From Aulosira sp. ZfuVER01 (lineage in GTDB: Bacteria; Cyanobacteriota; Cyanobacteriia; Cyanobacteriales; Nostocaceae), in contig JAVRCV020000065.1 in NCBI GenBank assembly GCA_034530615.2, positions 1-64,000 on the forward strand: DNA of 64,000 bases, in the 5' to 3' direction. Below, piece after piece: positions 1 through 64,000 of the stretch. Every line of letters begins with the position of its first letter. Position 1 is the stretch's first letter. A program made the translations under genes and the position numbers. The notes below the pieces were generated by a model, which saw only the letters and a list, made by a program, of their open reading frames with translations, searched no databases and was not told where the DNA came from.

Positions 1-1817
1 TCATCGGCGAACGGGCGGATAATCTCGAGCAAGCGATCGCCGCATATCGCGCCGCTCTCGAAGTCAGAACCCGCAACGCCTTTCCCGAACAATGGGCAAC
101 CTTGCAAAATAATCTGGGGAATGCATACAGTAACAGAATCATCGGCGAACGGGCGGATAATCTCGATCTGGCGATCGCCGCATATCGCGCCGCTCTCGAA
201 GTCAGAACCCGCAACGCCTTTCCCCAAAACCATGCAGAAACTTTGTTAAATCTCGGCAGGTTATACCAAGAAGAACAACAATTTGATTTAGCCCACAATA
301 TTTTTGACTCGGCTATTGCCACAGTTGAAGCTTTGCGGGGTGACATTGTTTCTGGTGACGAAGCCAAGCTCAAACAAGCCGAAGAATGGAATCAACTTTA
401 TCTACGTATGGTGCAAGTTTGCCTAGCATTGGGAAGAGACACGGAAGCAATAGAATATATTGAACGTAGCAAAACCCGCAATTTAGTAGAACTGTTAACC
501 AAAGCAGCTTTAGCAACTCAAGCAAATCTGCCTTTAGTGGGTAGCAGTATCCAATTTACAGAGATTCAAAACCTTTTAGATAACGAAACTGCCATTATCC
601 AGTGGTACATTTTTAATGATTGTTTTCGTGCTTTTATCATCACCCGCACCAACAACCCTGTCATCTGGCAATCTCAACCACAAGACTTAGAAAATTTAAG
701 AAAATGGACTGCTAATTACCTCCAACGTTACATCGAAAATAAAAACAAGTGGCGTTCTCAGCTAAATCATCAACTTACCCAACTTACACAAATTCTCCAT
801 CTCAATCAAATAGTCTCCTTAATCCCTCCTCATTGCCAAAAGCTAATTCTCATTCCCCATCGTTATTTACATCTTTTACCTTTCCACGCTATCCCCCTAT
901 CTAACAACACCTCCACACGAGAGTATTTAATTGATAAATTTCTCGGTGGTGTGAGTTATGCACCCAGTTGTCAACTTTTACGTTTCGCCCAAATCAAAGC
1001 CCAACAACTCAACACATCATCTCAATTATCGGCTGCTTCACTGAGCCATTTATTCGCCATTCAAAACCCCACCAATAATTTAGCCTTCACCGATATCGAA
1101 GTCGAAACTATAGCCGCAGATTTTCAACCGCACCAAATCCTCAAACATCACCAAGCCACCAAAGCAGCTTTAGCAGAACAAGCAAATAACAAAAATCTTC
1201 GCAATTCTCAATGGCTACACTTTTCTTGTCACGGCTATTTTGATTTCAACTCACCCTTAAAATCAGGCTTACAATTAGCAGCAGCCACAATTGCGAACAT
1301 TCCCGCCAATACCAACTCATCGCGCTACCTCCGAATTGATGAAGGCACAATTATTGATTTAGATAAATGCCTAACATTAGAAGATATCTTGCAATTAAAC
1401 TTACCTAATTGCCGACTTGTCACTCTTTCCGCTTGCGAAACCGGCATAATTGACATTAGAAATAACAGCGATGAATATATAGGCTTAACCAGTGGCTTTA
1501 TCCGCGCTGGTGCAGCCAATATTATTAGTACTTTATGGGCTGTGAGTGACTTTCACACAGCTTTATTAATGATTAAATTTTATGAGTTATTGCCCAATTA
1601 TTCATATAATGTGCCTTTAGCCCTAAATCATACCCAGCAAGAGCTACGCCAAGCAACCCAAGCACAAATCATTGATTGGATTCGCGATAAGGAAAAAATG
1701 GAATTAGCACAAAAACAGCAAATTATTGATATTTTAGAAACACAATATAAACCCGAACAACAACCATTTAAAAAACCAGAATTCTGGGCAGCTTTTTGTG
1801 CAATCTCTCCGTGTTAA
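1..1817 (+). CDS. TPR-repeat CHAT-domain (caspase-fold) protease; 5' end lies outside the window
   Basis: Frame is open from position 3 (IGERADNLEQAIAAYRAALEV...), so the TTG at 102 is not the real start. Contains 46-aa TPR-like repeats, ERSKTRNL, LIPHRYLHLLPFHA, catalytic HFSCHG and LSACETG, and C-terminal WAAF. Confidence 0.95.
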   Translation, partial: IGERADNLEQAIAAYRAALEVRTRNAFPEQWATLQNNLGNAYSNRIIGERADNLDLAIAAYRAALEVRTRNAFPQNHAETLLNLGRLYQEEQQFDLAHNIFDSAIATVEALRGDIVSGDEAKLKQAEEWNQLYLRMVQVCLALGRDTEAIEYIERSKTRNLVELLTKAALATQANLPLVGSSIQFTEIQNLLDNETAIIQWYIFNDCFRAFIITRTNNPVIWQSQPQDLENLRKWTANYLQRYIENKNKWRSQLNHQLTQLTQILHLNQIVSLIPPHCQKLILIPHRYLHLLPFHAIPLSNNTSTREYLIDKFLGGVSYAPSCQLLRFAQIKAQQLNTSSQLSAASLSHLFAIQNPTNNLAFTDIEVETIAADFQPHQILKHHQATKAALAEQANNKNLRNSQWLHFSCHGYFDFNSPLKSGLQLAAATIANIPANTNSSRYLRIDEGTIIDLDKCLTLEDILQLNLPNCRLVTLSACETGIIDIRNNSDEYIGLTSGFIRAGAANIISTLWAVSDFHTALLMIKFYELLPNYSYNVPLALNHTQQELRQATQAQIIDWIRDKEKMELAQKQQIIDILETQYKPEQQPFKKPEFWAAFCAISPC

Positions 1818-1828
1818 TGCAAAGGCTC

Positions 1829-1861
1829 AGATCCCCGACTTCTTAGAGAAGTCGGGGATCT
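1829..1861. repeat. Palindromic small dispersed repeat
   Basis: agatccccgacttct-tag-agaagtcggggatct, a perfect 15-bp stem; a related copy lies at 41656-41688. Confidence 0.85.
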
Positions 1862-1909
1862 TTTAGAGCTTGTATTTTACCCCAAAACCCACCCAACGAA
1901 AAATAATTT

Positions 1910-2254
1910 ATGGAACCTGATAAACTTATCCAAGCATTCACCCAAGTAGTGCGAAATCAAGATTACGTTTTTTCCCCAACCGCTATTACAGCTATCCCAG
2001 AACTGCAAGCAAAAATAGCAGAGCTAGAAACCCAACCACCTGATGTAATAGCAGAAGCACTCCGCCAATGGTACATCAATTACGAAGATGTCAGAGATGC
2101 GGTATTAATTGAAGAACGCGAAATTGATAAAGTCAGTAAAACCAAACCAGAAATTCAAGAAAACACCCAAGAAAACCGCTACCGAGTTTTGCAAGATGAA
2201 CTCCAAAAATTGCAAGCTAAAAATACAGCCGCCTCTCAGCCAAACCAACCATGA
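1910..2254 (+). CDS. Small helical hypothetical protein (CHAT-associated)
   Basis: 114-aa ORF; its stop overlaps the next start (ATGA at 2251-2254). Confidence 0.8.
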   Translation: MEPDKLIQAFTQVVRNQDYVFSPTAITAIPELQAKIAELETQPPDVIAEALRQWYINYEDVRDAVLIEEREIDKVSKTKPEIQENTQENRYRVLQDELQKLQAKNTAASQPNQP

Positions 2255-3657
2255 AATTATATGCGCCGAATATTCATTTATTCGCTTTTCAATTACACAA
2301 AAGCTCTAGTAATGCTACATCAACAGATACAAACATTCTCTGGAATACTGCTGATGAAATAGTCCACGCCACCTTACAGCAAGATTTGCATCTCAGCCAG
2401 CGTATTGATATTCATAAACAACCAGATAACCCCCGTGTGGATTTACTCAAAGACACAGAAGTTATCGATGATAATTATGCTGTCTCTTTTTCTGGTGAAA
2501 TTCCCCTCAACCAAAATCAAGATGTACTCATCAAAGGCTTTGCTCATCCCTTACGCCTTTATGACAGTTACAGCTTGTGGCTAAACCTACGCCGTCCAGA
2601 AAATGAAAATAATCAGCCAACAGACGATGTAGAAATCGCTTTATTACGTCAATTAAATCCAAATAACTGTTTAACTCTTAAAGATAATCCACAATTTCTT
2701 GGTCAAACTCTACTCATAACTGGTTGGTTAACAGGCGCAAAAGATAGACAAATTATTCAGCAAATCGCCAGCGAGTGTTTAACCTCAATCTTCCCCAATA
2801 ACTACCAGCTACCACCATTTAACCGCCAAGGAGAATTATTCGGTAGTCCAATATTTGAATACGGTTTATTTAGTCAATTAGCTAACTATCAGCACGTTTT
2901 AATTTGGCTATTTGTCGATGACAAGGCAGATGCTAAATTTAATCAAAGCTATCACGAATTATTAGATTTATTTTTCTTCCGTACCAAAGCCGTAAAAGCT
3001 TACAAAGATAGTAGAGAAATTTATAAGCAACTAGATTTAGCTTATCGCCAAATAGAAACAACTATTGACCAAATACCCAAAGTAGATAACAATCAATCTA
3101 CCAACACAGTAAATTTAACTAACTTAAAAACACAGCTAAAAGCCTTACCGCAATTATCATTAACATATACCCGCCTGCTGCGAAATTTAGAAGAATATCA
3201 AAATACCATTGCCATTAACACCTATAACTATACTGAAAGATTGCAGCAGATTCGGAGTTTAATTCCCGGTGAAGACATCAGCTTTTTGGAAACATTCAGC
3301 CAAAGAAACGCTCCCTTCTTTCAACAACAAATCAGTGCAGACTTAGGTTACTTTCGCCACGGTGCAGAATTATTGAGTAAAGCCATAGACTCAATTCGCG
3401 GCATAGTAGAAATAGAACAGGCCGAGAGCGATCGCTCTTTAGAAAATACCATCCAAATCTTAGGAATCGGCTTAGGTGGTGGTGCAATCATCTCCGGTGT
3501 AGTCGTCCAACATATAGACAAACTCAACAAACCTCTAGCAGCCATATCTCCTGATAAGCAACCCCATCCCTTTTACGCATCCCTATTGTTGAGTATGCTC
3601 GCTATCTTGTTATTTACTGGGTTGGGTTGGTTAATCACCAAATATCGCCAAAAGTAG
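2251..3657 (+). CDS. Hypothetical membrane protein with long helical region and two C-terminal TM helices (CorA-like/CATRA-like topology)
   Basis: 468-aa ORF with hydrophobic segments TIQILGIGLGGGAIISGVVV and FYASLLLSMLAILLFTGLGWLI at the C-terminus. Confidence 0.8.
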   Translation: MKLYAPNIHLFAFQLHKSSSNATSTDTNILWNTADEIVHATLQQDLHLSQRIDIHKQPDNPRVDLLKDTEVIDDNYAVSFSGEIPLNQNQDVLIKGFAHPLRLYDSYSLWLNLRRPENENNQPTDDVEIALLRQLNPNNCLTLKDNPQFLGQTLLITGWLTGAKDRQIIQQIASECLTSIFPNNYQLPPFNRQGELFGSPIFEYGLFSQLANYQHVLIWLFVDDKADAKFNQSYHELLDLFFFRTKAVKAYKDSREIYKQLDLAYRQIETTIDQIPKVDNNQSTNTVNLTNLKTQLKALPQLSLTYTRLLRNLEEYQNTIAINTYNYTERLQQIRSLIPGEDISFLETFSQRNAPFFQQQISADLGYFRHGAELLSKAIDSIRGIVEIEQAESDRSLENTIQILGIGLGGGAIISGVVVQHIDKLNKPLAAISPDKQPHPFYASLLLSMLAILLFTGLGWLITKYRQK

Positions 3658-3730
3658 GGTGTGTTGTCGCGTAGCGCAACGCACCGTCGCTCAAATCCGG
3701 TGGGTTAAACTGCGTTATAACGCACCCTAC
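3654..3730. repeat. GTAG-type REP-like inverted doublet
   Basis: gtagggtgtgtt...aacgcaccctac termini, with internal hairpins. Confidence 0.75.
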
Positions 3731-3794
3731 TTCTAATATAAATTTAAGAAATGATTGCGACCAATGGATTTACAGAAATCCAAAATGGTAGGAT

Positions 3795-4244
3795 CTAACC
3801 CAATGTTTGCACAGCAGTCAGCATGAAATTAAGCCGCTGATCAAACTCTAGCTGTTTGATCTGTGCTGTAAATTGGTCTGTTTCAGCAGGAAGCTTATAT
3901 TCAGTAGGAACTGGGATAATCGTTCCATTTTCAATTCCTTGTGCCAGCAACAACCAAACCTCTAATTTGGCATTGGGACTTAGCGCTTTGTAAGCATGGT
4001 TAATGTCACTATTACCACCCCGAAGTAAGTCGCGTTGCGCTTGCAGTTGTTCTTGTTGAGACAAGTTCTGGATATGATCGAACACGGCTTTACCAGGAAC
4101 TTCCACGCTGTTAGGAGGTGTTGGGTTTAGCTGATCCTTAATATCCAGATAACCGTACCAAAGTATAGCCAGTTGAGTATCTACATCAAAGCGTCGAAAA
4201 GTTTCTAAAGCTGGTTTAGTGCGTTCGTCAACTGTGTAGGTCAT
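3795..4244 (-). CDS. Helical carotenoid protein (OCP N-terminal domain homolog, HCP)
   Basis: [45 protein letters not shown] and GTIIPVP are OCP-NTD motifs. Confidence 0.9.
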
Positions 4245-4570
4245 AAAAACTCCAAATTAAGCGAGTTTTTCTTAGTTTTGCGGTTCCTAAGAAAAATTTC
4301 TTTCAGTTACTCCACATAACTTAACGAATGATTCCAGAGGCATAATCCTACAAAAGATAGAAACAATACTTACTCTGTCAGACAGATGTAGATAAGCTCT
4401 ATAGAACATAACTATTACCAATTTAAAAAATTATGGTGACAGTAAGCTTAGTCAATAACTCTTTCATATCCAAAATCTCAAATTGTATCAGCAGCAAACT
4501 GACTCAGTTAACTGCTGAGGTTGGTGTTGCAGGTTAAACACGCGCTCATGCAGAAATCAAAATTGTTGTG

Positions 4571-4805
4571 AATTTAGAAGAATATCAAAATACTATTTCC
4601 ATGAAATTCCAGAAATAATTTAAAAAATTGCTGAAAATTACTGGCATTATTTCAGATAAAAATATGAGATTATTAAAAACCTTCAGCTTAAAAAAATGCC
4701 TATTCTGCAAATAACAAATCAGCGCAGAATGAAGTTATTTTAGCTAAGGTTCGGAATTATCAACCAAATTTATTTACCGCTTGCGGTTGGTTGATCGCCA
4801 AATGC
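4571..4805 (+). pseudogene. Decayed, internally deleted fragment homologous to the 2251-3657 gene
   Basis: 4571-4768 aligns without gaps to 3184-3381 (66 codons, 4 stops); 4770-4805 aligns to 3610-3645. Confidence 0.85.
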
Positions 4806-4859
4806 CAATACTATCCTAGAAAGAAGAAGTAGAGAGGCGGGAATGAGGAGGCTCGGCGG

Positions 4860-5645
4860 ATGGGGGAGATATCAGCAATAGACATAAATTTGTCTCAAGG
4901 AATTTGGCAACGCTGGCAACAAGGGAAACATTTTGTTAATGAGAGCCTGAACACCCTAAGTAACTCAGCACAGCAAGCAAGCCAGTCTTTCCAAGAAACT
5001 GCAAATCAAGCTACCGATAAAGCCATTAATACAGTTACGACTACCTGGGAACAAGCTAAAGGTTCTGTAGAACAAAGTTTGCAAACTGCCGAACAAGTTA
5101 AGAGTACAACATCAGCAGCAGTTCAAACAGCGATCGCATCTTCAATGCATGATTGGCTAGCACAACACCCGATATTTCTGCGGCTAGTTCAGATACTCGG
5201 TTGGGCAACTAATCACCCCATTATTAGTTGTGTCATGCTGGTATTTATACTAGCTCTCCTCTGGAGTACGATCAAAGCGATAATGCGCTTGATTGAAGCA
5301 GCTAGTTTGTCAATTCTGCAAGTACCACTAAAATTACTTCAGTCTTTCATCAAAGTTAGCTTTCTATCCTTAAGGAAATTTGGGAGTTTTGCTGTTAAAA
5401 AGATTATCGGCACTCAACCCCAGGAAAAAACTTCAGCTTTACTACCGATAAATACTCCAGTTATCTATGAAGACAAACAGCAAAGATTGGCAGAAATTAC
5501 CCATCGACTAGAGGTTCTTCAACAAGAACAGCACGAGCTTTTACAAGAAGCCGCAGATATCATTGCTTCCGGCACAATTGACATAAAAATTGCAGAAGTC
5601 TCATTAAAAAGTAGTCCAAACTACACTGTAATTCCAAGTGAGTAA
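4860..5645 (+). CDS. Hypothetical membrane protein with coiled-coil regions
   Basis: 261-aa ORF with GAGGAGG upstream and a central hydrophobic helix. Confidence 0.75.
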   Translation: MGEISAIDINLSQGIWQRWQQGKHFVNESLNTLSNSAQQASQSFQETANQATDKAINTVTTTWEQAKGSVEQSLQTAEQVKSTTSAAVQTAIASSMHDWLAQHPIFLRLVQILGWATNHPIISCVMLVFILALLWSTIKAIMRLIEAASLSILQVPLKLLQSFIKVSFLSLRKFGSFAVKKIIGTQPQEKTSALLPINTPVIYEDKQQRLAEITHRLEVLQQEQHELLQEAADIIASGTIDIKIAEVSLKSSPNYTVIPSE

Positions 5646-5819
5646 GTTAAAAATATAAAACTAGCCGTGATTTTATGGAGAGTGTATGTTACTGCTAAAC
5701 TCTACCTGCCTTGGGGATCTGAGGTGTCAGAGGAGGCGAAACAACACATAACCAATTGACAGGCGATCGCCAAAAAGGTATACATATTTGAAAATTTATC
5801 TCAAGCAAGTCTGAATCTT

Positions 5820-6200
5820 ATGCCTAGTGTTGAACTCGATCAAACCCGCGAGAATCGCATTAAAACAGAAATCATTGTCGATGCTGAAGACAAAGAGGAA
5901 CGGGCGATGGCTTGGTACGACTACCTCGATGATACTCTCAACTTTCCCTTTATGGGCAAGTGGACAAAGAAAGGACGCAAATCATCATCACCCCAAGAAA
6001 AACAAGTGGAAGTTTTGGGAATGGCACCTGATGATGAATGTGAAAAAGATATGTTTGTCGAAGTAGTCTATCCCGATGGCAAAGATGAAGATGTATTTTC
6101 AGCGCGGCTATCGGAAATAGAAATAATTGACGCTGATGAAGAAACCCAAGAAGCACTTGCCGACTGGCAATATTGGCTTGCTAGAGGATATAAGTTTTAA
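5820..6200 (+). CDS. ccbP: Calcium-binding protein CcbP
   Basis: 126 aa, acidic; EIIVDAEDKEERAM and YWLARGYKF match Anabaena CcbP as recalled. Confidence 0.92.
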   Translation: MPSVELDQTRENRIKTEIIVDAEDKEERAMAWYDYLDDTLNFPFMGKWTKKGRKSSSPQEKQVEVLGMAPDDECEKDMFVEVVYPDGKDEDVFSARLSEIEIIDADEETQEALADWQYWLARGYKF

Positions 6201-6367
6201 AAATTTTACAAGTTAACTGTCATTGCAAGGAGTCAATTGGAGGTAACTCTTAAGGAATGCTTGTATCAGTCTACAAGTCATCTCCTCATCCAGCAGAGTT
6301 AACCGTTTTTTATTCAATAGTTATTTCTGCACGCTGCACTATTTAATTAAATTCTTCTAGAAGAATT

Positions 6368-6931
6368 CTAGGATAGATGCCGGATAATGCGGCAGGGATT
6401 GCCCACCGCAACCACATTAGCAGGTATATCTTTGACTACTACACTACCAGCACCAATAGTAGTATTGTCACCAATTGTTACTCCTGGACAAATAATTGCA
6501 CTGCCACCAATCCAGACATTATTCCCAATTTTAACCGGGGCAGCGAGTTCCCTGCCAGAAAATCGAATTTCCGGTTCTACAGGATGGTAGGCAGTGTATA
6601 TCTGCACACAAGGAGCGCACATCACATTTTCACCAATATGAACTGTATTGCAATCTAAAATTACACAGCCATAGTTCATATAAAATCTATCGCCAGCATA
6701 TATATTACTGCCATAGTCACAGTGAAAGGGCGGCACAATCGATGCTTTTTCACCTAGCTTTCCAAACAATTCTTGCAAAATTTGTCGTCGCTGCTGTTGC
6801 TGTTCTTCTGTTGTAGCGTTGTACATCCGCAGGACACGACAGGCTCGCTTATTCTCACCAACTAATTCTGGATCTTCTGCAAAGTATAACTCGCCTGCTA
6901 GCATTTTTTGTTTTTCGGTTTTTTCTATCAC
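6368..6931 (-). CDS. Sugar (maltose) O-acetyltransferase
   Basis: EKQKMLAGELY, PPFHCDYG and hexapeptide repeats ending VGNPCR; GTG at 6931 is a more likely start than 6982. Confidence 0.9.
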   Translation of the reverse strand: MIEKTEKQKMLAGELYFAEDPELVGENKRACRVLRMYNATTEEQQQQRRQILQELFGKLGEKASIVPPFHCDYGSNIYAGDRFYMNYGCVILDCNTVHIGENVMCAPCVQIYTAYHPVEPEIRFSGRELAAPVKIGNNVWIGGSAIICPGVTIGDNTTIGAGSVVVKDIPANVVAVGNPCRIIRHLS

Positions 6932-7159
6932 AGAATTCTGAGCCTCGCTTGAATAGGATTTATAGCAGAGGATAAATTCCAAAATATTGTGAGATTTTGC
7001 TGCTTACTATTTATGATACATAAGCTAGCTTAACCAATCAAACTAAGTTGCTCAGAAGTAGATTCCTAATGCCAATGCTTTACTAGCGAGAATTAAATCG
7101 AGAGTTAACTGGTGGTTGAGTAAGGATCTGGAAAATGTAGGTGCCAAAAAAATCAACAA

Positions 7160-8452
7160 CTAATAGTTTAATCCAAACACACCATAACGAGCTTTTCCTT
7201 GTCGCTTCGCACGATACATAGCAATATCAGCATCTCGAAGCAGGGTTTGTGGCTCTTCATAACCACCGCTACTCAAAGCAATGCCAATGCTAGCCGTGGG
7301 ACATATTTGATGTCCATGAAGGTTAATTGGTACGCTTAAAGACTCTTGAATGCGTTTAGCCACATTGGTAGCGTCTGTAACGTCTTTAATATCCTCTAAA
7401 AGTACGGCAAACTCATCACCACCAAATCGAGCCACAGTATCACCACTGCGTAAACATGACTCTAAACGTCGAGCGATCGCTACTAAAAAATCATCGCCGA
7501 TTGCGTGTCCAAAGCGATCGTTAATCGCTTTAAATCCATCTAAATCTAAAAATAAAACTGCAAAATTATAATCACTCCTGCGTTTGCTACGTTCAATTGT
7601 TTGCCTGAGACGATCTAGAAACAAAACTCGATTGGGTAGTGCTGTTAGTGAATCATGACAGGCATTACGTAGCAATTGTGCTTCGGTTTGTTTGCGTTTA
7701 CTAATATCTTGAAGAACTAAAACCGCTCCACTGATATTACCATCAACATCGCGGATAGGTGCTACAGAATCACCAATTGGTACTTTTTTACCATCTTTAG
7801 AAAGTAGGGTACAGTTATCCGGTAGATTCAACATCTCACCTGCTTGGATTGCCTGGGTGGCTAAATTATCAATTACTTCATCCATATCTTTGTCAATTAA
7901 AGTTACAACTTCTGCCAAATCTTTTCCAAATGCTTCATCTTGTCTCCAGCCTGTTAGCGCTTCTGCAACTGGATTCATCATTTGGATACTACCATTGGCG
8001 TATGTCACTACTACTGCACAGCCCATGCTGTTAATAATTGCCGTCAGTCTCTGTTTTTCCTCCTCATATTTTTTGTGCATCTGATGCTTGTAAAGAGCCA
8101 TTTCAACGGCAAAATGTAAGTCTTTTTCAGCACAGGGTTTGAGAATATAGCTAAAAGGCTCACTTAGTCGCCTTTTATTTACCTTAATATCTTCCGAATA
8201 CTCCGTTAAATATAAAACTGGTATTTGGAAATGGTTTTGGATAATATCCACAAGTTCAATACCATTGATTTCCCCAGTTAAGCAGATATCAATTAATACT
8301 AAATGTGGATTTGTCTCCGCTATCTTTTTGATAGCTTCTTCTCCAGAAGCAGTAACTTCCAGAACAAAATATCCTAGCTTCTGTAAACTCTTTCTTATAT
8401 CTAAAGCTAGGATTTTTTCATCCTCAACAACTAGGATTTTGTGGGCGAACAT
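7160..8452 (-). CDS. Receiver-PAS-GGDEF diguanylate cyclase
   Basis: ILVVEDE receiver, PAS (MNPVAEALTGW), HDSLTALPNR, RSGD I-site and intact GGDEF. Confidence 0.95.
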   Translation of the reverse strand: MFAHKILVVEDEKILALDIRKSLQKLGYFVLEVTASGEEAIKKIAETNPHLVLIDICLTGEINGIELVDIIQNHFQIPVLYLTEYSEDIKVNKRRLSEPFSYILKPCAEKDLHFAVEMALYKHQMHKKYEEEKQRLTAIINSMGCAVVVTYANGSIQMMNPVAEALTGWRQDEAFGKDLAEVVTLIDKDMDEVIDNLATQAIQAGEMLNLPDNCTLLSKDGKKVPIGDSVAPIRDVDGNISGAVLVLQDISKRKQTEAQLLRNACHDSLTALPNRVLFLDRLRQTIERSKRRSDYNFAVLFLDLDGFKAINDRFGHAIGDDFLVAIARRLESCLRSGDTVARFGGDEFAVLLEDIKDVTDATNVAKRIQESLSVPINLHGHQICPTASIGIALSSGGYEEPQTLLRDADIAMYRAKRQGKARYGVFGLNY

Positions 8453-9353
8453 GTTAGACTAATCTGTTGGCTAAGGTGCAGATTTTGTTTTCAGTCTCAA
8501 CTCACTCTGAAAATCAATAATCCTATAATAATCAATCTATAATCTACCTGTGTAGTTGCTAGCTAAAATAATAACTAAGTTTTTAATTCACATAATTTTT
8601 TGATTGTCGATACAGTTGATATCCAGTTAATAACGCAAGAAATTATTTTTAAATGTAAATTGCCATACAGTTATCAAAAACCAAAGATATCTTTTGGCAA
8701 TTTGGCACTATTTCATCATAAAAAGCACAATTGCTTGCGTGATTTACGTAAGATAGAAAGAAATTCAGATGTTAATCAAACAACTGAAGAAATGTCATTA
8801 TAGAAGTAATCTCAAATTAATCCAAGCGGTTACAAGCAATAAATAATTTAATCTTAAGTCAGGTTATTTTTTTGATATACTTTTTAGTAATTAGTTTAAT
8901 AATATTAATATAATTTGGTTTTTAAAATACCTAGACATTAGTTTAGAAATAAGTATAATAATACACTTTAAATAAAACAGTTAATTGCAATAATAATGAT
9001 GAATTAAGTATAGATAATTAAGTACAAAAATATGTTAGATGTATCAAATAATTTTTATTTATTTGATACGTTCCGGATTGTGAAATTCTGAGACAGAAAA
9101 ATATAGTCTTGATTCAACAGCATTAAAAGTTAAGTTTTGTGTGGGAAACGACGAGAAGAGAGTGAGGAATCACAGGAGGAATACCTGGAAATACTCTGCC
9201 TTACTTTTGCAAATATACTGTCAAGACAACTTTGATATATTGAGTCTGAGAAGGTAAAGCGGAAGGTGACGCACTCAACTGTAACTTTCTACTCTCAGTG
9301 TCAGTCTTCGCGTCACCACATGATCCTTGAGTGCTGAGAGAGGATCTCACTCG

Positions 9354-9731
9354 TTACTCGTTACTCAGCACTGCTTGAGTTCGTGTCAATTCAATGGTAA
9401 TTTTGCCGCCAAAGTCTGGAATAGGTGCGGCGGGTTTGCTGAGAGTTACTTGGACTTGAGAAACGCGATCGCACTGTTGGAGAATAGAATCTGCAATTGT
9501 ACCAGCTAACTTTTCCACCAAAGCAAACTTAGATGTCTTCACAAGATTTTGCACCAAGCTAATAACACTACGGTAATCTATGGTGTCTGCGATCGCATCA
9601 GTTTTGGCGGGTAAAGAAAGATCCAGCCATAATCTCACATCGACCTCAAACCATTGCCCTAGAACCTGTTCTTCAGGTAAGTACCCCGTGTAGCCATAGC
9701 CGCGAATTCCCGTTAAATGAATGCAGTCCAT
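9354..9731 (-). CDS. folB: Dihydroneopterin aldolase
   Basis: GYTGYLPEEQVLGQWFEVD, TIDY, FALVEKLA and KPAAP motifs. Confidence 0.95.
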   Translation of the reverse strand: MDCIHLTGIRGYGYTGYLPEEQVLGQWFEVDVRLWLDLSLPAKTDAIADTIDYRSVISLVQNLVKTSKFALVEKLAGTIADSILQQCDRVSQVQVTLSKPAAPIPDFGGKITIELTRTQAVLSNE

Positions 9732-9855
9732 AAAACTTGCCTAGTGAATTTTGCATTTTGGATTTTAACTGGATTTGCCACCTCACCTTCACGGTTTTTA
9801 CGTTGCAGGATAGGCTTAAGTAGTTGAAGAATAACTTATCGCTCTGTTTGCTGGA

Positions 9856-11625
9856 ATGCCGATCGCCTGTAAAAATGTTAATCAACTGTGGGCTTATATA
9901 TTGACGGAGACACTAAAGCGCCTAGGGTTGACTTGTGCCGTCATTTGTCCAGGTTCCCGTTCTACACCTCTAACAGTGGCCTTTGCCCAGCAAACGCCCG
10001 ATATTGAAGCAATTTCAATTCTGGATGAACGTTCCGCCGCTTTTTTTGCCTTAGGACAAGCAAAGGCTAGCGGCCGTCCTGTAGTACTTGTTTGCACATC
10101 TGGTACAGCAGGAGCAAACTTTTATCCGGCGGTGATTGAAGCTAGAGAAAGTCGCGTACCTCTATTGGTGTTAACTGCCGATAGACCACCAGAATTGCGA
10201 GATTGTCATTCTGGGCAAACGATAGATCAGTTGAAATTATATGGCACTTACCCAAACTGGCAAACAGAATTAGCTTTACCCTCCCCAGATATAGGAATGC
10301 TAGGTTATCTGCGACAAACAATAATCCATGCTTGGGAAAAATCGCAAACCCCCACCCAGGGGCCAGTACATCTAAATATTCCCTTGCGTGACCCCTTAGC
10401 ACCCATTCCCGATGGAACTGATTTCAGCTATTTAGAATCACAGTTTCACCCAGAAGAATTTTTTGCAGCAGTCACAAACTCCATCTCATTGCCCATTGCC
10501 CATTGCCCATTGCCCATTCCCCAACAATGGCAACAATGCGATCGCGGAATTATTATCGCTGGTGTTGCCCAACCACAGCAACCGCAGGAGTATTGTAGAG
10601 CGATCGCCCAACTTTCCCAAACCTTGAAATGGCCAGTCCTAGCCGAAGGACTCTCCCCAGTCAGAAATTACGCCGACTTCAACCCCTATTTAATTTCTAC
10701 CTACGACCAGATTTTGCGAAATCCCCAAGTCGCAAAACAGCTAACACCCGAAATAGTAATTCAAGTAGGAGAAATGCCCACAAGTAAAGAACTGCGTACT
10801 TGGGTAAGTACTACACAACCACGACGCTGGGTAATCGACCCCAGCGACCAAAACCTCGACCCTCTGCATGGGAGGACGATTCATTTGCGGATGAGTATTG
10901 AAGATTTGGGGACAGGGGACAAGGGGGACAAGGGGGACAAGGGGGAAAAAACTTCCTCGTCTCTTCCTGAATACTTGCAACTGTGGTGTACAGCAGAAAT
11001 GCAAGTTAGGGAAGCTATCGATCGGGAATTGGGGACAATGGAAGAGTTATTTGAAGGTAAAGCCGCCTGGTTACTTTCGCAAACTTTACCGCCGGGAACA
11101 CCGTTATTTATTGCCAACAGTATGCCCGTGCGAGATGTGGAATTTTTCTGGAAACCGAATAATTTAGGAGTGCGATCGCATTTTAACCGAGGTGCAAACG
11201 GCATTGATGGCACATTATCCACTGCTTTAGGAATTGCCCATCGCCATCAAAGTAGTGTGATGTTAACCGGAGATTTAGCTTTATTGCATGATACCAATGG
11301 TTTTTTAATCCGCAATAAATTTATTGGACATCTGACAATTTTGTTAATTAACAACAATGGCGGTGGGATTTTTGAAATGCTACCCATTGCCAAATTCGAC
11401 CCCCCATTTGAAGAGTTTTTTGGCACACCCCAAGATATTGATTTTGCCCAACTGTGCGCTACTTATGGTGTAGAGCATGAATTAATTACTTCTTGGCAGC
11501 AGTTACAGCGAAAATTACACCCGCTTCCAGATAAGAGAATTAGGGTTTTAGAGTTGCGGACAAATCGTAAGCTAGACGCTAAGTGGCGACAGGAGAATTT
11601 GCGTAAATTTGGAGTGGATATCTAG
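9856..11625 (+). CDS. menD: SEPHCHC synthase
   Basis: CPGSRSTPL, DERSAAFFALG, CTSGTA, NRGANGIDG, GDLALLHD and NNNGGGIF. Confidence 0.97.
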   Translation: MPIACKNVNQLWAYILTETLKRLGLTCAVICPGSRSTPLTVAFAQQTPDIEAISILDERSAAFFALGQAKASGRPVVLVCTSGTAGANFYPAVIEARESRVPLLVLTADRPPELRDCHSGQTIDQLKLYGTYPNWQTELALPSPDIGMLGYLRQTIIHAWEKSQTPTQGPVHLNIPLRDPLAPIPDGTDFSYLESQFHPEEFFAAVTNSISLPIAHCPLPIPQQWQQCDRGIIIAGVAQPQQPQEYCRAIAQLSQTLKWPVLAEGLSPVRNYADFNPYLISTYDQILRNPQVAKQLTPEIVIQVGEMPTSKELRTWVSTTQPRRWVIDPSDQNLDPLHGRTIHLRMSIEDLGTGDKGDKGDKGEKTSSSLPEYLQLWCTAEMQVREAIDRELGTMEELFEGKAAWLLSQTLPPGTPLFIANSMPVRDVEFFWKPNNLGVRSHFNRGANGIDGTLSTALGIAHRHQSSVMLTGDLALLHDTNGFLIRNKFIGHLTILLINNNGGGIFEMLPIAKFDPPFEEFFGTPQDIDFAQLCATYGVEHELITSWQQLQRKLHPLPDKRIRVLELRTNRKLDAKWRQENLRKFGVDI

Positions 11626-11669
11626 TGAAATGCTATTGATGCGATAGTACTACTCAACTGCTCTAAGAA

Positions 11670-11908
11670 ATGTTTTCAAATATTAGTAGTATTTTGAATC
11701 TTCCTGTTCAAAAATATTCTTTCCTTCTATGATGTAAGCTCGTGCTAGTTCATCTTGAGCATACTCAAAATTGCCCAGTTCAAATTGAGCTTTCGTCGTT
11801 TTAATTGTCTAACAATAAGCGATCGCACTCTTTCTTCCACAGCTTTTGATATACCCGCGTTTCTGCAAATGCTTCTTCATTTCGGGAAAGTTTATTTGTA
11901 TCCATCAT
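11670..11908 (-). pseudogene. Frameshifted remnant of an Rpn/DUF4351-type C-terminal domain
   Basis: Minus strand reads ...KLSRNEEAFAETRVYQ and, after a frameshift, KAVEERVRSLIVRQLKRR. 11793-11826 is nearly identical to 13013-13046. The 3' boundary is uncertain. Confidence 0.6.
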
Positions 11909-11952
11909 TATTTTACGGAGTGCGATCGCTCAGTTTCTGCTTTGCGAGGGAT

Positions 11953-12756
11953 TTAGCTTCTTGATTGGCCTTGTAACCACCCTTCCAAATCTGCAAGAGT
12001 AGAGAAATCCAACAAAGCGTCACCTAAAGCTTCCAACTGTTCCACAGATAACTCTTGAATCTGGGACAGAAGCGTATCAGGAATATTACCCACGCGCCGA
12101 TTTAATAGTCGTAAAATGATCGTTCTTTCTCCTTCTTCCTTCGCTTCCCGAATAGCCCGTGGTTCTTCCAAATTCAGTCCCAACATCGCTTCAATCTCCT
12201 CTCGACTCAGGGTAGAAAACTTGTAGAGTATAATCGTCGTCACTAAATCTATTATTGCTTGTTCCAGCAAATACCGCCCTGCTTCTAATGTTTCTGTATC
12301 AGAGGTAATATTTGTCAGCAACATTAACCCGATTGCCAAAGGTTGTTGTCGTAAATCCCCCAACTCATCCAAATATACCCGCCTGACTTGACCACTCTCC
12401 AACAAAGCGCGATGAATTGTGGAATTTGTAGGTTCAAGACTGCGAGAAGGAAAAATTATGACTCCAAACCAGTCATCGTAACGGATAGAGTGACGGTAGA
12501 GAAACAAAAATAATTCGCTAAAGAAGCGGTGATATAAGTCTTCATCCTTCTGAAACTGGACTTCTGCAAAAAAGACGATTTTGGAAACTGCATTAGCGGG
12601 AGGTAAAAACACTCCATCAATCCGGAACGCCGTTTCTTTTACCTCAACTGATTCAAACTGGTAATTTTCTGCTTCTGGGGGTGGTTCATCTACTAATTCA
12701 AACAGCAAAAGAGGAAATTGCTTAAATAATTTGTAGAAGATGGTGTCACGTCGCAT
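11953..12756 (-). CDS. Rpn-family PD-(D/E)xK protein (DUF2887 + DUF4351)
   Basis: MRRDTIFYKLF, SVEVKETAFRIDGVF, FAEVQFQKD and C-terminal QLEALGDALLDF. Confidence 0.92.
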   Translation of the reverse strand: MRRDTIFYKLFKQFPLLLFELVDEPPPEAENYQFESVEVKETAFRIDGVFLPPANAVSKIVFFAEVQFQKDEDLYHRFFSELFLFLYRHSIRYDDWFGVIIFPSRSLEPTNSTIHRALLESGQVRRVYLDELGDLRQQPLAIGLMLLTNITSDTETLEAGRYLLEQAIIDLVTTIILYKFSTLSREEIEAMLGLNLEEPRAIREAKEEGERTIILRLLNRRVGNIPDTLLSQIQELSVEQLEALGDALLDFSTLADLEGWLQGQSRS

Positions 12757-12815
12757 TTTTATTCCTCAACACCCAGACAATGACCAAATTGTAAAGGCTT
12801 GAGACACCAATTTTA

Positions 12816-12844
12816 GCGTAGGCGTAGCCCACCGCAGGTATCGC
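12816..12844. mobile_element. 21-nt SDR5-type insertion inside a HIP1 site
   Basis: GCG-taggcgtagcccaccgcaggt-ATCGC. Confidence 0.8.
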
Positions 12845-12871
12845 TCTTCCTCTTTGCGCCTTGGCGTGAGT

Positions 12872-13735
12872 TTACCCTCTTGCTTGACCTTGCAACCACC
12901 CTTCCAAATCAGCAAGAGTAGAAAAATCCAACAACGCCTCACCTAAAGCTTCCAACGTTTCCAGCGATAAAGCCTGAATCTGAGTCTGAAGTTCATCATT
13001 AAGCTCACCGAATCGTCGTTTTAATTGTCTAAGAATAAGCGATCGCGCTTCTTGTTCTCGACCAACTTCTCTTCCTTCTTCACGTGCTTCTTCTTTCGCT
13101 TCCCGAATAGCCCGTGGTTCTTCCTCCAAATTCAGTCCCAACATCGCTTCAATCTCCTCTCGACTTAAGGTAGAAAACTTGTAAACCAAAATCGTCGTTA
13201 TTAAATCTATTATTGCTTGCTCCGACTGTTGCTGTGCTTGCTCTAGCAAATACCGCCCTGCTTCCACTGTCTCTGGTTCAGAGGTGATATTTGTCAGCAA
13301 CATTAACCCGATTGCTAAAGGTTGTTGTCGTAAATCCCCCAACTCATCCAAATAGACACGCCGGACTTGACTACTCTCTAACAAAGCGCGATGAATCATT
13401 GAGTTTGAGGGTTCAAGACTGCGAGAAGGAAAAATTATTACCCCAAACCAGTCATCGTAACGGATGGAGTGGCGGTAGAGAAATAAAAACAACTCGCTAA
13501 AAAAGCGGTGATACAAGTCTTCGTCTTTTTGAAACTGCACCTCAGCAAAGAAAACTACTTTGGAAAGAGAATTGGCGGGAGGTAGAAATACTCCATCAAT
13601 CCGGAACGCTGTTTCTTTCACCTCAACCGATTCAAACTGGTAGCCAGCTGCATCTGGCGGTGGTTCATCTACCAATTCAAACAATAATCCCGGAAATTGC
13701 TTGAACAATTTGTAAAAGATGGAGTCGCGGCGCAT
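12872..13735 (-). CDS. Rpn-family PD-(D/E)xK protein (DUF2887 + DUF4351), tandem paralog
   Basis: Highly similar to 11953-12756; ATG at 13735 (MRRDSIF) chosen by alignment to the paralog. Confidence 0.92.
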   Translation of the reverse strand: MRRDSIFYKLFKQFPGLLFELVDEPPPDAAGYQFESVEVKETAFRIDGVFLPPANSLSKVVFFAEVQFQKDEDLYHRFFSELFLFLYRHSIRYDDWFGVIIFPSRSLEPSNSMIHRALLESSQVRRVYLDELGDLRQQPLAIGLMLLTNITSEPETVEAGRYLLEQAQQQSEQAIIDLITTILVYKFSTLSREEIEAMLGLNLEEEPRAIREAKEEAREEGREVGREQEARSLILRQLKRRFGELNDELQTQIQALSLETLEALGEALLDFSTLADLEGWLQGQARG

Positions 13736-13793
13736 TTTTCTACAGCAAGTCAATTACCAGCCCTGATTGTAAAGGCTAGAGAGACTAATTTTA

Positions 13794-13822
13794 GCGTAGG
13801 CGTAGCCCACCGCAGGTATCGC
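13794..13822. mobile_element. 21-nt SDR5-type insertion inside a HIP1 site
   Basis: Identical to 12816-12844. Confidence 0.8.
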
Positions 13823-13875
13823 TTGTCCCTGCGTCCGCGATAAAATTCTCAAGCACAATCGCGCACTTCATTCCC

Positions 13876-14709
13876 ATGCAAATTAACTGGCAAACTGCCA
13901 AAACCTACGAAGATATTTTGTATCAAAAAACCGATGGCATTGCGAAAATTACCATCAATCGTCCCCATAAACGCAATGCTTTCCGTCCTAAAACTATTTT
14001 TGAACTGTACGATGCTTTTTGTGATGCCCGCGAAGATACGACAATTGGGGTAGTTTTATTTACGGGAGCAGGCCCCCATACTGATGGCAAATATGCTTTT
14101 TGTGCTGGTGGCGATCAAAGTGTCCGAGGACACGGGGGTTATGTGGATGATGCTGGTGTTCCCCGTTTAAATGTACTGGACTTGCAACGTCTGATTCGTT
14201 CCATGCCAAAAGTCGTGATTGCCTTGGTAGCTGGATATGCGATCGGTGGTGGACACGTCTTACATTTAATATGTGACCTAACAATTGCTGCGGATAACGC
14301 GGTTTTTGGGCAGACTGGCCCCAAAGTTGGTAGCTTTGATGGTGGCTTTGGCGCTAGCTACCTCGCCCGCGTTGTTGGACAAAAAAAAGCGCGAGAAATT
14401 TGGTTTCTCTGCCGTCAATATAATGCCCAACAAGCCCTAGATATGGGCTTAGTTAATATCGTTGTGCCAGTAGAACAATTAGAAGCCGAAGGTATTCAAT
14501 GGGCACAAGAAATTTTAGAAAAAAGCCCGATCGCAATTCGTTGTCTCAAAGCAGCATTCAACGCTGATTGTGACGGACAAGCTGGTTTACAAGAACTAGC
14601 TGGAAATGCCACCCTACTGTATTACATGACAGAAGAGGGTTCTGAAGGTAAACAAGCGTTTTTAGAAAAGCGCCAACCAAATTTTCGTGACTTTCCTTGG
14701 CTACCTTAG
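13876..14709 (+). CDS. menB: 1,4-dihydroxy-2-naphthoyl-CoA synthase
   Basis: [30 protein letters not shown] and [12 protein letters not shown]. Confidence 0.98.
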
Positions 14710-14715
14710 AAGTGC

Positions 14716-14749
14716 AAAAATCGCACCTTAAATATAAGGCGCGATTTTT
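14716..14749. terminator. Bidirectional intrinsic terminator
   Basis: aaaaatcgcacctta-aata-taaggcgcgattttt between convergent genes. Confidence 0.75.
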
Positions 14750-14902
14750 CTAGAAGTTAATTTTGACAGCACCAGAAATGTTAAAGGCAAATTTTAATTT
14801 CAAACAAAACACAAACTCATACCAAGTTTGTTTAACTATAAGTCTTACCGATTCTACATTTAAAATCCAAAATTGGTATTAGTAGGGGAATAATATGGAT
14901 AG

Positions 14903-15217
14903 CTAAATTAGTACTGTTTCAGTTTTTGCCTGTTCAGCAACACAGGTAGGAGTTTCTTCAATGGGAACAAGACAGGTAGTTTCTAAATCTGAAGCTAAAG
15001 TGGCAGAAGCAACTAGCACTGGTGTAGCATCTGGCAGACTCCAAGCACCTTCTAAAGTTTCCCAAGAAGGTGCAAAAGGTGGAAGTGCTAAAGAGCAAGC
15101 TTTCCAACTTCCTTGAACTGGTGCGCCTAATTGTTGGCACATTCCACCACGACGACCCTCTGGGTTGTAATGGCGACAATATCTACAGGCAGATGTCAAA
15201 AATTTATTAGGTTTCAT
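14903..15217 (-). CDS. Hypothetical protein with Cys motifs
   Basis: 104 aa with ATG start; CRYCRHY-PEGRRGGMC and WKACSLALPPF. Confidence 0.75.
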   Translation of the reverse strand: MKPNKFLTSACRYCRHYNPEGRRGGMCQQLGAPVQGSWKACSLALPPFAPSWETLEGAWSLPDATPVLVASATLASDLETTCLVPIEETPTCVAEQAKTETVLI

Positions 15218-16291
15218 TTGGGTTCATCTTTTAGTGCTGTTGAGGGCTAATTTATCTGTTTATATTTTCCTTCTAGATATAAATACGTAGTAAAGCCAAA
15301 ATGCATTATTCTGTCTAGGTTTTAGCGATCCCAAGGAAAAAATTAACTTTATGATGTTTTTAGAATCTTGTTATATTTTTCAATGATCGCTAGAGTGGAT
15401 ACATGATAAATTTTGACTAAAAACTATTGGGGATCAACGCTAAAAGCAAAAGTTTTGATTTGCTCAACCTTTTAATCTCATCCTTAAGGCATAGTATTAA
15501 AGGTAGATTCACACGCTTATCGATCATACTTATGGCATATTTCCAGCCAAAGCTGTCTAGCTAATACAAAACTAGAATTATTTGGGAAAGCAACAGTAAC
15601 CCACTTCAGCATCAATTTTGGAAATTGAGAATCAGCAAGTACCTTTTGCTAAGAATGCTGGTTGTTTGAACAAATGCCTTTAAGGTGACATGACAAAAAT
15701 AGTCATAGCAACCTGACTATGGCAGTTTTGAGAAGCATTAAGCACATCTACAAAACGCACAATAGTAATTTAGCAATCATCTCAAAAGTAATTTATAAAA
15801 TCAAAATAAAATTCCAGGGTATGCGCCATAGTAATTTTGGATTGGATATTTTGTTGTCAGTTGAGCTACTTGCTGGCATTAGTTTCCTTGTGCCGCAACC
15901 TCTCTAACAAGCATTTGCAATGAAAAGTCTTTAGTAAAAACTCGAGCTAGTAATCTTAAACAATATTATTTATCCCAATTTCGGATACAAATAAACACAT
16001 ATATATGAATAAAAATTAAGATATATAAATCAAAAACAGCTAGCTGAAAAATGGGCATGGGAAAGACAGATGTTCATGGCAAGTTTGGTGAAAAAATCTG
16101 GCGTGAATGGCTTGCCTAGAAAATAGGGGATAGGGCAGGAGGCATAAGATTTTTGTGGGTGCGATCGCCTACTTCAAAATAGGTAACGCGGGATGAGAAA
16201 GCCCTGACAAGTGTAGGTTTTGAGACTGAGGAGGAGAAGAACCAATGACAAATGACTATTGCCTATTGCCCAATGCCCCATGCCCAAAATT

Positions 16292-16837
16292 TCATAACTG
16301 CTTGGCAGCACAAAAAGAACATATCTGCCACCGCTGGAGTTCGCCGGGTGGCGTGGGACATTGACACTGGGGACAAAGGGGTAAACCATGCGATCGCTCT
16401 TGCATTACCTTAGCCCAATGCCCAAAAGCGGTATTTGGATTAGTAGTATGAGATGTTGTCTGGCTAGGAGAGTGATTGACAGTACCTAGATAACTGGGAT
16501 GTTCGCTTGGTAAAACTGTGATTTGTGGCTTTTCTGTTTCTGGAGAAGATTGCCACCCCGCAGTCGAAAAGCGTATATCTATCAAAGGTGTGGGCAGTTT
16601 TGCATTCAACTTCAACAGTAAAGTCTGACGCCCAAAAGTTAGGTTTTGCGCCCAAGCCGCGCTAGAAGTTGCCACTCGTAAAACATCACGCTGAATCGAC
16701 AATGGTCGAGTATGTTTAGCAACTACAACTCCGACAACTTCTGCCCAAAATTGTAGCAAGCGTTGAAAAGGCTGTTCTTGCCATTGAGCCTGCTTTTCCA
16801 GAACACCTAAAATATCAGTAACTGACTTAAACGACAT
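16292..16837 (-). CDS. DUF721/DciA-family protein with C-terminal Zn ribbon
   Basis: WAEVVG, HTRP, LRVATSSAAWAQNL, IDIRF; CPQC...CSFC. Confidence 0.85.
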   Translation of the reverse strand: MSFKSVTDILGVLEKQAQWQEQPFQRLLQFWAEVVGVVVAKHTRPLSIQRDVLRVATSSAAWAQNLTFGRQTLLLKLNAKLPTPLIDIRFSTAGWQSSPETEKPQITVLPSEHPSYLGTVNHSPSQTTSHTTNPNTAFGHWAKVMQERSHGLPLCPQCQCPTPPGELQRWQICSFCAAKQL

Positions 16838-17041
16838 TTTGCAAAAAAAGCATCAAAATTGAGCTTGGTTTTGGGATCTATACTACAAAAATTTATTCAA
16901 GATGCTAAATAGAAACGCTATATTTAGCAAACGCCGCTATTTAATACGTTTCTGCCTGTGAGTGGGATGCTGTTAACACTCCCACAAGCAGTAGTCAGTA
17001 AAAAATAATAACTATAATATGTCCGGCTTTGTATCAGCTTT

Positions 17042-18319
17042 ATGGAGCAGGCAATGAGTCAAAACCCTCGAATCGATTCTGGCAGTCAATCATCTAATAA
17101 AACACCTGGTTTAAAGCCAGTACTAGGTGCTGCACTGGCAAGTTTAGAAGTACAGCTAGATCAAGAGTTAGCCAGATACCGACGCACACGCAACAGTGCA
17201 AGAATTGCAAACCCACCCCGTGTAGTTAGTTATATTGGCAGTTCACCGCAAGCGATCGCCGCAGCAATTCTAGAGCAATCTCAAGCAGCAGAAATCAACC
17301 CCAGCATATCACCTGCGGCCATATCCGATACTCATCAGATAGAAGCAGCACCAAATACAGCACAGTTTGAAGTTGAGGATATGGATCATCTCCTGCTGTC
17401 GCCCACCCCAGAGATTACCCAAACACCAACTCCACCGCACTTAGAAAATCCTGCTAGCAGCATAGTACCTACAGGACAGGCTCATCAGGACGAAAATATC
17501 TTAGAGGCAGATGAAACCCCTACCCAGCCTGATGACTACTTAGAATCTAGCGAAGCACTGTTGCGGAGTGCGACAGATGAACAACCACAAACGAAAAAGC
17601 CCAGCACTTCTAACGATGGTATTCTCTCACCTTTAGGTATTGGTTCTATGCTACTGCTGCTAGTAGCAAGTCTCACTTTAGGCTATGTAGCGTTTAATCC
17701 TAAAGGTCTGACACAGTTGAATTTCAGTAAATTATTTAGTTCTAAATCATCTAGCCCTACGGAAAATAATACAGGAGTTGTTGCCAATTCCCAACCGCAG
17801 CCTGAGCCATTACTTACTCCTATACCCAAGTATCCCAATCTCGCGGCCAAAGAGTTTCCCGAAGTCAAAGATCCCAATGATGTTGTTGGCTTAAAACCTA
17901 AAGCCCAAGCAAATCCCGTAGTATTGTCCAACCCCATCCCCGCACAACCAGTTGCGCCCCCAGTACAACCCCCCATAGAATTACCTTCAGCACAACCTGT
18001 TAATCCGATCGCCGTAGCACCGTCACCAACAGTACAGCCTGTAGCTCCCAGCAATTTACCTGTAGAGCCTAACTCACCAGCCATCACCCCAACTGAATTG
18101 GCAAAACTAAAACCGTCAGCAGATGGTTTTTATCATATAGTCATCGATAATCAAAATGAGCGATCTTTCGCCTCGGCACGGCAAGTAGTTCCCGATGCTT
18201 ATTTATCAACCGATAACAAGTTGATTTTCCTGGGTGCTTTGAAAACTCAAAAGGAAGTCCAAAAACAGCTGCAACTGCTACAGAAAAACGGAATTCAAGC
18301 TAGAGTGCAGCAGCCTTAA
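17042..18319 (+). CDS. Hypothetical single-pass membrane protein, Pro-rich linker, SPOR-like C-terminus
   Basis: LEVQLDQELARYRR, one TM helix (LGIGSMLLLLVASLTLGYV) and a C-terminal beta-alpha domain. Confidence 0.75.
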   Translation: MEQAMSQNPRIDSGSQSSNKTPGLKPVLGAALASLEVQLDQELARYRRTRNSARIANPPRVVSYIGSSPQAIAAAILEQSQAAEINPSISPAAISDTHQIEAAPNTAQFEVEDMDHLLLSPTPEITQTPTPPHLENPASSIVPTGQAHQDENILEADETPTQPDDYLESSEALLRSATDEQPQTKKPSTSNDGILSPLGIGSMLLLLVASLTLGYVAFNPKGLTQLNFSKLFSSKSSSPTENNTGVVANSQPQPEPLLTPIPKYPNLAAKEFPEVKDPNDVVGLKPKAQANPVVLSNPIPAQPVAPPVQPPIELPSAQPVNPIAVAPSPTVQPVAPSNLPVEPNSPAITPTELAKLKPSADGFYHIVIDNQNERSFASARQVVPDAYLSTDNKLIFLGALKTQKEVQKQLQLLQKNGIQARVQQP

Positions 18320-18349
18320 AGAGGCAATAGGTATAGGACATGGGGTATG

Positions 18350-18467
18350 GGGCATGGGCCAAACAACGAGTGTGGGAGGTGTGGGAAGATGGGGAAGAAC
18401 TAAGTATGGTTGCTTTCTCCCCTCTCTCCCCACACTCCCCTCTCTCCCCACACTCCCTTGTCCCCCT
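18350..18467 (+). repeat. Dispersed hairpin repeat, copy 1
   Basis: Near-identical to the reverse complement of 20257-20356, plus one extra 18-nt unit. Confidence 0.9.
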
Positions 18468-18512
18468 TATCCCCCCTACTAGTGACTGGCAAACAGTGAA
18501 TGGAGAGCCGAC

Positions 18513-19226
18513 ATGGAAGTGATGAAGCGTATCATGCGTGTGTTTCGGGCTAACCTTAATAGTTTGCTCGGCAGTGCGGAAGATCCAGAAAAGATTTTGG
18601 AAAAAACCGTCTTGGAGATGCAGGAAAATTTGATGCAACTGCGGCGGGGAGTAGCACAAGCGATCGCCATCCAAAAACGTACCGAACGCCAAGCAACTGC
18701 TGCTGAGTCTACAGCCGAAGAATGGTATCGCCGCGCCCAACTAGCACTGCAACAAGGTAACGAAACGCTAGCACGGGAAGCTCTCACCAAACGTCGAGTT
18801 TATCAAGAAACTGCTAAAGCTCTCTCTAGTCAAAAATCAGAGCAAACCGATTTGGTTGATAAACTCAAACAGGATATGCGAACCCTGGAGTTAAAAATTT
18901 CGGAAGCAAAAACTAAAAAAGATCTGTACATTGCCCGCGCCCGTTCGGCGGAAGCTTCTGTTCGACTCCAGGAAATGCTTAGTGGAGTTTCTTCTACCAG
19001 CAGCTTAAATGCTTTTGAGCGCATGGAAGAAAAAGTGTTGCAGATAGAAGCTCAATCAGAAGCCATAGCTCAACTCGGTGGCGATGATCTGCAAAAGAAA
19101 TTTGCTGCTTTGGAATCCACAAATGATATTGATGCCGAACTAGCAGTGATGAAAGAGCAAGTTTTAGATGATGTAAATAACACGCAAATACAACAGCAGT
19201 TACCCAAAAGTCAAGATCCTGAATGA
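18513..19226 (+). CDS. pspA: PspA/IM30 family protein
   Basis: RANLNSLLGSAEDPEKILE, EEWYRRAQLAL and AFERMEEKV. Confidence 0.9.
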   Translation: MEVMKRIMRVFRANLNSLLGSAEDPEKILEKTVLEMQENLMQLRRGVAQAIAIQKRTERQATAAESTAEEWYRRAQLALQQGNETLAREALTKRRVYQETAKALSSQKSEQTDLVDKLKQDMRTLELKISEAKTKKDLYIARARSAEASVRLQEMLSGVSSTSSLNAFERMEEKVLQIEAQSEAIAQLGGDDLQKKFAALESTNDIDAELAVMKEQVLDDVNNTQIQQQLPKSQDPE

Positions 19227-19386
19227 TTGGGCAATTACCGAGGCGGGGGTATATCTTAACAATTAAGGGGTGTTGAGAGGTACTGTTCCAGGCCGGAAAG
19301 ATTACATTGGAATAAGTAGTTATTAAACAGTAAAAAGCTTAACTGTCCAAAAACTTGCGTAAACAACACAAGGAAAAAACAAACTT

Positions 19387-20166
19387 ATGGGATTATTTGA
19401 TCGTATTAAGCGAGTAGTCAGTGCTAACCTCAATGACCTGGTCAATAAAGCTGAAGACCCTGAAAAAATGCTGGAACAAGCCATCCTGGAGATGCAGGAA
19501 GACTTAGTACAGCTGCGTCAGGGTGTTGCTCAATCGATCGCTGCTCAAAAACGCACTGAGAAGCAGTACAATGATGCCCAAAATGAAATTAATAAGTGGC
19601 AGCGTAATGCCCAATTAGCACTGCAAAAAGGTGATGAAAACCTAGCACGGCAAGCCCTAGAACGCAAAAAGACTTACACAGAAACTAGCACTGCGCTCAA
19701 AACTAGCCTCGATCAGCAAAACGTTCAAGTTGACACCCTCAAGCGCAACTTAATTCAGCTAGAAAGCAAGATTTCTGAAGCTAAGACCAAGAAAGAAATG
19801 CTCAAAGCTCGGATTACCACTGCTAAAGCCCAAGAGCAACTCCAAAGCATGGTAAGTGGTATGAATACCAGCAGTGCCATGTCAGCTTTTGAGCGCATGG
19901 AAGAAAAAGTCTTAATGCAAGAAGCTAGGGCACAATCCGCAGCAGAGTTGGCAGGTGCAGATTTAGAAACCCAATTTGCCCGTTTGGAATCTGGTAGTGA
20001 TGTTGATGATGAATTGGCAGCTTTAAAAGCTCAAATGACCCTAGGGCCTGCTAGTTCACCCAATCAACCCCAATTACCACCGCAACAACAAACCACATCT
20101 CCTAAATCTAATGAAGTGGTAGATGCTGAGTTGGATTCTTTACGCAAGCAATTGGATCAGATGTAA
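19387..20166 (+). CDS. vipp1: Vipp1/IM30
   Basis: MGLFDRIKRVV, KAEDPEKMLEQ and the extra C-terminal helix VVDAELDSLRKQL. Confidence 0.92.
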   Translation: MGLFDRIKRVVSANLNDLVNKAEDPEKMLEQAILEMQEDLVQLRQGVAQSIAAQKRTEKQYNDAQNEINKWQRNAQLALQKGDENLARQALERKKTYTETSTALKTSLDQQNVQVDTLKRNLIQLESKISEAKTKKEMLKARITTAKAQEQLQSMVSGMNTSSAMSAFERMEEKVLMQEARAQSAAELAGADLETQFARLESGSDVDDELAALKAQMTLGPASSPNQPQLPPQQQTTSPKSNEVVDAELDSLRKQLDQM

Positions 20167-20256
20167 CTTTGTTAGATAACTTCTTAAAGCTAGTCCCACA
20201 CCTTTTGGTTGTGGGATTTTGCTTCATTAGTCCTGAGCCAGGGGATAAGGGAGATG

Positions 20257-20356
20257 AGGGGGACAAGGGAGTGTGGGGAGAGAGGGGAGAAAGCAACCAT
20301 ACTTAGTTCTTCCCCATCTTCCCACACCTCCCACACTCGTTGTTTGCCCCATGCCC
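20257..20356 (-). repeat. Dispersed hairpin repeat, copy 2 (inverted)
   Basis: Reverse complement of 18350-18467; followed by STRR heptamers to about 20398. Confidence 0.9.
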
Positions 20357-20466
20357 AATGCCCGATGCCCAATAACAAATGACCAATGACCAATGACTCA
20401 ACACTCAGATTGGGATAGAGTATTGTGTGTGCCAACTTTGATCGATGCCACCTGATGGAGACTGCA

Positions 20467-20802
20467 ATGAGTAAAGGTGTAATCACCATAACTGATGCTG
20501 AGTTTGAAACCGAAGTTTTGACAGCCGATCTGCCAGTATTGGTTTACTTTTGGGCTTCCTGGTGTGGGCCTTGTCAACTCATGTCGCCACTGATAAACTT
20601 TGCTGCCAATACGTACAGCGATCGCCTTAAAGTCGTTAAAATAGAAATTGACCCTAACCCACTCACGGTTAAGCAATACCAAGTGGAAGGCGTACCTGCC
20701 CTCAGGTTAATAAAAGGTCAGGAACTATTGGTATCTTCTGAGGGAGTCATTGGTAAAGATAAATTACTCAGCCTCTTAGAGACACATCTAAATAGCAATT
20801 AG
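20467..20802 (+). CDS. Thioredoxin
   Basis: WASWCGPC active site; ATG at 20467 (MSKGV) is the likely start. Confidence 0.93.
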   Translation: MSKGVITITDAEFETEVLTADLPVLVYFWASWCGPCQLMSPLINFAANTYSDRLKVVKIEIDPNPLTVKQYQVEGVPALRLIKGQELLVSSEGVIGKDKLLSLLETHLNSN

Positions 20803-20830
20803 TTAATAGTCTAAATTCCAAAGTACAGAA

Positions 20831-21090
20831 GAGCCAGTGCGTTGCAGAGGACAGTTGCGTGGTGTTAGCGAAGCGGTGAGCCAGTCCGGTGGACAGGTTT
20901 CCCGGCTTGTTCGCTGTACTGCAAAGCAGAACCCGTTCGCCGTCAGGCGTTCTCGCAGAGTAGGGTAAGCGTTCCCGCAGGGTAGCAAGTGGCGTCAAAC
21001 TGTGCGTCGGGTTTCCCGCGTTGTAGCCGCCTCCAGCGGCTACTCTTACGAGAACGCCTGACAGCGAACCCGTAGGGTAGCAACTGGCGT
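20831..21090. repeat. Nested cluster of small dispersed repeats
   Basis: GC-rich intergenic block with split copies of a gagccagt..gggtttccc..caactggcgt element; an intact relative lies at 37918-37964. Confidence 0.8.
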
Positions 21091-21115
21091 TCAATAGTCC
21101 CAATTTTAGAGCTTT

Positions 21116-21178
21116 TTGACTATTGACTATTGGCTATTGACTGTTGACTATTGACTGTTGACTATTGATTATTGACTA
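21116..21178 (+). repeat. STRR heptamer array (ttgacta)n
   Basis: About 9 imperfect 7-nt units. Confidence 0.9.
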
Positions 21179-21180
21179 CT

Positions 21181-22362
21181 ATGGAATTTGCAAAACGTTT
21201 ACAACCCCTGCAATCTAATGTATTTGCAGATATGGATAGAGCCAAAGCAGCGGCTTTGGCTGCTGGTAGAGAGATAATTGACCTGTCTTTAGGGTCTTCT
21301 GATTTGCCAGCTGAAGCTCATGTGATTGAAGCGATCGCTCAGTCTCTTTACGACCCTAGCACCCACGGCTATTTACTATTCCACGGCACTCTCGGCTTTC
21401 GTCAAGCTGCTGCTAACTGGTACGAAAAAAAATTCGGTATCAAAGTCAATCCAGAAACTGAGGTACTACCTTTAATTGGTTCCCAAGAAGGTACAGCGCA
21501 TTTACCCTTGGCAATACTTAACCCTGGAGATTTTGCTTTGTTGCTCGATCCTGGCTACCCCTCTCATATTGGAGGAGTTTACTTAGCCAGTGGGCAAATC
21601 TATCCAATGGCACTGCGGGCGGAAAATAATTTTCTACCTATATTTAGTGATATTCCTGCGCCTGTCCTGGCACAGTCGCGGATGATGGTCTTAAGTTACC
21701 CACACAATCCCACAGCAGCGATCGCTCCTTTAGCTTTCTTTCAAGAAGCAGTAGCCTTTTGCCAGCAACATAATATCGTCCTGGTTCACGATTTTCCCTA
21801 TGTAGATTTGGTATTTGCAGAGAGTGGGAGCCATAACCAATCTTTAGTTCCCTCAATTTTGCAAGCTGACCCAGATAAAAGTGTCTCTATAGAATTTTTC
21901 ACCCTTTCCAAGTCCTACAATATGGGTGGCTTCCGGATTGGTTACGCCATTGGTAATGCTCAATTAATTCGCGCTTTACGTCAGGTAAAAGCCGCCGTTG
22001 ATTTTAATCAGTATCGGGGAATTTTGAATGGTGCGATCGCAGCTTTGAGTGGTCCTCAAACAGGAGTGGAAAAAGCTGTTGCTACTTTCCGCCAACGCCG
22101 CGATACATTTATTAGTGCTTTACACCGCATTGGTTGGCACGTTCCCACTCCCCAAGCCACAATGTATATCTGGGCGCAGTTACCTGCTGCTTGGAGCCAG
22201 AATTCTCGAGAATTTTGCACTCAATTAGTAGAAAAGACTGGAGTAGCCGCTTCCCCTGGTGCTGGTTTTGGCAAATCTGGTGAAGGATATGTTCGCTTTG
22301 CCCTAGTACATGAGCCACCTATTTTAGAAACTGCTGTTGAGAGAATTGCTGAGTTTCTTTAG
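21181..22362 (+). CDS. Class I/II PLP aminotransferase (LL-DAP aminotransferase-like)
   Basis: GSQEG, YPHNPT, HDFPY, TLSKSYNMGGFRIG and GEGYVRFAL. Confidence 0.9.
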   Translation: MEFAKRLQPLQSNVFADMDRAKAAALAAGREIIDLSLGSSDLPAEAHVIEAIAQSLYDPSTHGYLLFHGTLGFRQAAANWYEKKFGIKVNPETEVLPLIGSQEGTAHLPLAILNPGDFALLLDPGYPSHIGGVYLASGQIYPMALRAENNFLPIFSDIPAPVLAQSRMMVLSYPHNPTAAIAPLAFFQEAVAFCQQHNIVLVHDFPYVDLVFAESGSHNQSLVPSILQADPDKSVSIEFFTLSKSYNMGGFRIGYAIGNAQLIRALRQVKAAVDFNQYRGILNGAIAALSGPQTGVEKAVATFRQRRDTFISALHRIGWHVPTPQATMYIWAQLPAAWSQNSREFCTQLVEKTGVAASPGAGFGKSGEGYVRFALVHEPPILETAVERIAEFL

Positions 22363-22824
22363 GAGTATATTTGCCCAAAGAATCCACTTGAACTGTGTAT
22401 GCGAACACCAGCCGCAAAACGCTGTAAATCCGCCCGTAGCGTTAGTGTACGCAGTTCATGCTGGCTATTTTGGATTAATTGAGATAATTAAAGAATGCGA
22501 CAGCTAGATTCCCACAATCCACACATATCAGCAATACTCAATCTAAAATAGGATGATGATAGCGTCAAAAATATTGGAAAATTAGCCAATTATTTAATAC
22601 CACAAACTCATAAAAAATTAGCTAAAGAAAACATTAACTTTTTCGTTAAACCTTATTTTAGGGATAATATTATGAAGCATCAGTAAACAGCAGCTAAATT
22701 CTATTTATTAAAGTTTAACCTGCTTTGCATTTAGCAAATTTGCTATTTTTTCAAGTTCGGCTAGGGAGTTTTGGTTGAGTTTTGGACAATAATTTTTGAC
22801 TTTTATATCAGATTATAGCTAACA

Positions 22825-23238
22825 ATGACAGCACAATTACTCTCTATAAATCAGCGCTTAAAGTCGCAACAAAATAGACGAATTTTGCTAATTGAGGATA
22901 ATGATGTTAATCGAATGTTGCTGAGTGACTATCTCAGTTACTGTGGATTCAATGTCCAAAGTCTATCAGTAGGCTCTGCTTTATTCTCAACTGTCGAGAA
23001 ATTCCAGCCGGAGTTAATATTACTAGACTTAAAATTACCGGATATTGATGGTTATTCATTGCTAGAAAAAATCCAGCATAACCAAGTATTATCGAAAATA
23101 CCTATTATCGTAGTTTCAGCCTTTGCTTTTAGGGACGATCAAGAGCGAGCCATGAGTTTAGGAGCTTGTCGCTACTTTGTCAAACCTGTCAATCTCAAAG
23201 AGCTAATCATGACAATTGAAGAAGAATTATCTTCTTGA
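22825..23238 (+). CDS. Single-domain response regulator
   Basis: ILLIEDN, LILLDLKLPDIDG, VSAFA and FVKP. Confidence 0.92.
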   Translation: MTAQLLSINQRLKSQQNRRILLIEDNDVNRMLLSDYLSYCGFNVQSLSVGSALFSTVEKFQPELILLDLKLPDIDGYSLLEKIQHNQVLSKIPIIVVSAFAFRDDQERAMSLGACRYFVKPVNLKELIMTIEEELSS

Positions 23239-23500
23239 TAAGAATATATGCATAGATGAGTATAGCTATATAGCAATTCTCAACTTTGCAATGTTGTTAG
23301 CAAATTGATAGGGGGTTTAACCCATCAGCCATAATCCATTGGAAATTTCTTTAATTTCAATGCGTTAAAACGCACTTTAACCGAACAAGATATAATTTCT
23401 CTCCTCCTGTTCCCGTAATTTCTCCGAATCAAATCGGATTCCTAGATATTTTCTTTAAAATAGAAATTAGGTGGATTTGTAAATTTACCTAAATCTGGTC

Positions 23501-25372
23501 GTGACACAATCTATTCAAACACTGGTTAAAGATACTGAACGCCTGGAAAACCGCCTAGCCGAGATACCGCCGGAACCGGGTGTTTATTTTATGCGGGATG
23601 CAAGCGATCGCATTATCTATATAGGTAAATCGCGGAAGTTGCGATCGCGGGTGCGTTCCTATTTCCGCGATGGGTACAACAAAAGCGAACGTATTGCCAC
23701 AATGGTGAAGCAGGTGGCAGAAATTGAATTTATCGTCACCGATACCGAAGCTGAGGCTTTAGCGCTGGAAGCTAATTTGATCAAGCAGCACCAGCCATAT
23801 TTTAATGTGCTGCTCAAAGATGATAAAAAATATCCGTATGTCTGCATCACTTGGTCAGAAGACTATCCGAGGATTTTCATCACCCGCAAACGCCAATTAG
23901 GTAAGGAAAAGGATAAGTTTTATGGGCCATATACAGATGCAGGTCTATTGCGGGAGATATTACGCATATCGAAGCGGATTTTTGCGCTGCGCCAACGACC
24001 GCAACCACTATTTAAAGACCGTCCTTGTTTAAATTATGATTTGGGACGCTGTCCGGGTGTGTGTCAACAGCTAATTTCGCCGGAAGAATACCGTAAAACC
24101 GTGCAGAAGGTGGCGATGGTATTTCAAGGTCGAACTCAAGAACTGATTGATATCTTGACACAGCAGATGGAGAAAGCCGCAGAAGCGCTGAACTTTGAAT
24201 CAGCCGCGCGGATTCGCGATCAAATAGCCGGGTTAAAGTCGCTGACGGCACAACAAAAAGTATCCTTACCAGATGATACAGTTTCGCGAGATGCGATCGC
24301 CTTGGCAGCTGATGAACAACTCGCTTACATTCAATTATTTCAAATTCGGGCTGGGCAATTGGTTGGACGCTTGGCATTTGTGGCGGATGCGCACGCCGAA
24401 CCAGGGGCTATTTTACAACGAGTTTTAGAAGAACACTACCAAACTGCTGACTCAGTGGAAATCCCCATCGAAATTTTGGTACAGCATGAGTTACCAGAGG
24501 CGGAAATATTGGCAGATGTCTTAACTCAGCGTAAAGGTAGAAAAGTTACGATTTTAGCGCCCCAACGGCAAACTAAGGCAGAATTAATTGAGATGGTAGA
24601 GCGCAATGCCCAGTATGAATTGCAAAGAATGCAAAAATTGGGCGATCGCAACCAGCAAGCAATGCAAGATTTAGCTGCTATTGTTGATTTACCCGATTTA
24701 CCCCACCGCATCGAAGGTTATGACATTTCCCATATTCAGGGGTCAAATGCAGTCGCTTCCCAAGTAGTATTTATTGATGGAGTACCCGCCAAGCAGTACT
24801 ATCGCCACTACAAAATTAAAAATCCCACAGTCACCGCCGGACATTCAGATGATTTCGCTAGTTTGGCAGAAGTAATTCAGCGTCGCTTTCGCAAGTATAT
24901 TGAAGATCCACAATTACAACGCTTGGGTAATCCCGATTGGCCGGATTTAGTGATGATCGATGGCGGTAAAGGTCAATTATCATCCGTTGTCGCCATTTTG
25001 CAAGAAATGAACTTATTAGAAGACTTGCGAGTTGTCAGTTTGGCGAAGCGGCGAGAGGAGATTTTTTTACCGGGAGAATCTCTACCTTTAGAAACCGATG
25101 CAGAACAACCAGGGGTGCAGTTATTACGAAGATTGCGAGATGAAGCCCATCGCTTTGCTGTAAGTTTCCATCGCCAGCAACGCAGCGATAAATTAAAGCG
25201 ATCGCGTTTAGATGAAATTCCAGGTTTGGGACACCATCGCCAAAAGCTGCTTTTAGGGCATTTTCGCTCTGTTGATTATATTAGGCAAGCAACACCCGCA
25301 CAATTAGCTGAAGTTCCCAGCATTGGGCCGCGTTTGGCTCAAGAAATCTACGATTATTTTCATCCTGCTTGA
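23501..25372 (+). CDS. uvrC: Excinuclease ABC subunit C
   Basis: GIY-YIG (PGVY..IYIGKS), [17 protein letters not shown] and HhH C-terminus. Confidence 0.98.
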
Positions 25373-25983
25373 GTAGTAATACAGGAGTAATAGACAAGCT
25401 GGGGAAGAAAAAACGGTTATAAAAGGAAGAAGTTATGGGTAATTGATAGCTGGGAGAACCCATTACCGATTACCCATTCCCCATTACCCATTACCAACAA
25501 CTAGACTAGCAGACATAACCAATCCTCTTGAGGGTGAGTATTGGAAGTTTTAATTAAATTGTTTGATGACAATTTCATCCTCATGTCAACCCGGAACAAT
25601 CTTAAGTAAAGCTTAAAATAAAAAATTTGTGACTAAATATACAGTATTTTTGGGTTTTTAACTTTTAGCTATTAATATACTGTTTTTTGCTGGAGATCGC
25701 TATAAATCATTTGATATAGAGATATTACCATTGGGGATCAGTAAATCTCTAAACAAGAGTTACATCAAAAATTAATTTATATATCTAAAGTGAGATGATA
25801 AACTGATAGATCTATTAGGATAATAAATACAAAATAGGGATCGTTTTTACAAACTTGAATTTTGTTGAGAGAAATTAGCCAAAACAGAAAGGCTTTTTAT
25901 TAGGTGGTATTAAACCAGAATGTTCACTGGTTTAATTGGCTGTCTTTAGTTACCAGAAATCATTACTAACCAGGGATTTTAAA

Positions 25984-26163
25984 ATGCAGATAGTACAACA
26001 AATTTGCTGCCCAAACTGTGGCAGTAAAGCTGAACGTCACTATATTTCTGATAGTCAAATAACTCGCACCCAATGCCCAGCTTGTGACTACCTCATGATT
26101 AGCTGCACTCGCACTGGTAGAGTCATTGAGGCTTATGCCCCTGGTATTCATGCTAAGATGTAA
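25984..26163 (+). CDS. Small zinc-ribbon protein (59 aa)
   Basis: ATG at 25984; CPNC and CPAC pairs; ends TGRVIEAYAPGI. Confidence 0.8.
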   Translation: MQIVQQICCPNCGSKAERHYISDSQITRTQCPACDYLMISCTRTGRVIEAYAPGIHAKM

Positions 26164-26204
26164 AACTTTTGCTCTTCCCAGTCGCGTCAACTTTTAGTTG
26201 TGTA

Positions 26205-26240
26205 GAAAAAAGAGCGTTGTGTTAGCAGCACGACGCTCTT
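26205..26240 (-). terminator. Intrinsic terminator
   Basis: aagagcgttgtg/cacgacgctctt stem with an A-run on the left, giving a U-tail on the minus strand. Confidence 0.65.
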
Positions 26241-26259
26241 AATATTACTAATAGATCTA

Positions 26260-26435
26260 CTAGGCTTGCTCACGCTGGCGCTGAATAATTTGAGGTAAGT
26301 CTTCAATTTTAAGAGGTTTAGCATTAGCTTTTATCCGATCCGACAACTCATAAAAAGCTTCATTGTCATCAGGATGCTGTAATACGTAAGCCTCAATTCT
26401 GCTTTGGGCATTGTTTTAAAATCAGGTTTGGTCAT
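26260..26435 (-). pseudogene. Frameshifted DUF6887-like small protein
   Basis: [15 protein letters not shown] then, after a 1-nt loss, YVLQHPDDNEAFYELSDRI...; ATGA overlap with the rlmN stop. Confidence 0.7.
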
Positions 26436-27502
26436 AATTTACTCGATCTGAGTTGTCCACAAGCCGCATCAGCTTCTAAACCACGAGAGTAACGAACGCT
26501 GACAGCAATAAATTGCTGCTTTAAAACGTTGACGAAGGCTTGAATGCTATCGCTGTTGGGGCGTTTATAATCTACTTCTTGAATGGGATTGTAAGGAATT
26601 AAATTTACATGACTTTGGAAACCCCGCAAGCATTTTGCTAATTGCAGGGCGTGTTCTGGTAAATCATTAACACCAGCAAGGAGAATATACTCAAAACTAA
26701 CGCGACGGCCAGTGAGTTCTACATATTCCCGACATTCAGTCAGTAAATCTTCAATGGGGTAGGAGTGGGCGCTGGGAATCAGCTGTTCTCGTAGTGCTTG
26801 GTTGGGCGCATGAAGACTAACAGCGAGAGTGATTTGTAACTGGTGTTGGGCTAACTGACGGATGCGATCGCGTATTCCCACTGTAGAGACAGTTAGCGAT
26901 CGCTGTCCAATACCCACATCTTGATTTAAGGATCTTAAAGAAGCTAGGACATTCTCAGTATTTAACAACGGTTCGCCCATGCCCATAAATACCACATGAC
27001 TCACCCGTTGTTGAAAATCTTCTTGTACCGTCAATACCTGATCGACAATTTCATGACGTGCTAAGTTACGCTTGTAACCACCTTTACCAGTGGCGCAGAA
27101 ATCACAAGCCATCGGACAACCCACCTGAGTAGAAACACAAACGGTTAACCGCTTATCGCTGGGGATACCAACGGTTTCGACAATTTGCCCATCTGCGAGT
27201 TGCAAGAGATATTTGATTGTGCCATCAGGTGCAACAGCGCGGTGGTGTATAGTCGAGCGTCCGATGGGGATTTCTGCGACTTCCGCACGCCATTGTTTTG
27301 AGAATACAGAAATATCAGCTAGCGATCGCACTCCTTTATGATATATCCAGTCATGCAATTGCTTACCTCGATAAGCTGGCTGTCCCTGTTGCTGCACCCA
27401 AGCAGTCAATTCAGCCACGGAAGCACCTAATAAGGGAGGGATATTTTCTAACTGTTTGGGGTGGAGTGAGTCAGCTTGAGAAATCAGCGGCGTAGCAGAC
27501 AT
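26432..27502 (-). CDS. rlmN: 23S rRNA m2A2503 radical-SAM methyltransferase
   Basis: [32 protein letters not shown] and AACGQL. Confidence 0.97.
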
Positions 27503-27629
27503 AAATTATCACGAGTTGATGCTAGGATCTCTATCCTATAACTTCTTGACTCAGACTGGGGTAGACTGAACTACTCCTTCACCATCCAGATAATCATGAC
27601 CCTTCAAAATAAAAAATCAAATTGATTCC

Positions 27630-28205
27630 CTATTCTTCAAAATAACTTGGCATCTTTATTCCAAAAAAATCTTGAATAGCAATACCTATTGTTGCATCAC
27701 CTAAAGGGAGATTTTCCTCAAGTACATATTGTCTCTCATCCCAAATAGAGCGAAGCTCTTTCTGCTTTTGCAGAAATTGTTCTTCAGATAATAACTGAAG
27801 ATTTTCATCATATTTAATCGTTTCTATTGTCCTGTCAAAATTTTCTTCAGAAAATATAATATTATTTTCCCATTCCTCCATTTCTCCTTCTATCCAAGTC
27901 CATGTTGATTGACAACCATCTGACAGCCAGCAAAGTTTCCGGAGTATGATACCTTCTTTTGAATGCTCATAATCAAGTTGATCGTTGCTTGTATCTACAC
28001 AAATAAAAATTGCTTCACCAAACTGTAAAGAAATCTCTTTAGTTAAGTAAATTCCAGGCTCAAATATTCCGTCTGAATAATCATTACTCAAATCACATAG
28101 AATCCATTCTGATTCAGGGATTGAATCTACTCGAAAAAATTTCTCTTTGAGTTTTGTTGTCGGCTCCTGTGTCTTAATAAAATAAGCATGATAAAATAAA
28201 CTCAT
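27630..28205 (-). CDS. Acidic, aromatic-rich hypothetical protein
   Basis: AT-rich ORF; ATG at 28205 (MSLFYHAY) with GGAG upstream. Confidence 0.7.
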   Translation of the reverse strand: MSLFYHAYFIKTQEPTTKLKEKFFRVDSIPESEWILCDLSNDYSDGIFEPGIYLTKEISLQFGEAIFICVDTSNDQLDYEHSKEGIILRKLCWLSDGCQSTWTWIEGEMEEWENNIIFSEENFDRTIETIKYDENLQLLSEEQFLQKQKELRSIWDERQYVLEENLPLGDATIGIAIQDFFGIKMPSYFEE

Positions 28206-28313
28206 TTTTAAAACTCTCCTTTTCAAATTTGCTGATTGCTGTAGGCAAAATTATTTAGTTTTATAAAAACCCTAAATACTTGAACTTTTCATTTTATTTT
28301 GCAATATAGATTT

Positions 28314-31300
28314 TTAAGAACAATTCTTGATCGGAATTTCAATCCAAAACTCTGCGCCTTTTCCAGGTTCAGAAATACACTTCATCTTTCCCTGATGTTT
28401 ATCGACAATTATTTGATAGCTGATAGATAATCCTAAACCCGTACCTTGTCCTACAGGTTTAGTGGTAAAAAAAGGATCGAATAGTCTTTGCTTCACACTT
28501 TCAGCCATTCCCGGTCCGTTATCTTGAATAGAGATACCTACCCAATGCGGATTAATTACTTGCGTGCGAATAGTAATTTTGCTCAGGTTATCGTTAATTT
28601 CGGCTGTTGTTCTTTGAGAGTTGTAGTTATCCAAAGCATCAATAGCATTACTGAAAATGTTCATGAATACTTGGTTTAGCTGTCCGGCGTAACATTCTAC
28701 ATCGGGTAAATTGCCATATTCTTTAATAATTTCAATTGGGGGATGTTCTGGTTTAGCTTTGAGACGGTTCTGTAAAATTAACAGCGTGCTATCTATCCCC
28801 TGGTGAATGTTCACGGGTTTCATTTCTGCTTCATCAAGTCGAGAAAAGTTACGTAACGTCAGTACAATTTCCCGGATACGCTGAGTACCAACTTTCATCG
28901 AAACCAGAGTTTTCGGTAAATCTTCTCTGAGAAAATCAAGGTCAATTTCTGTACTCAAATCTTGAATTTCTGCGGCTATTTCGGGATAAATTTCTTGATA
29001 TAGTTGGATGAGACTGAGTAAATCCTGGGTGTAGCGATCGATGTGAGTCAAGTTACCGTGAATAAAATTAACGGGGTTATTAATTTCATGGGCTACACCA
29101 GCTACAAGTTGACCGAGACTAGACATTTTCTCAGTTTGAATTAACTGGGTTTGCGTCTGCTGTAAATCTAGGAGAGTTTGTTCTAGTGCTGCTGTTTGCT
29201 GTCGCAAAGCTTCTTCAGCTTTTTTGCTATCGCTAATATCCCGTGAGACTCCTACTGTTTGAATAACCTGCTGTTGCGCATCAAAAATTGCAGTCTTGAT
29301 TGTATTGAATAGGCGCTCTTCACCATCGTAACGAATAACTGTTTCTTCAGTTACTAAGGTTTTTCCAGTATTAAATACGTAAGCATCATCTTTCACATAC
29401 TGTTGCGTGTAATCAGGTTTAGCAAAAGGAGCATCAATAATTCCTCTTAACTGATCCAAAGTCATGCCATAATATTCACGAAATGCTTTATTAGCGTAAA
29501 TAATTCGCGATTCCGCACCTTTACATAAAACTAAGTCGGGAATTGCATCAAGAATCTGCTGATAGAGATTTTTTATATCTAATAATTGCTGTTCTGCTTG
29601 TTTGCGATCGCTAATATCTCGTAAAAAGACAATATATTCTTGGCGCTGGCGATTTACTCTATTAGAAATCGTTGTCTCAATAATGCGTTTTGACTGAACG
29701 TTTTGTAAGATTTGCTCGCTTCTGCTTTGCCAATATGCAGGTGTATTATCTAAATCAGCAAAAAATTTATTCAGATGTACCCCAATCAATTGGTTAATAT
29801 TTAATTCTAATAAAACTTCCGCCGCTGGATTAGCTTGGGTAATTATGCCATTCTCATCTAGCACTAAAACTGTATCTGGAACGGTATCTAAGGCAGTAAT
29901 AAAGCGACTTTCAGCCGCTTCTCTAGCTTCAGCAATCGAGGCAATTTGTGGTAAAGTCGTCCAACAGGCGATCGCCACTCCCATAAATGAGAGAATCATT
30001 AGCAAGACTGCTAAGAGATTATCATCTGTATTACCAGGGAGTGGTTCTAAACCCTCCTTCACTATCCAGGTAATCATAACAGTACTACAAATCAACCCTA
30101 CTAGGATTCCTACTTGAAACCCTACAAAGTCTTTAATTTTAGTACTATATAGCTGACGGCGCTGCATCCACCATTGAATATGAAAAGGTGGAAAGGAAAT
30201 TCTGCGGATAGCCGCATCAGCGATTAAAATTATCAGCGGAAACATTAATCCTGCAACTAAGTTGCGCCAGTCCCAAGCCAAGCCACCAACTAATAAAGCT
30301 ACTATCTCCACTAAGCAAAAGGCTAACGAAAACCAAGGCCATCGTACCCCTGGCTTTCCTCGGTTGAGCCATAGACCAAAATGAAATGTAATAATGCATA
30401 ATAAGTAGCTAATTGTAATGACAATTACTAAACTATTTAAATCAGTCCAAAGCAGATAGAACAAACTAAATATAAAAGTAAATATCAGTGCAGGTTGCAG
30501 CACACCTTGGCTAGATACAACTGTAAAGACGGGTGAAAGCTGTCCATCTTGAGCTAATTGATACAAAATCCGAGGGGTATTTGCAACTGCTGTGGCTGCA
30601 CCTAAAAGACAACTAGAGCAAATTAATAATGTCACAATTAGCGAAGCTGAATTACCCCAGAAAGGTGAAGCCACTAAGAAAGTTTTGAAAGTCTCACCTT
30701 GCAACTCTGGATTGCTAGCTAAACGCATCAATACCCAAGAACCGCCTAAAGAAATAATCGGTATAAGATAACCAGCTACCGATAGTAATCGTAACGTTTG
30801 ATGGGGTTTTTGACTATCAGCAACAAAAGCCGCACCTGTTTCTATACTGTAGATAGCATAGACTACAAAGAAAAACCACTTTGGTAATTCTACAAATGAA
30901 AAACTAGGTAAACTGCTAGGAAAAAAGCCAATACTATGTGGTGAAAATGCTAACCAAATCAGTCCTTGAATAGAAAATAAGAGAACTAATCCTACAGCCG
31001 GGATAATGAAACATAAATGCAAAATTGCCAAAGCGCGTGTACCGCTAAATGCCACAGTAAATAGGAGTATTGTTAACCCAATTTTCATTACCATTTCTGG
31101 AAAATGAATACCCCAAGGTTCAAGTTGAGCTTTGATCAATTCTGTGAGCATGACAGCGTTGATTGGAAAAGAACCCCAAGCAACAAAGTATCCTAGAGCT
31201 GCATAACGTCCTAAAAATGGCAAATTTTTCAGCAGTCTACTAGTGTAATTAGCTGTCCCTCCCGCAACATCAGGCCATTGCTTGCCCAAAGCTTGCACCT

Positions 31301-31511
31301 GAAAGCACAGCATAACACCCATAATTGTTGCAGGCACCCACAACCATAAGCCTTGCATTCCCAATCCGGAAGTGATAAAGGGTGCAGATGTAAACCATGA
31401 AAGTAAGCCACACAAACCAAAGCCAAAAGTTTCAATTGCAGTTAAGGAGCGTGGTAGCTTTATAACTGCATAGTTATTTTTATCGACACCCAAAGTTTGC
31501 TGGGTACGCAT
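28314..31511 (-). CDS. APC amino-acid-permease-like membrane domain fused to PAS-PAS-histidine kinase
   Basis: Many TM helices with PDVAGG and RILYQLAQDGQL, two PAS domains, H-box [17 protein letters not shown] and [15 protein letters not shown]. Confidence 0.92.
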   Translation of the reverse strand: MRTQQTLGVDKNNYAVIKLPRSLTAIETFGFGLCGLLSWFTSAPFITSGLGMQGLWLWVPATIMGVMLCFQVQALGKQWPDVAGGTANYTSRLLKNLPFLGRYAALGYFVAWGSFPINAVMLTELIKAQLEPWGIHFPEMVMKIGLTILLFTVAFSGTRALAILHLCFIIPAVGLVLLFSIQGLIWLAFSPHSIGFFPSSLPSFSFVELPKWFFFVVYAIYSIETGAAFVADSQKPHQTLRLLSVAGYLIPIISLGGSWVLMRLASNPELQGETFKTFLVASPFWGNSASLIVTLLICSSCLLGAATAVANTPRILYQLAQDGQLSPVFTVVSSQGVLQPALIFTFIFSLFYLLWTDLNSLVIVITISYLLCIITFHFGLWLNRGKPGVRWPWFSLAFCLVEIVALLVGGLAWDWRNLVAGLMFPLIILIADAAIRRISFPPFHIQWWMQRRQLYSTKIKDFVGFQVGILVGLICSTVMITWIVKEGLEPLPGNTDDNLLAVLLMILSFMGVAIACWTTLPQIASIAEAREAAESRFITALDTVPDTVLVLDENGIITQANPAAEVLLELNINQLIGVHLNKFFADLDNTPAYWQSRSEQILQNVQSKRIIETTISNRVNRQRQEYIVFLRDISDRKQAEQQLLDIKNLYQQILDAIPDLVLCKGAESRIIYANKAFREYYGMTLDQLRGIIDAPFAKPDYTQQYVKDDAYVFNTGKTLVTEETVIRYDGEERLFNTIKTAIFDAQQQVIQTVGVSRDISDSKKAEEALRQQTAALEQTLLDLQQTQTQLIQTEKMSSLGQLVAGVAHEINNPVNFIHGNLTHIDRYTQDLLSLIQLYQEIYPEIAAEIQDLSTEIDLDFLREDLPKTLVSMKVGTQRIREIVLTLRNFSRLDEAEMKPVNIHQGIDSTLLILQNRLKAKPEHPPIEIIKEYGNLPDVECYAGQLNQVFMNIFSNAIDALDNYNSQRTTAEINDNLSKITIRTQVINPHWVGISIQDNGPGMAESVKQRLFDPFFTTKPVGQGTGLGLSISYQIIVDKHQGKMKCISEPGKGAEFWIEIPIKNCS

Positions 31512-31720
31512 AATTAATTATTTAAAATCAACGCTATAAATACTGAGATAACCTATTATTAGGCTTGGTAATAACAGTAGTAATGCTGAACTTTAAATAT
31601 TGCTTAAAATTTTTAAAATTTTATCAGTAATTATCCCAAAAAACGACAAATATACTATAAGCTATCGCCCTAGCGAAGTAGAGTAATATTAAGTATTTTT
31701 ACTTTTAATCAACAAATTTA

Positions 31721-34700
31721 TTATTTGCTAATTGGAATTTGAATCACAAACTCTGTCCCCTCTCCTGGTAGTGAAATACAGTCTATTTTTCCGCCATGTT
31801 TATCTACAACAATTTGATAGGCAATAGATAATCCTAAGCCAGTGCCTTCGCCTACAGGTTTAGTTGTAAAGAAAGGGTCAAAAATTCGTTCTCGAATATT
31901 TTTCGGGATACCTGGGCCATTATCTTTGATAGAGAGACTCACCCAGTCATTTTTAATAACTTGAGTACTAATGGTAATTTTGCTAGGATTATTTTGAATT
32001 TCTGTAAGCGATCGCTTTTGATAATGCCCGTTTAAAGCATCAATTGCATTATTCAGAATATTGAGAAATGCTTGATTTAATTGTGAAGCATAGCAGGCGA
32101 TGGGGGGCAATTTGGCATAATTTTTAATTACAGTAATTTCTGGATAATTGAGATTTGTAATTAACCGCGACTGTAACAGCATTAACGTACTATCTATACC
32201 CTCATGGATATCTACAGACTTAATATCAGCTTCATCGAGTCGAGAGAAGTTTCGTAAACTAAGCACAATATTACGAATACGGTTAGCTCCCACTTTCATA
32301 GAATCTAAAATTTTATGTAAATCTTCTACCAGAAATTCTAAGTCTATATCTTCTTGCGTTTGCTGAATTAACGGTGTCGCTTGAGGATATTCTTGCTGAT
32401 AAACATTAATCAGTTGTAATATAGATGCAATATAGTTATTAGTAGGTTCGATATTGGCGTAAATAAAATTAATCGGATTATTAATTTCATGAGCAACCCC
32501 AGCCACTAATTGCCCCAAGCTAGACATTTTTTCAGATTGTATAAGTTTAGCTTGTGTAACTTTTAGTTCACGTAAAGTTTGTTTCAACCGAATATTTTTT
32601 GCATTTAATGCTTGGGTTCTTGCAGCTACTTTATCTTCTAAATTTGCATAAAGCTGGGCATTTTCTAAAGAAATTGCTGCTTGGGAAGAGAGAAGTTTGA
32701 GGATTTGTAACCTATCAGGGGCAAAAGCATTAACTATCAAATCATTTTCTAAATAAAGAATACCTATTAGCTTTCCTTGATTAACGATAGGAGTAGATAA
32801 TATAGATTTTGGTTGATATTTAATGATATATGGATCGGCAGAAAAATTCGTGTTTTTTATAGCGTCATGAATTAATAAATATTCTTTAGTATGAGCTACA
32901 TAATTAATTAAACTAACTGGTACTTCCTGAGTTTGGGTAATAGGAATAGATAGTAGTTCACATGACTGATGATTTTGGTATTGCGCTACAAGGTTAAAAT
33001 TCCCATTTTCTTGGAGAATCAACGCAGCTTTGTTACCTCCGACATTTTCTAACATTACCTGCATCAGAATTTGGATTAACTTATCTATCTGAATTTCTGA
33101 GCCAATAGCTAGGGATGCTTTAGTAACAGTTTCCAAATCCAATATTGCTGTCACACCAGTACTAGTGGAGTCAACAATTGCATTAGTAATTAAAGCATTG
33201 CTATCGCTACTATTAACACTAACTTGTTTCTGATTGAGAATTGGTAAAAGTAACTGGTGATAGGATTTTGCTAAATCCTCAACTTTGACATTAGCGCCCC
33301 AACGGCTGTAACAGTAGTAAGCATCAATTAGATAGGTTTGGGCAATTTTTTCTTTACCAGCAGCCAAGTAAAATTTAGCAGCAAGTTCATTAGCTATTGC
33401 TTCTTCATGAATAAATTCATTTACCTTAGCGCCTTGAATGGCTCGATCATAAAGTTCCATAGCTTGCCAATTATGGTCTAAAATTCTTGCCTTCTCTGCT
33501 TCTACTAAATCGTACTTGTGTTGATAGTTCATTGGTGCATGAAATGCCCAATGATGCATTTGTTTCTGATTCACTAAAACTTGTTGCAGATATTGCTCTT
33601 GCTCAATACTAGGCTGGTTATTATATTCAGCTAGTAGCGCTAGAGAATAATAAAAATTGTGTTGGCTAACAGAAACTTGTCCAGCAACAGAATTTACATA
33701 TTGTTTGCCTAAACGTGCACTTTCAACTGCACTAATTGATTGGTTAAATAAATAAAATAATATGGTTTTTGCTAAAAATACACAAAAAAGTGAATTATAA
33801 TTATTTGTTTCTATAAATAACTGTAATAGTTCCGATTCATTAAAGAAAACACCATTTAATTCATGTTTATTGGCTGTTGGTTCTAGCAGATTAGATATAA
33901 ATTGCAACCAAATTTTTTGCAAATCGACAGTCCACTGCTGTTTAAGCTTGTGCATCAAGATCCTAGATGCTGCTAATTGCTGAGATACAGATGCCAAATT
34001 TTCTCCAGCAAACAACATGTGTAAGTAATGATTTGAAGAACAATAACCTACATATTCTATATCTCCATTTTCCAATCCAGATTGCACACCTTCTACTAAG
34101 GGGTCTATAGTTGTTCGTAGATGCTGTTTCCAAAATTTAATATTTGCATTCCATACCAGGAATAATCTACATTTAAGTTCTTTAGCATTCAACTTATCCA
34201 ATAAACTCAAAGCTACTTCGCCATAGCGATATCCAGCATCAATTTCTGATAACATACCGCATAGTAGCAAGCCATACAAAACATATCCATAAGTAGAAGC
34301 TGATGAGTTTCCATGCCTTATAGACAGATGTATCATTGTAAATACAATTGATGGCAGTAATGCGGGATTCGCAAAATAAGCCGCAGAAATCATGCTAATT
34401 AATATACGCATAGCAGCAAGTTGATCGGGAGCAGTCATTTTTGGTAAGTTGATTAAATCTTCAACATCCAAATTTTGCGGAGGTGCTGACTCCAGATTTA
34501 CTTCCAGCATATCTAATAGTTTTAGACCTGTATCAATAGCTAATTGCATTTGTATTTGAGCCATATACATCTGCATTTGAGCTTCATAAGCTTTTACTTG
34601 ATCGAGTAGCCTATTTGCATTTTGCTTGACTATTTCTGCGTAGATTGCTGCTTGTTCAAAGTTGATATTTAAGTATTCTGCTTCCATTACTTCTATATAT

Positions 34701-37135
34701 AGATCCAATGTCAGCTGATACTGATGTTGCCAACTATCTGTTTCCAACAATCGCAAACCCATCTGCAAATATCTAATAGCAGCTTCATAAGCAGTCGCTA
34801 ATTTAGCTTTATTACCTGCAATCAGGTTGAGTTGAGCTAATTCGGCTTTTTCTAATTTACTAGTAATTAAGTCAACGCCAATATTGAGTTGATTAACTAT
34901 TTCAAATATATTGTCTTCCAGCTTTTCTAAACTCGTATTTTTTAAAAGAGTCCGCCCAATTTTAAGGTGTATTGCTTTGTTATCTGATTCTGAGATTAGA
35001 GAGTACGCTGCTTGTTGTACGCGATCGTGGAGGAACTTATAGTTAATGCTGACTTTTTGGTCTAAATCATGAACTTCTATTTCTGAGCGAAAACTGGCTT
35101 CAGATTGCTCATCTGTATACAATTTATAAATTTCATCTGTGGGTAAAATTAACCCTTCCTGCAAAACTTGCCATAAATTAGCTCCTATTTCATAATGAGA
35201 TTGTTCGGAAATTAGGGATAAGAGATTTAAATCAAATTTATTTCCAATACAAGCAGCTATTTTTAATGTTTCTAAAGTTAATCTAGGCAACTTTTCTAAG
35301 AGACTAACTAAAAGCTGAACAACATCATCACTTTGGTATAAGATTTCTGCTTCTTTAAGATTATATTGCCAATATCCTGCTTGAAAATCAAAATTAATTA
35401 TTTCATTATTATGCAATGATTTTAATAATTGATTGCTAAAAAAAGGATTGCCTTGGGTTTTGTTAAAGACAAACCTTGTTAAAGGAGCCACTATTGAATC
35501 TGGACATCCTAAAGTATCTCCTATCAAATGACTGATATGAATTTGATCTAAAGGTTTTAAAATAATTTGATTGACTATAGCTTGAGTTTTATAAATCACA
35601 TCTAAGGTCATAAGTAAGGGATGCCCAGAAGTAACTTCATTATCTCTATAAGCACCAATGAGTAACAGATATATAGAATCTGTCTCACTCATTAATAATT
35701 GAATTAATTTTAATGATGCAGAGTCTGCCCATTGCAAATCATCTAAAAAAATGACTAGGGGATGTTCTTTAGTTGCTACTACTTGAATGAATTTACTAAA
35801 TAGCAAATTAAAGCGATTTTGCCCAGCAGTTCCTGTGAGTTCAGGAATTGCTGGTTGTTGACCAACTATCAATTCCAATTCAGGAATTACATCAATTACG
35901 ATCCCTGCTTGTTCTCCTAATGCTGATAAAATATGCTTTTTCCACTCTTGCAATTGATCTGTGCTTGCAGTAAGTAATTGCCCTATAAAACTACGAAAAG
36001 CTTGTACGAATGCAGAAAAAGGAAGATTGCGCTGAAATTGGTCGAATTTACCAGCAATAAAATAACCGTTTTGTCTAATAATTGGTTTATGAACTTCATT
36101 AACAATAGAGGTTTTACCAATACCAGAGAACCCAGCGATTAACATCAATTCTACATTCCCTAAACTAACTCGTTCAAAGGCATTTAATAAAGTGCTAACC
36201 TCGGTTTCTCTGCCATAAAGTTTTTCGGGGATGAGGAAGCGATCGCTTATATCTTTTGCTCCCAATTTCAAGTCTGTAATTTCACCCTGACTTAACAACA
36301 TTTGCTGACAGATTTCTAAATCATGTTGGAGTCCTCTAGCTGTTTGATAACGCTCCTCAGGAGACTTTGCCATTAACTTCAGAATTATGTTGACAATAGT
36401 CTGAGGAATATTGATATTAAGTATTATTGGATTAATAGGTTCCTGTGCAAGATGGCAATGTACTAACTCAACAGGACTCGTGCTATTAAAAGGTAACTGT
36501 CCTGTCAGTAATTCATAAAAAGTCACGCCAAGAGAATAAAAGTCTGTACGGTAGTCTATACCGCGATTCATTCTGCCAGTTTGCTCTGGAGATATATAAG
36601 CCAGAGTTCCTTCTAAAACATTTGGGCTTTTAATCTCAGTATTTTCCTTAGGTAAGATAGAAGAAATACTAAAATCTATCAATTTAACTTGCTTAGTTTC
36701 TGGATTAATTAAAATATTTTTTGGTTTAATATCTTTATGAATAATTTTATTTTTATAGAGGCACTCTAAGGCAGACGCAATTGCAATAGCAATTGGGAGA
36801 AACTCATTTATATATAGAGGTTGAGAGTTCACATATTGACTGAGAGCAATACCACCAAAATCTTCTAATATCAAGGCATAACTATTGCCGTAGGTTTCTA
36901 GCCCATAGCATTTAATAATATTTGGATGGTCGATATAGCTGGATATAGTATACTGATTTTTTAATAAAATTAAGTCTTTGAGTTGCGGATAAGTTGTATT
37001 CAAAACTTTAATAGCAACTGGTTTTTGCGACTGTATTTGGTTAGCACGATAGACGATACTTCTAGCACTAATATGCAGTGTATTGCTAATTTTATAACCA
37101 GCAAGCGTGTTAATTTGTCCAGGTGTCTCAATCAT
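31721..37135 (-). CDS. Ser/Thr kinase-AAA ATPase-GAF-histidine kinase (HstK type)
   Basis: [39 protein letters not shown] (GILYLEN) and H-box AHEINNP. Confidence 0.96.
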
Positions 37136-37324
37136 AAGACTACTTAACTAAGTTTCTGAGGAGCTACTGAGTATAGTGTTCCCTAGAAAATTCTCAGTTA
37201 AACATTTATAAAGGCAATTAGCAGAATTCTCCTATAAATTATCCTCAACAAACTGCCTGGAAAAAGTTGCTCGATTCTATAGTGATTGTATATTTGAGAT
37301 ATAGAAAGTTTTGATGTATCAAAA

Positions 37325-37346
37325 AAATGTGATTAATATCACTTTT
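37325..37346. promoter_or_regulatory. CRP-family binding site candidate
   Basis: aaaTGTGAttaataTCACttt, close to the TGTGA-N6-TCACA consensus, about 190 bp upstream of the kinase gene. Confidence 0.55.
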
Positions 37347-37480
37347 TCATAAAACAAAAATTGATTTATATAGAAGATTTAATGATGAGTAGAAAATAAA
37401 CTGGGAGATATAGCACTTATAGCTTGTATATAATCTGTGCCAATCTCCCATAACTTTTATTAAGTTTAATAGATGAGTAT

Positions 37481-37834
37481 CTAACCAAATGTTGTACCGT
37501 TCCAACCCCACATCGCGCCTTTAGCATCTGCAAACTCTATATAAATGCGATTTTTAGGTACACCTAGCGATTGGTTAATTTGTTGACAAAAATCTTGACT
37601 CATACTGCTGGTTTGGTCAGGTTTCATTGTGCCAATGCTTTTAATTTCAATGTAACAAACCGGGTCTGTAGTACCAGCAAAAGTCATTGGAACTTCTGGC
37701 TCAAAAGCTGTCATTACATAGGATTCTGGTTTACTTAAATGCTTCGCTAACTTAGCTGATAGGCTTTTCAGCATTGCCTCAACTTCAGCTTTTTCTGGGG
37801 CAGATACAGAAGTTTGTACTTTAATTAATGGCAT
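37481..37834 (-). CDS. MIF-family tautomerase
   Basis: ATG at 37834 gives MPLIKVQT with the catalytic Pro-1; also KPESYVM, KSIG, RIYIEF and WGWNGTTF. Confidence 0.93.
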   Translation of the reverse strand: MPLIKVQTSVSAPEKAEVEAMLKSLSAKLAKHLSKPESYVMTAFEPEVPMTFAGTTDPVCYIEIKSIGTMKPDQTSSMSQDFCQQINQSLGVPKNRIYIEFADAKGAMWGWNGTTFG

Positions 37835-37917
37835 AGTAAATAATTCAAAATTCAAAATTGTCAACTTGGATGATGGCAATTATCTTAATTAGTTTATCGA
37901 ACCACAGAGCCACAGAG

Positions 37918-37964
37918 GAGGGCAGTTGCGTGGGCGGGTTTCCCGACTTGAGCAAACTGCCCGT
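37918..37964. repeat. Small dispersed repeat (intact hairpin element)
   Basis: gagggcagttgcgtgggcgggtttcccgacttgagcaaactgcccgt. Confidence 0.75.
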
Positions 37965-38022
37965 AACACAAAGATGAGAGGAAGGTGGAGGGTACAGAAG
38001 GAATAAGCAGAACAACGAATGA

Positions 38023-38829
38023 CTAATGGCTAGAGCGAAATAGATGATGATGTTCGGGATGATATAGGCGCGATCGCGCTGTTGTTGGCGAGAGTGCTGG
38101 GCTGATAATGTAAAGTGTGGTGCGTATTAGCTGTTCTTGATGGGTACAAGCTGCCATCTCTTCCAGGGGAACAACCCGAATCTTTTCATCAGGCCAGCCT
38201 ACACGAAAACAAATCGCTACTGGGGTTGCGGCTGGATAATGTTCTAGCAGCTTGGCTTGGGCTTCTTCAACATGACGCGCACTCAAATATAAGCAAAGAC
38301 TAGCCTGATGGGCGGCGAGAGTTGCTAGTTCTTCTCTAGCGGGAACTGATGTACGTCCGCTAATGCGCGTCAAAATGATAGTTTGCACTAAATTAGGGAC
38401 AGTTAATTCGACTTGAAGTTTAGCGGCGGCGGCTTGAAAGGCGCTAATCCCTGGAATGACTTCAAAGGGAATTTCTGCTTCTTTTAAAAGCTGCATTTGT
38501 TCGTGGATAGCGCTGTAGAGGCTAGGATCGCCTGAATGTAGACGGACGACAGATTTATGCGATCGCACTCGTTCTGTCATCAGCGGTACAATCTCTTCTA
38601 AAGTCTTATTCGCAGTCCGAATAATTTCTGCATCTGGACGACAAAGATCTAAAATCTGTTCTGGTATTAAGGAATCAGCAAATAAAATTACATCCCCAAC
38701 AGCTAGTAGTTTTTGTGCTTTGACCGTTAATAAATCTGGATCTCCGGGGCCTGCCCCTACAATGTAAACCTTTGGTTCTAGTGGATGTAAGGTTTTTGAG
38801 GAACATATTTTATCAGTAAATTCACTCAT
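38023..38829 (-). CDS. cobM: Precorrin-4 C11-methyltransferase
   Basis: VGAGPGDPDLLTVK, VRLHSGDPSLYSAIHEQ, QTIILTR and RSRLYHP. Confidence 0.95.
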   Translation of the reverse strand: MSEFTDKICSSKTLHPLEPKVYIVGAGPGDPDLLTVKAQKLLAVGDVILFADSLIPEQILDLCRPDAEIIRTANKTLEEIVPLMTERVRSHKSVVRLHSGDPSLYSAIHEQMQLLKEAEIPFEVIPGISAFQAAAAKLQVELTVPNLVQTIILTRISGRTSVPAREELATLAAHQASLCLYLSARHVEEAQAKLLEHYPAATPVAICFRVGWPDEKIRVVPLEEMAACTHQEQLIRTTLYIISPALSPTTARSRLYHPEHHHLFRSSH

Positions 38830-38885
38830 AGAGATCGTCTAAGTCAATTCTTCAAAAAAAATTTTTGATAAATTTTCAGTGTCTT

Positions 38886-38913
38886 TCCGGATAGACTCTA
38901 TTTCCCTAGTAGA
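38886..38913 (+). promoter_or_regulatory. DIF1-type (heterocyst, HetR-dependent) promoter
   Basis: TCCGGA (38886-38891), N17, GTAGA (38909-38913); predicted start near 38920. Confidence 0.7.
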
Positions 38914-38919
38914 GAGTAA

Positions 38920-38969
38920 TGGTAGATGCACCCTGGTTAAGCCCTGGAGAACACTCTGGGGCATTTTTT
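38920..38969 (+). ncRNA. nsiR1: NsiR1-like small RNA (solitary copy)
   Basis: Begins TGGTAGATGCACCCTG, matching the NsiR1 5' end as recalled; terminator hairpin 38941-38962 plus T-run; DIF1 promoter upstream. Confidence 0.75.
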
Positions 38970-38996
38970 ATTTTTGGGGTATTTGGTCATTTGTCC

Positions 38997-39056
38997 GTAG
39001 GGGCGGGTTTTGTGAAATATTCAGTAATGAAAGATGTGAGTTAAACCCGCCCCTAC
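38997..39056. repeat. GTAG-type REP-like inverted doublet
   Basis: gtaggggcgggttt...aaacccgcccctac, perfect 14-bp arms. Confidence 0.85.
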
Positions 39057-39061
39057 AAGAG

Positions 39062-39970
39062 TCAAGATTTTTTCCCTGTCTTCCCTGTCTCCCTCATCCC
39101 CTCTATCGCTCCATTACTCCTAGAGGTGGAAACGACATCTGGCAAAGGACGTTGAGCTAAGTAAAGCCAAGCTAACCCAGCTAATCCCAAAAGAATTCCG
39201 ATTAAACTCACGACTTGAGCCATCCTCAACGGCCCTAGCATGAGGCTATCAGTACGAAAACCTTCAATCCACACACGTCCAAGGCTGTAAGCTGCCAAAT
39301 AAGTGAGAAATAGCGTACCTATCTTTAAGCGTGGTTTTCCTTGTAAACTCCGAACAAACAGCGTTATCAGCAAAGCAAACACCATTAAATCCCACAAAGA
39401 TTCGTAGAGGAAAGTGGGATGGAAGTACTCAAAATTAGCTAACTCTGGGGGACGACGATCCGCCGGGATATACAACTTCCACGGTAAATTGGTAGGGTCG
39501 CCAAAAGCTTCCGAGTTGAAAAAATTTCCCCAACGTCCGATCGCTTGCCCTAAAATCAGCGAAGGCGCTACTAAATCTGCTAGTTGCCAAAAAGAAATTT
39601 GCTTGAGTTTGGCAAATATTAACGCCGCCACAAGGCCACCTAGAATTGCTCCGTGAATTGCAATCCCCCCTTGCCAAATAGCGATAATTCGCTCTGGGTG
39701 CTGGGCATATTCTGGCCATTGAAACAAAACGTAATATAGCCTGGCTGCCGGAATTGCCCCAATCACCAGCCAAATTGACAAATCGCTAAGTAAGTCCGGG
39801 TTAACGTTACGACGCTTTGCCAAGTACTGGGAAAGGCTGACACCAATTAACACTGCTGAGGCGATTAATAAGCCATACCAGCGAATAGTTATTGGCCCTA
39901 TTCTCCAGAGAATCGGACCTGGAGAAGTAAATTGAAATGCCAAAGGCAAAGTGGAAAGATCCAGTGCCAT
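39062..39970 (-). CDS. lgt: Prolipoprotein diacylglyceryl transferase
   Basis: [30 protein letters not shown] and HPTFLYES. Confidence 0.97.
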
Positions 39971-40284
39971 GCAAAAATACCTAGATAACTAAATTATTAA
40001 TCAGCGTTAGCAGCTTCCCATCATAGGACAAGAAGCAAGGAGCTTTGAGTATATAAACAATTAGAGCAGGTTTTGCTTTGAGGTAAAAACTTGTCAAATT
40101 TGTAGTAAGCACTTAAGCGCTGAAAAATCTCCTGACTACAGTCACGACTATAAATATACGGAGTTGAGAACGATTACTTAGTATCGTTAATTTCTTTAAC
40201 AAAAATAGTATTTGCCTAAGATTTGATGGCTTTATCAGCAGGTTTAGATATAATCACCTACATAACTTTGATGTATCGAAGATT

Positions 40285-40836
40285 GTGATTGCTATTTACC
40301 CTGGTAGCTTTGACCCCATTACTTTGGGACATCTGGACATCATTCAGCGCGCTAGTCGGCTGTTTGAGCAGGTGATTGTGGCTGTATTGCGGAACCCTAA
40401 CAAAACTCCACTTTTTAGCGTGCAGCAACGGCTAGAGCAAATTCGTGTATCTACACGACATCTGACAAATGTCGAAGCAGATAGCTTTGATGGTTTGACA
40501 GTCAACTACGCCCAAATGCGGCAAGCACAAGTGTTATTGCGGGGTTTGCGAGCAGTTTCAGACTTTGAAATCGAGCTTCAGATGGCTCATACTAATAAAA
40601 CTCTTTCCACTCAGATAGAGACGGTTTTTCTAGCCACCTCCAATGAGTATAGTTTTTTAAGTAGTAGTGTGGTAAAAGAGATTGCAAGGTTTGGTGGCTC
40701 TATCGATCATCTCGTTCCTGCGCACGTTGCCCTAGAAATATACCAATGCTACAACCACAACTCTCCAATGTTGAACCCAATCACAACGGAAACAATCACC
40801 CCCCTCAAGAGTATCCCGAAGGATCGGGAAGCGTAG
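40285..40836 (+). CDS. coaD: Phosphopantetheine adenylyltransferase
   Basis: [26 protein letters not shown] and SSSVVKEIA. Confidence 0.97.
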
Positions 40837-41414
40837 ACATTCAGGAGGAATTCAATCGCCTAGAGGAAATTATTCTGAATGGGCTGAAAATTCCGCTGAC
40901 TGGACGCACGCTAGTTGATGATGAAAAGCTGCTAGAACAGCTTGATTTTATCAGGGTTTCTTTACCGTCAGTTTTTGAAGAAGCAGCATCGATCCTCGAT
41001 CAAAAAGAGGAAATTCTGCTGGAAGCCGAAGAGTATGGCCAGCAAGTTGTTGAAGCGGCTCAAGCTAAACGTGCCCAAATCCTAGCTGAAAGCGATGTTA
41101 TTAAACAGGCAGAACGCGAAGCTGAACAGCTAAGACGACAAGTACAACAAGAATGCGATGCCATGATGCAAGAAACTCTTGCAGAAATTGAGCAAAAGCG
41201 CCGTGCTTGTATGCAAGAGTTAGAAGAAATGCGACAAACTGCGATCGCTCAAGCTCAAGAAATTGAAAATGGTGCCGATCAATATGCTGATAATGTCCTA
41301 GAAGGTATTGAGCAGGATCTTAAAGATATGTTGCGAATTATCACCAACGGAAGACAAGAACTCCGAGCAGATATGCCCCCGCAACGCAATTCTTCATCAT
41401 CCAAGAAAAGATAA
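40746..41414 (+). CDS. cdv3: DivIVA-like coiled-coil cell division protein Cdv3
   Basis: [16 protein letters not shown] and GADQYAD; coiled coil; position after coaD as in other cyanobacteria. Confidence 0.8.
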
Positions 41415-41655
41415 ACATGATTCTAAATTTACCTATTTAGACGTATGAAGAAATAGAAAGGAGATTTGATAAAAAATTCAACATTAGATAATGTCAACAC
41501 AGAAAAAAACTTTGGCTACTGATTAGCCACAAATAAACTGTGTGATAGCTTACTATGTTCCTAAATTTTAAAAAATACTTTCTTTAAAAAAACAAATTTA
41601 AAGCCTATTTTGGAAATAAAGCAGAGGTAATTGCAATTCAAGTTTAACATTTCAA

Positions 41656-41688
41656 AGATTCCCGGCTTCTTGAAGAAGTCGGGAATCT
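41656..41688. repeat. Palindromic small dispersed repeat
   Basis: agattcccggcttct-tga-agaagtcgggaatct, same family as 1829-1861. Confidence 0.8.
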
Positions 41689-41766
41689 AACAACGTAACT
41701 AAACCCATATAATAAAACCAAACCTAGCAATATATAAATTGATTAAATGCTGAGGAATAATATAAT

Positions 41767-42108
41767 ATGTCCATCTTAAATGTATTATTTTTGCTGCAAG
41801 TTAATTTTGGTTTTAATACAGCCAGCTTGCTAGGAATACTATATATAATTTTCGGTATATCTTACATGATTTTTATGGTATTTTTGCTATTTAGACGTGC
41901 TAGTAGGCTTAATAGCATAGCTTTTGTTATTTATCTTGTTCAAGCACTCTTAATACCAAGTGTCATGTTGCTTTGTGGGTTTATTTTTGTTTTTCAGGGC
42001 TGGCGATTAGATCCAATCCTACAATTTGCTCAATTTTTATTAACTATATTAATTATTTACTTCAGTGCTAAAGATATTCTCATCAATGAAGTTTACAGAA
42101 ATAGGTAA
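41767..42108 (+). CDS. Ycf66 N-terminal domain membrane protein
   Basis: VNFGFNTASLLGI and FQGWRLDPILQF signature. Confidence 0.88.
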   Translation: MSILNVLFLLQVNFGFNTASLLGILYIIFGISYMIFMVFLLFRRASRLNSIAFVIYLVQALLIPSVMLLCGFIFVFQGWRLDPILQFAQFLLTILIIYFSAKDILINEVYRNR

Positions 42109-42147
42109 CATAGCCAAGTTTTGATTGTAATCTCTAATAGACAAAAT

Positions 42148-42268
42148 TACAGAGTTTGCGTCAACCGAATTTTGGGAGCAATCAGGCTAAAACTTATATG
42201 CAGCAGTAAATCCAGCTACAATTTTACACTTTCCCTTTTGAACACATACCGACTGACGCAATTCTGTA
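42148..42268. mobile_element. MITE-like element
   Basis: Imperfect terminal inverted repeats tacagagtttgcgtcaaccg / ccgactgacgcaattctgta, TA at both ends, non-coding. Confidence 0.55.
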
Positions 42269-42273
42269 GTTAA

Positions 42274-43620
42274 TTACAACGTATATGTAAACTCATCTAC
42301 TAACATTCCCGGAACTAGACTACCTCCGAGTTGGCGGCTTTCATAGGTTCCGACTTCGGGGATAAATTCTTGAAAATTGGTCAAATCTACTAAATTGTCT
42401 CCCCAGAAGCGATAGAGGCTTTCATCGAAACGTAAGTTTTCAATAGGGGCGATAATCTCTCCTTTCTCTACCCAAAAACAAGCATAACGGGTCATACCTG
42501 TAATTCTACCTGTGGGGCGATCGCTCCAGTTCAAGTAATGCAAGTTCGATACATACAAACCTGTATCTAAACTTGGCAAAATATGCTCGAATGCCAAATT
42601 TCCTGGGCTGATTTCTGGCGCACGTAAAGTTTCTGAGCTATTAGCAGCATTAGCAGGTTTTTGATATTCTTTAGCAGTCCGAGAGTTGACTAAGGTATTT
42701 ATTAAAAATCCTTTTTCGATTATAGGTAACTCTGGTGCTGCCATTTCTCCCCAGCCATTAAATCGGGGCACCAACCCTAGCTGAAAATTTTCTTTTAAAC
42801 TAAACTCTGGGGAAAGTAGTTTTTCGTGACGAGATAGTGTAGCCAATGCACTGTTCCCTTGTTGTAAATCCGCTTCACTTACAGCACCCCAAGAAAGCAT
42901 CATTACTAAATCGGCAACTGCGGCGGGTGCAAAATAAGTTTTGTATTTTCCTCTGGGCAATTCTTTAGGAGCAACTGCAAGTAATTCTAATTGTTTTTTA
43001 TCTTCGTTAATCCTTTTTATATAAGCAAATTCATCCCAATTACTACCTGCAAAAGTTCCTTTAACTGCTTGTCCTGATGGTCTAAATAGAGAATAGTCTA
43101 AGGTAAATGTGTCTGTAGAAAACCAATGTTTTTGTCCTTGAGAATCGCCGTACCCTTTAATTACAACTCCCCCAGCATATATTCCCGTAAAATCTAATTC
43201 TGGAACTAGTTCTAGTATTGTCGGAACTACATCTTCGCTTGCCAATAATTTACCAGAATGTACTTCTCTACTCGTATTATTTCCTGATGGCAAAACTAAA
43301 TATGGATCGATAGGTAAAAATCGCAGTTCTCCCCGCAAATCTTGTAAAGCTTTGTATGCTACTTGCCAATCAATATCCCAATTGCCAGTAAAGGGAAACT
43401 GCCGAAAACTACTGCGCTGATCTTCCATTAAAGTCAGTTCAATCCAACCATCAGCGACATAACCAGTTTGTCGCACTTTAGCGTGATTAAAACGTGTAAA
43501 TTGACTCCGTTCACTACTAAGTTTGACAGTGAATTCTTCAGTTACAGTTTTTTTGATGAGTAGAGTTTCAATTAGTTGATTAAAGCTGACTTCTAAAGCA
43601 GATAACTCGTCAATTTTCAT
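42274..43620 (-). CDS. TldE/PmbA family protein
   Basis: SQFTRFN, FAPAAVADL, LHYLNWSD, TGMTR and IENLRF; likely start MKIDELS at 43620. Confidence 0.88.
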   Translation of the reverse strand: MKIDELSALEVSFNQLIETLLIKKTVTEEFTVKLSSERSQFTRFNHAKVRQTGYVADGWIELTLMEDQRSSFRQFPFTGNWDIDWQVAYKALQDLRGELRFLPIDPYLVLPSGNNTSREVHSGKLLASEDVVPTILELVPELDFTGIYAGGVVIKGYGDSQGQKHWFSTDTFTLDYSLFRPSGQAVKGTFAGSNWDEFAYIKRINEDKKQLELLAVAPKELPRGKYKTYFAPAAVADLVMMLSWGAVSEADLQQGNSALATLSRHEKLLSPEFSLKENFQLGLVPRFNGWGEMAAPELPIIEKGFLINTLVNSRTAKEYQKPANAANSSETLRAPEISPGNLAFEHILPSLDTGLYVSNLHYLNWSDRPTGRITGMTRYACFWVEKGEIIAPIENLRFDESLYRFWGDNLVDLTNFQEFIPEVGTYESRQLGGSLVPGMLVDEFTYTL

Positions 43621-43701
43621 GGGCATTATGTGGTCAGGACAAGATGGACAAAGGAAGGAGGAGAAGGGAGAAATAACAAAGGACAAATGACAAATGACTA
43701 T

Positions 43702-45141
43702 TCAACTACCCCCACCAAAGACTTCGACGTTAGCAAATAGACAAACTGGTGAACCATGTCCTACCCAAATTGCCTGATTTGGTTCGCCTTTACCGCAGAA
43801 AGGAGTACCGTAAATTTGCCAATTAGAAGCATCACCTACTTTGATTAAGCTTTGCCAAAATTCTGGAGTTGTGGCGCGATAGTTGGAGTTACGCAGGGTT
43901 TTGGTGAGTTTGCCGTTTTCAATCAATTTGCCATACTCACAACCAAACTGAAATTTATAACGGCGATCGTCTATTGACCAAGAACGGTTAGATTCCATGT
44001 AAACTCCATGTTCGATACCACCGATAATTTCGTCAAAGCTGGCGTTTCCTGGCTCTAAATTCAAGTTTGCCATGCGATCAATCGCGGGGCGATTCCAAGA
44101 GGAAGCACGGGCACAGGCTACACCTGCTACACCTGCTCTCGCTTGGCTTTCGAGACTACCCAAACCTCTTTGAAGTACGCCTTCTTTGATGACATACTCT
44201 CGTGTGGCTACAGCACCAGTATCATCAAAGCCATAGCTGGCAAATTCACCAGGTACAGTGGGGTCGAAGGTAATGTTCATCAGTGGCGAGCCGTAGACTA
44301 AGTTACCAAAATCACTTTTGTTCACAAAGCTACCGCCAGCGTAGTTACGCTCATCTCCTAAAATTCGGTCAATTTCTAAAGGATGACCTACACTTTCATG
44401 AATTTGCAGCATCATTTGATCTGGTGCTAACACTAAATTAGTGCGTGTATTCGGGCACTCTTCTGCTGTCAATAGTTCGACTGCTTGCTCACCAACTTGT
44501 TGCACCCGATGCCATAAGCCTTCTTGTTTTAATAATTCCAGTCCACCTTGGTAACAGTTGGCGTGCCAGCCGTTGTTAGTACGTTGCTGGACGATCGCAC
44601 CATCTTGGGCAGTAGCTCCGTAATGTGCGCCCACAGAGAGAAACTTTTGGTACACTTGGGAGCCATTACTACTGGCAAACCATGTTTCTTTTTCGCTGCT
44701 GGTAAAGCTAGCTGTGGTTTGCACAATTTTGTCGCTAACTTTCAGTGTTTGACAAATCCGAACCAGCAAATCGTTAATTTCCCCAGGAGTGAGAGCATCT
44801 AATGGTTCTAAAAATGGTGAGTTATATTCACCCACAACTTTCGGGCGCTCAGTTTCACGGAAATCATATATCCGCCATTCGCTAGCTACAAGTGCCTGTT
44901 TATAGGCTATTTCCGCAGCGGCTTGTAAGCTAGCAAGTTCTAGAGAATTGGTAGCAGCATAACCCAAACTGCCATTTACCAAGACTTCTAACATTGCCCC
45001 CATTGTGGAGTATTTGCCATTAGTTTGAGGTAAGCCATCACGAACATGACGGTTAGCGGCTGTTTCTTTAACAGCTCTAATCCCAACCCAATCAGCGGGA
45101 ATATTAAGATGAGCGATCGCTCTTGTTAATTCAGACCACAT
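43702..45141 (-). CDS. tldD: TldD family metalloprotease
   Basis: HESVGHPLE zinc motif, FDDTG, RMANLNL and CGKGEPNQ. Confidence 0.92.
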   Translation of the reverse strand: MWSELTRAIAHLNIPADWVGIRAVKETAANRHVRDGLPQTNGKYSTMGAMLEVLVNGSLGYAATNSLELASLQAAAEIAYKQALVASEWRIYDFRETERPKVVGEYNSPFLEPLDALTPGEINDLLVRICQTLKVSDKIVQTTASFTSSEKETWFASSNGSQVYQKFLSVGAHYGATAQDGAIVQQRTNNGWHANCYQGGLELLKQEGLWHRVQQVGEQAVELLTAEECPNTRTNLVLAPDQMMLQIHESVGHPLEIDRILGDERNYAGGSFVNKSDFGNLVYGSPLMNITFDPTVPGEFASYGFDDTGAVATREYVIKEGVLQRGLGSLESQARAGVAGVACARASSWNRPAIDRMANLNLEPGNASFDEIIGGIEHGVYMESNRSWSIDDRRYKFQFGCEYGKLIENGKLTKTLRNSNYRATTPEFWQSLIKVGDASNWQIYGTPFCGKGEPNQAIWVGHGSPVCLFANVEVFGGGS

Positions 45142-45230
45142 AATATAAATTCAAAATGAAGATAATTATTGTTGACGATTCTATTGCGTTGCGATCGCTT
45201 GGCTACAGCTTGTTACCAAAAGTTTATTGT

Positions 45231-45656
45231 TTATGCTGTCCAATCTTCTATTCGCAGGTTGGGAACTTGAGAAAAATCTTGATAATTACATGTGACCATA
45301 ATGCTATTTGTAGACAGAGCAATCGCAGCAATACGAAGGTCTTTTTGCAGCCTTTTCTTATTGAGTTTTGGGTGTTGTTTCAACAGGCTTTCGTCAGAAG
45401 CATTTGCTGTGGCATCAAAGTTTAATATGACGACGCTCTTAAAATAATCTGTTGTTTCCCAAAGTTTTGTATAGACTATAACCAAATTTTCAGCTTGAGA
45501 TGGATCGTTAAGCTTACCCATCCACCCGTTGAAAATTTCCTGAACTGTAATAATTGTGATAGCTACAGACGATGTTTGAGAAACTTTTGTAATAACTTTG
45601 TGATTACCTTCAAGGAACAGGGACACATGATCTGTATCGAGTATCCATCTGCTCAT
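45231..45656 (-). CDS. PIN-domain (VapC) toxin
   Basis: ILDTD, TVQE, DLRIAAIAL and NYQDFSQVPNLRIEDW. Confidence 0.92.
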   Translation of the reverse strand: MSRWILDTDHVSLFLEGNHKVITKVSQTSSVAITIITVQEIFNGWMGKLNDPSQAENLVIVYTKLWETTDYFKSVVILNFDATANASDESLLKQHPKLNKKRLQKDLRIAAIALSTNSIMVTCNYQDFSQVPNLRIEDWTA

Positions 45657-45988
45657 ACATCATTTGCTGAAGATTCTTGTTCGGTTTCTTGTCTTTGTGC
45701 TCTCATGTCCTCAGCAATTTCTACAAATAGAGGATTGTCCTTAAACATTCCTGCAAATTTCATCCAAGGATGGGGATTTGAAGACAGTTCCATTTGCAAA
45801 GAAACAATTTCTGCTTTAGCTAAACGTTCTGCCAGAAGTTGACGTATTCCATCCAATGCTTGCTGGCGGGTGTCAGATGTAATTCGACATTCAGGAATTT
45901 CTAGTACGATCGCAGTCTCTTTGCCAGTTGTATCTTGTTCTAAAAGAATATTAAAGTCTAAGATGTTTGCTGATTGGGAAGACATCAT
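45653..45988 (-). CDS. Putative antitoxin (HicB-like N-terminus)
   Basis: Overlaps the toxin start (ATGA); AIVLEIPEC...TRQQAL, and C-terminal PWMKFAGMFKDNP. Confidence 0.75.
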   Translation of the reverse strand: MMSSQSANILDFNILLEQDTTGKETAIVLEIPECRITSDTRQQALDGIRQLLAERLAKAEIVSLQMELSSNPHPWMKFAGMFKDNPLFVEIAEDMRAQRQETEQESSANDV

Positions 45989-46016
45989 TTTTTTATCCTA
46001 TTGTTTGCTTGAATTG

Positions 46017-47498
46017 TTAACTCCTGTGCCAACGAGTGCCATCCTTACTATCAATTAAGGTAATACCTTTAGCTTGTAGTTCATTTCGGATGCGATCGCC
46101 TTCGGCAAAATTCTTCGCTTTTCTGGCTGCTTGGCGTTGTTGAATTAAATCTTCAATTTCTGCATCGCTTAAACCATCACTCGCAGGAGTTTCAGTTTCT
46201 ACTTTCGCTTCTAAACCTAAGACTCCAGCCAACGTTACAAGTGTTTGCCACTGTTGAAGTAATTCATCTGCTGGGGTTTCCGTTTTGCCTTCATGCACGA
46301 TAATATTTCCCTCACGACGCAGTTCTTTGGCTAATTCAAAAATCACTGCTAACCCACCAGGGAAATTAAAGTCATCATTCACAGCTTCTTGGAAACGTTC
46401 TATATAGGAGTTAGAAATTTCTTTTCCATTCCCCGCGTCTTTTTGTCCCCGCGTCTCCGCGTCCTTTAATTTCCAACCAAGTTGTTCCCCATATTCATAG
46501 CCAAAAAGCAATCCTTCTTTGAGGGTATGCCAGCCGTTGGTGGCAGCAGCGATCGCTTCATCGGTAAAATCGATAGGCTTGCGATATTGGGCTTGCAGTA
46601 CAAACAACCGCACCGCCATTGGTTCCACGCCTCGATCTAATAAGTCGCGGATGGTGGTAAAGTTACCCAAAGACTTAGACATTTTCTCGCCATCCACCTT
46701 CACCATGCCGTTGTGCAGCCAGTAGCGAGATAAAGGTTTGCCTGTCACCGCTTCAGATTGGGCAATTTCGTTTTCGTGATGCGGAAAAATTAAGTCAGCA
46801 CCGCCAGCATGAATGTCTATGGTATCGCCCAAGCGATCGCGCACCATTGCTGAACATTCTATATGCCACCCTGGACGGCCTTCACCCCAAGGTGATTCCC
46901 AAGCAGGTTCACCTGGTTTTGCTGCTTTCCACAAAGCAAAGTCAAAGGGATCTTTTTTCTTTTGATATTCTGGATCTTCTATATTAACGCGATCGCTAGC
47001 ACCCGCTTGCATATCGTCTAACTTCCGCCCAGACAGCTTACCATACTCAGAAAACTGCCGTACTGCATAGTAAACATCACCATCGGCGGGGTAAGCGTAA
47101 CCTTTATTTTCTAAATCGTGAATTAGCCGTTGAATGCCATTCATCGTGTGGGTAGCACGGGGATACTCATCAGCTTCTTTGATTCCCAGCCTGCCCATAT
47201 CCTCAAAGTAAGCTTTAATGAAGCGATCGGCAACAGCTTCCATTGATGATTGTTCTTGCCTTGCTCGATTTAGAATCTTGTCATCAATATCGGTAAAATT
47301 CTGGATATAGCGCACTTCATAGCCGATAAACTGGAGGTATCGCCGCACTACATCCCAAACAATACAAGCTCTGGCATGACCCAAATGACAGTAGTCGTAT
47401 ACCGTCACGCCGCAGTAATACATCTTAACTTTGCCTGGTTCTACTGTTTCAAAGGGTTCCTGGCGACGGGTGAGGGTATTGTAAAGAGTTAGGGTCAT
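46017..47498 (-). CDS. cysS: Cysteine-tRNA ligase
   Basis: [32 protein letters not shown] and KMSKS; ATG at 47498. Confidence 0.98.
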
Positions 47499-47746
47499 AA
47501 GCAATTGAAAATTCAAAATTCAAGATTCAGAATGGTACAACCTACTTGTGGTAAACATCTTGACTACCTATCTATAATGCAGAGTCAAGCAACTACAGCT
47601 AAGATAAGTAATTTTGAAATAGATAGATACGTAATAATAGGGTAAAGCACCTGGGATGAGAGTCCAGCATCCCTATCCTAGTGTTTTCTGGACTCTCTGC
47701 GCTACACTCCTACTTCTTGAATTTAATTTGTTTTGATTAGAGCGCT

Positions 47747-48865
47747 ATGCAATCAGCAGTTACTTCTGAATCTCAAGCAATGGATGCGCCAAAACAAGGT
47801 ATACCTGTAACAATCATTACAGGATTCCTCGGTAGTGGTAAGACAACATTACTTAATCATATCCTGACGAATCAGCAGGGATTAAAAACTGCTGTTTTAG
47901 TCAATGAATTTGGTGAAATTGGCATCGATAACGAATTAATTGTTTCCACCGATGAAAACATGGTGGAACTAAATAATGGTTGTATTTGTTGCACTATTAA
48001 TAGTGATTTAGTTGATGCCGTTTACAAAGTTTTAGAACGTGAAGAAAAGTTAGATTATTTAGTTGTAGAAACAACTGGACTAGCAGATCCATTGCCAGTA
48101 GCTCTAACATTTCTCGGTACAGAATTGCGGGATTTAACTCGTTTGGATTCGATTATTACCGTAGTAGACGCGGCGAATTACAGCCTAGATTTATTTAATT
48201 CTCAGGCAGCATATAGTCAGATTGCCTATGGTGATGTCATTATTTTGAATAAAGCAGATTTAGTTGATGAAGCTGCTTTAAATGAATTAGAACGAAAAGT
48301 TTCGGAAGTTAAAGAAGGAGCGAGAATTCTTCGCACCACACGTTCAGACGTACCACTTCCCTTAATTCTGAGTGTTGGTTTATTTGAGTCTGATAAGTAT
48401 TTTGATAACGTGTCAGACGAACACGAGCATCATCACCACGCTCATGAGCATCATGACCACGACCACGATCATTCTAACTGCGGTCACGATCATCACGACC
48501 ATGACCATGACCATGAGCATCATCACCATCATTCCGACCACTTAGAAAATGATGGTTTTACCTCATTGTCTTTCCAAAGCGACAAGCCTTTTTCTATTAG
48601 GAAGTTTCAATATTTCTTAGATAACCAGCTACCCACTGATGTATTTCGGGCAAAGGGTATTATGTGGTTTGAAGAAAGCCCCAAACGTCATATTTTCCAC
48701 TTGTGTGGCAAACGCTTCACAATGGATGATGATGAGTGGAAAGGTCAACCGAAAAATCAGCTAGTCTTGATTGGTCAACATTTAGATAGCGAAACATTGC
48801 TCAGTCAGCTAGAAAATTGCCTTTGTCTTCCTTCAGTGAGTCGAGGTAAAGGCTTTGGCAAATAG
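47747..48865 (+). CDS. COG0523/CobW-family metallochaperone GTPase
   Basis: GFLGSGKTT, GCICC, ETTG, NKAD and a long His/Asp-rich insert. Confidence 0.95.
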   Translation: MQSAVTSESQAMDAPKQGIPVTIITGFLGSGKTTLLNHILTNQQGLKTAVLVNEFGEIGIDNELIVSTDENMVELNNGCICCTINSDLVDAVYKVLEREEKLDYLVVETTGLADPLPVALTFLGTELRDLTRLDSIITVVDAANYSLDLFNSQAAYSQIAYGDVIILNKADLVDEAALNELERKVSEVKEGARILRTTRSDVPLPLILSVGLFESDKYFDNVSDEHEHHHHAHEHHDHDHDHSNCGHDHHDHDHDHEHHHHHSDHLENDGFTSLSFQSDKPFSIRKFQYFLDNQLPTDVFRAKGIMWFEESPKRHIFHLCGKRFTMDDDEWKGQPKNQLVLIGQHLDSETLLSQLENCLCLPSVSRGKGFGK

Positions 48866-48896
48866 TTTTTAGTTATTTGTCAATACAAACGCCTGG

Positions 48897-48925
48897 TTAG
48901 GGGTTTAGCAATGCTAAACCCTTAC
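48897..48925. repeat. REP-like palindrome
   Basis: taggggtttagca-a-tgctaaaccctta. Confidence 0.7.
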
Positions 48926-48960
48926 GAAAAATCCATATAGCAATCCGTAGAGGAATAAAT

Positions 48961-48994
48961 GCGTAGGCACGAATTGCTTGCCGCTAGGAATCGC
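48961..48994. mobile_element. 26-nt insertion in a HIP1 site
   Basis: GCG-taggcacgaattgcttgccgctagga-ATCGC; identical flanks with an empty HIP1 occur at 49202-49233. Confidence 0.85.
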
Positions 48995-49141
48995 TCTAAT
49001 GCATTAACAATACAAGCCGATGTAATGGCATAACATACTGGTGCATTAACATTGCAAAATGTTGTGTTTAGTGGATTTAACCCGATTAAAAACAGTTGTA
49101 ATGTTGATGAATCTAACGATCGCCTGTTTTGTGGTGAGAGT

Positions 49142-49174
49142 GCGATGTCTTGACAAGCCACTGCGCGTCTACAC
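49142..49174 (-). mobile_element. 25-nt SDR5-like insertion in a degenerate HIP1 site
   Basis: GCGAT-gtcttgacaagccactgcgcgtcta-CAC. Confidence 0.6.
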
Positions 49175-49306
49175 AATTCCTTCCACAGCAGAATTTCAGC
49201 AAGGAATAAATGCGATCGCTCTAATGCATTAACGTAACACGCCTATGTGTTGACATAATAGACCGATCGCCTGCTTTGTGGTAAAAATCTATCAGCTTGC
49301 CAGTAA

Positions 49307-52012
49307 CTATTTTATGCTTGGTACTTCATCCTTAACCTGTTCAAATTTAAATCCACTAACTGGGAGTCCGCCTTTAGTTGGAACTACTCTGACAACAAGA
49401 GGTTCTTTTTGGCTATCACCATTCCGATCAAACTGGAGTGGATATCCTGAAGTTTCGCTCGATGGAAGATTAACAGATCTGAGTTTTTCTAAAACAGTTG
49501 GACGAGTGGGATTGTTTGATGATATGTTTTTAATAGCTGCAATAAAAGCCTGAGTCGCATCATAAGCTGTAGCTGTGCGCCAGCTTATTTGCCCTCCCCA
49601 TGTTTTTCTAGCGTTATCTGCAAATTCTTTTGAATTCTGCTCTTCTGCAAACCAATTTACAGATATCACCAAACCTTCAAAAGCTGATTTCAAAGTGTCC
49701 TGATTATACAAAGTGCCTCCTCCTAACAGAGGCAATTTTTTGCTGATCTGAGCACGGGCAATTGCAAGTGCCACAGAAGTTAACTTTGTATCCGGAAACA
49801 AAACAATTGCATCTGCTTTATCTTCATTTTGAATTTTTAAAATTTCAGCAGATGTATCCAGTGAAGCATCACTCAAATCCTGAGTACGGATAACTTCTGC
49901 GTTCTTATTCTTAAACAGGTTTTCAAACTGTTCTTTTACGTCCTTACTATAAACATCATCAGGATTGTAGAAAATAACTACTCTTTTATAGCCATTCTTG
50001 ATAGCATAATCTGCTAACTTTCCCATCTCTACTTTGGTAGACAGTACTGTTCTAAAGAATACTTTGCCCTTTAACAAAGTACTTGCGCTACCTGGAGATA
50101 GCATTGCTATACCAGCCTTTTCATACTCAGGTAATGCAGCTTGACTGCTTGTACTAGTATAATGTCCAATAACCCCTATAATATTTTGGTTTTTAATTAA
50201 CTCTCTAGCAACTTTTATAGCTTGAGTTTGGTCATTGCTATCATTAGCAATTACTATATTTAAAAGTCGCTTATTCTCTTTACTTCGTAACTCATTAAAA
50301 TCATCTTGTGCCTGTGCAACTCCTCGCAAGAGTTCTTGAGAGATCCCAGATGCTCTATTAGTATCTGGTAAAACAACTGCCAGCGTAATTGGGTTGCCTT
50401 GTTGATATGCTCTAGCATTGTTGTAATAAATTCGCAACTCTGGATCGTAAGGAAAGGCTTGTCTAGCTTTTTTAAAATACTCAACAGCTTGGGTATAATC
50501 TTTGTTTTCAAAAGCTTTAAAAGCCTGAGTGCGACTTGGATTTTCACTTCCACCAAACAAAGTATGCTCACCTTCACTAAGGAATGGCAATCCTGGCTGT
50601 TGCTGTTGTGGTTGTTCCGTTATTAACGTTTGAGGGTCTGACTTATTATTAACAACCGGAGGTTTTTCTCGTGATTGCCAGTATAACCACCCAAGAAGCA
50701 ATGAAATTAGTAGCACTGGAGCAAGTGCTGAGACAATACGCTGCTGCTTTCGTGTTACTAATTCTTGGCTAGCATATAAAAATTGATAATCTTCAACAAG
50801 CAACTGTTTATTTTCTGCCCATGCTTGAGCTTGTCGTAATTTTTGCCCTTGCAAGAGATGCGATTTATTCTGACGACTAGACTCTAGCCATGCTGCTAAT
50901 TCCTTTGCATAAGGTCGCAAATTCGCTAACTCCTGATTTACCCAGTTGTTGTCAAAAACAGACTCATAAATACAGTTAGAAACTCTTAACTTACCATTTT
51001 GCTTAACTACCAATCCCGACAGGCGCAATTCTATTTGCCCCGGACTGTTATCTTCTTCAATTTCTCTTTTTCGTAAAATTTGTTCATATAATTCAAGCAA
51101 CAGATCCGCAGGTTGCTTGTTGCTGAAAATCCGATCGCGTATTGTTCTCAAATGCTCAGGATCATCCTGAGATTGCCAATTTTGGATAATCCGCGATTGC
51201 ACTAATTCCTCTACAGACAATCCTTGCTTATCATCTAAAATAAATTGACAAAGCTTTTGGGTAAGAAAAGGTTGTCCACCAGTCCATTCCAAAACCTCTC
51301 GTAGCTTTTCTTGAGGATTACTAACTTTACCGACTAATCCCGTAGCTAAAGGCTCCGCTTCATCTAAATCAAAACCTTTGAGTTCAATGGCTTGGCCAAT
51401 ATTAAAAGGTGTGCGCTGTTTATCTTGAATCAAATCAGAGGGAGTTGCTACTCCTAAAAGACAAAATGTCAGGCGTTTATATTCTGGTTTATCAGCACGT
51501 TGGTTATAGCAAGCTCGAATCAAAGCAAAAAAATCCTCAGTTGAAAAACTTAGGCTGAGAACGCTATCAATTTCATCTACAAAAATGATAATTTTTTTAT
51601 GAATAGAGGTTAGCATCTCCTCTTCAATAAACTTGCCTAATCGCTGCAATGAAGGCAGTAATCTTTGCGCTTTCCACCATCGGTCTAAATCAAAATTCTC
51701 ATTTAGTTTTAAACTCTTAACCAGCTCGTCAATCACACCTGCATACCATTGATCAGGAGTAACATTATGAGTTCCGATCAAAGTAAGATCAATACCAGCA
51801 CAAGCAATTCCCTCTTCCTGCAACTTTTGCATGGTTTTTACCCGCAAACTTGATTTACCCATCTGCCGCGAGTTTAGGACATAACAGAATTCCCCTGCCT
51901 TCAACTTGTTGTATAAGTCGTCATCTGCCTGCCGCATGACGTAGGTAGGAGAATCAGGAAGTAAAGTACCCCCAACTTGATATTCATAGTTTGGGTTAGG
52001 CGCTGGATTCAT
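49307..52012 (-). CDS. AAA-like (AAA_35) ATPase-TM-TPR-periplasmic branched-chain-amino-acid-type binding protein fusion
   Basis: [22 protein letters not shown] and [13 protein letters not shown]; one TM ([16 protein letters not shown]); [17 protein letters not shown] and [12 protein letters not shown]. Confidence 0.92.
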
Positions 52013-52112
52013 GAGTTATTACCAATGCGGTTGCACAATAATCATTTTCAGGCTTTCCTTTCTGGTTGCAAAGAGGAACTGGGGTAAATTTCTGGGAAAT
52101 TTGAAATCATAA

Positions 52113-53681
52113 CTACAACCCGAAGCGATCGCAAAAATACAGGCGATACAAATCACACAAGGGCAGAACATCATTGCCTGTGTATTTCACCAATCTCATA
52201 TTGCGTAACTTAAATGCTTTATCAACGCCTATTCTAACTGGCCTATTGGCAGCGACTACTTGCTTCATAGCTCTCATAAGTTCTGGATTATCCTGCAAAA
52301 TTGACCAATGGCGCAGCAGGTGGTCGCCGTATAAACCTTCTTGAGTGGGAGCAATTTCCAATAGTTCTTTCAACGTCAGTTCGCGTTGCGCTATTTTATC
52401 CAGTGCCTCTTTTACCAGCCAAGGATGTCCACCAACCATCGCCATAAGTTGAGCAACTTGCTCTGCATTCCAAGGAAGTTGGAGGCGCTGGGCTAAATTC
52501 TGCACCTGTAGCTGATTTAACTCTGGTATTTCAATACCCTTCCCCACGTTGAATGGCGATTTATGTGTATCTATAGGGATGAAATCTTCTTTGGAGTAAG
52601 CAATAACTAACCGTAACCTTTGCCAATTAGTATTATCTCTGCCCTTCTCATACCAAGAGCGTAGTAAGGGAAGAAAGTCACGAGCAATTTGATGAGAGAA
52701 AATTACATCAACGTTATCCAATCCTAAAACCAGGGGACTATTGATTGCTGGCAACAAATATTGTTCAAAGTAGTTTGTACAGTCTTTGTTCGCACTCAGT
52801 GTACCTTTCCAATTCTCAGCCAGCTTATCTGGTATATTCAATTCCTCGGCTATGCTGCTACAAACCCACTTTAAGAAATGTTTCAGCGTACTGAACACTC
52901 TTGTTTCTGGCTCTTGAAAGTCCAAACGTACTGCTTGATAGCCTTGCTGAGTCTTCCCATAATTTAGAATCTGATACATTAAGTAGGTTTTGCCCCATTG
53001 CAAAGGCGCTCTCAACCGAATTAATGCCCCAGGCCTCTTTACCTCCCTGTAGCAATCAGCATAAAAAGCCGTATCGAAAAACGGAAATTCTACATCTGAT
53101 GCTGTTTCTAGGTGTAACAAACCCTCTAAATCCGACCAATTTTCTAGCACCGTAGCCAGGGGTAAAGCTAATGCGCCTTCTGTATTGTCATAAGCGGCAA
53201 TTATGCCAATAACTCGTTGTGTCGCCGCATTAAATACAGGCGAACCACTATACCCACCTTGCACCTGTTGCGAATTCGCCTTAACTCGCAGCCGCAACAT
53301 TGGTAAGCTTCTAAATTTAGACTGGGGATTCATATCGGTAATCGTGCCATCAATTGAAGCCCCTTGGGGAAAATCCGATCGCCCATAGCCAATAGACAAA
53401 AATCGATCCATCGGCTGAAAATTAACAGCTAGGGGTACCGAAGCACCTTGATAACCAGGTAACTGCAAAATGGCAAAATCATCACAGGTGCGATCGCCTA
53501 AATAAACCAAATCCACCCTTTGCCCATTGACTCGCACGTTTTCCCAACCGCCAGTCGCTTCAACTACATGGGCGCAGGTAAGTAAGTGTCCTTGTGATGA
53601 TATGAAAAAGCCTGTACCCCGAATGCTATTTTCCGGAGTGGCGATCGCCACGGTACAAGCTTTAACTAAGTCCCAACTCAT
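52113..53681 (-). CDS. Trypsin-like serine protease fused to an AAA-like (AAA_35) domain
   Basis: GTGF, LTCAHV, DFAIL and GYSGSPV triad; APLQWGKT, LLRSWYE, SPFNVG and MVGGHPWL. Confidence 0.92.
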   Translation of the reverse strand: MSWDLVKACTVAIATPENSIRGTGFFISSQGHLLTCAHVVEATGGWENVRVNGQRVDLVYLGDRTCDDFAILQLPGYQGASVPLAVNFQPMDRFLSIGYGRSDFPQGASIDGTITDMNPQSKFRSLPMLRLRVKANSQQVQGGYSGSPVFNAATQRVIGIIAAYDNTEGALALPLATVLENWSDLEGLLHLETASDVEFPFFDTAFYADCYREVKRPGALIRLRAPLQWGKTYLMYQILNYGKTQQGYQAVRLDFQEPETRVFSTLKHFLKWVCSSIAEELNIPDKLAENWKGTLSANKDCTNYFEQYLLPAINSPLVLGLDNVDVIFSHQIARDFLPLLRSWYEKGRDNTNWQRLRLVIAYSKEDFIPIDTHKSPFNVGKGIEIPELNQLQVQNLAQRLQLPWNAEQVAQLMAMVGGHPWLVKEALDKIAQRELTLKELLEIAPTQEGLYGDHLLRHWSILQDNPELMRAMKQVVAANRPVRIGVDKAFKLRNMRLVKYTGNDVLPLCDLYRLYFCDRFGL

Positions 53682-53690
53682 GACAATTTA

Positions 53691-54035
53691 TTAATTGTTT
53701 TCTTTTGCTGCCAGGTTCCACGTTATTTTCACCTTAAGTGATGCTTGACCACTAGACTCCACTACATAAACTGAGCCTTTGGTAGTAAAATTCACCCCAA
53801 ACTCAACTTCTCCGCTTACGGGTTGTGATTCTTTCTGTAATATTTGAAATGCCTTTGTAATTGGGCGACACCCGCGAACAATTAAATCTTTAACCGCATC
53901 GAAGCTACCCTCTACTTTTTCCATCGGCAACTCACCAGGAGCAGCTACATGGCCTACAGATTCTTCTGGTATCTCTACTGCTACTAAAATTGTGCCGCCA
54001 TCTTCTGTATTGAGTTCTAAAAGTTTACGAGCCAT
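53691..54035 (-). CDS. Trypco1 (CU044_2847-like) small protein
   Basis: EDGGTILVAV, P..GEVEFGVNF...G..YVVESSGQASLKVKITW pattern; 9 nt upstream of the trypsin gene. Confidence 0.85.
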   Translation of the reverse strand: MARKLLELNTEDGGTILVAVEIPEESVGHVAAPGELPMEKVEGSFDAVKDLIVRGCRPITKAFQILQKESQPVSGEVEFGVNFTTKGSVYVVESSGQASLKVKITWNLAAKENN

Positions 54036-54194
54036 GATTCAATTAGCTAGTGATTATTTGTAAAAATTTCCCAACTTGTTTATTTAAATAATTTTTCTTC
54101 TTAGGGCAGTCTCCTTCAGTCGCAACCCAAAGGAAATAATACCAATTAAAGTAGCTCTAAGAACATTTACTTTTACCGTATACTAGGTCGCTAC

Positions 54195-55340
54195 ATGAAT
54201 TCGCAAACTTCTCGCTCTGACAAAATTTTGGTTGTAGATGATTCTCCAGATAACGTGTTTTTAATCAAAACAATTTTGGAGGAAGAAGGCTACACAATAA
54301 GCACGGCAGAAAATGGTGTTTCGGCTTTAGCACAACTAGAAGCATCTCCTTGTGACTTGGTGTTGCTGGATCTGATGATGCCAGGAATGGATGGTTACGA
54401 AGTTACTAAGCGTATCCGTGATAATGCTTCGATGCAGCAATATATCCCAATACTGCTGATTACTGCTCACGATGCGCCGAATGTTGCGAAAGGATTAGAT
54501 TTAGGCGCTGATGATTTTATCCGCAAGCCGGTAACGGTAGATGAATTGCTGGCGCGAGTGCGATCGCTCTTAAGGTTAAAACACAGTATTGATGAACGTG
54601 ATGAAATTGCTCGTCAGCGTGAAGATTTCGTCTCCCGCCTCACCCATGACTTACGCACTCCCCTAGTAGCCGCAGATCGCGTACTGATGCTGTTTCAGCA
54701 AGGTGCTTTGGGAGCGTTGTCTCCGCAAATACAGGAGGTGATTGCGATCATGGCACGTAGCAATACTAACCTGCTGGCGATGGTCAATACCTTATTGGAA
54801 GTCTACCGCTTTGAAGCTGGGCGCAAAACCTTGGCGTTTCAACCAGTGAATCTCCGCCAACTACTAGATGAAGTGGTAGGAGAATTGATGCCTTTAGCTG
54901 AAGCAAAATCACTGTCAATGAATTTGGTAGTTGCAGATGAAACAACCATTAGTAACACAATGGGCGATCGCTTAGAATTACATCGCTTATTTACTAACCT
55001 TATCGGTAATGCGATCAAATTTACTGACTCTGGCTCAGTAAATATCCGCCTTGCTTCTGCACTTGCAAGTGGCAAAAGTCATGAATCTCCTACTTCGGAA
55101 AATTCCACTTTCAGTGACTACATTATCATTGAAGTAGAAGACACAGGACCAGGTATTTCCATTGCAGAACAAGCCACTTTATTTCAACGATTTCGCCAAG
55201 GAAGTCACAAGAGTTCCGGTAGTGGACTAGGACTGTATCTTTCCCGTCGAATTGTTGAAGCTCATGAAGGTACAATTCGAGTAAAATCTGAGTTTGGTAA
55301 AGGTAGTGTGTTCATTGTTATGCTACCTGTTAAATCGTAA
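54195..55340 (+). CDS. Hybrid receiver-histidine kinase
   Basis: ILVVDD, LLDLMMPGMDG, THDLRTP, NAIKFT, DTGPG and GLGL. Confidence 0.95.
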   Translation: MNSQTSRSDKILVVDDSPDNVFLIKTILEEEGYTISTAENGVSALAQLEASPCDLVLLDLMMPGMDGYEVTKRIRDNASMQQYIPILLITAHDAPNVAKGLDLGADDFIRKPVTVDELLARVRSLLRLKHSIDERDEIARQREDFVSRLTHDLRTPLVAADRVLMLFQQGALGALSPQIQEVIAIMARSNTNLLAMVNTLLEVYRFEAGRKTLAFQPVNLRQLLDEVVGELMPLAEAKSLSMNLVVADETTISNTMGDRLELHRLFTNLIGNAIKFTDSGSVNIRLASALASGKSHESPTSENSTFSDYIIIEVEDTGPGISIAEQATLFQRFRQGSHKSSGSGLGLYLSRRIVEAHEGTIRVKSEFGKGSVFIVMLPVKS

Positions 55341-55475
55341 TAAAATGATGATTTATGCTGCTTAAATTGATGACAATTTAGCTCTAATTGGAATTCAACT
55401 TTGTCTCAAGTTAAAAGTTAGAATCAGGAATTTTATCAACAAATTATTGTTATAAAATAGGCTTTTCACAAAAAT

Positions 55476-56858
55476 ATGATTACTGATTTATCAATTTCTG
55501 CTGCTGATATTATTCGCAAACAACGTGATTTTTTTCAGACTTGTAAGACGAAAGACGTTAATTTTCGGATTGCGCAACTGAAAAAGCTTAAGCAGGCAAT
55601 TCTGGATAATGAACAAGCAATTGTTCAAGCTTTAAAAGCAGATTTACATAAACCAGAATTTGAAACTTATGCTACAGAAATATTCGTCATCAAGGAAATT
55701 GATTACGCTATCAAAAATATCAAAACTTGGACAAAACCAAAAAAAGCTCCAGTTACCATTGACTTTTTTCAATACTCAGCCAAAATTTATCCAGAACCCT
55801 TAGGTGTTGTTTTAATTATTGGGGCTTGGAACTATCCATTTAACTTAGTTATCTCACCATTAATCGGTGCGATCGCCGCAGGAAATTGTACCATTCTCAA
55901 ACCTTCAGAACTTGCTCCTCATACCTCTAGGTTGCTAGCTGAGATAATTGCTAAATATTTTGAGCCAGCATATATTGCTCTGGTAGAAGGTGGTGTAGAA
56001 ACTAGCCAAAAGCTACTCGCAGAAAAGTTTGACTATATCTTTTTTACTGGTGGTACAAGTGTCGGGAAAATTGTTATGGAAGCGGCGGCAAAACACCTCA
56101 CCCCAGTTACATTAGAATTGGGTGGTAAAAGTCCTTGTATTGTAGACAGCGAAATTAATTTAGAACATACTGTCAGGCGAATTACCTGGGGCAAGTTTAT
56201 TAATGCAGGACAAACTTGTATTGCTCCTGACTATATTTTAGTTGATAAGAAAATCAAAACAAATTTAGTAGATGGACTTAAGAAATGTATTAAAGAATTT
56301 TATGGCGATCGCCCTGCTAGTAGTCCTGATTATGCCAGAATTATCTCTCAAAAACATTTTGATAGATTAGCCAACCTCCTCAACAACGGTGAAGTAATCA
56401 TTGGTGGCGAAACTAACCCTCAAGAGCGTTATATTGCTCCTACCGTTATTGATAACGTCTCCTTAGATGCTCCAATCATGCAAGAGGAAATTTTTGGGCC
56501 GATTCTGCCAATCATTGAATATTCTGACATCACAGAAGCGATCGCCTTAATTAACTCTCGACCAAAACCCCTAGCTTTATACTTATTTACTCAAAATAAA
56601 AACCTGCAAACGCAAGTTTTGCAGGAAACTTCATCTGGTGGAGTTTGTATCAACGACACAGTGATGCATTGTGGTGTGCTATCTTTACCATTTGGCGGTG
56701 TCGGTGATAGTGGTATTGGTAGCTATCACGGAAAAGCCAGTTTTGATACCTTTTCTCACAGCAAAAGTGTGTTACAAAACTCCTTTTTATTCGACTTAAA
56801 ATGGCGTTACGCTCCCTATCAAGGGAAATTAGCTTTTCTCAGACGACTTATTGGTTAA
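55476..56858 (+). CDS. Aldehyde dehydrogenase (family 3)
   Basis: WNYP, FTGG, LELGGKSP, NAGQTCIAPD and EEIFGP. Confidence 0.96.
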   Translation: MITDLSISAADIIRKQRDFFQTCKTKDVNFRIAQLKKLKQAILDNEQAIVQALKADLHKPEFETYATEIFVIKEIDYAIKNIKTWTKPKKAPVTIDFFQYSAKIYPEPLGVVLIIGAWNYPFNLVISPLIGAIAAGNCTILKPSELAPHTSRLLAEIIAKYFEPAYIALVEGGVETSQKLLAEKFDYIFFTGGTSVGKIVMEAAAKHLTPVTLELGGKSPCIVDSEINLEHTVRRITWGKFINAGQTCIAPDYILVDKKIKTNLVDGLKKCIKEFYGDRPASSPDYARIISQKHFDRLANLLNNGEVIIGGETNPQERYIAPTVIDNVSLDAPIMQEEIFGPILPIIEYSDITEAIALINSRPKPLALYLFTQNKNLQTQVLQETSSGGVCINDTVMHCGVLSLPFGGVGDSGIGSYHGKASFDTFSHSKSVLQNSFLFDLKWRYAPYQGKLAFLRRLIG

Positions 56859-56973
56859 TAGCCAGTGTCTTTACAGGCTTTGTATCTATAGCCCTAGGCT
56901 TATAACCTAAGAGCCATAAGCTTAAACCTGTTTATTAATTACGAATTACGAATTACGAATTAATAATTAATTG

Positions 56974-57567
56974 TCAGTAGCTATAACGTTCTTCCGCCCA
57001 AGGTTCACCACGGCGATGGTAGCCATTACGCTCCCAAAAACCAAGTTCTTCACGCTTGAGAAACTCTAAACCATTAATCCATTTGGCACTTTTCCAAGCA
57101 TAGAGATGGGGAACCACTAGCCGCATCGGTCCACCATGTTCTGCTGGTAAAGGCTCACCAAATAGTTGAAAGGCAAAGAAGTTTTCTTCGCGCAGAAAGT
57201 CTTCCATTGAGATATTGGTAGTGTAGCCACCATAGCAGTGTTCCATAATATGAACTGCTTCTGGATCTACTTCAATCAAACTCATGAAGTCTGCTACTTT
57301 TATCCCAGTCCACTTAACATCAAGCTTAGACCAGCGCGTTACACAGTGAAAATCTGCTGTGAATTCAGATTGAGGTAATGCCATAAAATCTGACCACGTA
57401 AAAGTAGCAGGTTTTGCTGAACCCCAAACCCGAAATTCCCATTCTTCTGTGCTAATTTGCGGAGTTGCACCATAAGTTAAGACTGGGAAGCCTTTAGCTA
57501 GGTGTTGTCCGGGAGGGACGCGCTCGCTTTCTTCCTTCTCTGGTTTCTGAAAAAATTTTCCTAACAT
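56974..57567 (-). CDS. Sulfite-oxidase-like molybdopterin oxidoreductase
   Basis: RVPPGQ, DFHCVTRWS, EHGGPMRL, WKSAKW and GFWERNGYH. Confidence 0.93.
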   Translation of the reverse strand: MLGKFFQKPEKEESERVPPGQHLAKGFPVLTYGATPQISTEEWEFRVWGSAKPATFTWSDFMALPQSEFTADFHCVTRWSKLDVKWTGIKVADFMSLIEVDPEAVHIMEHCYGGYTTNISMEDFLREENFFAFQLFGEPLPAEHGGPMRLVVPHLYAWKSAKWINGLEFLKREELGFWERNGYHRRGEPWAEERYSY

Positions 57568-57838
57568 ACTTGTAGAAAAATTAGTTTTTTCAAGTAATTT
57601 GTTCTCTTGAGATGATTATCTGAGGATTTGAGCATCTGCGCTACCCTGACAAGGACACATAATCCCAATTGCGCCGAATACTAAACATCAAAAAATTACC
57701 ACAGATACTTTACTGTTTATAAATTATTGGAGCATCGGTCACGGGTAATAGTTATTTGGGTGTTCCCAATTACCTATTGCCAATTTTTTATCAACCAGAT
57801 GAGCTTTTGTAGACTACTGATTAGTCATAATGCCATCA

Positions 57839-57886
57839 GAAAAGCAACGATAAAGCGCTTACATAAAAGCGCTGTTCGTGCTTTTC
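57839..57886 (-). terminator. Hairpin downstream of rpmF
   Basis: gaaaagca..agcgctt/aagcgct..tgcttttc. Confidence 0.55.
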
Positions 57887-57898
57887 ATGACTAGGGAA

Positions 57899-58075
57899 TT
57901 ATGATTCTTCTGCTTCCTCTTCTTCAGCAGTTGGGTAGACAAATGTAGAGCGTCCAGTCAAAATCGACTTGCCTAGGGAAAGAGCTTTTTGAGCTTCAAC
58001 AGCAGCTTTATGTCTCCAGGTGGCTCGGCGTTTATCTCTTTTAGACTTAGATGTTTTCTTCTTAGGAACAGCCAT
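57899..58075 (-). CDS. rpmF: 50S ribosomal protein L32
   Basis: [21 protein letters not shown] at 58075. Confidence 0.97.
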
Positions 58076-58264
58076 GATAGCGGATATCGCAATTCTTGAC
58101 AACCTTTTTATTCTAAGCCATCTATTGACACTGGCAACAAGAACTCAGTTAGGAATTGAGACAAGGAGATAACAAGAAATTGTGAACCAAGAAGATGCAA
58201 ACAAGGGTAGACTCTGAGAATTCTTATTCCCTGTGCCTGCGTCTTCCTGCATCTTCTTCAATGG

Positions 58265-58858
58265 CTATTTGCTAGTGTCTGGTTGCGGTGGGGGCGGTAC
58301 GGTATTTTGTCCGGGATTGGGAGATACAGAATTTTGTGGTGGATTGGGAGGTACAGAATTCTCTGCTGGACTGGGAGGTACAGGATTTTGTCCGGGATTA
58401 GGTGTTGCAAGATTTTGTTCAAAAAACAGTAACGCTCGCGCTGTTTTAAAGTAAGTTGCCCAACGCTGAGGATCGGGACGAGTCCGCCATTGCGGGCGAG
58501 TAACGTCTAAAGCCAAAACTGGTGCGATCGCTCCCAGGCTTTGTACGGATACAATTACTGAAACATCTGTCACCAAAATATCTTGATCGAAGCTCCGTTG
58601 AGCAGCTGCTCTGGCTGCCGCTTCTGCCCTTCTGAGTAAGGTTTCGTAATTTTCCTCCGGTAGGCGGTCAATAGCCAGGTCAACTCTAGCGGTGTAAGCT
58701 CTTACAATCTGGGGAGCGATCGCTTCACACGCAAACCACACAGGAACAGCAGAAAAAAGCAAAACTGCTATCGGAACTATCCGGATTTTTCTGGCAAATT
58801 GGCTAATAACTGAAAAGGGAATGATCGATGATGGTTGATGAGCAACTCTTCTACTCAT
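58265..58858 (-). CDS. Hypothetical exported protein with Pro-rich repeat tail
   Basis: Signal-like helix, LLRRAEAAARAAAQRSFD, and four 9-aa repeats (NPGQNPVPP type). Confidence 0.8.
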   Translation of the reverse strand: MSRRVAHQPSSIIPFSVISQFARKIRIVPIAVLLFSAVPVWFACEAIAPQIVRAYTARVDLAIDRLPEENYETLLRRAEAAARAAAQRSFDQDILVTDVSVIVSVQSLGAIAPVLALDVTRPQWRTRPDPQRWATYFKTARALLFFEQNLATPNPGQNPVPPSPAENSVPPNPPQNSVSPNPGQNTVPPPPQPDTSK

Positions 58859-59055
58859 GACCTTGTAGCTCCTTACTGAACAATCTTTAATTTAAATTGC
58901 GTGAAAGTATTTTCCGACTAAACTATGTAATAAAAATTACATACTATCTTCAGTCAGATGGGAATCTCCTAGACTATAAGACATAGGTTAACTTTGTTTT
59001 TTCAGCAAAGCCAACCACAATTTTAGGCAAGCAAATAATAAGCGACAAAGAGGGG

Positions 59056-61035
59056 ATGGCAAATCACTGGGCAATTACTATTGGCATCAATCAATATCAT
59101 TTATTTCAACCTTTAAGTTGCGCTCAAGCCGATGCCGAGGCGCTCCAAGACTTTTTGGCTACAGAGGCAGGTTTTATACCCCAACACTGTCTGCTGATGA
59201 CAGACACTTCGCCGCCGCTTAGAGACAAATCCACCTATCCTACAAGGGAAAATATCCTGCTGTTATTAGAGGATTTGGCAGCTTCATATTGGCAACCGCA
59301 TGACCATGTATGGTTGTTCTTTAGCGGTTATGGCATCAACTACAAAGGACAAGATTATTTAATGCCAGTGGAGGGAAACCCCGATCTCGTGCAGGAGACT
59401 GGCATAGAACTGCGATCGCTAATGCAGAGTCTGCAACTGACTGGGCTGAATGTATTCCTACTGCTGGATATCAACCGGGCTTTCGGTACTCAAGCAGATG
59501 CCCCCGTTGGACAAGAAACGCTGGAACTTGCTCAAGAACTACAACTAGCAACAATTCTTTCTTGCCAACCAGAGCAATTCTCCCACGAAAGCCGCGAACT
59601 AGGCCACGGATTCTTTACAGCAGCGTTGTTAGAAGCTTTGCGTTCTGGTCGTGGCAGTAACTTGGTAGATTTAGAACGCTACCTGAGCAATCTCACCCCA
59701 CAATTGTGTCAACATCATTGGCGACCGACACAAAACCCGATCGCGGTTATTCCATCTCAGCAGCAGAATATCTTGCCGCCATTGAGAACCAACAGTATAC
59801 CAACTAAAAGCGAAGTAGAATCCGTTATTTTTCCCGAAGAATCTTTTGCGGTTGCACGTGCAGCACCTTCCCTAGCCGCAAATTCCGCCAAAACTTCACA
59901 TAATTTGCCAAGAACGGCGACACCTAGAGAATTCCAAGGAGTAGAAACTACTGTTAGCCCCAAAGCCAAGCGTACAGCAGTCAGCGAGAAATTGGAGCGC
60001 CAACCAGCCCAAGGCTTAACTGGTAATGTAGTCTCTCAGGCGCTTCTTAACCCAGATCGGCATTTCAAACAGCAACCCCAGATGCTCCCACCTCCTCAAG
60101 AGGTGAATGCTGGGGAACGATCTATTCCTGATTCTTCACCACCTTTCATTTCCCAAGCACCTGTAACTCAGACAAAGACTCCATTGTGGAAACAGTTTTT
60201 ATGGTGGATGGGAGGCAGCTTATTAATATTAGGTTTAGTCGCAGTAGTCTTTCTTCGCAATCAGACACAATTTAGATCTGCTGAAGTATCTAAAACATCA
60301 CCTAATACTGCTACTAATGAGACAAAAGACCTCAAGAATTTACCAAATGCTCGCTCTGTCTCCAACTCCTCTGTACCAACTCAACCCAGCAAACCATCAA
60401 ACTCGCCACCACCCGTCAATTCCCAATCACAAAAGCGGAATAAAGCAGTTTTAGATCTGGCGAAAATGTCCCTGAGGGAAACTCAGGCTAGCGATCTCAG
60501 CTTGGCGATCGCCACGGCTCGCAAAATTCAAGCAGGTGAGCCGCTTTACGAACAAGCGCAAGAGGATATAAAAATCTGGAGTCGGATGATTTTAGATTTG
60601 GCAGAAGGTCGTGCCCAGCAAAGACAGTATGCCAGTGCAGTGGCGGCGGCGCAATTAATTACCAAAGACGAACCACTTTATCCCAAAGCACAAGCTCTGA
60701 TTAACCAATGGCGATTAGAAGCCAAGCAGTATGTTACTAACAAAACTCTTTTAGATGCGGCTAATGCTTTAATTAAGCCAGGACAGGCATCTACATATAA
60801 TCGTGCGATCGAAGTTGCCAAGAAAGTTCCACCAGGTCAACCAGGCTTCGATACAGCACAAAAATCAATTAATAAATGGAGTGACAAAATTTTGGATATA
60901 GCGAAAAATCGCGCTGTCCAAGGGGAACTCAATACAGCAATTGAAACTGCGGCTTTAGTGCCAGAGATGACATCTGCTTATGAAGATGCGCAAGAAGCCA
61001 TCCAAAAATGGCAGGTAAGGCGGATTAAAAATTAG
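59056..61035 (+). CDS. Membrane-anchored pseudo-orthocaspase (peptidase C14 fold)
   Basis: AITIGINQY, AQADA, FFSGYG (His to Tyr), LLDINR (Cys lost) and GHGFFTAALL; one TM, then helical repeats. Confidence 0.9.
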   Translation: MANHWAITIGINQYHLFQPLSCAQADAEALQDFLATEAGFIPQHCLLMTDTSPPLRDKSTYPTRENILLLLEDLAASYWQPHDHVWLFFSGYGINYKGQDYLMPVEGNPDLVQETGIELRSLMQSLQLTGLNVFLLLDINRAFGTQADAPVGQETLELAQELQLATILSCQPEQFSHESRELGHGFFTAALLEALRSGRGSNLVDLERYLSNLTPQLCQHHWRPTQNPIAVIPSQQQNILPPLRTNSIPTKSEVESVIFPEESFAVARAAPSLAANSAKTSHNLPRTATPREFQGVETTVSPKAKRTAVSEKLERQPAQGLTGNVVSQALLNPDRHFKQQPQMLPPPQEVNAGERSIPDSSPPFISQAPVTQTKTPLWKQFLWWMGGSLLILGLVAVVFLRNQTQFRSAEVSKTSPNTATNETKDLKNLPNARSVSNSSVPTQPSKPSNSPPPVNSQSQKRNKAVLDLAKMSLRETQASDLSLAIATARKIQAGEPLYEQAQEDIKIWSRMILDLAEGRAQQRQYASAVAAAQLITKDEPLYPKAQALINQWRLEAKQYVTNKTLLDAANALIKPGQASTYNRAIEVAKKVPPGQPGFDTAQKSINKWSDKILDIAKNRAVQGELNTAIETAALVPEMTSAYEDAQEAIQKWQVRRIKN

Positions 61036-61148
61036 TCCAAAGCCCAGAGTCCAGAATCAATGGCAATTTGCTTGAAATTCTGGACTCTTGATTTAATGAC
61101 TCAAAATTGAGAAATAATAACTCGGAACTTGCAACTTAGCACTCTGTA

Positions 61149-61526
61149 TTAACAGTACTGGGAAACATCCTCTCCACATTCATCAGCTAGATAGCATAAC
61201 GCCCGGAAACGTAAGCCCACTACTTCTTCATATAAAGGATTAAGCTTACACATTGGCGGAATGTGGAATAAAGTCTTGCCAAATAATTTGACATCACGCT
61301 CAAAAGGACACTGAGAAGGAATTAGTTTACACAAGCGGTGAGCTAATTCGCGATCGCGGACTTGAATACTGTCTACTTTTTGTCGTAGGGGTTGGAGAAT
61401 ATCACAGTAAGACTTAGCAACAGAACGTGGCAGCTGGGTTAGGTGGGTGTTAGTAGCTTCTGCTTGATTGATTGATACCCAGCTTGCCAGAAAAATTCTT
61501 TTTGTGGTATTATCGGATACCTTCAT
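61149..61526 (-). CDS. Mo-nitro_C domain protein of unknown function
   Basis: LCKLIPSQCPFERD, HIPPMCKLNPLY and RFRALCYLA. Confidence 0.9.
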   Translation of the reverse strand: MKVSDNTTKRIFLASWVSINQAEATNTHLTQLPRSVAKSYCDILQPLRQKVDSIQVRDRELAHRLCKLIPSQCPFERDVKLFGKTLFHIPPMCKLNPLYEEVVGLRFRALCYLADECGEDVSQYC

Positions 61527-62276
61527 GGTTACTCCTCTATTTTCTTGAGGGTATTCACCTTAACGATGAACATATACATAGTGGCTACGACCGTTCCCGG
61601 AAAAATCTTGTTCTGACTTGATGCAATCTGATGTTATCCGTAGCCGATTTTGTCAGAACTCATTTATAACTACGTCAAGTTAAACGCAATTTCCCTGTAA
61701 TTGGGAGTGTAGTCTTCCGATCTTGTTCATAACTTGACATAGTTAAAATTTTAGTGAAGACATCTACCTTTGGGTGGGTTTTTTGGTAATTGTTACAAAA
61801 CTTAATTATATAACTGAGTACTATTACTAACCGTTACATCCTATACAGATGGGACCGCTTATGCCTGATACTATTGCGCTTTCATCTGGCACCCATTGAA
61901 CGGACTCAGGGATACGGACAATAATGTATAGCAAGATTTTTAGATACCTGGTATGAGATAGACAGCAGGTATCTATCATATCTAGCAGTCCCTCTCAATA
62001 AAAAAGTAAGAAGTTTCTTTAATTATTCCTTGTTGTCTGACTTGTCCCTTGAAAGAATTTGTTCCTCAGTCCCTCTTAGCCTTCTCACAGGTATAGGTTT
62101 TTGATAAACAGGTGAGTTAGGATTTTCGTTTGAAAGCAAGAATCAGCTTTCTCTTCCTTGTTCTGTTTCCAGCGTTGTTGTAAAAACCTACACTTTTCAG
62201 ATATTCCCCTCCACCTCTGACTTGTAGCTGTAATGGAAATAATGGGTATAAGGAATTACTACTCAATCACTAGGTA

Positions 62277-63479
62277 ATGCGAGTGAATGTCGTTCAATTT
62301 GCAATCTATGGCGTATTAGGGCTGAGTTACCTGGGGTTGGCATTGGGCTATATTCCTGGTTTACGCATGAACCGTGCCACCATTGCCCTAGTGGGATCTG
62401 CCTTTTTAATTGCTTTGGGCGCTGTAAATTTACAGGAGGCTTGGCAGGCAATTGATGCCAACACCATCATATTTTTACTGAGCATGATGGTAGTTAATGC
62501 TAACCTATCCTATGCAGGGTTTTTTGTGCGATCGCTAGCAATACTTTTGAGTCTTACCCGCAGTCCGCTAGGTTTGTTAATTGCTTTAACCTTTAGTAGT
62601 GGTATCCTCTCTGCCGTATTTCTCAACGACACCGTAGCGCTAATTTTTACACCGCTGACATTGAGCCTAACTCAAGCATTGCGTTTAAAGCCCATACCTT
62701 ATTTACTAGCGATCGCAGGTGCAACTAATATTGGTTCTGTTTGCACTCTCAGCGGTAATCCCCAAAATATATTAATTGGTTCTTTCTCAAGCATTCCCTA
62801 CCTAGATTTTCTGCACGCACTCGCCCCAGTAGCCTTGATTGGTTTAGTAATTCAGATAGGATTGCTTTGGTTACTTTATCCAGATGTACGTTCCATCCAA
62901 CCTTGTCAGCCATTAGCAGGTGGAAAACATCGCATTTTCAAACCTTTATTTCATAAAACATTAGTCATCACCATAGGATTACTTATCGCCTTTGCTGTTG
63001 GCTTACCTCTAGCGGAGTCTGCTTTAATGGCTGCTAGTTTGTTGTTGATTACGCGGCGACTGAAACCAGAGCGCATTCTCCAAAGAATAGATTGGAATCT
63101 GCTAGTAATGTTTTCGGGATTATTTATTCTGACTAAAGTCACAGAAAAATTAAATTTATTGCAGCTATTTACTCATGCAGTCAACACTTCTGCAAGTTTT
63201 TTGAGCGTAACTGTTGTCTTATCTAATTTAATTTCAAATGTTCCGGCTGTACTTTTATTGCACCCTCTAATTCCCAAGGATGATACACAATATTGGCTAT
63301 TACTAGCAGCCGGATCTACATTGGCAGGTAATCTAACTTTGTTTGGTTCAGTTGCTAACTTAATAGTCGTAGAAGCCACTGCAAATTTAGGCTATAAGCT
63401 CACTTTCTGGGAGCATCTACGCTTTGGAGTACCACTAACATTGTGTACTTTAATTTTAACTTATCTGTGGATTCACTAG
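62277..63479 (+). CDS. ArsB/NhaD-superfamily anion transporter
   Basis: LSAVFLNDT, TNIGSVCTLSGNPQN, SNLISNVPAV and LAGNLTLFGSVANLIV. Confidence 0.92.
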   Translation: MRVNVVQFAIYGVLGLSYLGLALGYIPGLRMNRATIALVGSAFLIALGAVNLQEAWQAIDANTIIFLLSMMVVNANLSYAGFFVRSLAILLSLTRSPLGLLIALTFSSGILSAVFLNDTVALIFTPLTLSLTQALRLKPIPYLLAIAGATNIGSVCTLSGNPQNILIGSFSSIPYLDFLHALAPVALIGLVIQIGLLWLLYPDVRSIQPCQPLAGGKHRIFKPLFHKTLVITIGLLIAFAVGLPLAESALMAASLLLITRRLKPERILQRIDWNLLVMFSGLFILTKVTEKLNLLQLFTHAVNTSASFLSVTVVLSNLISNVPAVLLLHPLIPKDDTQYWLLLAAGSTLAGNLTLFGSVANLIVVEATANLGYKLTFWEHLRFGVPLTLCTLILTYLWIH

Positions 63480-63759
63480 GCAATAGAAAATTATTCAACT
63501 ATTAAGAAGTGTCAGAACACAGGCTTAATATGCCTCATATCATAATCATATTAGACAGCTACTTTACGTCTACAAGATATCTAAGTTAATCTAGTGAGGA
63601 TTGCGCTATGTATCACATAATCTCAGTGTATATAAATTACTCTGCTTTAGAGCCTTTTAGCTGTATGTAATAGATTCAGCCGAAATTCAACGTATCTTAC
63701 TGGGATTGTAGCTCTACATAGTAGAGAGACAAGTTACTCATTTGTAGAGGCTATAAAAT

Positions 63760-64000
63760 ATGAGTTTTTGGGATCTCGAAATTGATGCTGAATTAGAACA
63801 ATTGAAAAAAGAGCTAAGAAAACGCCACCTTCATAATGATTGTTCTTCTGGAGAGATGGATAGTGTTCTTGAAAAACTAAATAATCTGGTAGGTATGCAG
63901 AATGTTAAAGATGAAATCAATACTCTAATAAACTTTCTGAAAATTCAGAAACTACGCCAGGAAAAAAAACTTGCTACTGTTTCGGTTACACTTCACTCCG
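63760..64000 (+). CDS. N-terminus of a CbbX/SpoVK-type AAA ATPase (runs off the window)
   Basis: Open frame MSFWDLEIDAELEQLKKEL...VLEKLNNLVGMQNVKDEI...KIQKLRQE...VTLHS, the usual lead-in to the Walker A motif in this family; the motif itself is not visible. Confidence 0.75.
   Translation, partial: MSFWDLEIDAELEQLKKELRKRHLHNDCSSGEMDSVLEKLNNLVGMQNVKDEINTLINFLKIQKLRQEKKLATVSVTLHS

Follow-up and report, generated by a model that had tools for sequence, protein, structure and literature searches.

The window, namely positions 1-64,000 (64,000 nucleotides, forward strand) of contig JAVRCV020000065.1 from Aulosira sp. ZfuVER01 (Nostocaceae; GCA_034530615.2), contains an operon-like trio of co-oriented minus-strand ORFs. 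These encode proteins of 114, 522 and 901 aa and are separated by gaps of 9 nt and 100 nt, respectively (Table 1). The ORF coordinates bear out the gene order and spacing given in a first-pass annotation, and its domain calls also stand, above the Pfam cut-offs: Trypco1 for the 114-aa protein (PF19493, 62.8 bits against a cut-off of 24.6; NF041216, 44.7 bits), a trypsin fused to an AAA_35 domain for the 522-aa protein (Trypsin_2, 61.8 bits; AAA_35, 391.5 bits), and a second AAA_35 domain joined to a periplasmic-binding (PBP) domain for the 901-aa protein (PF14516, 118.8 bits; Peripla_BP_6, 127.9 bits). The upstream AAA domain of such pairs is referred to here as AAA1 (AAA1' in the degenerate form found at this locus) and the downstream one as AAA2. 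No terminator-like site was found inside the 100-nt spacer, and both promoter-like sites (17 vs. 12.8 ± 3.8) and terminator-like sites (6 vs. 4.7 ± 2.4) occur at chance level.

Table 1. Features of the three-gene locus and its surroundings, in window coordinates.
Feature	Position	Strand	Basis
901-aa AAA2-TM-PBP protein	49307..52012	-	ORF
Type I periplasmic-binding (LIV/HAAT-fold) ectodomain, receptor-type subfamily	49412..50392	-	Pfam, Foldseek, tree
Three-helix TPR-like unit, residues 492-538	50399..50539	-	sub-threshold Pfam TPR, AF2 helices
Single TM helix, residues 426-444, predicted N-in/C-out	50681..50737	-	hydrophobicity, flanking charge
AAA2: AAA_35 and helical stalk, residues 1-420, Walker A/B intact	50753..52012	-	PF14516
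100-nt intergenic spacer	52013..52112	.	78-91% identity, including edges, to closest PBP-type loci
522-aa trypsin-AAA1' protein	52113..53681	-	ORF
AAA1', degenerate AAA_35 (STAND-like) domain	52113..53096	-	Walker changes, Arg341
Trypsin-like serine protease domain, residues 1-185, without TM or signal	53127..53681	-	Trypsin_2, triad
Recombination junction, resident Trypco1-trypsin/incoming AAA1'-AAA2-PBP	53127..53142	.	blastn breakpoints
Trypco1 (Pepco-type) protein, 114 aa, predicted latent pore-forming effector	53691..54035	-	PF19493, NF041216
Amphipathic beta-hairpin, residues 75-107, hydrophobic turn, pore-stem-like	53715..53813	-	alternation, moments
Amphipathic helix, residues 44-69	53829..53906	-	hydrophobic moment and model
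Loop motif V27-G-H-V30-A31, predicted protease site after Val30	53943..53957	-	homologue conservation
Divergent receiver-histidine kinase gene	54195..55340	+	landmark of variable site

The genes adjoining the trio are the receiver-histidine kinase gene and CobW, and the immediate neighbours are housekeeping or signalling genes. The kinase gene lies within the examined region at 32 of the 41 places where this Trypco1 is found. It is also present in 15/15 genomes of the genus, 11 of which have no match to this Trypco1, and was rejected as a component since it occurs with or without the system. In the available text of PMC7159879, the Trypco1-trypsin pairing is defined within VMAP and iSTAND MoxR-vWA ternary systems; unlike in those, no MoxR, vWA or VMAP gene is found beside the trio. 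PADLOC gave domain-level matches to the protease only, with none to the receptor or Trypco1.

Trypco1 shows dN/dS values of 0.06-0.18 (8 pairwise comparisons), and an ESM Atlas search with it returned Trypco1 clusters only. The monomer model is of low confidence (mean pLDDT 55.5), and a structure search with it gave no match at Z ≥ 5, the best being SPFH-type at 4.6. The amphipathic helix (45-70 in the model) has a hydrophobic moment of 0.58, which is reached by 1 of 2000 shuffles, while polar and apolar columns of the hairpin alternate strictly across sets of 69 and 21 sequences, and the hairpin moments are matched by 10 and 1 of 2000 shuffles. Of 69 close homologues, 63 keep V27 and 65 keep V30 in the N-terminal loop, which is low-confidence or disordered in the model, and 28 of 30 trypsin-adjacent Trypco1 proteins have the pattern x-[IV]-[SGA] there. 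From this conservation, we predict that the Trypco1 studied here would be cut after Val30. It should be noted that a loose I/V loop motif is also present in 21 of 38 Trypco1 proteins without an adjacent trypsin, which counts against the loop motif as a protease site.

Death modules of the Trypco/Pepco-protease type were characterised in 2025 with SsPepco-SsAvs4 (10.1101/2025.11.14.688446). In the available text of that study, Trypco1 and Trypco2 are both treated as Pepco, 'transmembrane STAND ATPases' are among the Pepco-protease sensors, and triggering of Pepco-trypsin-Avs4 kills in a manner that requires the catalytic Ser; SsPepco itself is described as an SDS-stable 9-10-mer barrel that is toxic once cleaved, with a conserved Ile in the removed C-terminal tail. 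The first-pass annotation knew of no characterised example of its proposed relay. In the literature searched, this still applies to the receptor and to the AAA pair; the effector logic, however, is documented in that text for Pepco-trypsin-Avs4. Like the SsPepco module, our locus has a small non-enzymatic gene immediately followed by a trypsin-STAND fusion, an intact serine protease triad, and an amphipathic helix followed by a polar/apolar beta-hairpin. Unlike SsPepco, which is Trypco2-like by eye and has a C-terminal Ile site, it encodes a Trypco1 with a conserved Val in an N-terminal loop, and in place of the portal sensor of SsAvs4 there is a separate chain that combines a TM helix with a LIV-fold ectodomain. 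A comparison of Trypco1 and Trypco2 profiles with hhalign, using small alignments (21 vs. 7 sequences), yielded no significant match (probability 0.2%). For this Trypco1, whose tail of 8 residues contains neither Ile nor Val, the C-terminal activation of SsPepco was rejected. Ile or Val is found in the tail of 19/69 close and 2/21 diverse trypsin-adjacent homologues, and 7 of the 21 end at most 4 residues from the last Trp. Leu108, a candidate P1 residue, is shared by 56/69 close and 6/21 diverse homologues.

The trypsin triad (H38/D68/S145), placed by motifs, is intact as annotated earlier, and all three motifs occur in 30 of 31 full-length trypsin domains examined. The domain is 85-88% identical in three same-genus genomes that have other sensors. 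In the fused AAA1', Walker A reads LQWGKTY, Walker B has D-N and the upstream Arg is lost, while Arg341 is kept. These degenerate changes are found in 11/11 sequences, which form one branch with a support of 100; among the 37 other AAA1 domains, the Walker B Glu is kept in only 22. Arg341 is invariant in 48/48 AAA1 and sits in the modelled AAA1'-AAA2 interface. That the protease-fused AAA domain belongs to a degenerate subtype had been missed previously.

In the 901-aa protein, by comparison, the Walker B motif follows the pattern DE[IV]D that is common to 51/51 AAA2. A helix like its predicted TM helix is found at positions 400-480 in 92 of 99 aligned full-length homologues (picked from 120 listed), and Lys/Arg are in excess on the N side of that helix in 83 of the 92, equal in 8 and reversed in 1. 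This flanking charge supports the predicted topology, with the AAA domain inside and the PBP outside. The TPR of the first-pass annotation holds insofar as the AF2 model has three helices in that segment; its Pfam support is sub-threshold (TPR_19, 22.2 bits against a cut-off of 25).

The best Foldseek match of the receptor model is LivK (3td9; E 1.3e-18; TM-score over target 0.84), and against NF011933 the PBP scores 58 bits (cut-off 477). In a tree with long branches, its neighbours are kinase-fused and TM-anchored PBPs, and the three lipoprotein-type binding proteins of this genome lie far from it. A stray ABC-transporter subunit was rejected on the basis of this separation in the long-branched tree, the lack of an adjoining permease, and the fusion to the TM helix and AAA2; LivJ/LivK HAAT binding proteins, in contrast, are free or lipid-anchored and serve a permease. 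Cleft residues are strongly conserved in the family, namely: Ser620 (99/99), Ser642 (98/99), Tyr688 (95/99) and a hydroxyl at 643 (93/99). Positions 620, 643 and 688 align with LivK S79, T102 and Y150, which we take to be amino-acid cleft positions. The copy studied here keeps S620 and Y688 and has Ala643 at the T102 position (Thr/Ser in the 93 homologues), so that, as aligned, one canonical ligand-contact hydroxyl is lost; it also has Gly766 in the cleft, where homologues have Asp (38 of 99), Ser (19) or Asn (18). The dN/dS ratio is below 0.5 in every part of the trio, and by this measure purifying selection acts on all of them.

The solute-binding ectodomain had been set against cytoplasmic TPR or WD40 sensors, a contrast that finds no support here. 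A TM helix is also predicted in 21 of 23 AAA2 proteins with other end domains, even in WD40 versions, and because of this a surface receptor appears to be the norm for the AAA2 family.

The AAA2 gene lies directly downstream of 44 of 48 AAA1 genes, and the AAA1 and AAA2 trees largely agree. The AAA1'-AAA2 heterodimer model scores 0.69 compared to 0.00 for the best control, with runs sharing at least 90% of contacts and a partner pLDDT of at least 87. The mark used for this score is reached by 116 of 157 solved pairs and 2 of 215 mismatched pairs, counts that are only roughly valid here, and no solved sequence relatives of AAA1' or AAA2 were found beyond a short P-loop match. The modelling supports an AAA1'-AAA2 heterodimer, and the AAA-AAA heteromer suggested earlier is strengthened as a prediction.

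The trio was also expected to be a conserved unit, and the survey contradicts this. Among the 41 places with this Trypco1, the PBP receptor is found at 8 (5 intact and 3 broken), a different STAND partner or sensor at 22 and a NACHT fusion at 1; the other 10 hold only remnants, as would be expected of a costly, high-turnover locus. Conversely, 0/16 other full-length AAA2-TM-PBP genes have Trypco1/trypsin upstream; elsewhere the receptor has partners with CHAT, HTH-type or TIR heads, and 4 of 12 loci with this AAA1' have TIR ahead of it instead of Trypco1-trypsin. As judged from these loci, the trio is one combination within a modular system and no fixed unit. Near-identical Trypco1-trypsin (94-95% and 85-88%, respectively) is fused to a NACHT in one same-genus genome and to TIR-AAA1 in two, and a lone NACHT-NCH2 gene occupies the site in 7 more of 13 same-genus genomes examined (6 by Pfam, 1 by likeness). 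At the junction, blastn similarity to loci L071, L075 and L076 ends at 53127-53128, while similarity to L015 and L016 begins at 53142, and the junction peptide is chimeric. The dS values to L130, from another genus, are 1.12 for the kinase, 0.97 for the trypsin and 0.69 for Trypco1, and 0.41, 0.28 and 0.37 for AAA1', AAA2 and the PBP. On this evidence, a swap placed the AAA1'-AAA2-TM-PBP block downstream of a Trypco1-trypsin module already resident at the site, with a breakpoint common to other swaps. Comparison of the loci shows that effector and sensor blocks swap independently.

The AAA1/AAA2 arrangement resembles that of the MNS clade and its Npun2340/2341 family, reportedly described by Leipe et al. 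in 2004 as adjacent paralogous STAND genes of cyanobacteria with variable end domains, a likeness of description. We found no account of a heterodimer, a degenerate upstream partner or a TM-ectodomain rule for this clade, whose name occurs in the available part of PMC8195603. Avs and bacterial NACHT proteins, as presented in the available text (10.1101/2022.07.19.500537; 10.64898/2026.01.04.697583), are single-chain, with mostly cytoplasmic TPR/WD40/FGE sensors of phage proteins. Our locus shares with them the effector-STAND-sensor logic, the swapping of effectors between close relatives, trypsin and TIR effectors, and a site that NACHT genes occupy in relatives. It differs in that two genes each contribute an AAA_35 domain and in that the sensor is predicted to be extracytoplasmic; the Walker A and B motifs of Avs/NACHT are intact in AAA2, and AAA1' has D-N in Walker B. 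Proteases linked to PBP/ANF-type extracellular ligand-binding domains are described for cyanobacteria and EACC1 systems in the available parts of PMC7159879, PMC3501461 and PMC2853523. Unlike the trio, the caspase-/kinase-TM-PBP (ANF_receptor) proteins are direct fusions, with caspase-type proteases and without a STAND pair or Trypco1.

We give an even chance to a reading in which the trio works as an NLR-like switch of two chains, anchored in the membrane and coupled to a death effector that a protease activates. In this reading, the 901-aa protein would be a single-pass receptor with its LIV fold outside and a working STAND-like ATPase, AAA2, inside, while the 522-aa protein would dock its hydrolysis-poor AAA1' on the AAA2 nucleotide site and carry the protease. 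A signal from the envelope side, for which an amino acid or a small peptide, e.g. from lysis or cell-wall debris, is the likeliest candidate, would change the receptor, and AAA1'-AAA2 assembly would then cluster proteases that cut Trypco1 after Val30. The cut could free the helix-plus-hairpin unit to form or open a beta-barrel pore, sacrificing the cell within the filament. The absence of the C-terminal Ile site, the domain-level PADLOC matches confined to the protease, Ala643 and Gly766 in the cleft, and the housekeeping or signalling neighbours count against a death switch, and common amino acids would be a risky suicide trigger.

Those bacterial STAND sensors that have been characterised recognise phage proteins in the cell interior. 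It is possible, though doubtful, that cyanobacterial AAA_35 pairs are a large class of two-chain TM NLR-like receptors, each with an active sensor ATPase and a degenerate effector-carrying helper, of which this member would convert an extracellular amino-acid-type danger signal into regulated death by means of a Trypco1 pore unlocked by N-terminal, not C-terminal, cleavage. If true, NLR logic would reach as far as surface receptors, through a membrane-spanning sensor-helper STAND pair that monitors the envelope, and regulated death in filamentous cyanobacteria would gain a concrete route from trigger to executioner. Both the parts and the majority of their pairings have been catalogued before. 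A literature search, weak where its matches were irrelevant, brought up neither studies of this trio or of AAA_35 pairs nor experiments on any AAA_35 pair or Trypco1. The small, naturally modular locus offers an entry to AAA_35 pair function, to the ligands of receptor-type PBPs, and to Trypco1 vs. Trypco2-type Pepco.

The same wiring might instead be non-lethal, namely a developmental or symbiosis-related signalling receptor whose output, through proteolysis of Trypco1 or of other substrates, is graded, a reading we regard as unlikely, if only mildly so. HTH-like or short-headed AAA1 partners, found with 7 of the 16 other AAA2-TM-PBP genes, suggest a transcriptional output and speak against a death switch. 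Ser/Thr kinases adjoin related PBPs or form fusions with them, a histidine kinase stands at the end of two Trypco1 loci, and AAA2 matches in 55 of 61 related genomes are too regular for a typical defence island. A graded response fits poorly, however, with TIR heads replacing Trypco1-trypsin, NACHT proteins as alternative occupants, the pore-stem signature in Trypco1 and the frequent decay of the locus. Rather unlikely, in our estimate, is that the PBP serves as bait or guard for a protein or peptide of a phage, predator or competitor, or as an output domain, with the relay otherwise unchanged. Family-wide conservation of the cleft residues aligned to the LivK site opposes this, but the PBP has the highest dN/dS of all parts in five of five comparisons (0.37-0.45), its cleft has drifted in this copy, other ectodomains at the site are of protein- or polymer-binding types (WD40, peptidoglycan-binding and a second trypsin), and the available text of PMC7159879 interprets variable C-terminal domains, including TM-PBP, as effectors. 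Finally, a recent recombinant whose relay is non-working in this genome, a drifting chance product of cassette exchange, would account for the chimeric junction, the broken PBP-type places, the degenerate AAA1' motifs and the cleft changes, but is very improbable given three intact frames, the dN/dS values of all parts, the fixation of the AAA1' changes, and 17 further full-length trypsin-AAA1' proteins at 67-79% identity.

The three minus-strand reading frames (114, 522 and 901 aa) and the gaps of 9 and 100 nt between them agree with the first-pass annotation, and Pfam recovers the claimed domains, namely: Trypco1; Trypsin_2 and AAA_35; and AAA_35 and Peripla_BP_6. The TPR of the 901-aa protein is sub-threshold in Pfam. 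Motifs place the protease triad at H38, D68 and S145 of the 522-aa protein. Among the protein matches listed, the closest belong to Nostoc and its filamentous relatives within the cyanobacteria, and dN/dS is below 0.5 in all parts, being highest (0.37-0.45) in the periplasmic-binding-type ectodomain (PBP). The trio is real, intact and under selection. A literature search returned no study of the trio or of AAA_35 pairs; figures and supplements of related papers may show the architecture. In the accessible text of PMC7159879, TM-PBP is fused to a caspase in EACC1 systems, and related reading is found in the accessible parts of PMC8195603, 10.1101/2023.09.22.558884, PMC3501461, PMC2853523, 10.1101/2022.07.19.500537 and 10.64898/2026.01.04.697583. 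In the trio, a known type of death module appears to be coupled with a transmembrane STAND receptor that is built of two chains and so far unstudied, a combination that would be new.

As a fixed unit the trio did not hold up; on sequence comparison, it is one combination of independent modules. Of 301 genomes of the same family, 40 hold the window type of Trypco1, at 41 places in all, and a PBP receptor stands behind it at 8 of these places, with three intact frames in 5, the window included. The other places have a multi-TM protein with an Ig-like domain and a 3-keto-disaccharide-hydrolase-like end (11, two broken or cut off), WD40 (3), a histidine kinase or a second trypsin (2 each), a peptidoglycan-binding end, a tandem AAA2-TPR, an unnamed TM domain, a different trypsin-AAA1 pair or a trypsin-NACHT fusion (1 each), or are remnants (10); AAA1 and AAA2 denote the upstream and downstream AAA_35 domains. 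The upstream chain is most often trypsin-TIR-AAA1. The reverse survey covered 61 genomes, and the matches listed for 10 of them include 16 further AAA2-TM-PBP genes of full length; among these genes, CHAT-AAA1 precedes 8 (one with IS66 in between), an HTH-like or short-headed AAA1 precedes 7, no AAA1 precedes 1, and Trypco1-trypsin precedes none. The genome scan found TIR instead of Trypco1-trypsin before the same AAA1 type at 4 of 12 loci. Six loci found in two surveys were counted once.

The commonest sensor at the site, unnamed, has an Ig-like domain, 3-7 TM helices and a weak 3-keto-disaccharide-hydrolase-like end (compared loci L013, L076, L115, L123, L126, L137, L138 and L143-L145). Other AAA2 ends behind Trypco1-trypsin-TIR-AAA1 are TM-trypsin-TM, a histidine kinase, a TM-flanked domain without a Pfam match, and a SPOR-like domain with four peptidoglycan-binding repeats. 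Further AAA_35 loci of the own genome (L001-L004) include the pairs CHAT-AAA1 with AAA2-TM-GUN4 and CHAT-TIR-AAA1 with AAA2-WD40, an HTH-like AAA1 3.6 kb from AAA2-TM-WD40, and one orphan HTH-AAA1.

Against L130, a locus from another genus of the same family, dS is 1.12 for the divergent receiver-kinase gene beside the trio, 0.97 for trypsin and 0.69 for Trypco1, vs. 0.41, 0.28 and 0.37 for AAA1, AAA2 and PBP; the same low block is seen against L008 and L010 and is absent against L012 and L014. DNA likeness to three same-genus loci stops at 53127-53128, likeness to TIR versions starts at 53142, and the junction peptide between the trypsin and AAA1 parts is chimeric. The dS contrast, the breakpoints and the chimeric peptide together indicate that the AAA1-AAA2-TM-PBP block was transferred in one piece to its place behind a Trypco1-trypsin module that was already resident. 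The locus beside the receiver-kinase gene, which is found in 15 of 15 genus genomes, is a hotspot. Among the 13 relatives fetched (one genus genome, with the kinase gene at a contig end, was left out), 7 have only a NACHT-NCH2 gene at the site (assigned by Pfam in 6 and by likeness in 1), 2 have Trypco1 together with trypsin-TIR-AAA1 and AAA2, 1 has Trypco1 together with trypsin-NACHT, and 3 have nothing of such kind. A urease operon lies next to the site in most relatives; in the window the neighbour is CobW, and ureC is on another contig (C7), so the far flank has been rearranged.

AAA2 lies directly downstream of 44 of 48 AAA1 genes, and by a quick method the two trees largely agree. Walker B DE[IV]D is kept in all 51 AAA2. 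The window AAA1 falls in a degenerate branch of 11 (AAA1') that has Trp and Tyr in Walker A and D-N in Walker B and has lost an upstream Arg that 36 of the 37 other AAA1 retain; of those 37, only 22 keep the Walker B Glu. A sequence search for solved relatives of the AAA domains gave none beyond a short RecA P-loop match. The AAA-AAA assembly proposed earlier gained support from modelling: AAA1'-AAA2 with ATP and Mg scored 0.69 vs. 0.00 for the best control, a mark that 116 of 157 solved pairs attain, compared with 2 of 215 mismatched ones; the counts apply only approximately to this job. Runs share at least 90% of contacts, with partner pLDDT of at least 87. In the model, the AAA2 P-loop region (14-19, 49, 54-58) meets the AAA1' face bearing Arg341, which is invariant in 48 of 48 AAA1; against a pair, conservation of the interface columns does not exceed the average (0.56 vs. 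0.65). We infer that the functional switch may be AAA2, with AAA1' as a helper that carries the effector and also completes the AAA2 site.

The single hydrophobic helix of the 901-aa protein (residues 426-444) is at the same place in 92 of 99 full-length homologues, and its positive-inside bias predicts that the AAA domain is inside and the PBP outside. The AF2 model (pLDDT 84.4, pTM 0.53) best matches LIV/HAAT binding proteins. By hydropathy, 21 of 23 AAA2 proteins with other ends, including WD40 and GUN4, also have a TM helix, and the two without it both have a kinase end. The predicted helix is the rule for AAA2, and the earlier contrast with cytoplasmic sensors therefore fails: the surface-receptor idea would extend to the AAA2 family. 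The PBP clusters, on long branches, with kinase-fused and TM-anchored PBPs, away from the genome's three transporter-type proteins. The residue aligned with LivK S79 is conserved in all 99 homologues and the one aligned with Y150 in 95 of them, and that aligned with T102 is Thr/Ser in 93 and Ala in the window copy; all three are presumably amino-acid-cleft residues. The ligand of the window copy may be shifted or lost. Elsewhere, the same receptor-type PBP occurs in a Ser/Thr kinase fusion, adjoining a gene for a kinase, or by itself behind an N-terminal TM helix.

Pepco is equated with Trypco1 and Trypco2 in a 2025 preprint (10.1101/2025.11.14.688446; PMC12642450), whose accessible text describes 9-10-mer beta-barrels that become toxic when trypsin-Avs4 cuts the C-terminal tail after Ile97, and an Ile preference of Pepco-associated proteases. 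The protein tested there, in the text accessible, is Trypco2-like by eye, whereas that of the window is Trypco1; the latter shares the amphipathic helix and hairpin but lacks the C-terminal Ile cut site. Among diverse trypsin-adjacent Trypco1, 7 of 21 end at most 4 residues past the last Trp. The disordered N-terminal loop carries V27-x-x-V30 (V27 in 63 of 69, V30 in 65 of 69). Loops were compared over 68 Trypco1 loci (73 of 106 matches examined; 5 miscalled, fused or frameshifted ones dropped): x-[IV]-[SGA] is found in 28 of 30 trypsin-adjacent vs. 21 of 38 other Trypco1, and [KR]-[GD] in 2 of 30 vs. 28 of 38. Since 34 of these 38 others belong to a single branch without adjacent trypsin, and thus reflect one evolutionary event, the link between motif and trypsin is suggestive only. 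The reported Ile preference and the loop motif predict a cut after Val30, which would leave a helix-first protein like Trypco2; Trypco1-Trypco2 profile comparison, with small alignments, gave no significant sign of homology (probability 0.2%). The stand-alone branch is marked, for the most part, by [KR]-[GD] in the loop and by x-C-x-F at the C-terminus (L091, L093, L095-L097 and others, with two copies in the own genome); its members are candidates for in-trans cleavage by Arg/Lys-specific caspase-like proteases.

An envelope signal reaching the receptor would change it, the change would drive AAA1'-AAA2 assembly, and the proteases thus clustered would cleave Trypco1, whose pore would kill the cell within the filament. 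We regard this whole chain as evenly balanced between right and wrong. A non-lethal signalling output is unlikely, and the PBP serving as bait or output domain somewhat more so. That the trio is an idle chimera is improbable, its frames being intact and under selection.

Coordinates of the trio, its neighbours and related loci
Location	Positions	Strand	Feature
Window	28314-37135	-	Amino-acid-permease-PAS-histidine kinase and kinase-AAA_16-GAF-histidine kinase genes
Window	45231-45988	-	Two small overlapping genes, no Pfam match
Window	47747-49300		Rearranged far flank, with CobW
Window	49307-54035	-	Trio
Window	54195-55340	+	Receiver-kinase gene
Window	59056-61035	+	Membrane-anchored Peptidase_C14 protein
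L113	3803-6445		Other AAA2 end
L124	3048-5690		Other AAA2 end
L117, L127, L136, L071			Other AAA2 ends
L063	741-3113		Receptor-type PBP
L007	4450-7365		Receptor-type PBP
L006	6015-7415		Receptor-type PBP
C74 (own genome)	4008-4352		Stand-alone Trypco1
C41 (own genome)	205469-205726		Stand-alone Trypco1

Elsewhere in the window, the two small overlapping genes are ones that we take to resemble a PIN toxin and antitoxin pair, and the stretch with the histidine kinase genes is low in GC (34-38%). The dyad of the Peptidase_C14 protein is Tyr and Asn, which resembles the H-Y C-N type given in the accessible text of PMC2853523.
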